Assembly: GCA_964632375.1 (NCBI GenBank)
Contig: CAZWBO010000003.1
Coordinates: 3,678 to 46,023 of the forward strand
Length of the DNA stretch: 42,346 nucleotides
Source of the DNA: an uncultured Candidatus Peribacteria bacterium
GTDB taxonomy: Bacteria > Patescibacteriota > Gracilibacteria > Peribacterales > Peribacteraceae
Direction of reading: 5' to 3'
Both the position numbers and the translations under genes were made by a program. Below the pieces are notes generated by a model, which worked only from the letters and a program-made list of their open reading frames with translations, was not told the DNA's origin and ran no database searches. Shown piece after piece: positions 1 through 42,346 of this stretch; the stretch's first letter is position 1; the number at the start of each line of letters is the position of its first letter.

Positions 1-1164
1 GGTCGGCAGCGTACACTCGCTCTTCTTTGCGATGCACGGCATGATGGACACGACGACGATTTTTTTGGGATCGATGCCCGCCTTCTCGGCCCACCACGTT
101 TTGTACGCGCCGCCCGCGTGGATCTGCGGCGAGCGCGCCGTGGTGAGCTGGGGGATCAGATCCGGCTTGTAGAACTCCACGAATTTCACCCACCCCGGGC
201 AGCAAGAGGTGAACATGGGGCCGGGGATGGGCGCGTCGGTGCGCGTGCCATCGGCGTAGCCCCATTTATGCCGCAGCCGCTCGAGCAGTTCCTCGGCCTC
301 CACCATGGTGGTGATGTCGGCGCCCATGTTCACGTCGAAGACTTTCGAGAAACCCAGCAGCCTGTACGCGGTACACAGCTGGCCGTACACGTTCGTGCCC
401 ACGGGCAGGCCGAACCCTTCGCCGATGCTCACGCGCACGGAGGGCGCCGTCTGCACGATGACGGTTTTTTCGTCGTCGCGCAGCGCTTCGAGCACGTAGT
501 CCACGTGGCTCTGCTCGCGGATGGCGCCGACGGGGCAGTGCACCGTGCACTGGCCGCAGTAGATGCAGTCGTTGGCGGCATCGGGGTTGAACCCCACGCG
601 TGTTTTTGAGCCGCGTCCCTCCAGACGAAGATGGCTGATGCCGATCATCTGGCACGCCTCCACGCACTTGTTGCACGCGATGCAGAGGGCCGGATCGAAC
701 TCCGCCGCCGTGCCCAGCTTATGGATCTCGCGCTGCGGATCGTCGCGCCTGTACGTGGTTCCAGTCACACCGTAGTGTGCCAGCTCTTCCGCGGTCTGGC
801 TGTAGTAGCCGTGCCGCGTGAGCGGCGAATTGCCGTGGTAGTCTCCGAAGAGGAGTTCCATGTTCTGCTGTCGCAGCCGCAGCACGTCGGGCGTATCCAA
901 CTGCACGCGCAACCCTTCGCGCGCCAGCAAGTTGCACGAGGTCGTCACCGCCGTTCCGTGCTCGGTTTCCTCTGCCACCAAACATGTCCGGCAGTTGGCG
1001 TCCACCGGCAGATCCTCGTGCGTGCAGAAGTGGGGGATGTCGATGCCGTTGCGCAGCGCGAGCTGCAGGATGCTCTCGCCCTCTGCTGCCTGGTACGGCG
1101 TGCCGTTGAGGTGCACCGTCACGGTGGGGGCTGCTTGTGTTTCGAGGGGAATGCGATTGGTCAT
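1..1164 (-). CDS. hydA: [FeFe]-hydrogenase catalytic subunit, HydA-like (first 388 codons; 3' end runs off the window)
   Basis: Own translation of the minus strand from the ATG (complement of 1162-1164): MTNRIPLETQAAPTVTVHLNGTPYQ... It has a 2Fe-2S ferredoxin-like N-domain (CTHED..CRTC..SC), 4Fe-4S motifs CIACNKCVEAC and CIYCGQCTVHCP, and H-cluster signatures FTSCCPGWV and SIMPCIAKKSE. It is missing from the ORF track because no stop lies in the window. It starts 4 nt after the stop of the upstream gene. Confidence 0.85.
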   Translation of the reverse strand, partial: MTNRIPLETQAAPTVTVHLNGTPYQAAEGESILQLALRNGIDIPHFCTHEDLPVDANCRTCLVAEETEHGTAVTTSCNLLAREGLRVQLDTPDVLRLRQQNMELLFGDYHGNSPLTRHGYYSQTAEELAHYGVTGTTYRRDDPQREIHKLGTAAEFDPALCIACNKCVEACQMIGISHLRLEGRGSKTRVGFNPDAANDCIYCGQCTVHCPVGAIREQSHVDYVLEALRDDEKTVIVQTAPSVRVSIGEGFGLPVGTNVYGQLCTAYRLLGFSKVFDVNMGADITTMVEAEELLERLRHKWGYADGTRTDAPIPGPMFTSCCPGWVKFVEFYKPDLIPQLTTARSPQIHAGGAYKTWWAEKAGIDPKKIVVVSIMPCIAKKSECTLPT

Positions 1165-1168
1165 GGGA

Positions 1169-2164
1169 TCAAGAGCGATGGAGGATGTTCCGGTAGTAGC
1201 TCACGAGTGGCACGGGCACCGATCTGCCGAGCGCGCAGAACGATGTTTTTTCCAACGTCTCGAAGATCGGCGCCATGCGATCCCAGGGGAGTTCCTCATG
1301 GTCCTCGATGAGGCGCACGAGCTGGTACGTTCCCTCGCGGCAGGGCGTGCACTTGCCGCAGCTCTCGCGGTGGAAGAAATCGAGCCACTTGCGCGCCAAC
1401 ACGCGCGGGTTCTCGTCCAGCGGATGCACGATGATCGCGCCGGTGCCGTGCACGCCGGTGGATGCCAGCTGCTCCGCGCCGTACACCGGGCCGCTGCCGC
1501 CGCCCACTTGGACGAAGTACGGGATCTGCGGGATGTTGGCCGTCTCTTGCAGCACTTGGAGCACGGTCGACGACGCCGGCAGGTGGAAGACTCCTCTGTT
1601 CGGCACGGATCCGGACACGCAGTAGAACCGCTTGTACTCGTAGGTGCCGTTCGCCACGCAGGCGATGTCGTAGAGCGTTTCGATGTTGTGGATGAGCGTC
1701 GGCTTGCCGTGCAGGCCGGCCTCCGTCGGGAACGGCGGCTTGTGGCGCGGCTCCACGCGCTTGCCCTCCATGGCGTTTAAGAGCGCCGTCTCCTCGCCGC
1801 CGATGTAGGTGGGCGATTCCTCGAACACGCGGATCTTGTAGCCGAGCTCCTTCGCCTTCGCGATGCGCGCATTCAGCTGATCCTTCAGCGTCTCTTCGTA
1901 CTCGGCGTTCATGTTGAAGATGCCCTCGCTCGCGCCGACGACCTGCATGGCGAGCTCGAGCCCGGCGAACACATCGTCTTCGTGCACTGTCAAAATGAAC
2001 AGATCCTTGAAGACGCCCGGCTCGCGTTCCGACGCGTTGGCGATGACGTACTTCGGCGTGGCCGGCGCGTCGCGCACGGCCTCCCACTTGCGCCACGCCG
2101 GGTACTCCGCGCCGCCGCGGCCGACGATGTTCGCGGCCTTCAGTTGCTCGATCAGATCAATCAC
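1169..2164 (-). CDS. NuoF/HydB-like FMN and 4Fe-4S flavoprotein subunit (short form, 331 aa)
   Basis: The ORF-track protein carries 51-kDa-subunit motifs: GRGGAEYPAWRKW, ANASEREPGVFKD, YIGGEETALLNAMEG, ESCGKCTPCREG and FCALG. It lies immediately upstream of hydA on the same strand. Confidence 0.85.
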   Translation of the reverse strand: MIDLIEQLKAANIVGRGGAEYPAWRKWEAVRDAPATPKYVIANASEREPGVFKDLFILTVHEDDVFAGLELAMQVVGASEGIFNMNAEYEETLKDQLNARIAKAKELGYKIRVFEESPTYIGGEETALLNAMEGKRVEPRHKPPFPTEAGLHGKPTLIHNIETLYDIACVANGTYEYKRFYCVSGSVPNRGVFHLPASSTVLQVLQETANIPQIPYFVQVGGGSGPVYGAEQLASTGVHGTGAIIVHPLDENPRVLARKWLDFFHRESCGKCTPCREGTYQLVRLIEDHEELPWDRMAPIFETLEKTSFCALGRSVPVPLVSYYRNILHRS

Positions 2165-2675
2165 GTCGCGGCAGGAATTTCAACACAAGCAGCGCCAATC
2201 CGCCCCCGATGAGCGCGGTGATGAACTGTGCCATGCCCATCATCGTCGTGGCGAGTGGCGCGATGCTTGCGGGAAGAAGCGTCGTTGTCAGCGCATGCGA
2301 GGCGGCGAAGAGGAAGAGGAATTTGATGACGGATGCGACGACGACACCACCCGCGGCGGAGCGACTGCGCAGGAAGTGGAATGCGGCGACGTAGAGCGCG
2401 TTGCTGATCATGATGAACGGCAGCATCGGCGCGAGCGGCAGGGGCAAGAGTCCGCTGACGAGCGCGGTCGGGCTCGGGAGGAGGCCGAGGAAGAGCGCCT
2501 CCGTCGGCCCGACGAGCACGCACGTGAGCAGGAGCATCATGTTCACGAGCGGGCCCGTGAGCAGCTGTGTGTGTCGCACCGTGAGCGGCGCGAGGGTGAT
2601 GAAGACGAAGAGCGTGAAGAGGAGCAGTCGTTTGCGGGAATCGACAAACGAGAGGGTGCGGGTAGTCGCTGGCAT
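2157..2675 (-). CDS. small multi-pass integral membrane protein (about 5 hydrophobic helices; ECF S-component-like at best)
   Basis: The ORF-track protein is almost entirely hydrophobic segments. The track start is TTG at 2681; an ATG two codons in (2675) is more likely. Its 3' end overlaps the nuoF-like start by 8 nt, which suggests translational coupling. Confidence 0.6.
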   Translation of the reverse strand: MPATTRTLSFVDSRKRLLLFTLFVFITLAPLTVRHTQLLTGPLVNMMLLLTCVLVGPTEALFLGLLPSPTALVSGLLPLPLAPMLPFIMISNALYVAAFHFLRSRSAAGGVVVASVIKFLFLFAASHALTTTLLPASIAPLATTMMGMAQFITALIGGGLALLVLKFLPRRD

Positions 2676-2751
2676 TCTCAAACCGTATCAGAGTCGGGCC
2701 CGGCTTAGCATTGACTGTGGAACATTTCCGTTTGGCATCGGCGCTGCGCCA

Positions 2752-3828
2752 TCATTCGAAGGTCAGCATCAGCACTTCATCTTGGAAGTTGGCCGACGGC
2801 TGGTCCAGCGAGCCGAGTTCCGCGAAGACGAGCACGTTGCAGGGGTCCGTCCAGAGCTTGCTGCCGTTCATCATGCCTTTCGATGCCAGGTAGGCGCGCA
2901 AGCCTGGATTGCCGTTGTACGAGGGGTAGTTGGGAACGGTATCGTCCTTTTGCAGCAGGAGGATGTGATCCTTGTCGTCACCGGTCGAGAAGGTTTGGAA
3001 GAACGCGAGGTAGCCGGAGTTGATGTACTGCCCGTTGACCAGAATGCCGAACTTCTGCCCGGCGGGGACGGTCAATTGCGCACTCTCGCCGCCGGTGCGC
3101 GAGACGGCGGCGCCGTAGTTGTTCTTGCCCGTGCCTGTGCAGGATCCCTTGCCGCTGAAGAGCGGCGACCATTTCTTGCCATCGGTCGTTTTGCAGACGA
3201 ACGCGGAAACCGGCGGACCGCCTTCGCCGAAGGTGATGAGCGATTCCATGTTCGTTACGGTGATGTCCGTCGAGGCGGTGTTGAAGATGAGCTTACCGTT
3301 GTTCAAGTGGAATTTCGTGGGACACTGGTCGGCGTAGGAAGTGGAACTGCTCGAGGGTGGCAGCGAGGATGACCAGGAACTGAGGGCGGCGGTGGCGATC
3401 TGCTGGCGGCTCACGTTGATGGTGATGGGGATGATGCGCTGGTCGTTCGTCAGCGCCGTGAGCACGATGCTGCCCGTTTTGGTGGGAATGCCGGTGATCT
3501 TCGTGTACGCCACGTCGAGCAGGCCCGAAACCGAGATGGTGGAGGGCATGGGGTACCTCTCGTCGAAGTTTGCGTCGCGCGTCGCGTACGATTGTCCTTT
3601 GTACAGCGTGCCGTTGGGCACGTAGAAGCCCCATGCGGAATCGCGCTGGCCGGTCTGTGACAGAAGGCGTGCGCGGGCCAGCCCCTGCACGGCCTGCGAG
3701 TTCACCAAATCGAGATCGCTGCGGATCTGGAACCGGTAATAGAGCGGCAGGTTGAGTGCCGCGATGACGCTGAGAATGCCGATGACGAGCAGAAGTTCGA
3801 GGAGGGTGAAAGCGGAGCGAGTGCGCAT
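2752..3828 (-). CDS. type IV pilin-like (pseudopilin) protein with Ser-rich linker and about 190-aa C-terminal extra domain
   Basis: Internal Met of the 445-aa track ORF (ATG = complement of 3826-3828) gives MRTRSAFTLLELLLVIGILSVIAAL..., a class III signal / N-methylation motif plus hydrophobic helix. The upstream 87 codons look non-coding. Confidence 0.8.
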   Translation of the reverse strand: MRTRSAFTLLELLLVIGILSVIAALNLPLYYRFQIRSDLDLVNSQAVQGLARARLLSQTGQRDSAWGFYVPNGTLYKGQSYATRDANFDERYPMPSTISVSGLLDVAYTKITGIPTKTGSIVLTALTNDQRIIPITINVSRQQIATAALSSWSSSLPPSSSSTSYADQCPTKFHLNNGKLIFNTASTDITVTNMESLITFGEGGPPVSAFVCKTTDGKKWSPLFSGKGSCTGTGKNNYGAAVSRTGGESAQLTVPAGQKFGILVNGQYINSGYLAFFQTFSTGDDKDHILLLQKDDTVPNYPSYNGNPGLRAYLASKGMMNGSKLWTDPCNVLVFAELGSLDQPSANFQDEVLMLTFE

Positions 3829-4012
3829 GACGGAAGACAGCGTAACAGCGGCGAGCGCAGGCTGGTACTGTTCGCGGTTGCCAAAGATCAGCTTCAAGCA
3901 CGAAATCCAAAAATCGATGCAGTCGAATTTCGCATTTCTTTCTTCGTGATACGATACGGTTCTGCTTCGCGTCGTCCGCCATCCGTCGCGCCCGGGTTTC
4001 CTGCTGGTCGAA

Positions 4013-5428
4013 GTGCTCATTGGCATGAGCGTGTTCGCCGTTTTTCTCGCGGCGGTGAGCACGGTGCTCCTGCGAGGGCAGGAGAGCACGCTGCAGGCGG
4101 GTGATTACACGCGCGGCGTGTACATCGCCGAGCAGTCGATCGAAGCGGCGCGCGCCATTCGCGATAAAGGATTTTCCAACCTCACCGCGGGCGCACACGG
4201 CGTCGGCTTGGCATCCGACGGCACGTGGGGGTGGAACGGCACGAAGACCGTGTCGAGCGGGACGTACGTCACGTCGCTCTCCATCACGTCGCCGTCGGCG
4301 ACGCGCCGGCAGGTGACGGCGATCACGAAGTGGAAGCACGGCTACTCGCGGTCGGGCAGCGTCGTGCTTTCCACGGAGCTCAACGATTGGCGCACGAAGC
4401 GGACAATGGGCGACTGGGCGTCGGCAACCCTCACGGGCAGCTACGTCGATGCGGGCACGCCGCTCTTCAACGACGTGGCGGTGGCGGGCAACTACGCGTT
4501 CGTCACGAGCGGCAAGAGTGCGGGTGGAGCGGGTTTATACGTGTTCGATATCTCGTCGCTCAGGTCGCCGGTGCGCGTCGCGTCATCGTTCAGCCTCAGC
4601 GGCACGGGGTACAGTGTCGCCGTGCGGGGGAGGCGCCTGTACGTCGCCGTGGCGTCGCCATCGGCCGAAATTCAAGTCTACGACATCACAGTGCCCGCCG
4701 CGCTCTCGGCCGCCACGCTCGTCACGAGCTACGATCTGCCCGGTACGGCAATGATCCGCGCCCTTACCCTGCGCGGTGCGACGCTGTACGTCGGGGCGAA
4801 GTACACAACGACGGCGGGGCAGAATCAGTTCTACACGTTCGATGTCTCGAACAGCGGGAGCGTGGTGCTGCGTGCATCGGCCTTCGAAAATGGCGACATC
4901 AACAGTATCGCGCTCACCGGGACTGCGGCGTACCTCGGCAGTTCCGTGGGCACCTACGAATTGCGCGTCTACAACGTGGCGAACCCCGCGGCGCCGGTGC
5001 GCCTGGGGAACACAAACTTGAGTGCCGGCACGCAGCAGGCGCTGAGTATCGCGATATCCGGCACATCGGCATTGGTCGGCAGAATCCGCAACGCCGCAAC
5101 GCCGGAGCTCGTGCTCTTCGACACCGAAGGCGGCGGCATGCCCGCGCCGCCGCCCGGGCCGTGGACGTACGAGGCGAGCGGGAGTGTGCTGGGCCTCGAT
5201 CTGGATCCCACCGGGTGCTACGCCTTCGTCGGCAACACGTGGACGCGGCGCGCGCTGCAGGTGGTGGATCTCGACAACCACGCCATGACACTCCTCACCT
5301 CGTACTCTTCCACCAGCGGCCCCGGCCGCGGGCTGCGGTACGATGTCGTGCGCGATGCCGTCTACTTGCTGACGCAGAAGGGGTTCCTCATCTTCCGTCC
5401 CGGCACTTCATCATCGCCCTGCCAATGA
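4013..5428 (+). CDS. pilin-like N-terminus fused to an LVIVD-repeat beta-propeller
   Basis: Repeated LYVFDIS, IQVYDIT, FYTFDVS, LRVYNVA, LVLFDTE and LQVVDLD blocks fit LVIVD repeats. The prepilin motif RPG/FLLVEVLIGMSVFAV is encoded in frame at 3989-4040, partly upstream of the first canonical start (GTG 4013). The true start is therefore probably upstream (CTG 3962?). Confidence 0.8.
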   Translation: MLIGMSVFAVFLAAVSTVLLRGQESTLQAGDYTRGVYIAEQSIEAARAIRDKGFSNLTAGAHGVGLASDGTWGWNGTKTVSSGTYVTSLSITSPSATRRQVTAITKWKHGYSRSGSVVLSTELNDWRTKRTMGDWASATLTGSYVDAGTPLFNDVAVAGNYAFVTSGKSAGGAGLYVFDISSLRSPVRVASSFSLSGTGYSVAVRGRRLYVAVASPSAEIQVYDITVPAALSAATLVTSYDLPGTAMIRALTLRGATLYVGAKYTTTAGQNQFYTFDVSNSGSVVLRASAFENGDINSIALTGTAAYLGSSVGTYELRVYNVANPAAPVRLGNTNLSAGTQQALSIAISGTSALVGRIRNAATPELVLFDTEGGGMPAPPPGPWTYEASGSVLGLDLDPTGCYAFVGNTWTRRALQVVDLDNHAMTLLTSYSSTSGPGRGLRYDVVRDAVYLLTQKGFLIFRPGTSSSPCQ

Positions 5429-5859
5429 CGCACCTGCGCGTTATCCATCGGCCATGCGGTCGGCCCGGCTACCTGCTGCTCATGACGGTGCTGATCATCG
5501 GGGCCATCGCCATCTCGACGACCATCACGTTGCTCCTCGTGAGCGGGGCGGCGGAAGGGAGCGCCTACACGCTGGGCCAGTCGATGCAGGCGGTGGAGAA
5601 CGCCCAGACATGCGTGGAGCGCGCGCTGCAGTCGCTGCGCACAGATCTCACCTACGCGGGCAGCGAGACGGTGGCACTCTCGTCGGGGAACTGCGTCATT
5701 CGCCCCGTGGGCGGGAGCGGCAACGAGGACCGGCAGATCTGCGTGCAGGGGATCGTGGGCAACACGCTGCGCCAGTTCGAAGTGCGTGTGGCGGCAGTCT
5801 ATCCGCAGCTACGCATCGCATCGTGGCTGGAAGTCACGTCCTTCTCCCTGTGCCCGTGA
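5425..5859 (+). CDS. minor pilin-like protein (PilX/GspK-like N-terminal helix)
   Basis: ATGA overlap with the previous stop. MTHLRVIHRPCGRPGYLLLMTVLIIGAIAISTT... is a basic leader, a Gly and a hydrophobic helix. It is the C-terminal part of the 544-aa track ORF. Confidence 0.65.
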   Translation: MTHLRVIHRPCGRPGYLLLMTVLIIGAIAISTTITLLLVSGAAEGSAYTLGQSMQAVENAQTCVERALQSLRTDLTYAGSETVALSSGNCVIRPVGGSGNEDRQICVQGIVGNTLRQFEVRVAAVYPQLRIASWLEVTSFSLCP

Positions 5860-6512
5860 AGCGCCTGTATTCTTTCCGGCTCAGTCGGCCATCCGCGCGC
5901 CCCGGCGTCACGCTCATCGAGTTGCTCCTGTTTCTCTGTATCTTCGCCGTTATCAGCATCGCCATCCTGCCCCTGCTCTTCCTGGCCATCGACACCCGCA
6001 TCCGGCAGCAGGCCATGGCCAGCGTGGAGCAGAACGGCATGCAGCTGATGCAGAATGTTTCCTACGTGGTGCACGGCTCGGAGCGGATTCTCGATCCGCT
6101 GCCCAATGCGACCGGGTCCGTCCTGGCCCTGCAAGTGGGGTCCGGTGCGCTCAGTCCCACGATGGTCGGCGTGAGCAGCGGCGCCATCATTCTCATACGC
6201 AGTACCACGCGCGAGGTGATCACGTCGTCGGATCTGACGGTCAGCAAATTCGTCGTGCGCAACACATCGACGTCTGCCGATCGCCAGAGCGTGCGCATCT
6301 CGTTCGATATCTCGACCACCATGCATCTGCCGCGGCCGCGTGAGTACAAGCAGTCGTTCTTCACGCTCATCGCCCTCTTTCCGGACGACCAGCTGGTGGG
6401 GAATGCCTGTGGCTGCTCCCTGCCCGACTGCACCGCGCCCAACACGTACGCGTGGCAGGTGTGCCGGTCGAACCAGTGCCTCGGGGCGAGTACGGCGCTG
6501 AATTGCCCGTAG
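5856..6512 (+). CDS. type IV pilin-like (pseudopilin) protein
   Basis: GTGA overlap with the previous stop. VKRLYSFRLSRPSARPGVTLIELLLFLCIFAVISIAIL carries the canonical G/xTLIE prepilin motif. The C-terminus is Cys-rich. Confidence 0.75.
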   Translation: MKRLYSFRLSRPSARPGVTLIELLLFLCIFAVISIAILPLLFLAIDTRIRQQAMASVEQNGMQLMQNVSYVVHGSERILDPLPNATGSVLALQVGSGALSPTMVGVSSGAIILIRSTTREVITSSDLTVSKFVVRNTSTSADRQSVRISFDISTTMHLPRPREYKQSFFTLIALFPDDQLVGNACGCSLPDCTAPNTYAWQVCRSNQCLGASTALNCP

Positions 6513-6676
6513 CATAGTGTTTGATACGAGAGGCCTTGTTCTGTCATTTCCCATGGAAAATAGCAGAGAGGGCGTGTGCGCAGGGCTCAGCGCCAACGGG
6601 GATCTGTAAGAAATCGCTCCACTAGACGACAAAGAGAGCGTACGGACTTTCTCTCTTCTTCTTTCCCCCTCTTTCT

Positions 6677-6949
6677 ATGGTCAACTTCCTCGTCTGGCTC
6701 ATTATGGGCGGTATCATCGGCTGGATCGCCAGCAAGGTGATGAACACCGACGCGCAGCAGGGCGTCTTCCTCAACATCGTCGTCGGTATCATCGGCGCGT
6801 ACCTCGGCGGTCTGCTGATCGCACCGCTGTTCGACTCCGGCACCATCAATCAGAACGACTTCAGCTTCGCCGGTCTCATCGTCTCGTTCATCGGTGCCGT
6901 CGTCCTCCTCGGCGTCGTGAACATGTTCCGCCGCGGGGCGCTCCGGTAA
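6677..6949 (+). CDS. GlsB/YeaQ/YmgE-family (transglycosylase-associated) small membrane protein
   Basis: 90 aa. MVNFLVWLIMGGIIGWIASKVM...GVFLNIVVGIIGAYLGG is the typical Gly-rich three-helix signature of this family. Confidence 0.8.
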   Translation: MVNFLVWLIMGGIIGWIASKVMNTDAQQGVFLNIVVGIIGAYLGGLLIAPLFDSGTINQNDFSFAGLIVSFIGAVVLLGVVNMFRRGALR

Positions 6950-6965
6950 GAGCTCGAATAACTCG

Positions 6966-6993
6966 AAACCCGGCTCTTCGAGGGCCGGGTTTT
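6966..6993 (+). terminator. rho-independent terminator after the GlsB-like gene
   Basis: AAACCCGGC-tcttcgagg-GCCGGGTTT: perfect 8-9 bp GC-rich stem followed by a T run. Confidence 0.7.
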
Positions 6994-6996
6994 GTG

Positions 6997-7031
6997 AATC
7001 TTGAGTCTTGAGTCTTGAAGTGCATTCTTCC
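6997..7031. repeat. tandem 7-8-nt oligorepeat (TCTTGAG x3, then TGCATTCTTCC); CTTG/CAAG family
   Basis: Read directly: aatcttgagtcttgagtcttgaagtgcattcttcc. It is related to 14772-14800 and 41779-41900. Confidence 0.8.
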
Positions 7032-7167
7032 GGATTCAAGAGACACAAGCAGGAGCATTTCCTCCCGCAGGAAGGGGAGAGACCTTACAGACAAAGAAGC
7101 AACACATTTGCACGGTGGGCATCAGGGCCTGGGGCGCCGGCGGCAGGGAAGGCACGTGATGAACAGG

Positions 7168-7192
7168 AGAAAAGGCCGCTTGCGCGACCTTT
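7168..7192 (-). terminator. terminator-like hairpin downstream of the Met-rich protein gene
   Basis: Minus-strand AAAGGTCGC-GCAA-GCGGCCTTT followed by TTC: 9-bp stem with one G-U pair and a GNRA loop. Confidence 0.5.
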
Positions 7193-7229
7193 ATGCTCCG
7201 CTCTATGGGTGAATGGGTGTGGGTGTGGC

Positions 7230-7775
7230 TTACTTCGAGGATGTCGATGACTGCGTCCATTTCCCGCGGCCGCGGCCCATCATCTTGCCCATGCCATTCG
7301 CCTTCTTGTCATCATCGATGTTGCCGCCCATCATCGGCCCGTGCATGCCCATCCCCATCCCCATGCCGTTCGCGTTGCCGCACGCTGTGCGGATGGTCTG
7401 CATCAGCGCTGTCGTGTCCGTCTTATTTGCGTCCATGACAGCCTGCATGGCGGTGCGGAAGTCATCCTCGGCTTTCTTGAGTGCGTCCTTGCGCTGCGTG
7501 TCGTCGGCGATGCCCGCGGCGGCGGTAAGAGCAGTCTTGTGCGCTTGTGTGGCGGTCTTCTGCGCGGCGGTCTTCGCGTCGATGTGCGAGAGGAACAGAT
7601 CGTCCTTCTGCGCCATGGCCTGGATGCAGGCTTGCGAGGCAACCGGACGATTAGCGGCAGTCGTTCTGCCAGTGGCCGCGCTGCTCGAAGCGGCAAGGCT
7701 GCCCTGAGCCAGGAGGGGAATGGCGATGGCGAGCGAGGTCATGCCCGTCGCGACGCCCAGCGTGAATTTCTTCAT
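7230..7775 (-). CDS. secreted helical protein with Met/Gly/His-rich tail (Spy/CpxP/ZraP-like?)
   Basis: Signal peptide MKKFTLGVATGMTSLAIAIPLLAQG, then a helical Ala/Lys/Gln-rich body, then GNANGMGMGMGMHGPMMGG...GMGKMMGRGRG. The functional call is a guess based on resemblance to the ZraP Gly/Met/His tail. Confidence 0.7.
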   Translation of the reverse strand: MKKFTLGVATGMTSLAIAIPLLAQGSLAASSSAATGRTTAANRPVASQACIQAMAQKDDLFLSHIDAKTAAQKTATQAHKTALTAAAGIADDTQRKDALKKAEDDFRTAMQAVMDANKTDTTALMQTIRTACGNANGMGMGMGMHGPMMGGNIDDDKKANGMGKMMGRGRGKWTQSSTSSK

Positions 7776-7941
7776 AGGAGAAGAGAGGAAAAGAAAGTAA
7801 AAAATTGATCTGTAACCAGTATACGATGACGGGATTAAGAAGAGCTTAATGGTGCATTAAGGTGTGTTTTCATGGGCATGCTTCTCTGCGTACGTCGCGG
7901 GGCCGGCGTCTAAAATCCATCGGAGTGTTGGTGTCGATCCA

Positions 7942-8211
7942 TCAGCTTTTCTTCCAGCGTCCCAGCGACGGAATCACGCTCCGCGCCAGCTCCTCGGCAC
8001 GTTCTTCGGGCATCTTCAACTCCTGTGTCATATTCTCGATGGAGAGCTGGATCATCTGCTCTTGGGTGAGGTCGGGCCGCGTGAAGGCGCCGTCGTTGTA
8101 GCAGAAGACGCAGTACGTCTTCTCGGCCGAGCCATCTGCCGTGGTGCCGTAGTTCGCCTGTTCGTCACCGATGGGCATGCCGCAGCTCTGGCAACGCGTC
8201 TTCTGATCCAT
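7942..8211 (-). CDS. zinc-ribbon domain protein (CxxC...CxxC)
   Basis: Internal ATG (complement of 8209-8211) gives MDQKTRCQSCGMPIGDEQANYGTTADGSAEKTYCVFCYNDGAFT..., the pattern of the putative zinc-ribbon family. The upstream 66 codons of the track ORF look non-coding. Confidence 0.7.
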   Translation of the reverse strand: MDQKTRCQSCGMPIGDEQANYGTTADGSAEKTYCVFCYNDGAFTRPDLTQEQMIQLSIENMTQELKMPEERAEELARSVIPSLGRWKKS

Positions 8212-8411
8212 GCGTGGAATGGTAGCGGAAGGGGCGCGGGAGTTCCAAGGGCGTTCCAGGGACGAAGAGAACGCCTGAGAGCCTGTGTAAAAAGCCGTCA
8301 AACGCGTGTCGTCCCTCGTCTCCGCTCGGGATGACACGCTTCGCTTCTGGTTGTAGAGCACAATCGTCTGGCTCAGGATGACAACGGCGCTCTGCGGGAG
8401 GAAATACATTT

Positions 8412-8747
8412 CTATTTCCTCATCATCGGCTTCTCGGGCATGCCCGGTGCCATCTTCGCGTCATCAGATGTGCAGCAGCCGTTGCCTGTGCAGGCGCCAC
8501 TCTTGCATCCCTTCGCGCAGCAGGGGCAGATCTTCTTCATCATCTTCATGAAGGCCATCATCGATGCGATGAGTGCGATGGTGGCGACCGATGTTTCTGT
8601 CGCACCGAAAAACATTTCCTTAGCCACCACTTGTAACCGGTAGAGGCTGATGATGGCGATGATCGCCGTGGCGGCGTAGACGATGGCGAAGACGATGCTC
8701 GCGATTTTGCAGGGCAGACAGCTGCCGCCCGAACAGGATTGACACAT
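8412..8747 (-). CDS. Cys-rich two-helix membrane protein
   Basis: From the internal ATG (complement of 8745-8747): MCQSCSGGSCLPCKIASIVFAIVYAATAIIAIISL...ICPCCAKGCKSGACTGNGCCTSDD. Two hydrophobic helices are flanked by Cys clusters. No family recognised. Confidence 0.55.
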   Translation of the reverse strand: MCQSCSGGSCLPCKIASIVFAIVYAATAIIAIISLYRLQVVAKEMFFGATETSVATIALIASMMAFMKMMKKICPCCAKGCKSGACTGNGCCTSDDAKMAPGMPEKPMMRK

Positions 8748-8917
8748 GGAAAGGGAGGGGAAGGGAGTGATGGTGAGCGTACGGTGGCGAGCGGGCGAGT
8801 GCAATTGACGGATACAGCGCGCTCCCGTGCGTAGGCTTCCATTCCAAAGAATGCAGTGACACCGCATCATGTCGATCGTACAAGTCGGAATCGCGGCGCT
8901 TCGCGTAGAATACCCGC

Positions 8918-11500
8918 ATGCACGCACACGCCTCCATCGATGATGTCCTTGCGGCGCTCCACGCCGAGCGGCGCGGTCTTGACGACGCGGAGGTGGAGCG
9001 TCGCCGCGCGGAACACGGATGGAACGAGCTGCCCGAGAAGCATCGATCGTCTCTCCTACTTTTTCTGCGCCAGTTCAAGGACATCGTCGTCTACATTCTG
9101 GTCGTCGCACTCGTTCTGAGCGTGGTGTTACGATTGCTCGAGGGGCGTGCGAATGGATTCGAGGACCTGCTCGATGCGATCTTCATCTTGATCATCCTGC
9201 TGCTGAATGCGGCGCTCGGCTTCGTGCAGGAGTACAAGGCAGAGGAGGCGATTGCCGCGCTGCGCACGCTCACCGCACCGCAGGTGCGCGTGCGGCGCGA
9301 CGGCAAGGAACTGATGATTCCCTCGCGCGCCCTGGTGCCGGGCGATATCGTCGTCGTCGAGAGCGGAGACCGGATCGCGGCCGACGGCTGCATTGTCGCG
9401 GCATCGCACGTCGAGATGAACGAATCGAGCCTGACGGGAGAATCCCTCGCCGTTTCGAAGCAGGCCGTGCCGGTCGCGCGGGCGTCGTCCATTGCGGATC
9501 AGACGGACATGCTGTTCGCGGGTACGCACGTGACGCGCGGGTCGGCCGAGTACGTGGTGACGGCCATCGGTCTCCATACGGAGATCGGCAAGATCGCCGA
9601 CATCGTGTCGCGCACCGAGCTGCCCGAAACGCCCCTGGCGGCGCGCATGCGGCGGTTGAGCGGCGTGCTCGGCATCGTGGTGCTGTGCCTGTGCGCCGTG
9701 GTGGTGGGCGTGGGGATCGCGCGTCGCTTCGATCTGCTCTCCATTCTCCTGCTTGCCGTGAGCCTCGCGGTATCGGCGGTGCCGGAGGGATTGCCGGCCG
9801 TCGTCACGGCCACGCTCGCGGTGGGAGTGCGGCGCATGGCGGCGCGCAAAGCGTTCGTCCGGCAGCTGGATGCCCTCGAAACGCTCGGCAGCGTGACGGT
9901 GATCTGCAGCGACAAGACCGGCACCATCACCGAGAACCGCATGACGGTGCGTGAGGTATGGGTGGCCGACGACGGGCCCGGCGAGCGTGCGCTCGCCATC
10001 CGCATCGCGGCCTCGTGCAATCGTGCCGTCTTGCCCGATCTTGGCGACCCCACCGAACTCGGCCTGCTGCAGTTCGCCGAGCAGGAGCGGGTGGAGCGTC
10101 TGCTCATCGACGAGGAGGAAGTGCCGTTCACATCCGAAGAGAAGTACATGCAGACACGGCATGCGTTCGAAGAGCATGGAAAGAAGCGCATCGTGTCGTT
10201 CCTCAAGGGCGCGCCGGAGACTATCGCGGCGCACACGGGCAAGACATCGCTGCTCGAGCGCAGCGCGGAGATGTCTGCGCGCGGGCTGCGCGTGCTGGGA
10301 TTGGCGGTGCGCGACAACGATACCGGCAAGCCGCGCTTCGTGGGGCTCGTGGGCATGGAGGACCCGGTGCGTGCGGGCGTGCGCGAAGCGTTCGAGGAGG
10401 CGGAGCGTGCCGGCATCCGCACCATCATGATCACGGGCGACAGCCCGGAGACGGCGGCGGCGGTCGCGCGCGAGGTGGGCATTGGCTCGGAAGTGATGCG
10501 CGGCGAAGAGCTCGACACGCTCAAGCCGGCGGCGTTGCGCACCCGTCTCAAAACGGTGTCGGTGTTTGCCCGCGTCTCGCCGCTGCACAAGATGCAGATT
10601 CTCTCCGTGTTGCAGAAGAACGGCGAGGTGGTGGCCATGACGGGCGACGGCGTGAACGACGCGCCGGCGCTGAAGGCTGCCCACGTGGGAGTGGCCATGG
10701 GGCGCGTAGGCACGCAGGTGGCCAAGGAAGCGGCGAGCGTGGTGCTGGCCGACGACGATTACGCCACCATCGTGCTTGCCATCCGCGAGGGACGGCGCAT
10801 CTACGACAACATCCGCAAGTTTGTGCTGTACCTCCTGCGGGCGAACGTGGGGCAGATGCTGTTCATCACGGCATCGCTCATTGCGGGGTTGCCGCTGCCG
10901 TTCCTGCCGCTGCAGATTCTCTGGATCAACCTGATGACCGACGGGCTGCCCGCGCTGGCGCTCGGCGCGGAGCAGGCGGAAGAAGGCATCATGCGGCGTC
11001 CGCCGCGTCCCGCGAACGAGAGCATCTTCGCAGGCGAGTGGGTGCGCTTCGCCGTGTACGCGTTCACGGCGTTTTTGCTGCAGTTCGTGACGTTCGCGTG
11101 GTTGCTTGCGCACGGTGTGGAGGAGCAGCGAGCCCGCACGCTCCTCTTCACGCTGGCCATCCTCTTCGAGCTTCTGCTCGCCTTCACCACGCGCAGCAAC
11201 CGGCCGCTGTGGGAGATCGGCTTCTTCTCCAATCGCTTTCTGCTTGGCGCGGTGATGATTCCGCTCCTGCTCCAATTCGCACTGCTGTACACGCCGCTGC
11301 GGGGTGTGTTCATGCTGGTGCCGCTGACACTAGGCGAGTGGGAATTTGTTACAGGGTTGGCTCTCGCGACGTTCCTCGTGCTCGAATTCCTCAAGATGTT
11401 TCGTATCAGCAGCATGCTTGAATCGGCATTAAGCCGTTGGTGGACTGCACGGGGCGATAAGCGCCGCAATGTATCAACGCGGAAAACCAAGAGGGTGTAA
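8918..11500 (+). CDS. P2A-type (SERCA/PacL-like) cation-transporting P-type ATPase, probably Ca2+
   Basis: Motifs TGES, CSDKTGTITENRM, PEGLPAVVT, MITGDSPETA, MTGDGVNDAPALKAAHVGVAMG and LLWINLMTDGLPALALG. There is no CPC metal motif. Confidence 0.9.
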   Translation: MHAHASIDDVLAALHAERRGLDDAEVERRRAEHGWNELPEKHRSSLLLFLRQFKDIVVYILVVALVLSVVLRLLEGRANGFEDLLDAIFILIILLLNAALGFVQEYKAEEAIAALRTLTAPQVRVRRDGKELMIPSRALVPGDIVVVESGDRIAADGCIVAASHVEMNESSLTGESLAVSKQAVPVARASSIADQTDMLFAGTHVTRGSAEYVVTAIGLHTEIGKIADIVSRTELPETPLAARMRRLSGVLGIVVLCLCAVVVGVGIARRFDLLSILLLAVSLAVSAVPEGLPAVVTATLAVGVRRMAARKAFVRQLDALETLGSVTVICSDKTGTITENRMTVREVWVADDGPGERALAIRIAASCNRAVLPDLGDPTELGLLQFAEQERVERLLIDEEEVPFTSEEKYMQTRHAFEEHGKKRIVSFLKGAPETIAAHTGKTSLLERSAEMSARGLRVLGLAVRDNDTGKPRFVGLVGMEDPVRAGVREAFEEAERAGIRTIMITGDSPETAAAVAREVGIGSEVMRGEELDTLKPAALRTRLKTVSVFARVSPLHKMQILSVLQKNGEVVAMTGDGVNDAPALKAAHVGVAMGRVGTQVAKEAASVVLADDDYATIVLAIREGRRIYDNIRKFVLYLLRANVGQMLFITASLIAGLPLPFLPLQILWINLMTDGLPALALGAEQAEEGIMRRPPRPANESIFAGEWVRFAVYAFTAFLLQFVTFAWLLAHGVEEQRARTLLFTLAILFELLLAFTTRSNRPLWEIGFFSNRFLLGAVMIPLLLQFALLYTPLRGVFMLVPLTLGEWEFVTGLALATFLVLEFLKMFRISSMLESALSRWWTARGDKRRNVSTRKTKRV

Positions 11501-11958
11501 GGTGCGGCGGTGCCGGATCGTAAGACCAGACAGAAAGCCGCTTTTTCCACTCTGTCGACACGAAGAAAACAGTACTCGTTGCCGAAGGCTCGCTCCCATG
11601 CCCCTGGAAGAGCTTTGACTTCGTCATCTTCGCCTCTGTTTGGAAGGCGGATTGAGGGAATCGATACGCGTACGGCGTCGGTTCAGCCTGTATAGAACAA
11701 CGAGGCCCCGACGGTGTCGATGCCTCGTGTTCGCTCCCTTATCCCTTTTCCTGTTCCGATACCGTGTGCGTTCCGCTGAGCGCGTGCCGGTGATGTCGCC
11801 TCCGGATGGAGACACGTCTGATGACGCGGTGTCGGAGTGGGGATTACAAGAAAGAGAAAGAATGTCATTCATTGTCGAGAATCCTGCAGTATCTGCTGAG
11901 GACCGAAAGCTCTCGTCGTCGCACTCGTCGGATTCCTCGCACTTTCTTCCGTCTCGCA

Positions 11959-11987
11959 TTGCCAACTGCACGTACAGCCTCTATATC
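11959..11987 (+). promoter_or_regulatory. sigma70-like promoter candidate (TTGCCA-N17-TATATC)
   Basis: Hexamers read directly; about 85 nt upstream of the likely start of the DUF1704-like gene. Confidence 0.3.
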
Positions 11988-12069
11988 ACACCCTGTGATT
12001 CCATCCACGTCGCCGCTGCCGGAAATTGCCGCGTACCTCGCTCGCCAGAAGCGCGTGAAGAAAGTGCGC

Positions 12070-13425
12070 ATGCCGCGGCGCGACGAGATGCCGCAGGAGC
12101 TGCGGGAGACTATGAACGACATCGCCGCGCTCACGCGCACGTGGAACCCGGTCGAGATCTACACGGCGGATCCGGATTCCATCGCCGCCGAGCGCGAGCG
12201 GTTCTTCGCGGCGTACCGCCGCAACGAAGAATACAACCCGCGGTTCACGTACTCGTACGCCGAGTCGCTTTCGCTCGGCGACAGCCGCGAAAAATTGGAA
12301 GCCCTCCTGGAGCGGCTGAGTCGATTCAAGGCCGAGGGACGCACGCTGTCGATCGCGAAGCTGGCGCTGCACTTCAAGATCAAAGACGATCTCGCGACGT
12401 GCGATTTGGTGGAAGGCCTGCAGCGGAAGGATGAGCGGCGGATCGCGCAGGCCGTGCAGTACAAGTATCCGGGCACGGATCGCGTGCTCCTGCGCATCGC
12501 GCAGGAGGATTTCGAGCGGCGTACGCGCGAGAAGCAACCTCCCGGAGAGCATGTGAGCCTGCTGAACGCGCGGCAGAAGGCGCACATCCGTTCCCTCACG
12601 TTCGATGCCGAGGATTTCCGTGCGGCGTTCTCGTGGGCGCTGGACCAGTACGGCATTTTGCGGACGGACGGTTCGTCCAGGCACGGATTCAAAGTGGCGA
12701 TCGACGAGCGTGCCACGGCTATCGACGTGCGCGATAAATCCGTCCTCGGTCCTACCGTGTTCATCCCCACGTTGACCAAGGGGAACGGCGAGAGTTTGCT
12801 GCGCCTCATTGCGCACGAGATCGAGGGCCATGCGCGCCAGTCGGCCAACGGCGAGCAGCTGTTCCTCTTCGGCGGCGGCGAGCTGAAGATCGATGACGAG
12901 ACGCTCTACGAGGGTTTAGCCATGCGCCACGAGCACGAATTCCATCTGAGGCACTTCGGCGGCCACGACGGATCGCCGCTGCCGGACATCTACACCTTTG
13001 CCGTGCAGCTCGCCGAGAACGGTGCTTCGTTCAGCGAGATCTTCCGTGAGCAACGCCAACGACAACTGCACCTCTTCCTGCACGTTCTGCCGCATGAAGA
13101 TCTTCCTGCAGCCATCGATCCCGTTCTTCTCCAGCGTGTCGAACGCTTGGCGTGGCGCACCACCTACCGCGTGATGCGCGGCCACCTGGACACGTCCAAC
13201 AAGACAGGCTTCGCCATGGCGAAGGATCTCGCGTACCTCCGCGGGTGGATCCTCGACCGCCAGCTGCGCTCACACGGTCATGGCCACGTCAACGAAGCCG
13301 CGATCTTGTCCATCGGCGCGCTACGCGTGCTCGCGGAGTTCAGTCTCTCGGCAGAGGATCTCCCGCATCCGTACAAGGATGTGACGTCGGAGTATGTGGG
13401 GAAGTTGCTGGGGAGGGAGAAGTGA
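12070..13425 (+). CDS. DUF1704 / QEGLA-motif (MATCAP-like) putative metallocarboxypeptidase
   Basis: HEIEGHA zinc motif and LYEGLAM (QEGLA-type) motif in the C-terminal 451 aa of the 539-aa track ORF. The start is uncertain: ATG 12070, or GTG 12055/12064. Confidence 0.75.
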   Translation: MPRRDEMPQELRETMNDIAALTRTWNPVEIYTADPDSIAAERERFFAAYRRNEEYNPRFTYSYAESLSLGDSREKLEALLERLSRFKAEGRTLSIAKLALHFKIKDDLATCDLVEGLQRKDERRIAQAVQYKYPGTDRVLLRIAQEDFERRTREKQPPGEHVSLLNARQKAHIRSLTFDAEDFRAAFSWALDQYGILRTDGSSRHGFKVAIDERATAIDVRDKSVLGPTVFIPTLTKGNGESLLRLIAHEIEGHARQSANGEQLFLFGGGELKIDDETLYEGLAMRHEHEFHLRHFGGHDGSPLPDIYTFAVQLAENGASFSEIFREQRQRQLHLFLHVLPHEDLPAAIDPVLLQRVERLAWRTTYRVMRGHLDTSNKTGFAMAKDLAYLRGWILDRQLRSHGHGHVNEAAILSIGALRVLAEFSLSAEDLPHPYKDVTSEYVGKLLGREK

Positions 13426-13433
13426 GGAAGACG

Positions 13434-13478
13434 AAGAATCCGTGGGATGCCAGGAATCCGAAGAATCCAACGAATGAT
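13434..13478. repeat. tandem about 9-nt oligorepeat, GGAATCC family
   Basis: gaagaatcc gtgggatgcc aggaatcc gaagaatcc aacgaatga, directly after the stop at 13425. An inverted relative lies at 28081-28117. Confidence 0.75.
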
Positions 13479-13490
13479 AAATATTCCGTA

Positions 13491-13522
13491 GCAGCGATTC
13501 GTAATCGCTGCGGGTGTCTTTT
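13491..13522 (+). terminator. rho-independent terminator
   Basis: GCAGCGATT-cgt-AATCGCTGC (perfect 9 bp) followed by gggtgtcTTTT. Confidence 0.65.
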
Positions 13523-13718
13523 GCATTCATCATACCACTTCGCGTTTGAAGTGATACCAATCGGCCACACCTGTATGGCAAAGAACTTGATTTTGGCAAA
13601 CGCTACGAGGCACGAGAGGAGAGAGCGTTTGATGCTTCGGATTCGCATCCTTTCCATTGCAAGTTGGCATCAGGTTTGCAAAAAACTTGCATTACTTGCT
13701 GATTCGATGTCTGGTACA

Positions 13719-13747
13719 TAGTCTGATGGGAAAAAATCGGCTATACT
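13719..13747 (+). promoter_or_regulatory. promoter candidate TAGTCT-N17-TATACT, 6 nt before the ATG (leaderless?)
   Basis: The -10-like TATACT at 13742-13747 sits 6 nt upstream of the ATG at 13754. An upstream 8-bp inverted repeat TGCAAGTT/AACTTGCA lies at 13658-13691. Confidence 0.25.
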
Positions 13748-13753
13748 ACTTCG

Positions 13754-14722
13754 ATGCCTTCCAAACGAACACTCTTCTCCGGTGCGGCAGTGATGGTGAG
13801 CATGCTGTTGCTGCTGATTCCTGCGTACCTGTACACCGAAACCTCGCTCACCGCCGAGTTGAGCGCGAGTACTTCGAGCGCTGCTCCCCACTGCGGCAAC
13901 GGGATCGTCGAGCCCGGTGAAGATTGCGACGATGCGAACCAGGTGGTGCAGGACGGTTGCAGTTTGTGTCGGCTGGAAGAAGGGTATATGTGCCGCGGCG
14001 CGCCGAGTGTCTGCGTGCCGGCCAACGATGCGCCGGGGTGCGGCAACGGGCAGATTGACGAGGGCGAGCAGTGCGACGATGCCAACAAGCTGGATGGCGA
14101 CGGATGCGCCGGCACCTGTCAGATCGAAGCGGGTTTCCTGTGCGAAAGCCAGCCGAGCACCTGCCGGTCCACTGGTTTCTCATCTTCCTCTTCCAGTTCC
14201 AGCAGCAGTGAATTGTCGTCCTCGATTGCGAGTGTTCCGGCATCATCCAGTACGCCGATTGCCTTGCCTTCTTCGTCTTCGAGCATCGTCGCGGCTCCGG
14301 CTGCGAGTGCCAGCAGCACGCCTGCGCCCGCAACTTCATCGAGCAGTCTCACGGGACGTACACGCACGCAGACATCGTTTTCGCGCGCCCCGATCACGAA
14401 TGATCTGACACCCACTTGCGGCAACGGATTCATCGAGAGGGGAGAAGTATGCGATGACGGCGGGACGAGCGATGGCGATGGTTGTTCGGCGACTTGCCAG
14501 GTCGAAAGGGGCTACGCGTGCCGCGACACGCCGAGTTTCTGCGAGATCAAATGCGGCGACGGCATCATCTTGGGTGGCGAGATCTGCGACGACGGGAACA
14601 CCGCCGATGCCGACGGCTGCAATGCCACGTGCCATATCGAGTTCGGTTTCCAGTGCAAGGGCGAGCCGAGCAAGTGTTTGTTGCTTTCCACGGGAGGGTC
14701 GTCGAGCAGTGTGTCCTCTTAG
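13754..14722 (+). CDS. membrane-anchored/secreted protein with four Myxococcus-type cysteine-rich repeats and a Ser-rich linker
   Basis: Four copies of CGNG..E.GE.CDD.N...GDGC...C..E.G..C (TIGR02232 / DUF4215-type), an N-terminal hydrophobic anchor, and a linker SSSSSSSSSELSSSIASVPASSSTP... Confidence 0.85.
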   Translation: MPSKRTLFSGAAVMVSMLLLLIPAYLYTETSLTAELSASTSSAAPHCGNGIVEPGEDCDDANQVVQDGCSLCRLEEGYMCRGAPSVCVPANDAPGCGNGQIDEGEQCDDANKLDGDGCAGTCQIEAGFLCESQPSTCRSTGFSSSSSSSSSSELSSSIASVPASSSTPIALPSSSSSIVAAPAASASSTPAPATSSSSLTGRTRTQTSFSRAPITNDLTPTCGNGFIERGEVCDDGGTSDGDGCSATCQVERGYACRDTPSFCEIKCGDGIILGGEICDDGNTADADGCNATCHIEFGFQCKGEPSKCLLLSTGGSSSSVSS

Positions 14723-14771
14723 GCGGGAACGTGAGCCTTGGATATTGAGTGTCGCTCCTTGAATAATTGTA

Positions 14772-14800
14772 TCAAGACTCAAGACTTCAAGATTGCAAAG
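14772..14800. repeat. tandem oligorepeat, CTTG/CAAG family (inverted orientation)
   Basis: tcaagactcaagacttcaagattgcaaag. Its reverse complement ctttgcaatcttgaagtcttgagtcttga shares ctttgcaatcttg and agtcttga with 41864-41893. Confidence 0.75.
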
Positions 14801-14937
14801 AAAACCCAACGGAAATTCACAAGTGAAACGCATACCCGAGGCATGGCCTGCAGCGTAGCGGAAGGCCATTCCGGGCAGGACTTTCATCGGCGGACACGGG
14901 TAAAGGGACGGCGTTCTCCTTCCACCCCTTCTAGCGT

Positions 14938-15064
14938 ATGGCCCACCTTACCAGATCGAGGCGCGATCAGATCGAAGCTCCGCATCGCGCCCGTCATCCG
15001 CAGAAAACCATTGCAAGGATTGTCGGCTGCCACCAACGGGAGGAAGGTGCTGGGCGAGCAGTAA
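14938..15064 (+). pseudogene. degenerate remnant of an IS30-family transposase N-terminal HTH
   Basis: AHLTRSRRDQIEAPHRARHPQKTIARIVG, then after a frame shift SAATNGRKVLGEQ*. This aligns by eye with IS30 InsI AHLTLSEREEIRAGLSAKMSIRAIATALNRSPSTISREVQRN. No catalytic DDE part is present. Confidence 0.35.
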
Positions 15065-15126
15065 CCTGCGAGGGAATGACGTACCCGCATGTCGAACAGC
15101 CGGCATCTACCGCTACCGCAGCGCTG

Positions 15127-16098
15127 CTACGATTTTTCTTGCATCAATTGCTTCAATAGCCCTTTCGCCTGCCCGATCACCACTTCCGGCAAAAACAGTC
15201 CGCGCTTGACGAAGTTGCTGTCGGTTTCCCAGAACCAGCGCGTGTCGATGAATTTCAGCCCGTCTGCGCTGAGAATGATGTTGTCCGTCTTCGTGAGCCA
15301 GTCGAACGCCTGGAGCACCGGGTAGCGCGGGCGCGTGTCCGGGAGCAATTGTCGCTCGCGGTGCGTGAGGAGCAGGAGGATGAGGAACAGAATGCACTGG
15401 TCGCGCGTCGCCGCGTCGATGTTCCCTAAATCGAGATCGTGTACATGCGTGCCGGCGATGTATTCTTGAAATACGAAGAACGTTTGCTGCCCGCGGTTTT
15501 GGGGCGAGAGCGGCTCGCCCATCAGCAGGTATTCTTTTGGAAGAAAATTGTGGTGCCGGAAGGGCCCTTCGAGAATCGGCTCGATGCGTCCCGCGAGCTC
15601 GATGCCGTAGTCGGCTTCGATGTCGGGGATTTTCTGCGTGAGCGTGCGCCGCACGTCGCGCTGCAGCTCCACGAGGCGTTCAAGTCGCGGGTGGAAGTAC
15701 GGAGCGGATCCGTCGCGCGGCTCGAAGTAGCCGAAGAATTCGGCGAACTGCAGATACAAGCCGTACTGGCGGCCGATCTCCTCTTCGGTCGGCAGGAATG
15801 TCTGCGAGAACTGCTTCCATACCGTCTCGGTGAGTTTGGCGGGGATCGCGACCTTCACGTTCTTGAAGAGGTGAAAATCCATGTCCCAGCGGCCTTCTTT
15901 CACCACCCACGGTTCGTCTCGGATGCGGAACACGCGTGCTTGCAGGCCATCCGCGAGCGCGTCGAACGTGTGACAATCCAGTAACTCGCGCATGGGAGCA
16001 GGGTGCACATCCGCGGGATCGTAGATCGCGTGGAGGCGAAGCCAGTGCTCCAGATTGAATTTGCAATCGTCTGCCGGCGAGCTGGAATCGGTCATCAT
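15127..16098 (-). CDS. hypothetical protein, possibly protein-kinase-like fold
   Basis: C-terminal 323 aa of the 532-aa track ORF, starting MMTDSSSPADD (ATG = complement of 16096-16098). It contains VVKEG, FVFQEYIAG, LLPDTRPRY and NIILSADGLKFIDT, which resemble the kinase beta3-Lys, hinge, catalytic-loop and DFG-equivalent segments. The upstream part overlaps the plus-strand methyltransferase and looks spurious. Confidence 0.6.
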   Translation of the reverse strand: MMTDSSSPADDCKFNLEHWLRLHAIYDPADVHPAPMRELLDCHTFDALADGLQARVFRIRDEPWVVKEGRWDMDFHLFKNVKVAIPAKLTETVWKQFSQTFLPTEEEIGRQYGLYLQFAEFFGYFEPRDGSAPYFHPRLERLVELQRDVRRTLTQKIPDIEADYGIELAGRIEPILEGPFRHHNFLPKEYLLMGEPLSPQNRGQQTFFVFQEYIAGTHVHDLDLGNIDAATRDQCILFLILLLLTHRERQLLPDTRPRYPVLQAFDWLTKTDNIILSADGLKFIDTRWFWETDSNFVKRGLFLPEVVIGQAKGLLKQLMQEKS

Positions 16099-16257
16099 GA
16101 CAGTGTCTGAAGCGTAGAGCCTGCGGGAGCGTTGGCCAAGCGGCGTGGCGTTCTGCGTCGCTGTAGAACGCCTTTCGCGGCTCTTGCGCGAGCAAAACTC
16201 ACTGTCGTCCGATTTTTCCGGTGGCGATCGTGGCGTGTTCGTCCTACTGTGAGTCCT

Positions 16258-16794
16258 ATGCTCCTGTTCGATCTCGCGCTGCTCGTCATCATCTTCCTCA
16301 TCGGCTTCGTGGTGATCACGGCCGCGTATTTCATCCGCTTCGATGTGCCGGCCGTGCCGAGCCCGTCCGCGATTGCGCGCGCCATGGTGGAGGCGGCCGA
16401 GATGAAAGGCACCGAGACGGTGATGGATTTGGGCGCGGGCGACGGGCGCATCCTCATCGAGGCGAAGCGACGTTTCCCCGGCATCACCGCTATTGGGTAC
16501 GAACTGGTGCCTACCATCTGGTGGCTCGGCTCGCTGCGCGTGTGGTGGTCCGGACAGCACATCGATTGGCGCTGCGCGGATGCGATGGATGCCGATGTGC
16601 GGCAAGCGAATATCATCTTCCTCTACGTCACGCCCGAGATGATGCAGCGGCTGGAGGAGAAGTTCGACCGCGAACTCCGTATGGGTACCAAGGTGGTGTC
16701 GCATGTTTTCACGTTCAAGAATCACATCCCCATCGCGAAAGTGCCGGTGCCGTGGAAGGGGGGCGAGAAGATGGTGCGGGTGTATGAGTGGTAA
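16258..16794 (+). CDS. class I SAM-dependent methyltransferase with N-terminal membrane anchor
   Basis: From ATG 16258: MLLFDLALLVIIFLIGFVVITAAYF..., then motif I VMDLGAGDGRILI. Confidence 0.75.
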   Translation: MLLFDLALLVIIFLIGFVVITAAYFIRFDVPAVPSPSAIARAMVEAAEMKGTETVMDLGAGDGRILIEAKRRFPGITAIGYELVPTIWWLGSLRVWWSGQHIDWRCADAMDADVRQANIIFLYVTPEMMQRLEEKFDRELRMGTKVVSHVFTFKNHIPIAKVPVPWKGGEKMVRVYEW

Positions 16795-16805
16795 GTACGA
16801 CGAGG

Positions 16806-16830
16806 TTTATTGGTTGATTGGTTTATTAGG
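16806..16830. repeat. tandem 8-nt oligorepeat, ATTGGTTN family, overlapping the comEC 3' end
   Basis: tttattggttgattggtttattagg. The 19-mer attggttgattggtttatt (16809-16827) is identical to 18843-18861. On the minus strand it encodes the ComEC tail NKPINQ*. Confidence 0.85.
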
Positions 16831-18309
16831 GCCGTGGCCGGCCCGGTTCTGTCTGAGGATCAATATCACGATTCCACCATACGCCCCCGCCACGCTCCAC
16901 CAGGGCAAACCTTTCACATCAATCGATGCGAATGGCACATGCGCCATCAGCTCTGTCATGCGGATCATCCACTCCATGCAGCCGAAGGCGAGGTAGCTGA
17001 CGACGAGGCCGAGTGGGAACCAGAGCCAGCTGAGGCACACGCCGAGAAATCCGAAGAGCATTGCGGCGGGGATGAGCGGCGTGACGAGCAAGTTCGCAAG
17101 CGGCGCCACGAGCGAGATGCGTCCGAAGAGCAACGCGATCCAGGGCAATGTGGCGATCTGTGCAGCCGTCGTCGCTTGCAAGTTCTCGCGCATGCCGAGC
17201 GTGTCGGGAATGTTCTTGAGGAGCGGCGCGATCAGTGGCGTGCATTCGTTCAGGCCGATGACGGCGAGGAACGAGAGCTGGAAGCCCGCGTCGTACCAGA
17301 GGAGCTTGGGGTTCCATGCGAGCATGAAGCCCGCTGCCCACAGGATGAGCAGCCGCGTGTCGGTCTGCCGGCGCGTCTGCAGGGCGATCAATCCAAGAAT
17401 GCCCATGACGGCCGCGCGCACCACGGAAGCGCTCGCGCCGACGAACAGCGTGAAGAGCACGATGCCGGCCACCATCGGCACGAACCGCCACCGCAGCGGC
17501 AGCCAGAAGAGAAAACTGCCCAGGCACAGCACGATCATCGTGATATTCGTGCCCGAGATGGCGATGATGTGCGTGAGGCCGGTGGCATTGAAATCCGTTG
17601 TCAGGTGATCGGGAATGCCGCGGCGCGACCCGGTGAGCAGCCCCGCGAGAAATGAAGCGTGCGGCTCCGGCTGCAGCAGATTGATCTGTCGTTCGAATCG
17701 CTCTTTCCATGCGTAGAGAACTCGGAAGAACGACGGGCGCGCCGGCTCACGCACAAGTGCGATCGACGGCCGTATCATCACGGCGTAGATGTCGAAGCGG
17801 CTCAGGTATTTGTCGTAGGCGAAGCTCTCGCTCGGCTTGGGCGTCTCGAGTTTGCCGCCAATCTTCAGCTCCTCGCCGTAGTGGTACTGCGGCCAGCCGT
17901 CCATGTCGGTGACGAGGATCTTCCCATGCACGGCCCGCGTCGCGCCGCTCTGCGTGAGGGTGGTAACGGCGACGGTGTACTGCGTCTTGAGCGGCCGCCG
18001 GTCCGGCTCGTCGGAGATGATTCCCGTGAGGGTGACGCGCGCGCCGGTGGCGTACGTATCGACCGTCGACGCCTGTGGAACGTGCGTCGTCCGTTGCACG
18101 GACCAGAGCGCAGCCAGGATGCCGATGAGCATCGCTGCGACGATGGCGGCCTGCTTTTTCCAGAGGGCCATCAGTATGCTGATGCCGATTGGGCAGCCGA
18201 AAATCCACCAGAGCGCAGCCGGATACACCGGATGCTGCCACCACTGCAATACTCCGATGCCGACGATGAGGCCCAGCAGGAACGCGAGCGACAGGTGCGA
18301 GCGATGCAT
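16807..18309 (-). CDS. comEC: ComEC/Rec2-family DNA internalisation channel (no metallo-beta-lactamase domain)
   Basis: 500-aa polytopic membrane protein with the typical ComEC competence-domain signature (GLLTGSRRGIP...FNATGLTHIIAISGTNITM...GASASVVRAAVMG). Confidence 0.85.
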   Translation of the reverse strand: MHRSHLSLAFLLGLIVGIGVLQWWQHPVYPAALWWIFGCPIGISILMALWKKQAAIVAAMLIGILAALWSVQRTTHVPQASTVDTYATGARVTLTGIISDEPDRRPLKTQYTVAVTTLTQSGATRAVHGKILVTDMDGWPQYHYGEELKIGGKLETPKPSESFAYDKYLSRFDIYAVMIRPSIALVREPARPSFFRVLYAWKERFERQINLLQPEPHASFLAGLLTGSRRGIPDHLTTDFNATGLTHIIAISGTNITMIVLCLGSFLFWLPLRWRFVPMVAGIVLFTLFVGASASVVRAAVMGILGLIALQTRRQTDTRLLILWAAGFMLAWNPKLLWYDAGFQLSFLAVIGLNECTPLIAPLLKNIPDTLGMRENLQATTAAQIATLPWIALLFGRISLVAPLANLLVTPLIPAAMLFGFLGVCLSWLWFPLGLVVSYLAFGCMEWMIRMTELMAHVPFASIDVKGLPWWSVAGAYGGIVILILRQNRAGHGPNKPINQ

Positions 18310-18324
18310 GCAAACAGCCTTGCA

Positions 18325-19140
18325 TCAGCTCTGCGCCAGCGCGATCCACTCTTCGATACTCAGAGTCTGCGGACGTCGATCCATGGCTATCCCCAGCCGT
18401 TCCAGGCGTTCTGCCACCTCGTGGAACGTCCCCAGCGTGTTGCGCAGCATCTTCCGTTTCTGGCCGAAGGCGATCTTGGTGAGCTTGAAGATCTGCTCGA
18501 TGGTCTTCGCATCGGCCTTGGGCTGCGCGAAGCACTCGACGTGCAGCACGGCGGAATCGACGGCTGGCGGCGGCAGGAAGGCGCTCGGTGCTACCCGGCA
18601 CGCGATGCGCGGCGTGCCGAAGAGCCCGACGAGGATGGTGAGGATGCCGGCATCGTCGATATCCACGATCTTCTCGGCCACTTCGCGCTGGATCAAGAGT
18701 GTCATCGACGTGGGAATCGTCGGCGATTCCAAAAACGCGTGCCGCAGTAATGGGGAGGTGATGTGATAGGGAATATTGGCGACGATCTTGTAGGGATCGG
18801 CGGGGAAGGGGACGTGGAGGGCGTTACCGTGGACGAGGGTTAATTGGTTGATTGGTTTATTGGTTGATTGGATGGGTCGTAGGAAATCCTGCAAGAGGGG
18901 AAGAAGGCGCTGGTCGAACTCGATGGCGGTGACGCGGCCGGCTGTTTGCACGAGCTCGCGCGTGAGCACGCCGATGCCGGGGCCGATCTCGACCACGTGG
19001 TCCGTCTTTTCGATATCGGCCGTGTTCACGATGGTTTCCAGCACGTCTTCGTCGACCAAGAAGTGCTGGCCGAGATCGGTATTCAGTTTCAGATGGTGAG
19101 CCTGGAGGAAGGCTTTGATCTCGTCGCGCAAGCTCAGCAT
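18325..19140 (-). CDS. rsmA: 16S rRNA (adenine1518/1519-N6)-dimethyltransferase
   Basis: GQHFLVD, VVEIGPGIGVLT and IVANIPYHITSPLL motifs. Confidence 0.9.
   Translation of the reverse strand: MLSLRDEIKAFLQAHHLKLNTDLGQHFLVDEDVLETIVNTADIEKTDHVVEIGPGIGVLTRELVQTAGRVTAIEFDQRLLPLLQDFLRPIQSTNKPINQLTLVHGNALHVPFPADPYKIVANIPYHITSPLLRHAFLESPTIPTSMTLLIQREVAEKIVDIDDAGILTILVGLFGTPRIACRVAPSAFLPPPAVDSAVLHVECFAQPKADAKTIEQIFKLTKIAFGQKRKMLRNTLGTFHEVAERLERLGIAMDRRPQTLSIEEWIALAQS
18842..18872. repeat. tandem 8-nt oligorepeat, ATTGGTTN x4, in frame inside rsmA
   Basis: aattggttg attggttt attggttg attgga. It encodes STNKPINQL in RsmA, in a segment about 7 aa longer than the E. coli KsgA equivalent as I recall that sequence. 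Confidence 0.85.
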
Positions 19141-19263
19141 GGTCTGAGCATGACTTCTTCAATCCTTTCGGTAAAGAATATTTCGCCGCATGCGCCATTC
19201 TCTGATCCATTCGTTCTAGGCGCTGATTTCTGTCTTCTGCCTTCCGACTTCCGGTCTCATTTC

Positions 19264-19291
19264 TTGACTCGTCCTGCTGCATCGGTACACT
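19264..19291 (+). promoter_or_regulatory. sigma70-like promoter TTGACT-N16-TACACT
   Basis: Hexamers read directly. The predicted start site falls about 19298-19300, on the ATG of the leader ORF. Confidence 0.4.
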
Positions 19292-19299
19292 GCCCGCAC

Positions 19300-19374
19300 A
19301 TGGCTTGTCAGACTTCTTCGTTCGGCTACTGGTTCTCCTTTACGCAGGGGAAGTTGCCGATGTGTCTGAACTAG
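19300..19374 (+). CDS. candidate regulatory leader peptide MACQTSSFGYWFSFTQGKLPMCLN
   Basis: 24-codon ORF with Phe, Tyr, Trp, Phe and Phe codons clustered at 19321-19341, 88 nt upstream of the DAHP synthase start. A T6 tract lies at 19436-19441. Confidence 0.4.
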   Translation: MACQTSSFGYWFSFTQGKLPMCLN

Positions 19375-19462
19375 CTTGATCCACGACTCATTCGCACCTT
19401 CCCCCAGTAGGCGGAGGGGTGTTTCCCGCGTGTCCTTTTTTATCTCTCTTTCCCTCACTTGT

Positions 19463-20500
19463 ATGGCAACGAGACGATTACTTCCCACGGCAGAGCAGAT
19501 CGATGCCGATTACCCTGTCGATGCCGATCGCATTGCCGCGGATCGCGCGACCATCAACGGTTTGCTGCGTATGAATGGCAATACCACGAAGAAGCTGCTG
19601 GTGATTGTCGGTCCCTGTTCGGCTTACCCGTTTGAGTCGGTGGAACGGGTAGCCGAATCGCTAGCGCGTTTGCAGGAAGAAATTGATGAACGCGTGAAGA
19701 TCATCATGCGTTTCTACACAGAGAAGCCCCGGACGAACAAAGGGTGGCAGGGGATGAAGGTGCAGCCGAATCCGCTCAGCGATCGTTCCGATATGGTCGA
19801 GGGCATTCAGGCGTGCCGCGCAGAGGCGTCGAAGCTCAGCCGGATATTGCCATTGGCTGACGAGATGGTCTTCCCCGAAAACGCGCCGTACATGACTCCG
19901 GCATTGAGTTACATTGCAGTCGGCGCTCGAACGGTGACGAGCCAATCGCATCGCAATGCTGCTTCAGGATTACCCAGTGCGGTGGGATTCAAGAACAACA
20001 TGGACGGTTGCATCGAAGATGCAGTGGACGGAATGACCGTTGCGCAATCTCCACAAACGTACAATTCTGGCGGATACGAAGTGACTTCCGACGGTAACCC
20101 CGATGCGCACATCATCCTGCGGGGAGGTAAGAGCGGTCCCAACTACGATGCAGATCACTTGAACATGGCAGGCCAATTGCTCTCGAAGCTCCCGCCTTCC
20201 GTAACCGGTAACCGTCTGATTGTCGATGCGGGGCATGGTAATTCAGGCAAGGTGGCGACAAATCAGATTATGGTTGCGCGGAATGTGCTACAGGGTATTC
20301 GCGATCGTCGCGACGGATACCAGCTTGTGGGCGGTCTCATGATCGAGGCGCATGTGAAGAATGGGCATCAGAAGATTCATACGGGAATGGATCCCGAAGT
20401 ATCTATTACCGATGACTGTCTGGCTCTTCCACAGACAGAGGATCTACTCCGAGAGCTTGCTGATATGCTGGATAAGGCCCATGCGACTGCTATGGTTTGA
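19463..20500 (+). CDS. aroG: class I (AroF/G/H-type) 3-deoxy-7-phosphoheptulonate (DAHP) synthase
   Basis: From ATG 19463: MATRRLLPTAEQIDADYP... It contains LLVIVGPCS, KIIMRFYTEKPRTNKGWQG, VGARTVTSQSHR, AVGFKNNMDG, HIILRGG and a layout colinear with E. coli AroG. GC is visibly lower than in neighbouring genes. Confidence 0.85.
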   Translation: MATRRLLPTAEQIDADYPVDADRIAADRATINGLLRMNGNTTKKLLVIVGPCSAYPFESVERVAESLARLQEEIDERVKIIMRFYTEKPRTNKGWQGMKVQPNPLSDRSDMVEGIQACRAEASKLSRILPLADEMVFPENAPYMTPALSYIAVGARTVTSQSHRNAASGLPSAVGFKNNMDGCIEDAVDGMTVAQSPQTYNSGGYEVTSDGNPDAHIILRGGKSGPNYDADHLNMAGQLLSKLPPSVTGNRLIVDAGHGNSGKVATNQIMVARNVLQGIRDRRDGYQLVGGLMIEAHVKNGHQKIHTGMDPEVSITDDCLALPQTEDLLRELADMLDKAHATAMV

Positions 20501-20510
20501 TTGTACGACG

Positions 20511-20541
20511 GGGCTAGTGCTTTGGTACTAGCCCTTATCTT
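20511..20541 (+). terminator. rho-independent terminator after aroG
   Basis: GGGCTAGT-gctttggt-ACTAGCCC (perfect 8 bp) followed by TTATCTT. Confidence 0.6.
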
Positions 20542-20629
20542 CGACCATCGCTCACTCCCAGCCGGGAGCGAATGACGGTCGGGGTGCTTCGTCATGCTCA
20601 GCACAGGCTTTGTAGGTATTGGATTTTTG

Positions 20630-20658
20630 TTGACTCCCAAAAATGCGGGGAGTACGTT
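20630..20658 (+). promoter_or_regulatory. promoter candidate TTGACTCCCAAAA...TACGTT (N17)
   Basis: It shares the TTGACTCCCAAAA motif with 21293-21305. Confidence 0.3.
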
Positions 20659-20776
20659 TTCGGCAGTGATCTACAAGTTGCTCTGCGCTCTTGGCCTTCT
20701 GCCCGCGTACTGTTGCGTTGCCGCAATGGCCGCACGGCGGCGGGTGCGTTGGTAGATCATCTCTCTTGATTACCAG

Positions 20777-20809
20777 CCTTCCCGTCGTCGCGGGGAGGGA
20801 TTTTTTTTT
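20777..20809 (+). terminator. strong rho-independent terminator
   Basis: CCTTCCCG-tcgtcg-CGGGGAGG, then ga and T9. Confidence 0.7.
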
Positions 20810-20909
20810 GTTCTTTCTTATCAAACCGCTCGTCTCCCGCTCTTTAGGAAACCAGAATGCCTCTGGTTGCGAGGGGGCGGGAGAGCGGGTGGAATAACGG
20901 GAGTACATC

Positions 20910-21221
20910 ATGTGTGAGGCAACGACAGTGGCGGAGTGCACGGTGGTCGACCTGTCGGCAGTGGTTGAGAACGCGCTGAGGCGCGGTGAGCGTGGAGGTG
21001 CGGCTCATCGCATCCTGTTCGATACCGGCATGCTGCATTTCCTACAGCAGCATGCTCGTCCTGAGTCGACGGATGATCCGCTGCCCCACGAAACGGGCTA
21101 TGGATCGTTCGGGAATGCGGAAGGCGCCAAAATCATCCTCTCTCGCATCATTGCGGGATACGATTACCCGGTGCCGCACGTCCTGGAAGCAATCGAGCAG
21201 ATGCGCCAGGCTGTCGCATGA
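20910..21221 (+). CDS. hypothetical small protein (103 aa)
   Basis: ATG preceded by GGGAG 6 nt upstream, and the ORF is followed by a strong hairpin terminator. No family recognised. Confidence 0.45.
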   Translation: MCEATTVAECTVVDLSAVVENALRRGERGGAAHRILFDTGMLHFLQQHARPESTDDPLPHETGYGSFGNAEGAKIILSRIIAGYDYPVPHVLEAIEQMRQAVA

Positions 21222-21243
21222 ACTCCTGCTCCTATCCGCAGCC

Positions 21244-21282
21244 GCCGGCCTCCGCTCCTTCGGGAGCGAAAGGCCGGCTTTC
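21244..21282 (+). terminator. rho-independent terminator
   Basis: GCCGGCCT-ccgctccttcgggagcgaa-AGGCCGGC followed by TTT, with an inner CGCTCC/GGAGCG helix. Confidence 0.65.
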
Positions 21283-21292
21283 CCAAATCCCA

Positions 21293-21322
21293 TTGACTCC
21301 CAAAATCCTTCCCGCGTATGGT
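21293..21322 (+). promoter_or_regulatory. promoter candidate TTGACTCCCAAAATCCT...TATGGT (N18)
   Basis: The 14-mer actcccaaaatcct (21296-21309) recurs exactly at 22949-22962, upstream of infA. Confidence 0.3.
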
Positions 21323-21440
21323 TCCCGCAGTGCAATTCACTCTCTCCCTTCTCGGCATTCTCCGCAAGACGTCCAAGAACGTCCGCGTTTGCCGTGCCGG
21401 GAAGTCTGTGAGTTGATTACTGTATCGAATCGATTACTCC

Positions 21441-21467
21441 ACCCTTCCCTGCAGAGAAGGGTTTTTG
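21441..21467 (+). terminator. rho-independent terminator
   Basis: CCCTTC-cctgcaga-GAAGGG followed by TTTTTG. Confidence 0.55.
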
Positions 21468-21552
21468 TTCATTGTCATCACCCAGCGGATACTGCCGCCA
21501 ATCAACAATGGATGGTTGGTGGCAATGATCCGTTGGAAAATAGGAGTTTCTC

Positions 21553-21735
21553 ATGACCTTCGACGACGGCAGCGTGGACGATCAGCTGGTCCCCGAGGAC
21601 GACCAGGTGGTCGATCACGCGGGTAAGAAAAGCTCCCTCCTTCGCTTTCGGCTCCCTCGAGGACAGAATCCCCGGCGGGGCCGGTCTGCGGAGACAGGCG
21701 AAGTCGGCAAGTTGTCCATGACGACTTCCGACTAG
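21553..21735 (+). CDS. hypothetical small protein (60 aa; acidic N-half, basic C-half)
   Basis: ATG preceded by TAGGAG with a 6-nt spacer. No family recognised. Confidence 0.35.
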   Translation: MTFDDGSVDDQLVPEDDQVVDHAGKKSSLLRFRLPRGQNPRRGRSAETGEVGKLSMTTSD

Positions 21736-21795
21736 CATCGGAAACCAACGGTCTCCAGGCCCGACGTCGCGTACAGCGGCGGAGGGCCTTTTCCT

Positions 21796-21993
21796 GGCGG
21801 ACCCCATCCCCAACCCTTCCCCCGTCCACCCGCACGCCTGCCGGGGAAGGGAGCCGTTGAACGTTCTTCAAGCATTCTTCCCTCCCCGTGCTGGTCTCTG
21901 AGTTTGTGAAACAGAGCAGTCGTTCAATTGCTCGATAATGAGAATGGGTGGACGGGGGAAGGTGCCCCGCAGGGCGGATGGGGCCCCCCCGCC
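21796..21993. other. about 190-nt element closed by a long imperfect inverted repeat (structured RNA or MITE-like)
   Basis: ccttcccccgtccaccc (21815-21831) is the exact reverse complement of gggtggacgggggaagg (21946-21962). The outer pairs ccccatcc (21802-21809) / ggatgggg (21976-21983) and ggcgg/ccgcc extend the stem. The interior holds further hairpins (ttgaa/ttcaa, ctctg/cagag). Confidence 0.6.
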
Positions 21994-22034
21994 AGAGAAA
22001 TTGCATTCCCTTCTGATCTCCGTAGACTCACCTC

Positions 22035-22784
22035 ATGTCCCTCATCCAGATCTTTACTGCGGATGAACTTGTCTCGCTGCGCCGGGCGGGGAAGATTTTG
22101 CGGGAGTGCCTGCAGGAGGCGGCGAGGCAGGTGCAGCCGGGTGTGACGACGCTGGAGCTCGACGCCGTCGCCGAGAGATTCATCCGTTCGCATGAGGGGG
22201 CGACGCCGGCGTTCAAGGGCTACCACGGGTTCACAGGCACGCTCTGCACGTCGGTGAACGAGGAGGCGGTGCATGGGATTCCCGGTCCGTGCGTGCTGGA
22301 GGAAGGCGACATCGTGTCGCTCGACGGCGGCGTGATCGTCGACGGGCTGTACACCGACGCGTGCATCACGGTCGGCGTGGGGAAGATCGCGCCGGAGGCG
22401 CAGAAATTCCTCGATGCGACCGAGGAGGCGCTCCGCCTGGCGTGCAAGATGATCAAAGCCGGTATCCGCGCCGGCGACATCTCGCACACGATCCAGTCGT
22501 ACGTGGAGGGCAAAGGGTACAAATGCCTGCGCGCGCTCACGGGCCACGGGCTGGGGAAGACGCTGCACCAGTACCCGGATATTCCTAATGTCGGCAAGCC
22601 GGGCCAGGGCGCTCTCATTCCGGCCGGCACGATCCTCGCCATCGAGCCCATCACCTCCATGGGATCCGACGAGATCCGCGAATCCGACGACGGCTGGACG
22701 CTCTGCACGCGCGACGGCGCACTGGCGGCACACTTCGAGCACACGCTGTACATACGCGAGGATGGGTGTGAGATTTTGGCATAA
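22035..22784 (+). CDS. map: type I methionyl aminopeptidase
   Basis: 249 aa with typical MetAP-I metal-ligand context (SLDGGVIVDGLYTDA, GHGLGKTLHQ, LAIEP, HFEHT). Confidence 0.9.
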   Translation: MSLIQIFTADELVSLRRAGKILRECLQEAARQVQPGVTTLELDAVAERFIRSHEGATPAFKGYHGFTGTLCTSVNEEAVHGIPGPCVLEEGDIVSLDGGVIVDGLYTDACITVGVGKIAPEAQKFLDATEEALRLACKMIKAGIRAGDISHTIQSYVEGKGYKCLRALTGHGLGKTLHQYPDIPNVGKPGQGALIPAGTILAIEPITSMGSDEIRESDDGWTLCTRDGALAAHFEHTLYIREDGCEILA

Positions 22785-22828
22785 GGAAGAGAAATCGGAA
22801 GCGAGAAAGCAGTAAGAGAATGGGGACG

Positions 22829-22874
22829 AGCGGGCAGCACGTTTGTTCTTGCGTGCGGCTGATCGCTGCCCGCT
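22829..22874 (+). other. 10-bp perfect hairpin downstream of map
   Basis: AGCGGGCAGC ... GCTGCCCGCT with a 26-nt loop and no T run. It is followed by an AT-rich stretch and the actcccaaaatcct motif. Confidence 0.4.
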
Positions 22875-23032
22875 GTTCGCTCCTCGCTTCGCATTCTTTT
22901 GCGTCCTAAACAATAATTATAAAAAAATGCAAGTACATTTTTATTCTCACTCCCAAAATCCTCGCCTTATTGCTTGAGGCGGCTCAATTCTCTCTGTAGG
23001 ATGCCTCGGCTTTTGACCCCCGCAATTTCTCT

Positions 23033-23341
23033 GTGTCCAAGGACGTGATCGAACTCGCCGGCGTTGTGATGGAGAGTTATCCCAATGCCACGTTTCGCGT
23101 CAAAGTGACCAGTGACCAAGCGAAGGATCATGAGCTGCTTTGCCATCTGGCAGGGCGCATGCGGGTACACCGGGTGCGCATCCTCCCAGGCGACAAGGTG
23201 AAGCTCGAGATGACGCCGTACGATCTCAATAAAGGTCGCATTACGTACCGCTTCTCGGCAACCGGCCCCGGTCCCAACCAGGCTCCCGGCGCACCGGCTC
23301 ATGCCGCTCCGGCTCCCATTGCGCCATCCACGCCATCCTGA
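23033..23341 (+). CDS. infA: translation initiation factor IF-1 with about 30-aa Pro/Ala-rich C-terminal extension
   Basis: GTG start. [25 protein letters not shown]...[25 protein letters not shown], then [28 protein letters not shown]. Confidence 0.9.
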
Positions 23342-23355
23342 TTCCCATCTCTGCC

Positions 23356-23484
23356 ATGAAAGTTCGCGCCTCCTGCAAGCCGATCTGCTCCAAGTGCCGC
23401 CGCGTGCGTCGTCGCAACGGACAAGGCAAAATGGTTCGCCGCATCGTCTGCGAGAATCCCAAGCACAAGCAGCGCCAAGGCTGA
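23356..23484 (+). CDS. rpmJ: 50S ribosomal protein L36
   Basis: Own translation: [42 protein letters not shown]. It is too short for the ORF track. Confidence 0.9.
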
Positions 23485-23574
23485 GGAGATGAAAAACGTC
23501 TCCTGTCCAATGTAAAATTTTCCTCGAAATCCTCTCCTCCTGATTATCCGCTAGAATCGCTTCCATTCACTCTC

Positions 23575-23955
23575 ATGATTCGTATCTCAGGCGTCGTCCT
23601 CCCCGGTAACAAGCGCATCGAAATCGCCCTCACGGCGATCAAGGGCATCGGTCGTCCGATGTCGAAGCGCATCCTCAACGAGCTGAACGTCGATATCAAC
23701 ATGAAGGCCGACGCACTCTCGGAGCCGGATCAAGCCCGTCTGCGCGCGCGTGTGGAGCAGGAACTGACCGAGGGCGAGCTGGCCCGCAAAGTGTCGCTCG
23801 ATGTGAAGCGCTTGCAGGATATCGGCACGTGGCGCGGTTACCGCCACCGCCGCAAGCTGCCGGTGCGCGGGCAGACCTCGCGCCGCAACGCGCGCACCAA
23901 GCGCGGCAAGAAGAAGACCGGCACCTCCGGCCGCACAACCCTGACTAAGACGTAA
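23575..23955 (+). CDS. rpsM: 30S ribosomal protein S13
   Basis: MIRISGVVLPGNKRIEIALTAIKGIG...WRGYRHRRKLPVRGQ. Confidence 0.95.
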   Translation: MIRISGVVLPGNKRIEIALTAIKGIGRPMSKRILNELNVDINMKADALSEPDQARLRARVEQELTEGELARKVSLDVKRLQDIGTWRGYRHRRKLPVRGQTSRRNARTKRGKKKTGTSGRTTLTKT

Positions 23956-23981
23956 TCCTCCATTTTCAATTCTCCATTCTC

Positions 23982-24425
23982 ATGGCCGATACCACCACTC
24001 CCGAACTCTCCGTCGATACCGCTGCCGTCAAGGCTCCCGAGCCGAAGGCCGGCGCGCGCAAGAAGAAGGTGAAGCGCAGCTTGCCCAAGGCGCGTGTGTG
24101 CATCAAGGCGGGCGAGAACAACACCATCGTCACGTTCACGGATCTCGAGGGCAACGTGCTGGGCTGGAGCAGTTCCGGCTCCGCCGGATTCAAGGGGACG
24201 CGCAAGTCGACGCCGTACGCCGCCAAGGTGGCGGCCGAGTCGGCGGCCATCAAAGTGAAGCCATTCGGCATCGAATCGGTGAGCGTGGAGGTGAAGGGCC
24301 TCGGGCCCGGCCGCGAGCAGGCGCTGCGCGGTCTCCAGAGCGCCGGCCTGAACCTCGACGCCATCGTCGACACCACGCCCATCCCGCATGGCGGTTGCCG
24401 TCCGGCGGGCCGTCGACGAGTTTGA
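23982..24425 (+). CDS. rpsK: 30S ribosomal protein S11 (N-terminally extended)
   Basis: NNTIVTFTDLEGNVLGWSSSGSAGFKGTRKSTPYAA...PHGGCRP. Confidence 0.95.
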   Translation: MADTTTPELSVDTAAVKAPEPKAGARKKKVKRSLPKARVCIKAGENNTIVTFTDLEGNVLGWSSSGSAGFKGTRKSTPYAAKVAAESAAIKVKPFGIESVSVEVKGLGPGREQALRGLQSAGLNLDAIVDTTPIPHGGCRPAGRRRV

Positions 24426-24506
24426 TAGTTATTGGTTCTTAGTTATTAGTTCTCCACATCCTTACCTTACTACCAACTAGAAACTAGCAACTAACAACTA
24501 GAAACC
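24426..24506. repeat. 7-nt tandem units TAGTTNN x4 facing inverted AACTANN x4 (long imperfect hairpin) between rpsK and rpsD
   Basis: Left arm tagttattggttcttagttattagttctcc (24426-24455); right arm ccaactagaaactagcaactaacaactagaaacc (24473-24506). Confidence 0.75.
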
Positions 24507-24543
24507 CCTCGATTCTCTCATCACCACCACTCCACTCAAGACT

Positions 24544-25161
24544 ATGAAGTACACAGGACCAAAAGCGAAGCGCTGCCGCCGCCAGGGCATGAACCTCTTC
24601 GGCACCGACAAGTACGACAAGATCCTCCAGCGCAAGCCGCAGGGGCCGGGCAAGAGCCCGCGCGACCAGAAGGGCGGCAAGCTGTCGGAGTTCGGCCAGC
24701 AGTTGAAGGAGAAGCAGAAGGCGCGCGACATGTACGGTCTCTCGGAGAGCCAGTTCCACCGTCTCTACCGCGAGGCGTCCCGCGTGAGCGGCCAGACGGG
24801 CGAGGCGCTCAAGCAGCTTCTGGAGCGTCGTCTCGACAACGTTGTCTACCGCAGCGGATTGGCCATGACACGCATGCAGTCGCGCCAATTCGTCAGTCAC
24901 GGCCTCTTCCTGGTCGACGGCGTCCGCGTGACTACCCCGAGCTTCCGCGTGAAGCCGGGCCAGGTGATCACCCTGCGCCCGCGCGCGAAGAACTCGCCCG
25001 TCTTCGGGCCCATCCAGGCCGCGCACGAGAAGTACAATCCGCCCGTGTGGCTCAAGATGGACCGTGGCGGCATGAAGGTGGAGGTGATGTCGCTGCCCTC
25101 GCCGGAGGACGCCGAGAAGGCGATCGACACCCGGCAGATCATCGAATTCTACTCGCGTTAA
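24544..25161 (+). CDS. rpsD: 30S ribosomal protein S4
   Basis: MKYTGPKAKRCRRQGMNLF...LERRLDNVVYRSGLA... Confidence 0.95.
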   Translation: MKYTGPKAKRCRRQGMNLFGTDKYDKILQRKPQGPGKSPRDQKGGKLSEFGQQLKEKQKARDMYGLSESQFHRLYREASRVSGQTGEALKQLLERRLDNVVYRSGLAMTRMQSRQFVSHGLFLVDGVRVTTPSFRVKPGQVITLRPRAKNSPVFGPIQAAHEKYNPPVWLKMDRGGMKVEVMSLPSPEDAEKAIDTRQIIEFYSR

Positions 25162-25198
25162 TCGCGCTTCCCCCTCTTCCTCCCTTCTCCTCTCCGCT

Positions 25199-26194
25199 AT
25201 GCATATCATTCAGGAAGAAATCGGCCTACCGACATTCACGGTCACACCGGTGAAGAAGGGGGACGATACTCACGCGGTCTTCACCATCGCGCCGCTCCCG
25301 CCGGGGTACGCCATGACACTGGGCAACGGCCTGCGCCGCGTGCTCCTCTCCAGCCTTCCTGGCGCCGCCGTCTCGTCCGTCCGCATCAGCAGCGTGCAGC
25401 ACGAGTACACGACCATCAAGGGCGTGCGCGAGTCGATTCTCGATTTCACGCTCAACCTCAAGGGTCTGAAGATCCGCAAGCACCGCAAGGAGCCGGAAGT
25501 CATCACGCTCGAGGCCAAAGGCCCGGCCACGGTGACGGCGAAGGATCTCAAAGTGTCGTCCGACATCGAGATTCTCAACCCGGAGCTCGAGCTGCTCACG
25601 CTCGAGAAAGGCGCGTCCATCGACATGCAGATCACGATTGAGAAGGGCGTGGGGTACATCTCGGCATCCGAGCGCAACAAGAAGCAGAACGAGCCGGGGC
25701 TCATCTACATCGACGCCATCTACTCCCCGGTCATCAAAGTGCGCTTCGATGTCGAGGCGGCACGCGTCGGTCAGCGCACCGATCTCGAGAAGCTCACGCT
25801 GGACGTGAAGACGAACGGTTCGCTCACGGCCGAAGAGGCCATGCAATTCGCCTCGCAGCTGCTGCAGAGCTACTACGGGTACTTCGGATCCGACCAGAAG
25901 GTGGTGGAGCCGGAGTTCATCGCCGACTTCTCGCGCTCGGCCGCCGCGCACGTGGAAGACAGCACGCACACGCCGGTGAAGGAAACGTACACGCCCATCG
26001 AGATCCTCAATTTCTCGCCGCGCACGCTCAACGCGCTCATCAATGCCGGCGTGGGATCCATCGAGCAGCTCACGAAATGCACCGAGGCGACGCTCTCGAA
26101 CTTCCGCGGCTTCGGCGCCAAGGCGCTCGACGAGGTGAAGGCCACGCTCGGGGAACGCGGATTGAAATTGGCGTCCGACACGATGGATGCTTGA
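25199..26194 (+). CDS. rpoA: DNA-directed RNA polymerase subunit alpha
   Basis: 331 aa with an N-terminal dimerisation domain and C-terminal LNFSPRTLNALINAGVGSIEQL (alpha-CTD HhH). Confidence 0.95.
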   Translation: MHIIQEEIGLPTFTVTPVKKGDDTHAVFTIAPLPPGYAMTLGNGLRRVLLSSLPGAAVSSVRISSVQHEYTTIKGVRESILDFTLNLKGLKIRKHRKEPEVITLEAKGPATVTAKDLKVSSDIEILNPELELLTLEKGASIDMQITIEKGVGYISASERNKKQNEPGLIYIDAIYSPVIKVRFDVEAARVGQRTDLEKLTLDVKTNGSLTAEEAMQFASQLLQSYYGYFGSDQKVVEPEFIADFSRSAAAHVEDSTHTPVKETYTPIEILNFSPRTLNALINAGVGSIEQLTKCTEATLSNFRGFGAKALDEVKATLGERGLKLASDTMDA

Positions 26195-26297
26195 TACCCG
26201 GAGCCGGAGACGCCATGGTATGGCGTCTCTACAATGCTTGCGCGACGATTGACAATCATTATCGAACCATCCACCATTCTCGCCCCCGAAAATTCCC

Positions 26298-26765
26298 ATG
26301 CGTCACCGACAATCCCGCCTCCGGCTCCGCCAGAAACCGCATCACGCGCGGCTCATCCAGCGCAACCTCGTCACATCGCTCTTCCTGTACGAGAGCGTGC
26401 GCACCACGAAGAAGCGCGCCGAGGTCGTCCGTCCGATGGTCGATCGCCTCATCACGACGGTGAAGACGAAGGAGCCCGTGAACGCCATTCGCACCATCAA
26501 CGCGGTACTCACCGACAAGAACGCCAGTCGCAAGATGATGGAGGTGATGAAGGCGCGCTACGCGAAGCGTACGTCCGGCTTCACGCGCATGACGCCGCTC
26601 GGCGCGCGCAAGGGCGATGGCGCGGAACTTGTGACCCTCTCGCTCGTCGAAGGCGAGGCCGTGACGGTGGCCCCCAAGGTCAAGAAGCCGAGAGCCGCCA
26701 AGAAGCCGGCTGCGAAGAAGACGACTGCCAAACAGACCGCATCCGATTCCGCCTCCGCATCATGA
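26298..26765 (+). CDS. rplQ: 50S ribosomal protein L17 (Lys/Ala-rich C-terminal tail)
   Basis: MRHRQSRLRLRQKPHHARLIQRNLVTSLFLYESVRTTKKRA... Confidence 0.95.
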   Translation: MRHRQSRLRLRQKPHHARLIQRNLVTSLFLYESVRTTKKRAEVVRPMVDRLITTVKTKEPVNAIRTINAVLTDKNASRKMMEVMKARYAKRTSGFTRMTPLGARKGDGAELVTLSLVEGEAVTVAPKVKKPRAAKKPAAKKTTAKQTASDSASAS

Positions 26766-27193
26766 AGACGACGACAGTTCCCGTGACGGCCCCCGCCTGG
26801 CATCTGGTCGATGCCGAAGGGCAGACCATCGGCCGCGTGGCCGCCAAGATCGCGCACGTCCTGCGCGGCAAGCACAAGCCGACTTTCTCGCCGCATCAGC
26901 TGTGCGGAGACCACATCGTCCTCGTTAATATCGAGAAGCTCGCCGTCACGCCCACCAAGGCGATGAAGAAGCTCTACCGCGACCACACCGGCTACCCCGG
27001 CCATCTCAAGACGCGCACGCTGGGCAAGGTGATGAAGGAAGGCCCGGCCGAGGTCATCGAGCGCGCGGTCAAAGGCATGCTCCCGCACAACCGCCTCCGC
27101 CCGCAGATGCTCAAGCGTCTGCACATCTTCCAGGGCGCCGAGCACACGTACGCCGCCCAGAAGCCCGCCCCTCTCACTCTCTCCGATCTCTAA
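26762..27193 (+). CDS. rplM: 50S ribosomal protein L13
   Basis: ATGA overlap with the rplQ stop. MKTTTVPVTAPAWHLVDAEGQTIGRVAAKIAHVLRGKHKPTFSPH... is the C-terminal part of the 319-aa track ORF. Confidence 0.9.
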   Translation: MKTTTVPVTAPAWHLVDAEGQTIGRVAAKIAHVLRGKHKPTFSPHQLCGDHIVLVNIEKLAVTPTKAMKKLYRDHTGYPGHLKTRTLGKVMKEGPAEVIERAVKGMLPHNRLRPQMLKRLHIFQGAEHTYAAQKPAPLTLSDL

Positions 27194-27196
27194 GCC

Positions 27197-27601
27197 ATGA
27201 CGACCGACACCTCCCGCCAGTACTTCTACGGCACCGGCAAGCGCAAGACATCCATCGCCCGCGTGAAGCTCTTCGACGAGGGCAAGGGCGACGTGTTCGT
27301 GAACGGCAAGAAGATGAAGGAGTATTTCGCCGGCCCGCAGGTCGAGAACGCCGTCGCGCCGCTCGCACTCATCGGCAAGAAGGGGTCGTTCGATGTCGAA
27401 GCCATCATCGTCGGCGGCGGCAAGGCGTCGCAGTCGGATGCATTACGCCATGGCATCTCGCGCGCGCTGCTCCTCATCAACCCCGACCATCGCGCCGATC
27501 TCAAGCGCGCCGGATTCCTCCGCCGCGACAGCCGCATCAAGGAGCGCAAGAAGCCGGGACTCAAGCGAGCCCGCCGCGCGCCGCAGTTCAGCAAGCGCTA
27601 A
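27197..27601 (+). CDS. rpsI: 30S ribosomal protein S9
   Basis: YGTGKRKTSIARVKL...GGGKASQSDALRHGISRAL...RRDSRIKERKKPGLKRARRAPQFSKR. Confidence 0.95.
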   Translation: MTTDTSRQYFYGTGKRKTSIARVKLFDEGKGDVFVNGKKMKEYFAGPQVENAVAPLALIGKKGSFDVEAIIVGGGKASQSDALRHGISRALLLINPDHRADLKRAGFLRRDSRIKERKKPGLKRARRAPQFSKR

Positions 27602-27644
27602 TCTCAGCGGTACAGACAGTCGTCCGCTCTGCCAGCGTGCGGTT

Positions 27645-28052
27645 TCAATTCTGTTGATTCAGCCAAATATCGCACTCTTGGCGAGCGATGAGTTGTAGCT
27701 GATGAATCGTATCTTCAGCGTTGCCGCGTGTCACAATGCTCCGCACGTTCGGCGGATCATTGAAGGAGTACGTCACCAGGAAAGGAGCGAGATGACGCAC
27801 GGCCGTATCATGATAATCGCCATTGGATTCCTGCTCTGGCGGGAAAGCTACCATCAGTGTGAGGGGGCGTCGCGTGGTGAGTATCGTTGCAACGATGTCT
27901 GCATCCAGAAGTTGATCTGCACTCTCGGGGGATTGCTCCAGATAGGAGGTGATTCGATTGCAAGTATCCATGGCGCGGGGGAAAGCTCGCGCATTATTCA
28001 CGTCATCGGCTGATTCACGAATAAATTCGCTAGATGCAATCATTTGCATCAA
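27645..28052 (-). CDS. hypothetical protein (135 aa, lower GC)
   Basis: Clean ORF with non-GC-biased composition, convergent with rpsI. No family recognised. Confidence 0.5.
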   Translation of the reverse strand: MMQMIASSEFIRESADDVNNARAFPRAMDTCNRITSYLEQSPESADQLLDADIVATILTTRRPLTLMVAFPPEQESNGDYHDTAVRHLAPFLVTYSFNDPPNVRSIVTRGNAEDTIHQLQLIARQECDIWLNQQN

Positions 28053-28080
28053 ATTCTGTTACATCAATAACAGACTGTCC

Positions 28081-28117
28081 TTGGATTCTTTGGATTCCTC
28101 GGATTCCTAGGATTCCT
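28081..28117. repeat. tandem 9-nt repeat TTGGATTCC x4 (GGAATCC family, inverted orientation)
   Basis: ttggattct ttggattcc tcggattcc taggattcc, lying between the two orphan minus-strand genes. Confidence 0.85.
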
Positions 28118-28125
28118 CGCCTCTT

Positions 28126-28482
28126 TCACATCACCGCCATCCGCACGTAGTACAAGCTCTTCCCTTCCTCCGTATCGAGAATGAACTTCGCATCCAGTTC
28201 CGACAGCTGCAGGATCGTCTGGCACATCTTGAGGAGCATGTGGGGCGGCAGGCCGATGCCCGCCTCGAGGCACGTGGCGCAGAGGCCGGCGGCATCCTTG
28301 GAGCGAAGGTAGCGGTCGCCCTTCTCGAGGATCACGTTGTAGAGCGATTCCTGTACCTGCAGCACGAACGTCTCGACAAACGTCTCGAGCTCTTCGAAGG
28401 GCACGTCGTTCATCTGCGGCAGAACCTCCATGATGTCGAGGTCGGTGTGGATCGCGTGCGCGATGCAGGCATCGATAGTCAT
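28126..28482 (-). CDS. hypothetical protein (118 aa, lower GC)
   Basis: Clean ORF MTIDACIAHAIHTDLDIMEVLPQMNDVPFEELETF... No family recognised. Confidence 0.5.
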   Translation of the reverse strand: MTIDACIAHAIHTDLDIMEVLPQMNDVPFEELETFVETFVLQVQESLYNVILEKGDRYLRSKDAAGLCATCLEAGIGLPPHMLLKMCQTILQLSELDAKFILDTEEGKSLYYVRMAVM

Positions 28483-28685
28483 ACGTGTGGTGGGTGTTTG
28501 TGTGATTCGAACGAATCTGAATATGATACCAAAAAAAGACGTCGCCGGGTAGGGGATCTGCCCTCCGGAAAGCCGAGAGGCATTGCAAAAATGCTAGATG
28601 AAAGTTTGATATATGTTTGTCATTTCAGCCGAACACGCATTCCTCGAACCTTCATATATCCACTGCTATCCTTCATACTCATTCC

Positions 28686-30680
28686 ATGCCCGCATCTGCC
28701 CCGGATTTGCCGTCCCTCCCGTCACGATCTCCACTGCTGTTCGTTATCGGCGGGTTTGTCGTGCTCCTGCTGGGCATCTACGGGGCGTCACTCTCGAATG
28801 GGTTCGTGCGCTGGGATGACGGGCTGCTCATCTACGAGAACCCGGCGATCCGGCATATCTCGCCCTCGACGCTCAAGACAATCTTCACCAGCTACGATCC
28901 GGAGCTCTACATCCCGCTCACGTTCTTCAGCTACCAGATCGATTTTTTGTTCGGCGGCATGCATGCCTTCGTGTATCACCTGCAGAACCTGCTGTGGCAC
29001 GGTCTCAATACGCTCCTCGTTACCTGGCTCGCGTTCCTGCTCACGCGTCGGGGGTGGGCCGCGCTGACGGTGGGGTTGCTCTTCGCCGTCCATCCGCTGC
29101 AGGTGGAGGCAGTGGCGTGGGCGGCCGCGCGGAAAGACGTGCTATCGACATTCTTCTTCCTGTCCTCGATCATTGGGTATCTCTACGCGCGTGCGCGGGT
29201 ATCGCGGCGGCTGTACTGGTTCAGTGTCGGCCTGTTTCTGCTCGGCTTGCTCGCGAAAGTGTCGGTGATCACGCTGCCGCTGGTGCTTCTGTTGATCGAC
29301 GATCTGCAGGGGCGCACGAAGGATCGCAAGATGCTGACGGACAAATTGCCGTACTTCGTTCTGGCCGTCGTCTTCGGCATCGTGGCGGTGGTGGGGAAGC
29401 AGGGGGTGTTTGCGGCGGTGTCGCCGTGGCAGATGCTCCTGCTCGCCTGCCGCAGCACGGTCTTTTACCTGCAGGCGCTCGCGTGGCCCGCGTACTATGA
29501 CGTGCTCTATCCGTTCGACCGATCCATCGCAATCGCGGTGCCCGAGATACTGCTCTCGGTGCTGATCGTCCTCGGCATGATCGCTCTGGCGCTTGTGCTG
29601 TACCGACGGCAACGGTGGGTGTTCTTCGGCGTGTGCTTCTACCTGCTCACGCTCGCGCCGACGATGACGAACCTCATCAAAGCGAACCACACGTACCTCG
29701 GCTCCGATCGCTACGCGTACATACCGTCCATCGCCGTGTTCCTGCTGGTGGCGTACGGGCTGGCGCGCTGGGTGGAGACGCGCAGCCGCCAGTCGGCGCG
29801 CGAGCGCCTGGGGCTCATCGCCACCGCCTCGCTCGGCGTATTGGTGGTGGGGTTGGCAGTACGCAGCCACGTGCAGGCGGCGGTGTGGCGCAACAGCGAG
29901 GCGCTGTTCCTCAACGTACTGGCGCGGTACCCGGATTCCGACATCGCGCATAACAATCTCGGCAACGTGTACCGCCGCCAGGGGCGGTTGGACGACGCCA
30001 TGAAGCACCTGCAGGCCGCTCTCGCATCGGCGCCGGCCGACGCGAAGAACAACATCGCGAACGTGTTGCGTGCGCAGGGCGATCTCCCTGCCGCCGAGAA
30101 GAGCCTGCAGGAGGCGCTGGCCGCCAAGCCGAACGCGAAGATCTACGTGAACTTGGGGGCGGTGTATCGCAAACAGGGAAAGATGCTCGATGCACTGGCG
30201 CAGTACGAGAAGGCGCTGGCACTGGACCAGCAGAGCGCGGAAGCGCAGTTCGGCCTCGGCATCGTGTACGCCGAGATGGGCGAGACGCAGAAGGCATTGG
30301 ATGCCTACGCGGAAGCCATCAAGCTGCAGCCGCTCTACGCCGATGTGTACGTCAACCGCGGCGCGCTGCACGTCGCATCGAGCGAGTTCGACGAGGCACT
30401 CGCCGATTTCCAACAGGCCATCGAGATCGCGCCGGATTTTTCACAGGCGCACTACAATCTCGCCGTCCTCTACGAGAAGCTGGATCAGCCGGAACAAGCG
30501 AAGAAAGAGTACGAGGCGACGCTGCGCGTGCAGGACGACTACACGCCGGCGCACATCAACCTGGGCCTGCTCCTGCATGCGTCGGGCGACACGGACGGTG
30601 CGCGACGGCAGTTCCAGGCCATCCTTCGGTACGACCCGCAGAACCGCGCGGCACTCTCGGCCATCGAACAGTTGCGCTGA
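28686..30680 (+). CDS. GT-C-fold membrane glycosyltransferase-like protein with C-terminal TPR array (TMTC/PMT_2/DUF1736-like)
   Basis: From ATG 28686. FVRWDDGLLIYENPAIRHISP...YDPELYIPLTFFSYQIDF...YHLQNLLWHGLNTLLV...LFAVHPLQVEAVAWAAARKDVL, then many transmembrane segments and at least 6 TPRs (NNLGNVYRRQGRLDDAMKHLQAAL...). It is a paralogue of 40155-41741. Confidence 0.8.
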   Translation: MPASAPDLPSLPSRSPLLFVIGGFVVLLLGIYGASLSNGFVRWDDGLLIYENPAIRHISPSTLKTIFTSYDPELYIPLTFFSYQIDFLFGGMHAFVYHLQNLLWHGLNTLLVTWLAFLLTRRGWAALTVGLLFAVHPLQVEAVAWAAARKDVLSTFFFLSSIIGYLYARARVSRRLYWFSVGLFLLGLLAKVSVITLPLVLLLIDDLQGRTKDRKMLTDKLPYFVLAVVFGIVAVVGKQGVFAAVSPWQMLLLACRSTVFYLQALAWPAYYDVLYPFDRSIAIAVPEILLSVLIVLGMIALALVLYRRQRWVFFGVCFYLLTLAPTMTNLIKANHTYLGSDRYAYIPSIAVFLLVAYGLARWVETRSRQSARERLGLIATASLGVLVVGLAVRSHVQAAVWRNSEALFLNVLARYPDSDIAHNNLGNVYRRQGRLDDAMKHLQAALASAPADAKNNIANVLRAQGDLPAAEKSLQEALAAKPNAKIYVNLGAVYRKQGKMLDALAQYEKALALDQQSAEAQFGLGIVYAEMGETQKALDAYAEAIKLQPLYADVYVNRGALHVASSEFDEALADFQQAIEIAPDFSQAHYNLAVLYEKLDQPEQAKKEYEATLRVQDDYTPAHINLGLLLHASGDTDGARRQFQAILRYDPQNRAALSAIEQLR

Positions 30681-30716
30681 TTTGTCCTGGCCAGCGAGTG
30701 CGGTACACTGCCGTGT

Positions 30717-31259
30717 ATGGGACGGCAATACAGGCAGATCCTCATCGCCACGCTTGTACTGAGCGTCTTCGTGGCGGCGTGTACCAAACAGGAGACTCCT
30801 CCGACGGCAACCACGCTGCCCGCCACCACCGGCCTGCAGACGCACGAAGGGAAAGGCGGCGGATTCGCCGTCGATCTTCCCGGCGATTGGGTGGCATTTA
30901 CCGCAAAAGATCGTGCCCCCATCGCGATCACCGCGGTCGGTGACGTGTTGGAGTACGGGAAGGGCAGTGACACACTCATGACGGCCGAGGTTCTCTCGTC
31001 GGCAACCGCCGCGCGACAGCCCGATGAGACATGGCTGCAGTTCTACGTGCGCGTCCTGCTCTCGCCGCGCACATTCAATTGGGGGAAAGTGACGATGGGC
31101 GCGAACGCCTACGACCACCTCACGCTCACGCAGCCCGGGGACGGGCTCATGCCGCATCAGTATCTGATGACGCTCAGCCCGGATAGTGCGCTCGTTCTGG
31201 GGTTCAACGACACCGGCGAGACGACGCGGATGGTGCTCGGGAGTGTGAGGAAGAAATAA
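30717..31259 (+). CDS. lipoprotein (PsbP/DUF1795-like?)
   Basis: Lipobox LSVFVAAC, followed by a Thr/Pro-rich linker and [11 protein letters not shown]. Confidence 0.65.
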
Positions 31260-31375
31260 GAGGGACAGCAAGGATGAAGCACGAAATTCAAAAAACTCGT
31301 ACGTCAAATGTCGGATGTCGTGCTTCGCAATCGTCCTTTCTCCCCTTTTTGCCTTCCCCATGCTATGCTCCCGCC

Positions 31376-31906
31376 ATGTCCACCCCCTCCCCCCTCGTCG
31401 GCATCATCATGGGTTCCACGTCCGATTGGGAGACGATGCAGCACGCGGCGGAAATGCTTGAGCAACTGGGTGTGCCGTACGAGAAGAAAGTGGTATCCGC
31501 GCACCGCACGCCGGATCTCCTCTACGCGTACGCGAAGGCGGCCGAGGAGCGCGGGTTGCAGGTGATCATCGCGGGGGCCGGCGGCTCGGCGCACCTGCCG
31601 GGGATGACGGCGAGCATGACGGTGCTGCCCGTGTTGGGGGTACCGGTGGAGACGAAGACGCTCAAGGGCATCGATTCGCTCCTCTCCATCGTGCAGATGC
31701 CGGGTGGGATTCCCGTGGGGACGCTCGCCATCGGCAAGGCCGGCGCGACCAATGCGGCGCTGCTGGCGGCGGAGATTCTCGGCGCCGCACATCCGCACAT
31801 CCGCGAAGCGGTACGCGCGTTCCGTGCCGAGCAGACGAAGACGGTGATGGAGCAGGGCGATCCGTCACAAGCGAAAACCAAGAAGCGTTCCGCGAAGCGT
31901 TCATGA
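31376..31906 (+). CDS. purE: N5-carboxyaminoimidazole ribonucleotide mutase (class I PurE)
   Basis: From ATG 31376: [21 protein letters not shown]...SAHRTPD...[14 protein letters not shown]. Confidence 0.9.
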
Positions 31907-32985
31907 TCATCGGCATCGTCGGCGGCGGCCAGTTGGCGCAGATGCTGGGGTTGGCCGGCAAGCCGATGGGACATTCCTTCCGTATCCTCGATCCATCCCT
32001 CGTCGCTCCCGCTCGCACGGTCGGCACGCTGGTAGAAGGCGCCTACGACGATCGCGACGCGCTGATGCAACTGGCGGAAGGCTGCGACGTGGTCACGTTC
32101 GATTTCGAGAACGTACCGGCGAGCTCCGTGCAATTCCTCTCGACAAAAGTTCCGGTATTCCCGGGCGCGGATATTCTGGCCATTGCGCAGGATCGTTTCG
32201 AAGAAAAGACCACGTTCGAGTCGCTCGGCATTCCCACGCCCGCATTCGCGCTCGTCGATTCGCTCGATGATGTGCAATTTGCGCTCCAGGATCTGCATGT
32301 TCCCGCCGTGCTGAAGACACGGCGGCAAGGGTACGACGGCAAGGGGCAAGCGGTTCTCCGCTCCGCGGAAGATATTGTGTCGGCGTGGGAGAAAATCGGC
32401 GATGTGCCGCTATTGGTGGAGAAGTTCATTCCATTCGATCGCGAAGTGTCGCTCCTCTCCGTGCGCGGCCGCACGGGGGAGATCGCCTTCTATCCGCTCA
32501 TCGAGAACGTGCACCGGGAGGGGATTCTCCGCGTGTCGCGTGCACCGGCGCACGCGACGGATGTACTGCAGCACACGGCGCAGCAGTACGCCCGATCCAT
32601 CCTTGAAAAATTCTCGTACGTCGGTGTGCTCGCTATTGAATTTTGCCAGGTGGGTGATCAACTCATGGCCATCGAGATGGCGCCGCGCGTGCACAACTCC
32701 GGCCACCTCACCATCGAGGCGGCGGCCACGAGCCAGTTCGAGAACCACCTGCGCGCCATCAGCGGCATGCCGCTCGGGCCTACCGAGATTGCCAAGCCGT
32801 CGGCCATGGTGAATTTGATCGGCACGATTCCGTCGGAAAAATCACTCGCCGCGATTCCCGGTGCCTCTGTGCATGTGTACGGCAAGGAGCCGAGGCCCGG
32901 GCGAAAATTGGGCCATGTGACCGTGGTGAGGGAGACGTGGGAGGAGGTGGAGGAGAGTATCAAACACAGTGAGTCTCTTCTGTAG
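31903..32985 (+). CDS. purK: N5-carboxyaminoimidazole ribonucleotide synthase
   Basis: ATGA overlap with pur[16 protein letters not shown]... has an ATP-grasp layout and [11 protein letters not shown]. Confidence 0.9.
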
Positions 32986-33062
32986 GCATCTGGAGAGCGG
33001 GCTTTCTGCCCCCGGTGCACAGCGATAGCACAGTTCCCTCAGTTCCATGTATTGCTTGAGAG

Positions 33063-33125
33063 AACTAACAACTATCAACGAACAACAAGAAACCAATAAA
33101 CCAGTACACCAATCAACCAATCACC
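33063..33125. repeat. 7-8-nt periodic AAC-rich oligorepeat ending in the ATTGGTTG family (inverted orientation), at the uppP 3' end
   Basis: aactaac aactatc aacgaac aacaaga aaccaat aaaccag tacaccaatc aaccaatc acc. The reverse complement contains attggttgattggtg. Confidence 0.7.
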
Positions 33126-33883
33126 ACCCACGCCACCACAGCCGCCACTACCCGGTACAAGCCGAACGGCGTGAACGTGTGGGTCTGAATGAAGCGCACC
33201 AGCCAGCGGATCGCGACGAGCGCGACGAGGAAGGAGACGAGGACGCCGACGGCGAGTTCTTGGTATTCCGGCATGGTGAACGTGTGGGCGCTCTTGAACA
33301 AATCGAGGGCCGTGGCGGCGAGCATGGTGGGGATGGCGAGCAGGAACGAGAACTCCACGATGGCGCGTCGTCGCAGGCCGAGCAGCAGGCCGCCGATGAT
33401 GGTGGCCGCGGAGCGGGAGACGCCGGGAACGATGGCGATGGATTGCGCGAGGCCGATCAGCGCCGCTTGCGCGTACGTGAGCTTGCTCAGATCGTCGAGT
33501 GCGTCATCTTCCTCTTGATGCAGGCGCTCGAACAGGAGGATGACGAGACCGCCGATCAGCATGCTCCACAGAACAACGGTCGTGTTATCCAGAAGGTATC
33601 GCTTCACGAAGCCATGCAATGCGAGGCCGATGACGGCCGTGGGTAAAAAGCCGATGCACACACGCAGCAGCACCGCACGGTTCACCAGTAGCTGCCGGCC
33701 GTAGAGCACGATGACGGCGAGGATGGCGCCGGACTGAATGGCGATCTCGAAACTCTTCTGGAACTCCGTGTCCGGCAAGCGCAGCAGATGCGATGCGAGG
33801 ATCAGGTGGCCGGTCGACGAGATCGGGAGGAATTCGGTAATGCCTTCGACGATGCCGAGGAGAGCCGCGTGCAGGAGTGTCAT
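33113..33883 (-). CDS. uppP: undecaprenyl-diphosphate phosphatase
   Basis: From the internal ATG (complement of 33881-33883): MTLLHAALLGIVEGITEFLPISSTGHLIL...PGVSRSAATIIGG. Confidence 0.9.
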   Translation of the reverse strand: MTLLHAALLGIVEGITEFLPISSTGHLILASHLLRLPDTEFQKSFEIAIQSGAILAVIVLYGRQLLVNRAVLLRVCIGFLPTAVIGLALHGFVKRYLLDNTTVVLWSMLIGGLVILLFERLHQEEDDALDDLSKLTYAQAALIGLAQSIAIVPGVSRSAATIIGGLLLGLRRRAIVEFSFLLAIPTMLAATALDLFKSAHTFTMPEYQELAVGVLVSFLVALVAIRWLVRFIQTHTFTPFGLYRVVAAVVAWVVIG

Positions 33884-34028
33884 GAGGAGAGGATGAAGAT
33901 GATGCGGCAAGCCTACTCGCCAGGCAGTCGGAGCAACAGTCGCGCGTCTGGCAGCACAGCGCATCGTCCACAATTGTCTTTCGCAGAATCCTCACTACAA
34001 TGGGAGGAAATCGCCCCTCTCGCTTTCC

Positions 34029-37000
34029 ATGATGCTCCGATTGCCGCGCCGGTTCCTCAGACGACGTACGCTCTCGGTGCTCGCGTGCACGGGCATCCTC
34101 CTCCTTTCGGCGTGCGCGTCGTCGCGTCGCGCGGCGCTGCCGCTCCCGCCGATTCGCGAGATATTCGGCAGCATGCAGACGACGAGTCTGTTTCTCGCAC
34201 AGGTGGGCGGCGGAAATGAATCGCAGGATCTCGGTGTCCTCAATGGCAATGCGCTCGTGCGCATCAACACGCACACGCTCTTCACGGCTACCGACGGCAC
34301 GGGAGTATCCAGCAGCGTTGCCGATACGGTGCTTTCGACCGTCACCGGTGCCAGCGTGCTCGTGTACGAGTACACCGGCCAGGAGCAAGAACTCCTGCGA
34401 CAGGGGAAAACCGGTGCCGATGCGTTCACGGGGAAGTGGTACCTCTCGCCCGCGCTCCTGGCGCAGCGGCCGCAGCTGAACGGTCTGCCGGTACTGACGG
34501 CCTTCAACGCCGGCAAGACCTACGACGTGCGATCCGATATCCCGCTCGTGCTCACGGCGATCTACAGCGCTTCGGCCTCGCCCGCGTTCCGTGCGCAAAT
34601 CGCGCCCATCTACCGCTGCGGGAACGGCCGTACCGAGCCGCAGCAGTTCATCAGCGAGCTGGGATTAAGCCACCTGACGGAAGGGTGCGACGACGGCAAC
34701 GATGTCGACACCGATACCTGCAGCAACCAGTGCCAGGTGCGCACGCCCGATGTCGGCGCATCGTGCGGCAACGGCGTGAAGGAAGGAACGGAACAGTGCG
34801 ATCACCGCAACGACCGCAGCCGCGGATGCACGGCCGAATGCCGTGCGACGGTCGGGTACATGTGTCAGGCAGACAACACGTGCGTGCGGTTGATCCCCGA
34901 TTTTGGTGGATCATCCAAGTCCTGGGTTATTGTACTTACTTACGAGAAAAATCCCCTATCGGATGATGCAGTGAGAACGATCTGTCAACACATAGCCCCC
35001 TCTGTTTCTGGGTTCTTCGAGAAACAGGCAAGTTTTTATGGCAAAAAAAAGCCATTTGATTCCGTTACCTGTATTCAGCAGCAACTGTTGCTTCCTCAAG
35101 AACTGATCGACGATAAAATTCCTTTCACTTGTGAAGGCCAGACTTTCCCATCATTGAACAGTCAAAAGGTCAGTGCATACCTCGAGAAGAACATCCCTGC
35201 TTTGCAACAGGCAGCGGTTGTCACTGTAGTGGATTTCATGGCTGAGCCTCGTCAGTTTTGTCATTTTGCAGCAGACCAAAAGCATCACTTCATCTTTATT
35301 GGACCAATTGAAGAGAATGCCTACTATCCTCCGATTGACCTCGACTCCATCGGTGAAACCATGGCTCACGAGTTGATGCACAACATCGGTGCGAGTGACA
35401 AATATGCTGCGATCGATCGAACAGCTCGGACATGCTGTGCCATTGATCCAATCACACGCGAGTCGGTTGAGGGTTCAGATATCATGTGCCACCTCGTGTA
35501 TACAAGCGAAATGGACGGAGCATGCATGAGTGTGCCCTTTGCCGATTTGAATGTCGGACCATGGTCTGCGCAGGAGATCGGTTGGTTAATACGAGAAAAG
35601 AAGGCCGACGTCGCGCGCCTCGTGGTGAACCAGCTGCCGCTGCCGAGCGATGCGCCGCTTGTGCGCGGGAAGGACGATCAGATCGTCTTCCGCTTCCAGA
35701 TGGCTTCGCCAGAGACGCTCTCGGTGGGCACGCTCTTCTTCCAGCAGGAAGCCGAGACGAAGCCCGAGATCGTCGATGTCTGGCCCATTCAGTCGCTGAA
35801 GCTAGAGTGCGGAACCACGGCATTCCAGCCGCTGCAAGTACAGTTCCGCAGCGACTGGGCCACGCTGAGCATCAGCGAATTCCGCCTGCCAGATAACTCG
35901 CCGTACTTCCTGCCGGCGAACACGCCTGTTACGTGCAATGTACGCGCGAAAATCAAAGACTACACCCAGACGAAGACCTTCAAGTTCCGCTTCGCGCACA
36001 AAGAGTACGGCTTGGATCGGAACTATGTCGCTGCCAATAATCCGACGGGCACCATACTCGAGAACATCCGTACCAACGGCGTGTGTGCCTCTGCGAGTTG
36101 CGATATCGCCGTTACGCTGCTTGAGCCGCCCGCGCTGCGCATCGCCGACTCGGCTGCGTCTTCCGCTGCGTCGTCCATCGGACCGAGCTCATCGGCCGCA
36201 CCCATCTCGGGCCCGTGGTCCACAAACGGCAACGTGTGGGCGATGAAGCAATTGGGCAACACGCTCTTCCTCGGCGGCAGCTTCACGGAAGTGGGCGGGC
36301 AGCCGCGCTACGGATTGGCGGCAGTGGACGCGACGACGGGCGAAGTGCTCCCGTGGAACCCCAATGCGAACTACGCGGGCGTAGCAGGCGAAGCCATCGT
36401 GCAGGCGATGGCATTGGAGGGGAACACGTTGTACGTCGGCGGCAGTTTCTCGTACGTCGGGCCGACGGTGCGCAACCGCATCGCCGCCATCGATGCGACG
36501 AGCGGCGTCGTGCTACCGTGGGGGGCCGCGCTCAATGCCAAAGTCGACAACACACCCTCCATCATCAGCTCGCTCGCTCTCGTGGGCGACACGCTGTACG
36601 GCGGCGGCAACAACTACCGCTGCGGGCTCGCGGCGTGGAATAAGACGACCGGCGAACTCGTTACCGCGTGGCACCCCTGCGTGAACCACTACGTCACGGC
36701 TTTGGCGCCCGTACCAGGCGGCAACTTGCTCGTGGCGGGGATGTTCGACATGGTCACCAACTCCGCAGGCACATCGCAGGCGCGGACCAATGTGGCGATC
36801 GTCAACGGCAGCACCGGTGAATTCCTCCCGTGGGCGCCCAAAGTGAATGGCACGGTGTACGCGGCGTTCGTCAACGGGACGAACGTGTTTTTGGGCGGGA
36901 ACTTCGCGCAGGTGGAGGGCAAACCGCGCCAAAACTTCGCCGTCCTCAACGCGACGAGCGGCGCGCTGTCCGACATCAAGGCCGATGCGAACGCGCCGGT

Positions 37001-37262
37001 GTGGGTCTTCCTGCTCGATGGGTTCAAGTTGTACGTCGGTGGCGGGTTCTCCTTCATCGGCGGCCAGGCGACCGACACGGGCCTCGCGGTGATGGATCCG
37101 TACGTCGGTGGTGTGCTCCCCTGGAACCGGCTCACGACGCAATCGCTCCCGCGGCAGCCGAAAGCGCTCGCGAGCGACGGGCAGTACCTCTACGCCGGCG
37201 GCGGGCTCATCGACATCTTCGGCCGGCCGTTCCTCAATCCCCTTGGGAAAGTTCGCAAATAA
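34029..37262 (+). CDS. giant lipoprotein: shared N-domain + Cys-rich repeats + metzincin-like HExxHxxGxxD domain + Ser-rich linker + beta-propeller (delta-60/DUF5122-like) repeats
   Basis: Lipobox ILLLSAC. YRCGNG...CDDGNDVDTDTCSNQC and CGNGVKEGTEQCD. MAHELMHNIGASD. Repeated GGSF..VGG..R..LAA.DA.TG..LPW blocks. Confidence 0.85.
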   Translation: MMLRLPRRFLRRRTLSVLACTGILLLSACASSRRAALPLPPIREIFGSMQTTSLFLAQVGGGNESQDLGVLNGNALVRINTHTLFTATDGTGVSSSVADTVLSTVTGASVLVYEYTGQEQELLRQGKTGADAFTGKWYLSPALLAQRPQLNGLPVLTAFNAGKTYDVRSDIPLVLTAIYSASASPAFRAQIAPIYRCGNGRTEPQQFISELGLSHLTEGCDDGNDVDTDTCSNQCQVRTPDVGASCGNGVKEGTEQCDHRNDRSRGCTAECRATVGYMCQADNTCVRLIPDFGGSSKSWVIVLTYEKNPLSDDAVRTICQHIAPSVSGFFEKQASFYGKKKPFDSVTCIQQQLLLPQELIDDKIPFTCEGQTFPSLNSQKVSAYLEKNIPALQQAAVVTVVDFMAEPRQFCHFAADQKHHFIFIGPIEENAYYPPIDLDSIGETMAHELMHNIGASDKYAAIDRTARTCCAIDPITRESVEGSDIMCHLVYTSEMDGACMSVPFADLNVGPWSAQEIGWLIREKKADVARLVVNQLPLPSDAPLVRGKDDQIVFRFQMASPETLSVGTLFFQQEAETKPEIVDVWPIQSLKLECGTTAFQPLQVQFRSDWATLSISEFRLPDNSPYFLPANTPVTCNVRAKIKDYTQTKTFKFRFAHKEYGLDRNYVAANNPTGTILENIRTNGVCASASCDIAVTLLEPPALRIADSAASSAASSIGPSSSAAPISGPWSTNGNVWAMKQLGNTLFLGGSFTEVGGQPRYGLAAVDATTGEVLPWNPNANYAGVAGEAIVQAMALEGNTLYVGGSFSYVGPTVRNRIAAIDATSGVVLPWGAALNAKVDNTPSIISSLALVGDTLYGGGNNYRCGLAAWNKTTGELVTAWHPCVNHYVTALAPVPGGNLLVAGMFDMVTNSAGTSQARTNVAIVNGSTGEFLPWAPKVNGTVYAAFVNGTNVFLGGNFAQVEGKPRQNFAVLNATSGALSDIKADANAPVWVFLLDGFKLYVGGGFSFIGGQATDTGLAVMDPYVGGVLPWNRLTTQSLPRQPKALASDGQYLYAGGGLIDIFGRPFLNPLGKVRK

Positions 37263-37265
37263 TCC

Positions 37266-40151
37266 ATGAAGTTCCGCCGCGCACCGCCGGCTCTGTATCT
37301 CATCACCGTTCCGGTGATGCTCGCGCTCCTCTACGCCCGGCCGCTCCCGCTGCGCGGACTTTTGCGAGGGCGGGCAATGGACGGCGTGTACGCGCAGCTG
37401 ACACGGGCGGTGCAGCCCGGCAACTCTCTTGCCGGGCAACTCGCGGATCCGGGCGGCAACGAGATCGGCACGGTGACGGCGCCGGTTCTCTTGCAAGCGA
37501 ACGTCCATAATTTCTTCCAGACGCCGGCATACGAAGGTGCGGCCGATCTGCGGAGCGATCACCTCGTGGGTCCGGCACTCCCGCAGAGCCGCGCACAGAC
37601 GTGGGCGTACGAGTTCGTGGGCGACGAGGCGGATCGCCTCAAGCAGGGGATGACGGGCAGCGATGCGTTCCACGGCGCGTTCTACTTCTCGCCGGCCTTC
37701 ATTATCGCGCACCCGGGGCTCCGATCGTCTCTCGATCGCTTCACCATGGGGAAGCGGTACTACTGGTTCACCCGTCAGCCGCTCGTGCTCTCGCTGGGCG
37801 TGGATCAATCCGCTGCGCGGCCGCTGATCGGCGAGGCGGAAATTCTGTACCGCTGCGGCGACGGAGTGCTCGAGCGCACGCCGCAGTCGTTCCCCGCGCT
37901 CGGCATCCAGTCGCTCCCGGAAGAGTGCGACGGCGTGGCCGGTTGCAATCCCGCGTCGCCCTGCGACGAAGGCACCTGCGATCCCGCTGCCGCATGCCGA
38001 CCTCTTACCGGGTACGGCTGTGATGAAAACAATACCTGTACGACCGGCGCCTCTTCCGTGTCATCAGCAGTTACATCTTCTTACGCGGGCATCTCATCGC
38101 CACCTTCTTCCACTCTTCCCGGCACGTGTGTCACCAATAGCGAGTGCCTGTCTGGCCGATGTCTGGATGGCTGGTGCCAGCCTCCGTCGTCGGCAGTATC
38201 CTCCTCCTCCGTCACATTCGGCGACGGCGATCTCGCAATCCGTTCGGTGGATGTGCCGGCCCGCCAGTATCAGCCGGGCACCCTGGGCGAGCCTATCCTC
38301 AAGGTGCAGATGACGGCGGTGAACGAGGACGTGAATGTACAGGAACTGCGCTTCACACCGGTCGAGAGCTACGGCAATTCCGTGGAGTACCTCAGCGTGT
38401 TCCGCGATGGGATGGACCAGCCGGTGGGCCGCGCCGCGCGCGCGTACTGCGCCGCGCGTCCGGTGGACGCCAAAGACTACTTCAAGCTGCCGTTCTGCGT
38501 TCACTTCGCCGTCCCACTGTCGGTACTGCAAGGGCGCATTGTCACGCTCACCGTGCGCCCGCAGTTGCGTCAGCGAAATCAAGGCTTCCAACGCGGCGAA
38601 CGTTTACAATTCAGTTTGACGGACGAGCAGCCGACGTTCGAGGTGCGCGGCGGATCACTCGATGCGGTGGAGGCAGTTGGCGTCCAATCGCAGGCTCCGC
38701 TCAGCTTATACACGAACGCCGCGTCGGGCCGTATCATGATGGGTACCATCGAGCATGCGGGAGGATACATTCAGGGGCCCGAAGGGACGGCCGTGTTCGC
38801 GAAGATCGTCTCGATCTCCGGCGCGGTGGAGCCGATGCCCAGCTGGACGTACGCGAGTACCGCCATCGGGCTGCGGCCGATCGCACGGTTCACCATTCGG
38901 CCCGATAACCCTGTCACGCTCCGCAACGTGCTCTTCACCGTGCACGCCAACAATATGCGACTCTCGCCGAGCGCCTTCAAGATCGTCGACGATCGCTTCA
39001 TTTCCAACGGCACCATTCCGACCGGCGCCAGCCGCCAGCCGGTGGAGTTCCCGTGTCAGGCGCAGACGATGGCGGGAGATCCGGTGCGCGAGAGCGAGAT
39101 TTCCGGCGTCTTCCTCGTCTCGTGCCGCGTGGGTATGAACTTCTTCGCCGATCCGAGCGTCGTGGGCGATCTTAAGCTTCTCGGCGACATACTCGACGAG
39201 CGAACGGTGCAGGGCGCGCCGTCGTCCATCGATGTTCTCTGGAAGAACCTCTCCGAGAACCTGCCGCTCGGCGCTTTCGGCAGCCATATATCGTGGAACA
39301 CGACGGACGATGCCTGGCCCATGATGTGGATCGATCAGCCGGTGATCGCCATTCGATCCATACTGGTCGAGAACCCCGTGCGCACTGCCGGCGGCGGTTC
39401 CGCCGACGACACAGCCGTGTGCGCCGACGTGCAGCCGCCGATGGGCATCATCTATCCGGGCGGTGGCGGCACTGCCGGCGTCACGTTCCGCAACGCCGGC
39501 AACCGCACGTGGAAGACAAGCGACGGTTACCGTCTGTCGCAGATCACGCCGCCGGGGTCGAACCTGCCCATGCAGTCGAACCCGCTGCCGCTGCCGAACG
39601 ACGTGCCGCCGGGGCAGAACGCGCGTTTCATAGTGAGCTTCACCGCGCCGAATATCCAAGGCCAGCAGACGTATCAGATCGTGACGCAGATGACGCGCAA
39701 CGGCGTCGCCGTGCCGAGCGACACGTGCCGCGTGCCCATTACCGTCGGCGTGCCCATTCCCGATCCGACGAATGACATGGCCATGTGCGCCGGTGTCACG
39801 TTCAAGTACAAGAGCACGCTCGGCGTGTGGATCACATCCGATTCCATTCCGTCCAATTCTCTCAATTTTGTGATCATGTCGGTGAACATGAAGAACGCGG
39901 GCGATACCACTTGGAAGCCGGAGGGCGGGTACAGTTTGGGCGTGACGGGCGTCGATCCGTCGCCGAGTATGACCGCCATCACGGCCCCGGTGGCGCCGAA
40001 CACCAATAAGATCTTCGAGGGACAAGTATTGGTGCCGACGCAGGTCGGCCCGCACCCGGTGACGGTGCGGATGCGCCGCAGCCCCACTATGCAGAATCCG
40101 AATGGATCCTTCGGCGATACGTGTTCGAAGACGCTCACCATCACCAAGTGA
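37266..40151 (+). CDS. giant secreted protein: shared N-domain + degenerate Cys-rich module + Ser-rich linkers + two C-terminal NBR1-like Ig-type domains
   Basis: N-terminal hydrophobic anchor. AYEFVGDEADRLKQGMTGSDAFHGAFYFSPAFI parallels VYEYTGQEQELLRQGKTGADAFTGKWYLSPALL of the upstream gene. The C-terminus carries FRNAGNRTWKTSDGYRLS...PGQNARFIVSFTAP and MKNAGDTTWKPEGGYSLG... Confidence 0.85.
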   Translation: MKFRRAPPALYLITVPVMLALLYARPLPLRGLLRGRAMDGVYAQLTRAVQPGNSLAGQLADPGGNEIGTVTAPVLLQANVHNFFQTPAYEGAADLRSDHLVGPALPQSRAQTWAYEFVGDEADRLKQGMTGSDAFHGAFYFSPAFIIAHPGLRSSLDRFTMGKRYYWFTRQPLVLSLGVDQSAARPLIGEAEILYRCGDGVLERTPQSFPALGIQSLPEECDGVAGCNPASPCDEGTCDPAAACRPLTGYGCDENNTCTTGASSVSSAVTSSYAGISSPPSSTLPGTCVTNSECLSGRCLDGWCQPPSSAVSSSSVTFGDGDLAIRSVDVPARQYQPGTLGEPILKVQMTAVNEDVNVQELRFTPVESYGNSVEYLSVFRDGMDQPVGRAARAYCAARPVDAKDYFKLPFCVHFAVPLSVLQGRIVTLTVRPQLRQRNQGFQRGERLQFSLTDEQPTFEVRGGSLDAVEAVGVQSQAPLSLYTNAASGRIMMGTIEHAGGYIQGPEGTAVFAKIVSISGAVEPMPSWTYASTAIGLRPIARFTIRPDNPVTLRNVLFTVHANNMRLSPSAFKIVDDRFISNGTIPTGASRQPVEFPCQAQTMAGDPVRESEISGVFLVSCRVGMNFFADPSVVGDLKLLGDILDERTVQGAPSSIDVLWKNLSENLPLGAFGSHISWNTTDDAWPMMWIDQPVIAIRSILVENPVRTAGGGSADDTAVCADVQPPMGIIYPGGGGTAGVTFRNAGNRTWKTSDGYRLSQITPPGSNLPMQSNPLPLPNDVPPGQNARFIVSFTAPNIQGQQTYQIVTQMTRNGVAVPSDTCRVPITVGVPIPDPTNDMAMCAGVTFKYKSTLGVWITSDSIPSNSLNFVIMSVNMKNAGDTTWKPEGGYSLGVTGVDPSPSMTAITAPVAPNTNKIFEGQVLVPTQVGPHPVTVRMRRSPTMQNPNGSFGDTCSKTLTITK

Positions 40152-40154
40152 ACG

Positions 40155-41741
40155 TCAGTGCCGCTCGGGCGGGTTGATCGCTTGCACTCGTTCGAGTGCA
40201 TCGCGGATATCGGGGTTATGCGGATCGTCGATGAGCGCCGCGCGTATCTCGCGCAGTGCATCGTCGTGTTTCCCCTGTGCCGCGTAGGCGAGCCCCAAGT
40301 TCACGCGGGCGGGGCCGAAGCGGGGGTCGATGGCGAGCGTCTGACGGTACAGCGCAATTTCCGCGTCCGTCCGTCCCATTTGCCCTTCGGCCGCTCCCCA
40401 GTTGCTCAGAATCTGCACCATCAGATTCGGCGCGGCATCGAGGGTGGCGGCGCGGCGGTACTCCTCGATGGCCGCGGGCCACTCCCGTCTGCGCGCGAAG
40501 TAGATGCCCTTGCAGAACGGCGCGAGCGACGATCGCGGGTACAGCGACTCCACGTACGTGAAGTAGGTAAGCGTGTTCTGCCACAGGAGCGTCTGCCGGT
40601 ACGTCAGCACGCTGCAGAGTGCGACGAGCGACAGCACCGCGGCCGCGCCTATTTTCTTTTCTCGGATGGGCCAGCCTTTCGCGATGTGCGCCACTGCCGC
40701 CGCGATGGCGATGAAGATGCCGATGGACGGGAAGTACCCGTAGTGGTCCGTGCCGGCCGAGATCCCGCCGCCCTCCGCGAACTGCGGGAGCGTGGGCGCA
40801 ATGGCGAGCAGATAGAAGAGGATGCCGCAGAAGACCGTGCGGTCCCACCGGCGGCTGCGCCAGACGAGCGGGATCGATACGAGGATGAGAAGCAAAGGAA
40901 CGCCGTACGCGAGGGAATTGATCGTGAACGGTCCGTACAGCGGGTACTGCATGCTCAGGTGGTGCGGCACGAGGATCTTCCACGGGTACAGCAACAGTGA
41001 GCGCGGGATGACCAGGAGGAACATGAGCGGGCTTGTCTTGGCGAGCGTGTCCGTCTTTCCGCCCACGGCGATGAGCGCGAAGAGGATGCCGACGGCGAAG
41101 AAGGGAATTTTGTCGCGCCAGAAACTTTTCCGGAGAATCACGCGCTCTTCGTACCAGTCGAACAGCAGCAAGAGTGCGGGGAGCGGGAGGATTGTCACTT
41201 TACTGAGGAGGCCGCACGCGAAGAGAATCAGGCTCCAGAGGAACGCCGAGCGCGACCGCGTCTCGCGGGCGCGGAGGTACATGAGCATGCTGCCGAGCGC
41301 GAACATCGTCGAGAGCACGTCCTTGCGCGTGGCGATCCACGCGACGGTATCCACTTGTATCGGGTGCAGCGCGAAGAAGAGCCCGATGGCCAACGCCAGC
41401 CAGCGCCTGCGAAATAATCTCTCGCACAGAAACAGCACGAGTACGGCGTTCACGGCGTGGAGGAGAACGTTCGTCAGGTGGAAGATCATCGGATCGTTCC
41501 CGCCCAGCGCGTAGTTCAGTTGGTAGCTGAAGAGCGTGAACGGAATGTACAGCTCCGGATCGTACGAGGTGAAGATGGCTCTGAGCGTGTGCGGCGAGAT
41601 CGCGCGGATGAGCGGATTGTTGAACACGAGCAGTGGATCATCGATTTCGATGAAACCCGCATGGAGAACGGGGATATACAGCGCCATCACCAGCGCGAAG
41701 AGAATGACGGCGAAGGTCGTAGTATGTCGGGAGAGAGCCAT
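40155..41741 (-). CDS. GT-C-fold membrane glycosyltransferase-like protein with C-terminal TPRs (TMTC/PMT_2/DUF1736-like), paralogue 2
   Basis: From the internal ATG (complement of 41739-41741): MALSRHTTTFAVILFALV...FIEIDDPLLVFNNPLIRAISP...YDPELYIPFTLFSYQLNY...FHLTNVLLHAVNAVLV...FFALHPIQVDTVAWIATRKDVL. The 31 upstream track codons are encoded by the oligorepeat. Confidence 0.8.
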   Translation of the reverse strand: MALSRHTTTFAVILFALVMALYIPVLHAGFIEIDDPLLVFNNPLIRAISPHTLRAIFTSYDPELYIPFTLFSYQLNYALGGNDPMIFHLTNVLLHAVNAVLVLFLCERLFRRRWLALAIGLFFALHPIQVDTVAWIATRKDVLSTMFALGSMLMYLRARETRSRSAFLWSLILFACGLLSKVTILPLPALLLLFDWYEERVILRKSFWRDKIPFFAVGILFALIAVGGKTDTLAKTSPLMFLLVIPRSLLLYPWKILVPHHLSMQYPLYGPFTINSLAYGVPLLLILVSIPLVWRSRRWDRTVFCGILFYLLAIAPTLPQFAEGGGISAGTDHYGYFPSIGIFIAIAAAVAHIAKGWPIREKKIGAAAVLSLVALCSVLTYRQTLLWQNTLTYFTYVESLYPRSSLAPFCKGIYFARRREWPAAIEEYRRAATLDAAPNLMVQILSNWGAAEGQMGRTDAEIALYRQTLAIDPRFGPARVNLGLAYAAQGKHDDALREIRAALIDDPHNPDIRDALERVQAINPPERH

Positions 41742-41778
41742 GGGGGTAGTGTAGAGTGAGATGCGGTGAAGGAGGGAA

Positions 41779-41900
41779 GACTGCAAGAATGCAAGAATGC
41801 AAGATTGCAATAAGATTGCAATAAGCCAAAACAAAACCCAAGAGTTCTACCCTTTCGGATTTACTTTGCAATCTTGCATTCTTGCAGTCTTGAAATCTTC
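41779..41900. repeat. 8-nt tandem oligorepeats in inverted orientation forming a long hairpin (CTTG/CAAG family)
   Basis: Left arm gactgcaagaatgcaagaatgcaagattgcaataagattgcaataag (41779-41825). Right arm ctttgcaatcttgcattcttgcagtcttgaaatcttc (41864-41900). tgcaatcttgcattcttgcagtc is the reverse complement of gactgcaagaatgcaagattgca. Confidence 0.85.
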
Positions 41901-42346
41901 TAAATTATTGGTTCCTCAAACGTCTCCTCCGCCGGCACTTCTTCTTTCTTAGGCGGTGCCGACGCGGCTTCGTCCCATTTCTTCAAATTTTCCTCCACCT
42001 GCGCCTTGGGCGTGCAGTACTTCGCGCGCGACTGGGCGATGATCTGCGGGGTGTAGTCGTGCTCGATTGCGGGTGCGTCGAGCGTGCGACCCGAGAACGC
42101 CTCACGCTGCTCGCCGTTCACCTGCATCTTGATGTAGAACTCGCGCACACCGAGGTTGATGATGTCGCGCTCTTTGAAGATAGGATTGTACTCACCTTCC
42201 AGAATCCTCGCGTCCTCGGCGCCCACGCGGAAGCTGATCATCGATCCCACGTTGCCGAACACCGTCTCGCGCACCACGTCCGAAAGCTGGCCCATGTACT
42301 GGTGCGCGATGGTCAGGTTCAGACGGTATTTGCGCGCTTCCGAGAG
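41900..42346 (-). CDS. C-terminal part of a VirD4/TraD/TraG-like type IV secretion coupling protein (5' end outside the window)
   Basis: The frame is open to the window edge: ...SEARKYRLNLTIAHQYMGQLSDVVRETVFGNVGSMISFRVGAEDARILEGEY... This matches the conserved C-terminal core of coupling-protein / DNA-binding-domain ATPases. Confidence 0.7.
   Translation of the reverse strand, partial: LSEARKYRLNLTIAHQYMGQLSDVVRETVFGNVGSMISFRVGAEDARILEGEYNPIFKERDIINLGVREFYIKMQVNGEQREAFSGRTLDAPAIEHDYTPQIIAQSRAKYCTPKAQVEENLKKWDEAASAPPKKEEVPAEETFEEPII

Follow-up and report, generated by a model that had tools for sequence, protein, structure and literature searches.

The DAHP synthase locus and its promoter

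The window, a 42,346-nucleotide stretch of DNA, is part of a Candidatus Peribacteria (CPR) genome and codes on its plus strand for a 345-residue type I-alpha DAHP synthase (19463 to 20500). The protein matches PF00793 (9.4e-44), and its closest solved structures are the Escherichia coli enzymes AroF and AroG (best PDB matches, 6agl for AroF at 1.7e-51 and 1kfl/1qr7 for AroG at 5e-49). All columns that are invariant among 12 aligned sequences are retained (among them GPCS, KPRT, GARxxxxxxHR, and the SITDxC block). The window protein lies on a long branch, and a protein-pattern scan of genome contigs therefore found no relatives; an exact look-up of the protein gave no record.

Five syntenic Peribacteria/Peregrinibacteria loci were compared: L001 (a Ca. 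Peribacteria MAG), L010 (the complete Ca. Peribacter riflensis genome), L013, L020, and L022/L023. In each, comEC and ksgA lie on the minus strand and the DAHP synthase gene diverges from them. The DAHP synthases of the relatives are 39 to 42% identical to that of the window and 39 to 61% identical across the loci; for the five flanking KsgA proteins compared, identity is 61 to 66%. The gene had been called an orphan in a preliminary description, and this holds locally: tblastn with the neighbors of L001, L010, L013, L020, and L022 found no aromatic-pathway gene remnants in 20500 to 22035, and the local ORFs there have no Pfam matches. In two of the relatives, however, the DAHP synthase gene is followed by genes for the aromatic pathway or for an aminotransferase.

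A predicted sigma-70-type promoter (TTGACT-N16-TACACT) is present on the plus strand at 19264 to 19291, with its hexamers at 19264 to 19269 and 19286 to 19291. The −10 hexamer ends only 8 nt before the leader ATG at 19300, so that the predicted 5′ untranslated region is about 0 to 2 nt long and has no room for a Shine-Dalgarno sequence; every coordinate given earlier for this arrangement was verified. Transcription in the window thus probably starts at about 19298, and the leader would be translated without a Shine-Dalgarno sequence. The window promoter alone is not significant, as one promoter-like site is seen in 18800 to 20800 and 1.1 are expected. The layout recurs, with −10 equivalents ending 10 to 12 nt 5′ of the leader ATG in L001, L010, L020, and L022 and 7 nt in L002 and L006 (see below), such that seven loci including the window have a near-leaderless spacing of 7 to 12 nt. 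A four-way leader alignment shows no change in the TTGA of the −35 hexamer, and a promoter-like site precedes the leader in four of the five relatives, the exception being L013, where no recognizable promoter was found before the leader ORF. The leaderless transcript is proposed from this spacing, with the start position itself a prediction from the promoter. Other genes in the window have TAGAAT or TATACT 6 nt before the ATG.

An aromatic leader ORF and alternative RNA pairings

The leader peptide ORF (MACQTSSFGYWFSFTQGKLPMCLN; 19300 to 19374, plus strand) consists of 24 codons and a TAG stop, and is separated from the DAHP synthase ATG by an 88-nt spacer (19375 to 19462). Its putative regulatory codons (TTC GGC TAC TGG TTC TCC TTT; 19321 to 19341) spell FGYWFSF and include three for Phe, one for Tyr, and one for Trp; the coordinates first reported for the ORF, the codons, and the spacer are all correct. 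Codons for end products of the pathway (Phe, Tyr, and Trp) are clustered in a short ORF before a biosynthetic gene, a feature by which attenuators are recognized. Small plus-strand ORFs with at least five aromatic residues in seven arise in 95 of 5,000 dinucleotide shuffles of the intergenic region (∼2%), and the six frames of the 42-kb window contain two places of such aromatic density, the leader included.

Four segments of the predicted plus-strand transcript could form alternative pairs. In hairpin 1:2 (19302 to 19376; −26.9 kcal/mol), the aromatic codons and segment 1 (UCUCCU; 19334 to 19339) are within the 5′ arm and segment 2 (written AGGGGAAG or, over 19346 to 19357, AGGGGAAGUUGC) is in the 3′ arm; the window and L001 have the outer stem GUCAGAC/GUCUGA in common. 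Segment 2 can pair instead with segment 3 (GCACCUUCCCCC; 19394 to 19405) to form a candidate antiterminator (−23.7 kcal/mol), and segment 3 can also pair with segment 4 (GGAGGGGUG) in a terminator-like hairpin 3:4 (19382 to 19432). Segment 4 is the 3′ arm of the inner stem of this hairpin (19393 to 19421; −13.8 kcal/mol), which a 4-bp outer stem (CACG/CGUG) lengthens across a 7x7 internal loop to 19382 to 19432 (−19.0 kcal/mol). A U-rich tail follows (19422 to 19441), with UUU right after the inner stem, and UCC then U6 (19436 to 19441) after the outer stem.

The positions of GGGGAAG (19347 to 19353), CTTCCCC (19398 to 19404), GGAGGGG (19413 to 19419), and the T6 tract (19436 to 19441) were verified, but the preliminary remark that no textbook terminator hairpin could be folded by eye needs amending, as the hairpin does exist, with a poor U tract. 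A simple terminator scan finds no canonical terminator in the window, where no other part of the element is as weak as the U tail. The window has a single GGGGAAG-N30-60-CTTCCCC arrangement, and 100 shuffles yielded none; the fold energy of 19298 to 19470 is not unusual relative to shuffles (z = −0.52).

In the terminator-like hairpin at 19393 to 19421, GGAGGGG makes up the 3′ arm, and it is not a ribosome-binding site. We considered an in-frame GTG start at 19430, for which GGAGGGG would serve as the Shine-Dalgarno sequence in an ermC-type translational attenuation, and rejected it: the start at the 19463 ATG lines up with the N termini of the closest homologues, the GTG is not kept in frame in L001, and GGAGGGG matches the terminator 3′ arms of the relatives. 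There is no Shine-Dalgarno sequence before the DAHP synthase ATG, and the upstream region is pyrimidine rich, as it is for many genes in the window.

Conservation of the leader among relatives

Each of the five relatives has an ORF of 23 to 27 codons in which aromatic residues cluster around a conserved Gly (L001, MSRQTFCFGAFWFSYFTEGKELTRLSN; L010, MAQRQSYFYGFFFTPYLAGKEPYDLK; L013, MVPRTFSIGFTFPLYRAGKAPRI; L020, MTHSGIFFGAYWYPFSAGKVLLRLS; and L022/L023, MVYSTLNYGAYTFSFTAEGVCVRD), so that conservation of the short ORF and of the aromatic codons in it, proposed earlier as a check, is borne out at five syntenic DAHP synthase loci. Leader indels relative to L001 are all multiples of three. How many aromatic residues there are, and in what order, varies from locus to locus, but the cluster itself is retained. 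It is conservation in relatives, rather than the statistics of single features, that marks the window elements as more than chance.

A purine-rich segment 2 is also present in all five relatives (GGGGAAGG in four and GGAAGGCG in one), where it can pair with a segment 3 containing CCUUCC. The segment 2 core GGGGAAG is identical in the window, L001, L010, L013, and L020, and the segment 3 core CCUUCCCCC is invariant in four loci (the window, L001, L010, and L013); these are the longest invariant blocks in the leader alignment. The 2:3 helix is the sole consensus helix predicted by RNAalifold on four sequences, with essentially no compensatory covariation, since the conserved helices are nearly invariant. 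L022 keeps the helix in a shifted register (GGAAGGCG/CGCCUUCC), which MAFFT misaligns, and its GGAAGG core is read in a shifted frame as well, which shows that the constraint on segment 2 is at the level of RNA, not peptide.

Stems in the relatives are followed directly by U5 to U7. The L010 terminator is a textbook example (GCCUUCC-CCCAGC-GGAAGGC-GUUUUUUU), and U5 follows the stem in both L020 and L022; in L013, the terminator stem is only 5 bp and the U tract is weak.

The pattern TGGTTCTCC...AGGGGAAG was found in genome contigs only in the L001 organism (L008) and as a chance match in Faecalicatena DNA (L007), and it had no match in metagenome contigs. No leader adjoins the DAHP synthase gene in L005, where LexA is immediately 5′ of it, in L009, where the contig is truncated after an upstream gene, or in L024 (Parcubacteria), where the gene is within an aro operon.

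Predicted fold switching with a ribosome footprint

Mutually exclusive structures, which the preliminary description proposed to look for, are predicted, and a ribosome footprint over the aromatic codons switches the predicted fold from one to the other. At all six loci, masking the central codons of the cluster converts the predicted 1:2 plus 3:4 (terminator) fold into the 2:3 (antiterminator) fold; minimum-free-energy structures and pair probabilities were both computed. For the window, the predicted probability of the terminator pairs is 0.93 in the free RNA and 0.00 to 0.07 with the footprint on F8, Y10, or F12, and that of the 2:3 core rises from 0.00 to 0.86 to 1.00. Five of six loci have predicted free-RNA terminator-pair probabilities of 0.83 to 1.00 (L001, 0.17), and at all six these fall to 0.00 to 0.07 once the footprint covers the aromatic codons in the center of the cluster. 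The probability of the 2:3 core climbs to ∼0.9 to 1.0 in the five loci scored (the window and four others, segment 3 of L020 not being located by the script).

When the footprint is moved to the stop codon, 2:3 is still preferred in the window (0.70), L001, and L022 by the equilibrium model, which leaves out the bulk of the ribosome; termination must then depend on 1:2 re-forming. In the unconstrained stalled-ribosome model of L001, segment 2 pairs with a second CCUUCCCC just 5′ of the ATG.

Aromatic leaders in other lineages

Aromatic leaders and canonical terminators also precede related DAHP synthase genes at L002, L016 to L018, L006, L019, and L012. The leaders outside Peribacteria constitute three further groups of loci, and one of the other lineages is represented by a Salinisphaera (gammaproteobacterial) MAG. 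Intrinsic terminators were found in L010 and L012, and by eye or by folding in L002, L006, L016, L019, L020, and L022; a hairpin followed directly by U5 to U9 is present in L010, L020, L022, and every leader outside Peribacteria.

In the Salinisphaera-type clade, the peptide motif [FY]-G-(x)-[FY]-W-[FY]-S is found again with other codons, TTT GGG TAT TGG TTT AGT, whereas the window uses TTC GGC TAC TGG TTC TCC; Ser is coded by TCC in Peribacteria and by AGT or AGC in the Salinisphaera-type Gammaproteobacteria. The leader and the DAHP synthase subfamily might travel as one module across phyla, with the motif selected as a peptide whose nascent chain aids arrest, an idea that we consider quite unlikely. 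Were it true, ribosome arrest would come partly from the nascent chain, beyond hungry codons alone. Ca. Peribacter riflensis is reported to have few amino acid biosynthesis genes (PMC4736985), and on the same supposition the switch in that organism would govern a stand-alone DAHP synthase feeding a shared or noncanonical pathway.

A probable attenuator and its alternatives

The element in the window is probably a ribosome-mediated (leader-peptide) transcription attenuator of DAHP synthase that senses charged tRNA-Phe, tRNA-Tyr, and tRNA-Trp. The attenuation first suggested for this leader is supported by the conserved ORF, the conserved complementary blocks, and the predicted fold switch, and because leader and pairings are conserved in five related genomes, a classical ribosome-sensed attenuator is the most likely explanation. 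We infer that the leader ORF is translated, that transcription does terminate, and that stalling relieves the termination. With a start at about 19298, the leader ATG would lie at or next to the 5′ end of the transcript, and no Shine-Dalgarno sequence would take part in its translation. As long as aromatic aminoacyl-tRNAs are abundant, the ribosome would pass FGYWFSF and reach the TAG; segment 2 would then stay in, or return to, hairpin 1:2, leaving segment 3 to pair with segment 4, and transcription would end in the U-rich tail before the gene. If any of the three aminoacyl-tRNAs is scarce, the ribosome would be expected to stall at codons 8 to 12 and cover segment 1, whereupon 2:3 could form, 3:4 would be blocked, and RNA polymerase would read into the DAHP synthase gene.

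The same leader and pairings could instead act posttranscriptionally, influencing mRNA stability or access to the DAHP synthase translation start, although we regard this as unlikely. An example of such a route is the pairing of GGGGAAG with CUUUCCC at 19449 to 19455, or in L001 with the second CCUUCCCC (2984 to 2991), with which segment 2 pairs near the ATG in the stalled model. The weak U tracts of the window and L013 are consistent with this, and one paper refers to the Corynebacterium glutamicum aroR as a "translational regulatory leader peptide" (PMC7356990). However, the U tracts directly after the hairpins of L010, L020, L022, and all of the non-Peribacteria leaders fit intrinsic terminators, and none of L010, L013, and L022 retains the second CCUUCCCC. 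CU-rich upstream regions are, moreover, general in this genome, and complementarity to a purine-rich block is thus expected anyway.

It is more doubtful still, and in our estimation very improbable, that the codons are no sensor of tRNA charging, and that the locus carries a protein- or ligand-binding element (a repressor operator or riboswitch) or codes for a functional aromatic micropeptide. The recurrence of the leader motif with different codons hints at selection on the peptide, and the helices lack covariation support, but the variation in number and order of aromatics within a persistent cluster is as in known attenuator leaders. Furthermore, the ORF always precedes a terminator-like hairpin that overlaps the complement of the 3′ part of the ORF, the regulated gene makes the precursors of exactly Phe, Tyr, and Trp, and none of the Rfam families, including T-box, gives a match. 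That a chance ORF and chance complementarity lie without function in a divergent promoter region would agree with the weak significance of the window features taken singly (promoter count equal to expectation, ORF P of ∼0.02, fold z of −0.52), but appears extremely improbable and is already contradicted by the comparative data, given that start position, length class, aromatic cluster, and segments 2 and 3 are conserved in six lineages and the promoter in five of the six (none being recognizable in L013), although the flanking KsgA proteins and the DAHP synthases themselves have diverged to the extent given above.

To our knowledge, very little is known of gene regulation in the CPR, and we know of none shown experimentally in Peribacteria. 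A classical attenuator, if true, implies tight coupling of transcription and translation and routine translation of leaderless mRNAs in Peribacteria. It would also mark DAHP synthase output as matched to the supply of Phe, Tyr, and Trp, which is informative for organisms described as taking amino acids from outside.

Comparison with known systems

At the Rfam gathering score, neither the window nor any of nine related loci gives a match, and at E ≤ 10 the region 19100 to 19560 has only chance-level matches to unrelated families. The leader family is thus absent from Rfam, and more than 100 Peregrinibacteria/Patescibacteria DAHP synthase loci could yield a covariance model for annotation.

The pheL-pheA and trpL-trpE systems of Enterobacteria share the four-segment logic (1:2 plus 3:4 versus 2:3), with regulatory codons in segment 1 and a terminator before the first structural gene. 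They differ in that their leaders have Shine-Dalgarno sequences and each senses one amino acid, and in that the genes under their control belong to terminal branches of the pathway instead of its common entry step; the Rfam Phe_leader and Trp_leader families do not match the window or the related loci. In Deinococcus deserti, 14 leaderless putative attenuator leaders, including that of trpEGD, are described, with transcription starts mapped experimentally, in PMC4007540, the main text of which does not mention DAHP synthase in a word search. In the window, too, the leader start codon would be no more than a few nucleotides from the transcript 5′ end, the window start being predicted from the promoter.

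The closest precedent is in C. glutamicum, where, according to PMC11802643 and PMC4046766, which cite Neshat et al. 2014, the aroR leader (Phe-Tyr-Phe) attenuates the DAHP synthase gene aroF. There, ribosome stalling under Phe shortage raises transcription, and Tyr supply is without effect on aroF transcription; corynebacterial attenuator leaders are also described as translatable without a ribosome-binding site (the ilvB leader, reference 42 in PMC4046766). A leader sampling Phe, Tyr, and Trp together before an orphan DAHP synthase gene had been expected to be unusual, but since aroR-aroF is established in C. glutamicum (PMC11802643, PMC4046766), this type of attenuator is not unprecedented. 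Both have a short leader ORF with aromatic codons directly 5′ of the DAHP synthase gene, but they are from Actinobacteria and CPR/Peribacteria, respectively, and the window leader adds a Trp codon and has a denser cluster (five of seven). The element is most likely a new case, in this lineage, of a switch of known type, rather than one based on a new principle.

Conserved aromatic leaders

The type I-alpha DAHP synthase gene of the window (345 amino acids, 19463 to 20500, plus strand; PF00793 at 9.4e-44) is likely controlled by ribosome-mediated transcription attenuation in response to charging of the Phe, Tyr, and Trp tRNAs. Leader-peptide attenuation was proposed in the preliminary description, and conserved leaders and a predicted fold switch now support it. 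Rereading 18900 to 19700 bore out every element described there: a promoter-like TTGACT-N16-TACACT (TTGACT 19264 to 19269, TACACT 19286 to 19291), the leader ORF MACQTSSFGYWFSFTQGKLPMCLN starting 8 nt past the -10 (ATG 19300, TAG 19372 to 19374), and an 88-nt spacer to the ATG at 19463 that holds CTTCCCC (19398 to 19404, complementary to GGGGAAG at 19347 to 19353), GGAGGGG (19413 to 19419), and a T6 tract (19436 to 19441). An in-frame GTG at 19430 was dropped as a start, as ATG 19463 fits the N-termini of the nearest homologues.

Taken one at a time, these features are weak. One promoter-like site was found in the 2 kb scanned (1.1 expected), no canonical terminator was found, the leader fold has a z-score of -0.52 against shuffles, and a small ORF of such aromatic density arises in 95 of 5,000 shuffles of the intergenic region. 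The window has a single occurrence of the spaced heptamers GGGGAAG/CTTCCCC, and 100 shuffles gave none; the leader region matched no Rfam family in a scan of the window. Just one more aromatic-dense stretch is present in all six frames, AYWWWGWQY (29836 to 29862, plus strand; at least five aromatics in seven codons), which is out of frame with a TPR-protein ORF (28617 to 30680) and is probably meaningless.

Conservation is seen in five syntenic loci of Peribacteria/Peregrinibacteria relatives, with synteny verified by tblastn and called genes; L001 has the gene order of the window, with minus-strand comEC and ksgA and a divergent DAHP synthase gene on the plus strand. These relatives place the window in a candidate phyla radiation (CPR) bacterium of the Peribacteria/Peregrinibacteria group. 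A DNA pattern from the leader recovered the L001 contig again (as L008), a single scan gave L010 (Ca. Peribacter riflensis; protein cluster P0121, Ca. Peribacter) and L013, L020 was retrieved with P0125, and L022/L023 is Ca. Peribacteria RIFCSPHIGHO2_01_FULL (P0184). All five encode an ORF of 23 to 27 codons between ksgA and DAHP synthase (MSRQTFCFGAFWFSYFTEGKELTRLSN in L001, MTHSGIFFGAYWYPFSAGKVLLRLS in L020, MVYSTLNYGAYTFSFTAEGVCVRD in L022, MAQRQSYFYGFFFTPYLAGKEPYDLK in L010, and MVPRTFSIGFTFPLYRAGKAPRI in L013), so both the short ORF and its aromatic codons are kept. Each of the six leaders has four to seven Phe/Tyr/Trp codons grouped around a conserved Gly; Phe and Tyr codons are present in all six and Trp in those of the window, L001, and L020. 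Every indel between the window and L001 leaders is a multiple of three.

We note two additional ORFs at these loci. About 130 nt 5' of its leader, L020 has a second aromatic mini-ORF with a TTG start (MCQAIRFGFFFPFSTG, 1709 to 1759), which is similar to the leader. The two share CQ...FG.FF.PFS, and the mini-ORF may have arisen by tandem duplication of the leader and since decayed. A conserved ORF lies between the attenuator and DAHP synthase in L010 (2134 to 2445) and L013 (2063 to 2446); the products (103 and 127 amino acids) are 38% identical and without a Pfam match. No such ORF is present in L001, L020, L022, or the window.

A predicted ribosome-dependent RNA switch

GGGGAAG and CCTTCCCCC are the longest invariant blocks of the leader alignments, and they form the only consensus helix from RNAalifold; compensatory covariation is essentially absent from that alignment because the paired cores are invariant. 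Free window RNA is predicted to form two hairpins, 1:2 (19302 to 19376, -26.9 kcal/mol), in which the 5' arm carries the aromatic codons and the 3' arm AGGGGAAG, and the terminator-like 3:4, with an inner stem (19393 to 19421, -13.8 kcal/mol) extended by an outer CACG/CGUG (19382 to 19432, -19.0 kcal/mol). The alternative 2:3 structure, the putative antiterminator, is predicted at -23.7 kcal/mol. To model a stalled ribosome, the A-site codon was kept unpaired together with the 15 nt on its 5' side and the 12 nt on its 3' side. Predicted probabilities of the terminator and 2:3 core pairs are 0.93 and 0.00 in free RNA, 0.00 and 1.00 with the ribosome on F8, 0.07 and 0.86 on Y10, 0.48 and 0.47 on W11, and 0.03 and 0.97 on F12. 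The terminator is kept with a stall on F14, the last aromatic codon (0.94 and 0.00), since the ribosome then covers segment 2. A switch of this kind is likewise predicted in all five relatives. At all six loci the predicted structures are mutually exclusive, and the ribosome footprint shifts the fold from one to the other.

The 3' arms of the terminators vary (GGAGGGGUG, GAGGUGGUG, GGAAGGC, GGAAG, GGUGAAGG, and GGAAGGUG), and every one pairs with the block that alternatively pairs with segment 2. L022 keeps the 2:3 helix with the register shifted (GGAAGGCG/CGCCUUCC), and its reading frame over GGAAGG is unlike that at the other loci, which argues that the 'GK' of the other leader peptides is a by-product of RNA constraint.

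The predicted terminators differ in quality among the loci. L010 has a textbook terminator (7-bp stem, 6-nt loop, then GUUUUUUU), and UGUUUUUG follows the stem in L020 and L022. The window has just UGUUU past the inner stem and UCC-UUUUUU past the outer stem, and the L013 terminator is weak as well. The preliminary description saw no textbook terminator by eye; this stands insofar as the scan is negative and the U tract poor, but hairpin 3:4 is predicted nonetheless. When the footprint is moved to the stop codon, 2:3 is still favored for L001, L022, and the window by the equilibrium model, which leaves out the bulk of the ribosome lodged between the two segments; in times of plenty, termination would then depend on hairpin 1:2 forming again. 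The weak U tracts of the window and L013 fit the main, less likely rival, in which this leader and its pairings would influence mRNA stability or translation instead of termination; the terminators of L010, L020, and L022 speak for termination, and transcription attenuation is the reading we prefer.

Promoter-like sites and putative leaderless starts

Promoter-like sites also precede the leaders of L001 (TTGACA-16-TAAAGT, 10 nt from -10 to ATG), L010 (TTGACT-16-TACACT, 11 nt), L020 (TTGACA-16-TACAAT, 12 nt), and L022 (TTGACT-16-TAAAAT, 10 nt); no recognizable promoter is present by the L013 leader. With transcription assumed to start 6 to 8 nt past the -10 hexamer, the 5' untranslated region would be 0 to 5 nt, short enough to count as leaderless in the usual sense (PMC4007540), and the proposed leaderless transcript agrees with the 8- to 12-nt distances in the window and four of five relatives. 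Leaderless starts appear to be a habit of this organism, as most window genes are missing a Shine-Dalgarno sequence and a TAGAAT or TATACT hexamer stands 6 nt before the start codon of two of them (ATG 8918 and ATG 13754), suggesting that these two genes have leaderless mRNAs. C/U-rich tracts precede many other window starts; the starts at 25199, 34029, 33047, and 22035 belong to the same observation.

The enzyme and loci beyond Peribacteria

The closest solved structures to the window enzyme are E. coli AroF and AroG, and the family-invariant residues are all kept in the alignment. Among 5.8 billion proteins, none exceeds ~42% identity to it, and its top hit is P0002, encoded on L001. Identities to the enzymes of L001, L010, L020, and L022 are 39 to 42%, compared with 51 to 61% among those relatives, and by these values the window enzyme is a long branch. 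The neighboring KsgA proteins are 61 to 66% identical in every pair compared, from which it appears that the leader was retained while the enzyme diverged strongly. Between DAHP synthase and methionine aminopeptidase, ~1.5 kb (20501 to 22034) contains short ORFs only, with no Pfam matches and no similarity to the genes 3' of DAHP synthase in L001 (PDT/PDH and DHQ synthase), L020 (aminotransferase), or L010 and L013 (AA_kinase). G+C is 0.54 to 0.59 over 19001 to 22000 and about 0.61 to 0.64 in the flanks.

Related DAHP synthases of other lineages (38 to 41% identical) also follow aromatic leaders and canonical terminators. The leaders are ...NMNHYFGYWFSRSGA in L002 (2638 to 2766), ...SN[KM]FYGYWFSR[RT]GA in L016 (1133 to 1252), L017 (1134 to 1253), and L018, one of which is from a Salinisphaera MAG, ...PFCVSFFYFSYFSQELGGQ in L012, and MNTVAQQFYFYFFTPDTSGGAVFV and MNMTAQQFYFYFYTPDTSGGAVFA before the pheA-DAHP synthase operons of L006 and L019. 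Those of L002 and L016 to L018 have 39 to 42 codons and end in [FY][FY]GYWFSRxGA, followed by the terminator. By scan, L002 and L006 have a -10 hexamer 7 nt 5' of an ATG in the leader frame, and -10-like hexamers are seen by eye at 6 to 10 nt in L016, L017, and L019 (10 nt before the ATG in L016 and L017). GYWFS is common to the leaders of L002, L016 to L018, and the window, with different codons; this could mean that leader and enzyme descended together as one module, that selection acts on the peptide, or that the match is a coincidence. One Parcubacteria DAHP synthase gene lies within an aro operon with no adjoining leader.

Comparison with known systems

The E. coli DAHP synthase genes are under TyrR and TrpR repressor control, and the trp, pheA, and pheST operons of that species are regulated by leader-peptide attenuation (PMC11802643). 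Repressor control of the E. coli DAHP synthases was also noted in the preliminary description. Its view that a leader sampling Phe, Tyr, and Trp together before an orphan DAHP synthase would be unusual holds only in part. In Corynebacterium glutamicum, a leader gene with Phe-Tyr-Phe, aroR, precedes aroF, which codes for a DAHP synthase (PMC11802643; first noted in PMC4046766) and whose transcription increases when the ribosome stalls under Phe limitation (PMC11802643). Leader peptides on leaderless transcripts also have precedent: 14 in Deinococcus deserti, including that of trpEGD (PMC4007540), and that of C. glutamicum ilvB (cited in PMC4046766). No paper came up in a full-text literature search on leader-peptide attenuation in the CPR. 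What is new here is the CPR lineage, the combination of Phe, Tyr, and Trp codons in L001, L020, and the window, and the fact that no Rfam model covers the element. The element is clean and conserved in a poorly understood lineage, with principle and target gene both precedented; it is of a known type, sharing its regulatory logic with trpL and pheL and its target with aroR, in a lineage that is new.

Follow-up and report, generated by a model that had tools for sequence, protein, structure and literature searches.

The eukaryotic TMTC1-4 proteins, assigned to CAZy family GT105, are GT-C protein O-mannosyltransferases of cadherins. PMT/POMT enzymes (GT39, including the actinobacterial Pmt) use polyprenyl-phosphate-mannose to O-mannosylate S/T-rich exported proteins and lipoproteins, while ArnT/PMT_2 and the YfhO/GtlB-type enzymes of three-component glycosylation systems draw on C55-P-sugar donors at the outer face of the membrane. 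For TMEM260, recruitment of the acceptor peptide takes no more than the TPR domain (bioRxiv 10.64898/2026.03.17.711096). Here, we compare these systems with a stretch of 42,346 nucleotides (the window) from an uncultured Candidatus Peribacteria bacterium, in which two genes for GT-C proteins with TPR regions, GTC-A and GTC-B, lie on either side of uppP and the genes for two giant proteins. The features concerned are the following:

28126..28482, minus strand: conserved soluble protein of 118 aa with Cys motifs, divergent from GTC-A
28686..30680, plus strand: GTC-A, TMTC-like GT-C glycosyltransferase (TPR matches, hhalign, AlphaFold)
30717..31259, plus strand: small lipoprotein, lipobox VAAC, with a Thr/Pro-rich linker right after the lipobox Cys
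31274..31906, plus strand: purE (AIR carboxylase), housekeeping (Pfam AIRC, E 3.3e-64)
31903..32985, plus strand: purK, housekeeping (Pfam ATP-grasp, E 1.8e-59, plus PurK_C)
33113..33973, minus strand: uppP/bacA, undecaprenyl-diphosphate phosphatase (Pfam BacA, E 2.5e-73; NCBIfam NF001390, 265 bits at a cut-off of 260 bits)
34029..37262, plus strand: giant1, lipoprotein of 1077 aa (sequence, domain matches)
37266..40151, plus strand: giant2, membrane-anchored or secreted protein of 961 aa (sequence, domain matches)
40155..41741, minus strand: GTC-B, divergent paralogue of the TMTC-like GT-C type, TPR region short (PMT_2, hhalign)
41776..41900, no strand: intergenic inverted repeat upstream of GTC-B, 35-nt arms of TGCAAGAA units
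41903..42346, minus strand: virD4/T4SS-coupling-protein-like gene, cut by the window edge, C-terminal end only (93% identity to the L087 gene)

Both GT-C reading frames sit where the initial annotation had placed them, and its description of the two as paralogues is borne out by 37% identity over 518 aa (BLASTP, E 2e-87) and by the common motifs FVRWDD/FIEIDD, YDPELYIP, HL.N.L.H and HP.QV..VAW.A.RKDVL. GTC-A comprises about 11 transmembrane helices followed by about eight TPR-like helix pairs with many significant TPR matches; the TPR region of GTC-B is short (about three repeats) and yields a few weaker TPR-family matches. The transmembrane domain of GTC-A had no match in the Pfam search, GTC-B matched PMT_2 (PF13231) with E 2e-9 and 38 bits, above the cut-off of 26.1 bits, and neither protein matched PF02366. 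Pfam PMT was matched by one family member (E 1e-5). Of the profiles proposed earlier as checks, PMT_2 was thus found in GTC-B and TPR in both proteins, and DUF1736 in none of 30 family members.

The profile of the family aligned with the N-terminal domain of TMTC1-4 over 365 columns (hhalign, probability 99.8%, E 2.4e-30), GTC-B alone aligned with TMTC over 364 columns (probability 99.4%, E 1.9e-21), and human TMTC3 shares 29% identity with GTC-A (BLASTP, E 8e-16). The hhalign comparison with ArnT was not significant (E 0.35). Judged by these alignments, GTC-A and GTC-B are genuine bacterial homologues of the human TMTC protein O-mannosyltransferases. The invariant residues D44 and D45, R149-K150-D151, K191 and D341-R342-x-x-Y345 have their counterparts in TMTC motifs M1, M3, M4 (its Lys) and M7, respectively. 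The two metal ligands predicted for TMTC (M4 Glu and DW-motif Asp) are missing, and an acidic DPE stands in place of the SHK of TMTC M2; this rewires the active site, whose chemistry may differ.

The AlphaFold model of GTC-A is confident (pLDDT 90-92), and Foldseek matched it to STT3/PglB/AglB, ArnT, Pmt4, Pmt1/2, ALG3, Emb (EmbB), DPY19, AftD and PimE. The structural comparison that had been suggested thus returned a GT-C fold with Pmt4, ArnT and STT3 among the matches and, together with the full-length membrane-domain homology to TMTC and the PMT_2 match of GTC-B, upholds the initial assignment to the GT-C family. Since the helix count of the model is combined with Arg/Lys-rich inner loops, the TPR domain is predicted to face outward. 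Note that Foldseek does not tell protein-acting GT-C enzymes from those that act on lipids or glycans, as ArnT and Emb score like OST. The acceptor could instead be a polymer, either linked to peptidoglycan or resembling teichoic acid, a surface polysaccharide or a lipid, with the TPR domain binding a polymer or a partner protein. Such acceptors are served by ArnT, Emb/Aft and YfhO/GtlB-type bacterial GT-C enzymes; the structural matches include ArnT, EmbB, AftD and PimE, and PMT_2 also contains ArnT-like enzymes. Cell-envelope contexts point the same way, one paralogue group adjoining a PBP1C peptidoglycan synthase gene in 11 loci and uppP adjoining the GTC-A orthologue in L002 and L033, as does the heavy investment of Peribacter in surface sugar polymers (PMC4736985). 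We nevertheless regard a non-protein acceptor as unlikely: the homology is specific to the protein-acting TMTC and does not extend to ArnT, and TPR-fused GT-C cores have so far been characterized only in protein O-mannosyltransferases (TMTC, TMEM260). We know of no lipid- or glycan-acting GT-C enzyme that bears a TPR. By analogy with TMTC and TMEM260, the acceptor of GTC-A and GTC-B is probably a protein.

The family is expanded in Candidatus Peribacteria, a lineage of the candidate phyla radiation, with at least 517 confirmed stretches in species-representative genomes and, among the best 80 related GT-C loci, on which all neighbourhood counts are based, two to three copies per MAG in several MAGs. 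For Peribacter genomes, about eight genes annotated as "dolichol-phosphate mannosyltransferase" have been reported (PMC4736985). GTC-A and GTC-B belong to a bacterial kind that is already known and uncharacterized. GTC-A is the positional orthologue of loci at which the gene directly follows rpoA-rplQ-rplM-rpsI (18 of the 80, plus L002), with no giants nearby. The divergent 118-aa protein holds the same position in five relatives (70-88% identity) and had no match in a Pfam search. The neighbour-joining tree places GTC-B on a long, basal branch; no orthologue of it was found, its sole metagenome relative being 29% identical. By position and phylogeny, GTC-A is best described as the conserved core copy and GTC-B as a deep-branching, lineage-specific extra copy. 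GTC-B might even be decaying or non-catalytic, a leftover of family turnover without a separate function: besides the long branch and the abbreviated TPR region, it carries DHYGY where DRYAY is expected, with His for the conserved Arg of the donor-phosphate motif M7, and it is absent in L087. We consider such decay very improbable, because the reading frame is intact (528 codons), DD, YDPELYIP, HPxQV, RKD and the Lys are all kept, the TMTC match persists over the 364 columns, and His could still contact phosphate. Upstream of GTC-B, the arms of the inverted repeat are 91% complementary, and the TGCAAGAA motif was observed six times against 0.08 expected. The virD4-like end beyond it aligns with residues 598-745 of the L087 gene, homologues of which match Pfam T4SS-DNA_transf.

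Giant1 shares its N-terminal domain with giant2 and also contains Cys-rich repeats, a short linker rich in S/A and, at the C-terminus, a propeller-like region; residues 294-527 form a lineage-specific insert with an HExxHxxGxxD motif. Its orthologues were found only in two related MAGs (P0122, 87%; P0131, about 53%), both without residues 294-527. Giant2 combines the shared N-terminal domain (31% identical to that of giant1, E 3e-22) with a Cys-rich region containing two short S/T-rich linkers and shows weak Ig-like (NBR1-type) matches; a word-indexed search returned no matches, and a full HMMER search identified P0132 as its orthologue. Peribacter is reported to possess many large, Cys-rich and strain-variable surface proteins (PMC4736985). 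The giants, which evolve fast, form a pair of surface proteins restricted to the genus. The S/A/T-rich strings quoted in the initial annotation are indeed present, but its label "Ser-rich" does not fit: S+T amounts to only 14.2% and 15.4%, compared with 15.2% in purE, and the richest 20-aa windows hold 9 and 11 S/T residues against 15 in the DUF4215 protein (13754-14722).

As annotated initially, a lipoprotein, purE, purK, uppP and the proteins of 1077 and 961 aa lie between the GT-C genes, and the whole of 28.7-41.7 kb had been proposed as a self-contained system in which the GT-C/TPR pair O-glycosylates the S/T-rich linkers of the giants and UppP recycles the carrier. In its favour, GTC-A and GTC-B are TMTC-like, short S/A/T linkers occur in the exported giants, the linker position of giant1 is kept in an orthologue, and uppP-giant1-giant2 recur together in two related MAGs and an independent assembly of one of them. 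The same two MAGs (L003 and L083 being one, L001 and L087 the other) keep GTC-A-lipoprotein-purEK. The small lipoprotein gene, which follows GTC-A after a gap of 37 bp, lies on its strand and has no match in Pfam or NCBIfam, remains its neighbour in L003 (74%) and L001 (40%). A local functional link of GTC-A, uppP and the giants may thus exist in this narrow lineage. However, the block recurs nowhere else, no homologue of the giants occurs within 10 kb at any of the 80 loci, and distant proteins with their N-terminal domain have neither a GT-C nor a uppP neighbour. In L087/L088, uppP-giant1-giant2 runs straight into the virD4-like gene without GTC-B, an absence read only where the downstream end of the giant pair is assembled (one relative), as the sister MAG has contig breaks there. 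The bracketing is a matter of position only and not of a shared operon, because uppP lies on the opposite strand (convergent with purK, divergent from giant1) and GTC-B and giant2 converge, with 3 bp from one stop codon to the other; neither GT-C gene shares the transcription unit of the giants. The block is moreover interrupted by purEK, of which purE is unrelated to glycosylation, and the window contains neither a polyprenyl-phosphate-sugar synthase (GT2 donor synthase) nor a flippase partner gene. UppP dephosphorylates polyprenyl diphosphate (C55-PP), whereas PMT/TMTC-type transfer releases polyprenyl monophosphate and does not need UppP; the presence of uppP is therefore no evidence of a link. 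Finally, characterized TMTC and TMEM260 proteins modify Ig-like domains (cadherin EC, IPT) and not S/T-rich linkers. A dedicated system is thus quite improbable, and the GT-C genes on both sides of the giants seem to reflect a gene order that arose by chance in one lineage and not a conserved glycosylation system.

On balance, we lean towards the explanation that GTC-A and GTC-B are two divergent TMTC-like GT-C + TPR protein O-glycosyltransferases of an expanded Peribacteria family and that the genes between them form no dedicated system. Each would combine an 11-helix membrane domain, with the catalytic Asp-Asp in the first outward loop, and an outward TPR domain after the last helix. By homology, a single sugar on polyprenyl monophosphate would be taken at the outer membrane face and transferred to Ser/Thr of exported proteins recruited by the TPR domain, separate paralogues serving separate clients. 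GTC-A would be fixed beside the rpoA/ribosomal-protein cluster across the class, the extra copy GTC-B would adjoin the virD4-like gene, and the layout would stem from lineage-specific rearrangement, with purEK and uppP as housekeeping genes. Possible clients are the giants, the lipoprotein with the T/P linker, the pilin and the poly-Ser DUF4215 protein, none favoured and the giants unprivileged.

Among known systems, TMTC1-4 come closest, with homology over the full membrane domain, the 11-TM plan, the long EL1 loop, the hydrophobic helix that lies outside the membrane between TM7 and TM8, TPRs placed C-terminally on the non-cytoplasmic side, and DD, HP(I/L)HTEAV, RxD, the Lys of M4 and (E/D)RxxY kept. 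The Peribacteria proteins differ by lacking a DUF1736 match and the predicted metal ligands in M4 and M5 (DW), by YDPELYIP in place of SHKSYRP, by a bacterial lipid carrier and by several divergent copies per genome. TMEM260 resembles them in domain layout, a GT-C core followed by a non-cytoplasmic TPR domain, and offers a model for client choice by the TPR; its Rossmann-like domain is absent from the Peribacteria proteins. PMT/POMT are linked to the family by the Pmt4 and Pmt1/2 structural matches and the single Pfam PMT match; here, MIR domains and PMT_4TMC are missing and TPRs take the place of MIR. The ArnT/PMT_2 and YfhO/GtlB-type enzymes share the GT-C fold and, with GTC-B, PMT_2, whereas they act on lipid A or teichoic acids and lack a TPR domain, and the GT2 and flippase partner genes are not encoded in the window.

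The open reading frames described in the initial annotation were all found at their positions, and the block between the two genes for GT-C glycosyltransferases with C-terminal TPRs, GTC-A and GTC-B, is composed as follows:

28686-30680, + strand: GTC-A, TMTC-like GT-C glycosyltransferase, 664 aa
30717-31259, + strand: lipoprotein, 180 aa
31274-31906, + strand: purE, confirmed by Pfam/NCBIfam
31903-32985, + strand: purK, confirmed by Pfam/NCBIfam
33113-33973, - strand: uppP, confirmed by Pfam/NCBIfam
34029-37262, + strand: giant1, large surface protein, 1077 aa
37266-40151, + strand: giant2, large surface protein, 961 aa
40155-41741, - strand: GTC-B, TMTC-like GT-C glycosyltransferase, 528 aa

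The notion that the two GT-C genes bracket this block holds for their positions and for nothing beyond, as strands and units differ. No transcription unit is shared by the block genes: GTC-A, the lipoprotein gene and purEK lie on the plus strand, uppP on the minus strand, the giants again on the plus strand and GTC-B on the minus strand. uppP and giant1 are divergent; uppP and purK are convergent, and so are GTC-B and giant2, with 3 bp between the stop codons of the latter two. A virD4-like gene, the C-terminus of which forms the window end, is located upstream of GTC-B. Promoter and terminator scans performed no better than on shuffled sequence.

GTC-A and GTC-B are paralogues (37% identity over 518 residues, E 2e-87), and every motif originally quoted for the pair is common to both. 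Of the models proposed for them, TPR held for both proteins, with many significant Pfam/NCBIfam matches in GTC-A and few, weaker ones in GTC-B. PMT_2 (PF13231) scored above the gathering threshold for GTC-B (38.3 bits, cut-off 26.1), did not match GTC-A, and recognized three of 30 family members. DUF1736 failed altogether: at E up to 0.1 it matched none of the membrane domains from 30 family members. PMT (PF02366) matched a single one of 30 relatives (E 1e-5), and neither window protein matched any element of the PMT/POMT (GT39) architecture, i.e., PF02366, MIR and PMT_4TMC. Taken alone, the membrane domain of GTC-A matched nothing in Pfam or among PDB sequences, and PDB sequences likewise returned nothing when searched by phmmer and by profile with the GT-C membrane domain and both giants.

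The AlphaFold models of GTC-A are confident, with a pLDDT of 90 at full length and of 92 for the membrane domain. When the full-length model was submitted to Foldseek, only TPR proteins were retrieved (for example OGT, SPY and APC/C), and the membrane-domain model was needed instead. The latter matches the GT-C fold as present in STT3/AglB/PglB, ArnT, Pmt4, ALG3, EmbB and DPY19 (E 2e-4 to about 4e-2, probability 0.95-1.0, query-normalised TM-score about 0.4-0.55). The helix pattern of the models reads as 11 transmembrane helices, with an Arg-rich loop at residues 365-368 on the inside. Read in this way, the TPR domain and the Asp-Asp loop would both face outward, as in TMTC.

For profile comparison with hhalign, an alignment in the supplement to Eisenhaber et al. 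2021 (PMC7801869) served to rebuild the N-terminal sequences of TMTC1-4. The profile of the Peribacteria family aligned with TMTC1-4 over 365 columns (probability 99.8%, E 2.4e-30), and GTC-B alone reached E 1.9e-21. A single human TMTC3 sequence gave E 2e-16 in profile comparison and was found even by plain BLASTP (29% identity, E 8e-16), whereas a single ArnT sequence gave E 0.35. The proteins are therefore specifically TMTC-like. As judged from these alignments, the homology to the TMTC N-terminal domain spans the full length of the membrane domain. The original assignment to the GT-C/PMT type is thus confirmed and sharpened to bacterial homologues of TMTC. By analogy, the most likely function of the GT-C/TPR proteins is O-glycosylation of exported proteins that would be chosen by the TPR domain, with a polyprenyl-phosphate sugar as the donor. 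With regard to the acceptor, the same analogy makes us lean slightly towards protein; the main rival, in which the sugar would be transferred to a cell-envelope polymer or a lipid, we regard as unlikely.

Not all TMTC motifs (M1-M7) are present in the Peribacteria family. The acidic motif of the first outward loop (M1, Asp-Asp) has not been lost upon alignment: neither D44 nor D45 varies across 33 sequences, and GTC-B carries IDD. The RxD motif of EL2 (M3) is kept as well, with R149, K150 and D151 invariant or nearly so, and the helix preceding it, HPL(H/Q)(T/V)EAV, aligns with HPIHTEAV of TMTC. M7 (ERxxY before TM10) is retained as D341-R342-x-x-Y345 in GTC-A and the family; GTC-B has DHYGY, with His in place of Arg. 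M4 (KE(T/Q)xxT) is kept only in part: K191, the phosphate-binding Lys, is invariant and T196 is present, while Val occupies the position of Glu (KVSVIT). M2 (SHKSYRP, EL1) is not kept; the aligned segment, YDPELYIP, retains Tyr and Pro and presents the invariant acidic D71-P72-E73 at the position of His-Lys. M5 (DW, TM7-TM8 loop) is replaced by L-Y. The family lacks both metal ligands predicted for TMTC, Glu in M4 and Asp in the DW motif. Taken together, GTC-A and GTC-B are bacterial homologues of TMTC in which the active site is partly rewired, and their family has expanded in Peribacteria.

The closest homologues of GTC-A all stem from Candidatus Peribacteria/Peregrinibacteria (CPR), have about 630 aa and are named 'tetratricopeptide repeat protein' or, in entries from JGI, 'protein O-mannosyl-transferase'. 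At least 517 GT-C stretches were confirmed in species-representative genomes, and the comparison of gene neighbourhoods refers to the best 80 of these. The 80 loci belong to Peregrinibacteria-lineage CPR MAGs, one of them labelled Patescibacteria only. Two or three copies each came from several of the MAGs, and at some loci a pair of copies lies within 10 kb; the GT-C/TPR family is therefore multi-copy. In 18 of the 80 loci and in L002, the GT-C gene directly follows rpoA-rplQ-rplM-rpsI, with a small, divergently transcribed conserved gene in between. GTC-A clusters with these rpoA-linked loci and is thus a conserved core gene, the fixed neighbours of which are ribosomal. In the 80-locus comparison, GTC-A is followed by the lipoprotein gene and purEK in no loci other than those of its two closest relatives (L003 and L001/L004), the contigs of which end at purK.

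In the window, a 118-aa protein is encoded upstream of GTC-A (28126-28482, - strand). It is soluble and acidic, carries conserved Cys residues (GLCATC and others) and belongs to no Pfam family. It is 70-88% identical across distant Peribacteria and as such more conserved than the GT-C gene that is always divergently paired with it. A role as a GtrA-like flippase was considered and rejected because of its soluble, acidic nature and its Cys motifs.

In a second conserved context, present in 11 of the 80 loci, another paralogue resides beside a pair of genes for an alpha-2-macroglobulin (about 2000 aa) and PBP1C. One gene order is seen in L005 (10001-21925), L012, L015, L016, L017, L022, L023, L037 and L038, and the reversed order in L055 and L064. 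The GT-C genes linked in this manner come from two different clades, and this link recurs more often than that to the giants.

For GTC-B, no orthologue was found among the best 80 loci. The protein sits on a long basal branch, and a metagenome scan yielded one relative only, 29% identical. An inverted repeat with 35-nt arms (41776-41810 and 41866-41900, 91% complementary, 55-nt loop) lies between the stop codon of the virD4-like gene and the start codon of GTC-B. It is built from tandem TGCAAGAA units, with six matches observed versus 0.08 expected there. A DNA motif shared upstream of both GT-C genes was rejected, since GTC-A is preceded by a single isolated match, and this one carries two mismatches. 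Genes of the virD4/T4SS-coupling-protein-like kind adjoin a GT-C/TPR gene in the window (41903-42346, - strand, next to GTC-B and running off the window end), in L028 (11894-14170) and in L067 (6713-8953); in L087, a related giant-pair locus, such a gene (7017-9254) adjoins giant2.

Both GT-C genes, uppP and the giants had been proposed to form a self-contained module of enzyme, substrate and carrier recycling. When every block protein was compared by tblastn with the best 80 loci, including flanks of up to 10 kb on each side and less at contig ends, a homologue of giant1 or giant2 was present beside the GT-C gene in none of them, the sole match being a Cys-repeat match in L075. uppP was located near a GT-C gene only in L033 and L002. 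Synteny also fails from the side of the giants: the pair occurs without GTC-B in the related loci L087 and L088, and distant proteins sharing the giants' N-terminal domain have no GT-C gene nearby. The phosphatase UppP acts on C55-PP, which arises in peptidoglycan synthesis or en bloc transfer. Enzymes of the PMT/TMTC type draw on a monophosphate donor and release C55-P, so that UppP is not needed in its proposed role as recycler of the carrier. The block does not combine a donor synthase with a flippase, and no GT2 polyprenyl-phosphate-sugar synthase was detected in the Pfam-scanned subset of window ORFs. In one relative (L085), the GTC-A orthologue is followed by genes for endonuclease V, UppP (- strand) and a 236-aa GT2 (L085:14151-14861), which could be a polyprenyl-phosphate-sugar synthase; the window is without a counterpart, and tblastn with this GT2 against it returned nothing. 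Moreover, the sites modified by characterised enzymes of the TMTC and TMEM260 kind lie inside Ig-like domains, namely cadherin EC and IPT domains, and not in S/T-rich linkers. Given the 80-locus comparison, the strands, the GT2 search and the absence of GTC-B from L087/L088, a self-contained module is not supported and has become quite improbable. The arrangement is specific to the lineage and places a core GT-C gene and housekeeping genes side by side with a giant pair restricted to the genus and an extra GT-C copy.

Contrary to what had been stated, the giants themselves are not Ser-rich overall (S+T 14-15%, the same as in purE); only linkers of 13-25 residues are enriched. giant1 and giant2 share an N-terminal region of roughly 230 aa (31% identity, E 3e-22). 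A word-indexed search retrieved one orthologue of giant1 (87% identical, from a sister MAG) and none of giant2, thereby missing real orthologues. When 1.84 billion representatives were searched by full HMMER with a profile that covered the initial ~160 residues of the shared region, no more than 25 proteins reached E 1e-3 or below, most of them large and nearly all with the match near the N-terminus. In the window, this domain is encoded at 34161-34628 and 37398-37880; its relatives are P0131-P0154. The two best matches are an orthologous giant pair, present in MAG GCA_041691135.1 and again in a Logan assembly made independently (L087/L088), where the order is DNA-alkylation-repair gene (-), uppP (-), giant1 (+), giant2 (+), virD4-like (-), with an 82-bp gap in the position of GTC-B. 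The distant members P0133 and P0134 are Kelch-propeller giants with neither a GT-C gene nor uppP nearby. A 234-aa insert in giant1 (aa 294-527; 34908-35609) is absent from both orthologues and found only in the giant1 of this genome. It carries HELMHNIGASD, a metzincin-like HExxHxxGxxD motif, and has no Pfam or PDB match; Pfam scans of giant sub-segments including this insert gave only weak propeller and Ig-like matches. The giants are fast-evolving modular surface proteins and agree with the large, Cys-rich, strain-variable extracellular proteins described for Peribacter (PMC4736985).

Other proteins may be clients. In the lipoprotein, the gene for which starts 37 bp downstream of GTC-A, the lipobox Cys is immediately followed by a Thr/Pro-rich linker. 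This protein is no worse a candidate substrate than the giants, and the same holds for two proteins encoded elsewhere in the window, the pilin and a poly-Ser DUF4215 protein. The latter, a Cys-rich DUF4215-repeat protein (13754-14722, + strand), contains a long poly-Ser/Ala/Thr linker with 15 S/T in 20 residues and, at an S+T content of 24.5%, is far more Ser-rich than either giant. Since the claim of a self-contained module fails, the practical value of the block lies in a shortlist of candidates and not in a discovered system.

Databases contain many TMTC-like GT-C/TPR proteins from bacteria, under the two names given above only, and no assigned substrate was found in the literature searched. 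In Peribacteria the family is multi-copy, with one copy fixed beside the ribosomal gene cluster. Tentatively, we consider it possible that these bacteria run a multi-paralogue, TMTC-type protein O-glycosylation, in which each paralogue would recognize its own clients through the outward TPR domain and use an active site rewired by acidic DPE in place of SHK and by loss of the TMTC metal ligands. Candidate clients would be giant, strain-variable adhesin-like proteins, lipoproteins with T/P linkers, pilins and the alpha-2-macroglobulin/PBP1C pair. Much less likely than this multi-paralogue glycosylation and, in our view, highly improbable is the narrower idea that GTC-A or GTC-B has giant1 and giant2 as its specific clients. 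The full-length homology of the Peribacteria family to TMTC provides a handle on the glycosylation of surface proteins in episymbiotic CPR bacteria and, equally, on how the eukaryotic TMTC pathway arose. Multi-paralogue glycosylation in Peribacteria, if true, would represent the first functional counterpart of that pathway in bacteria and possibly its ancestor.
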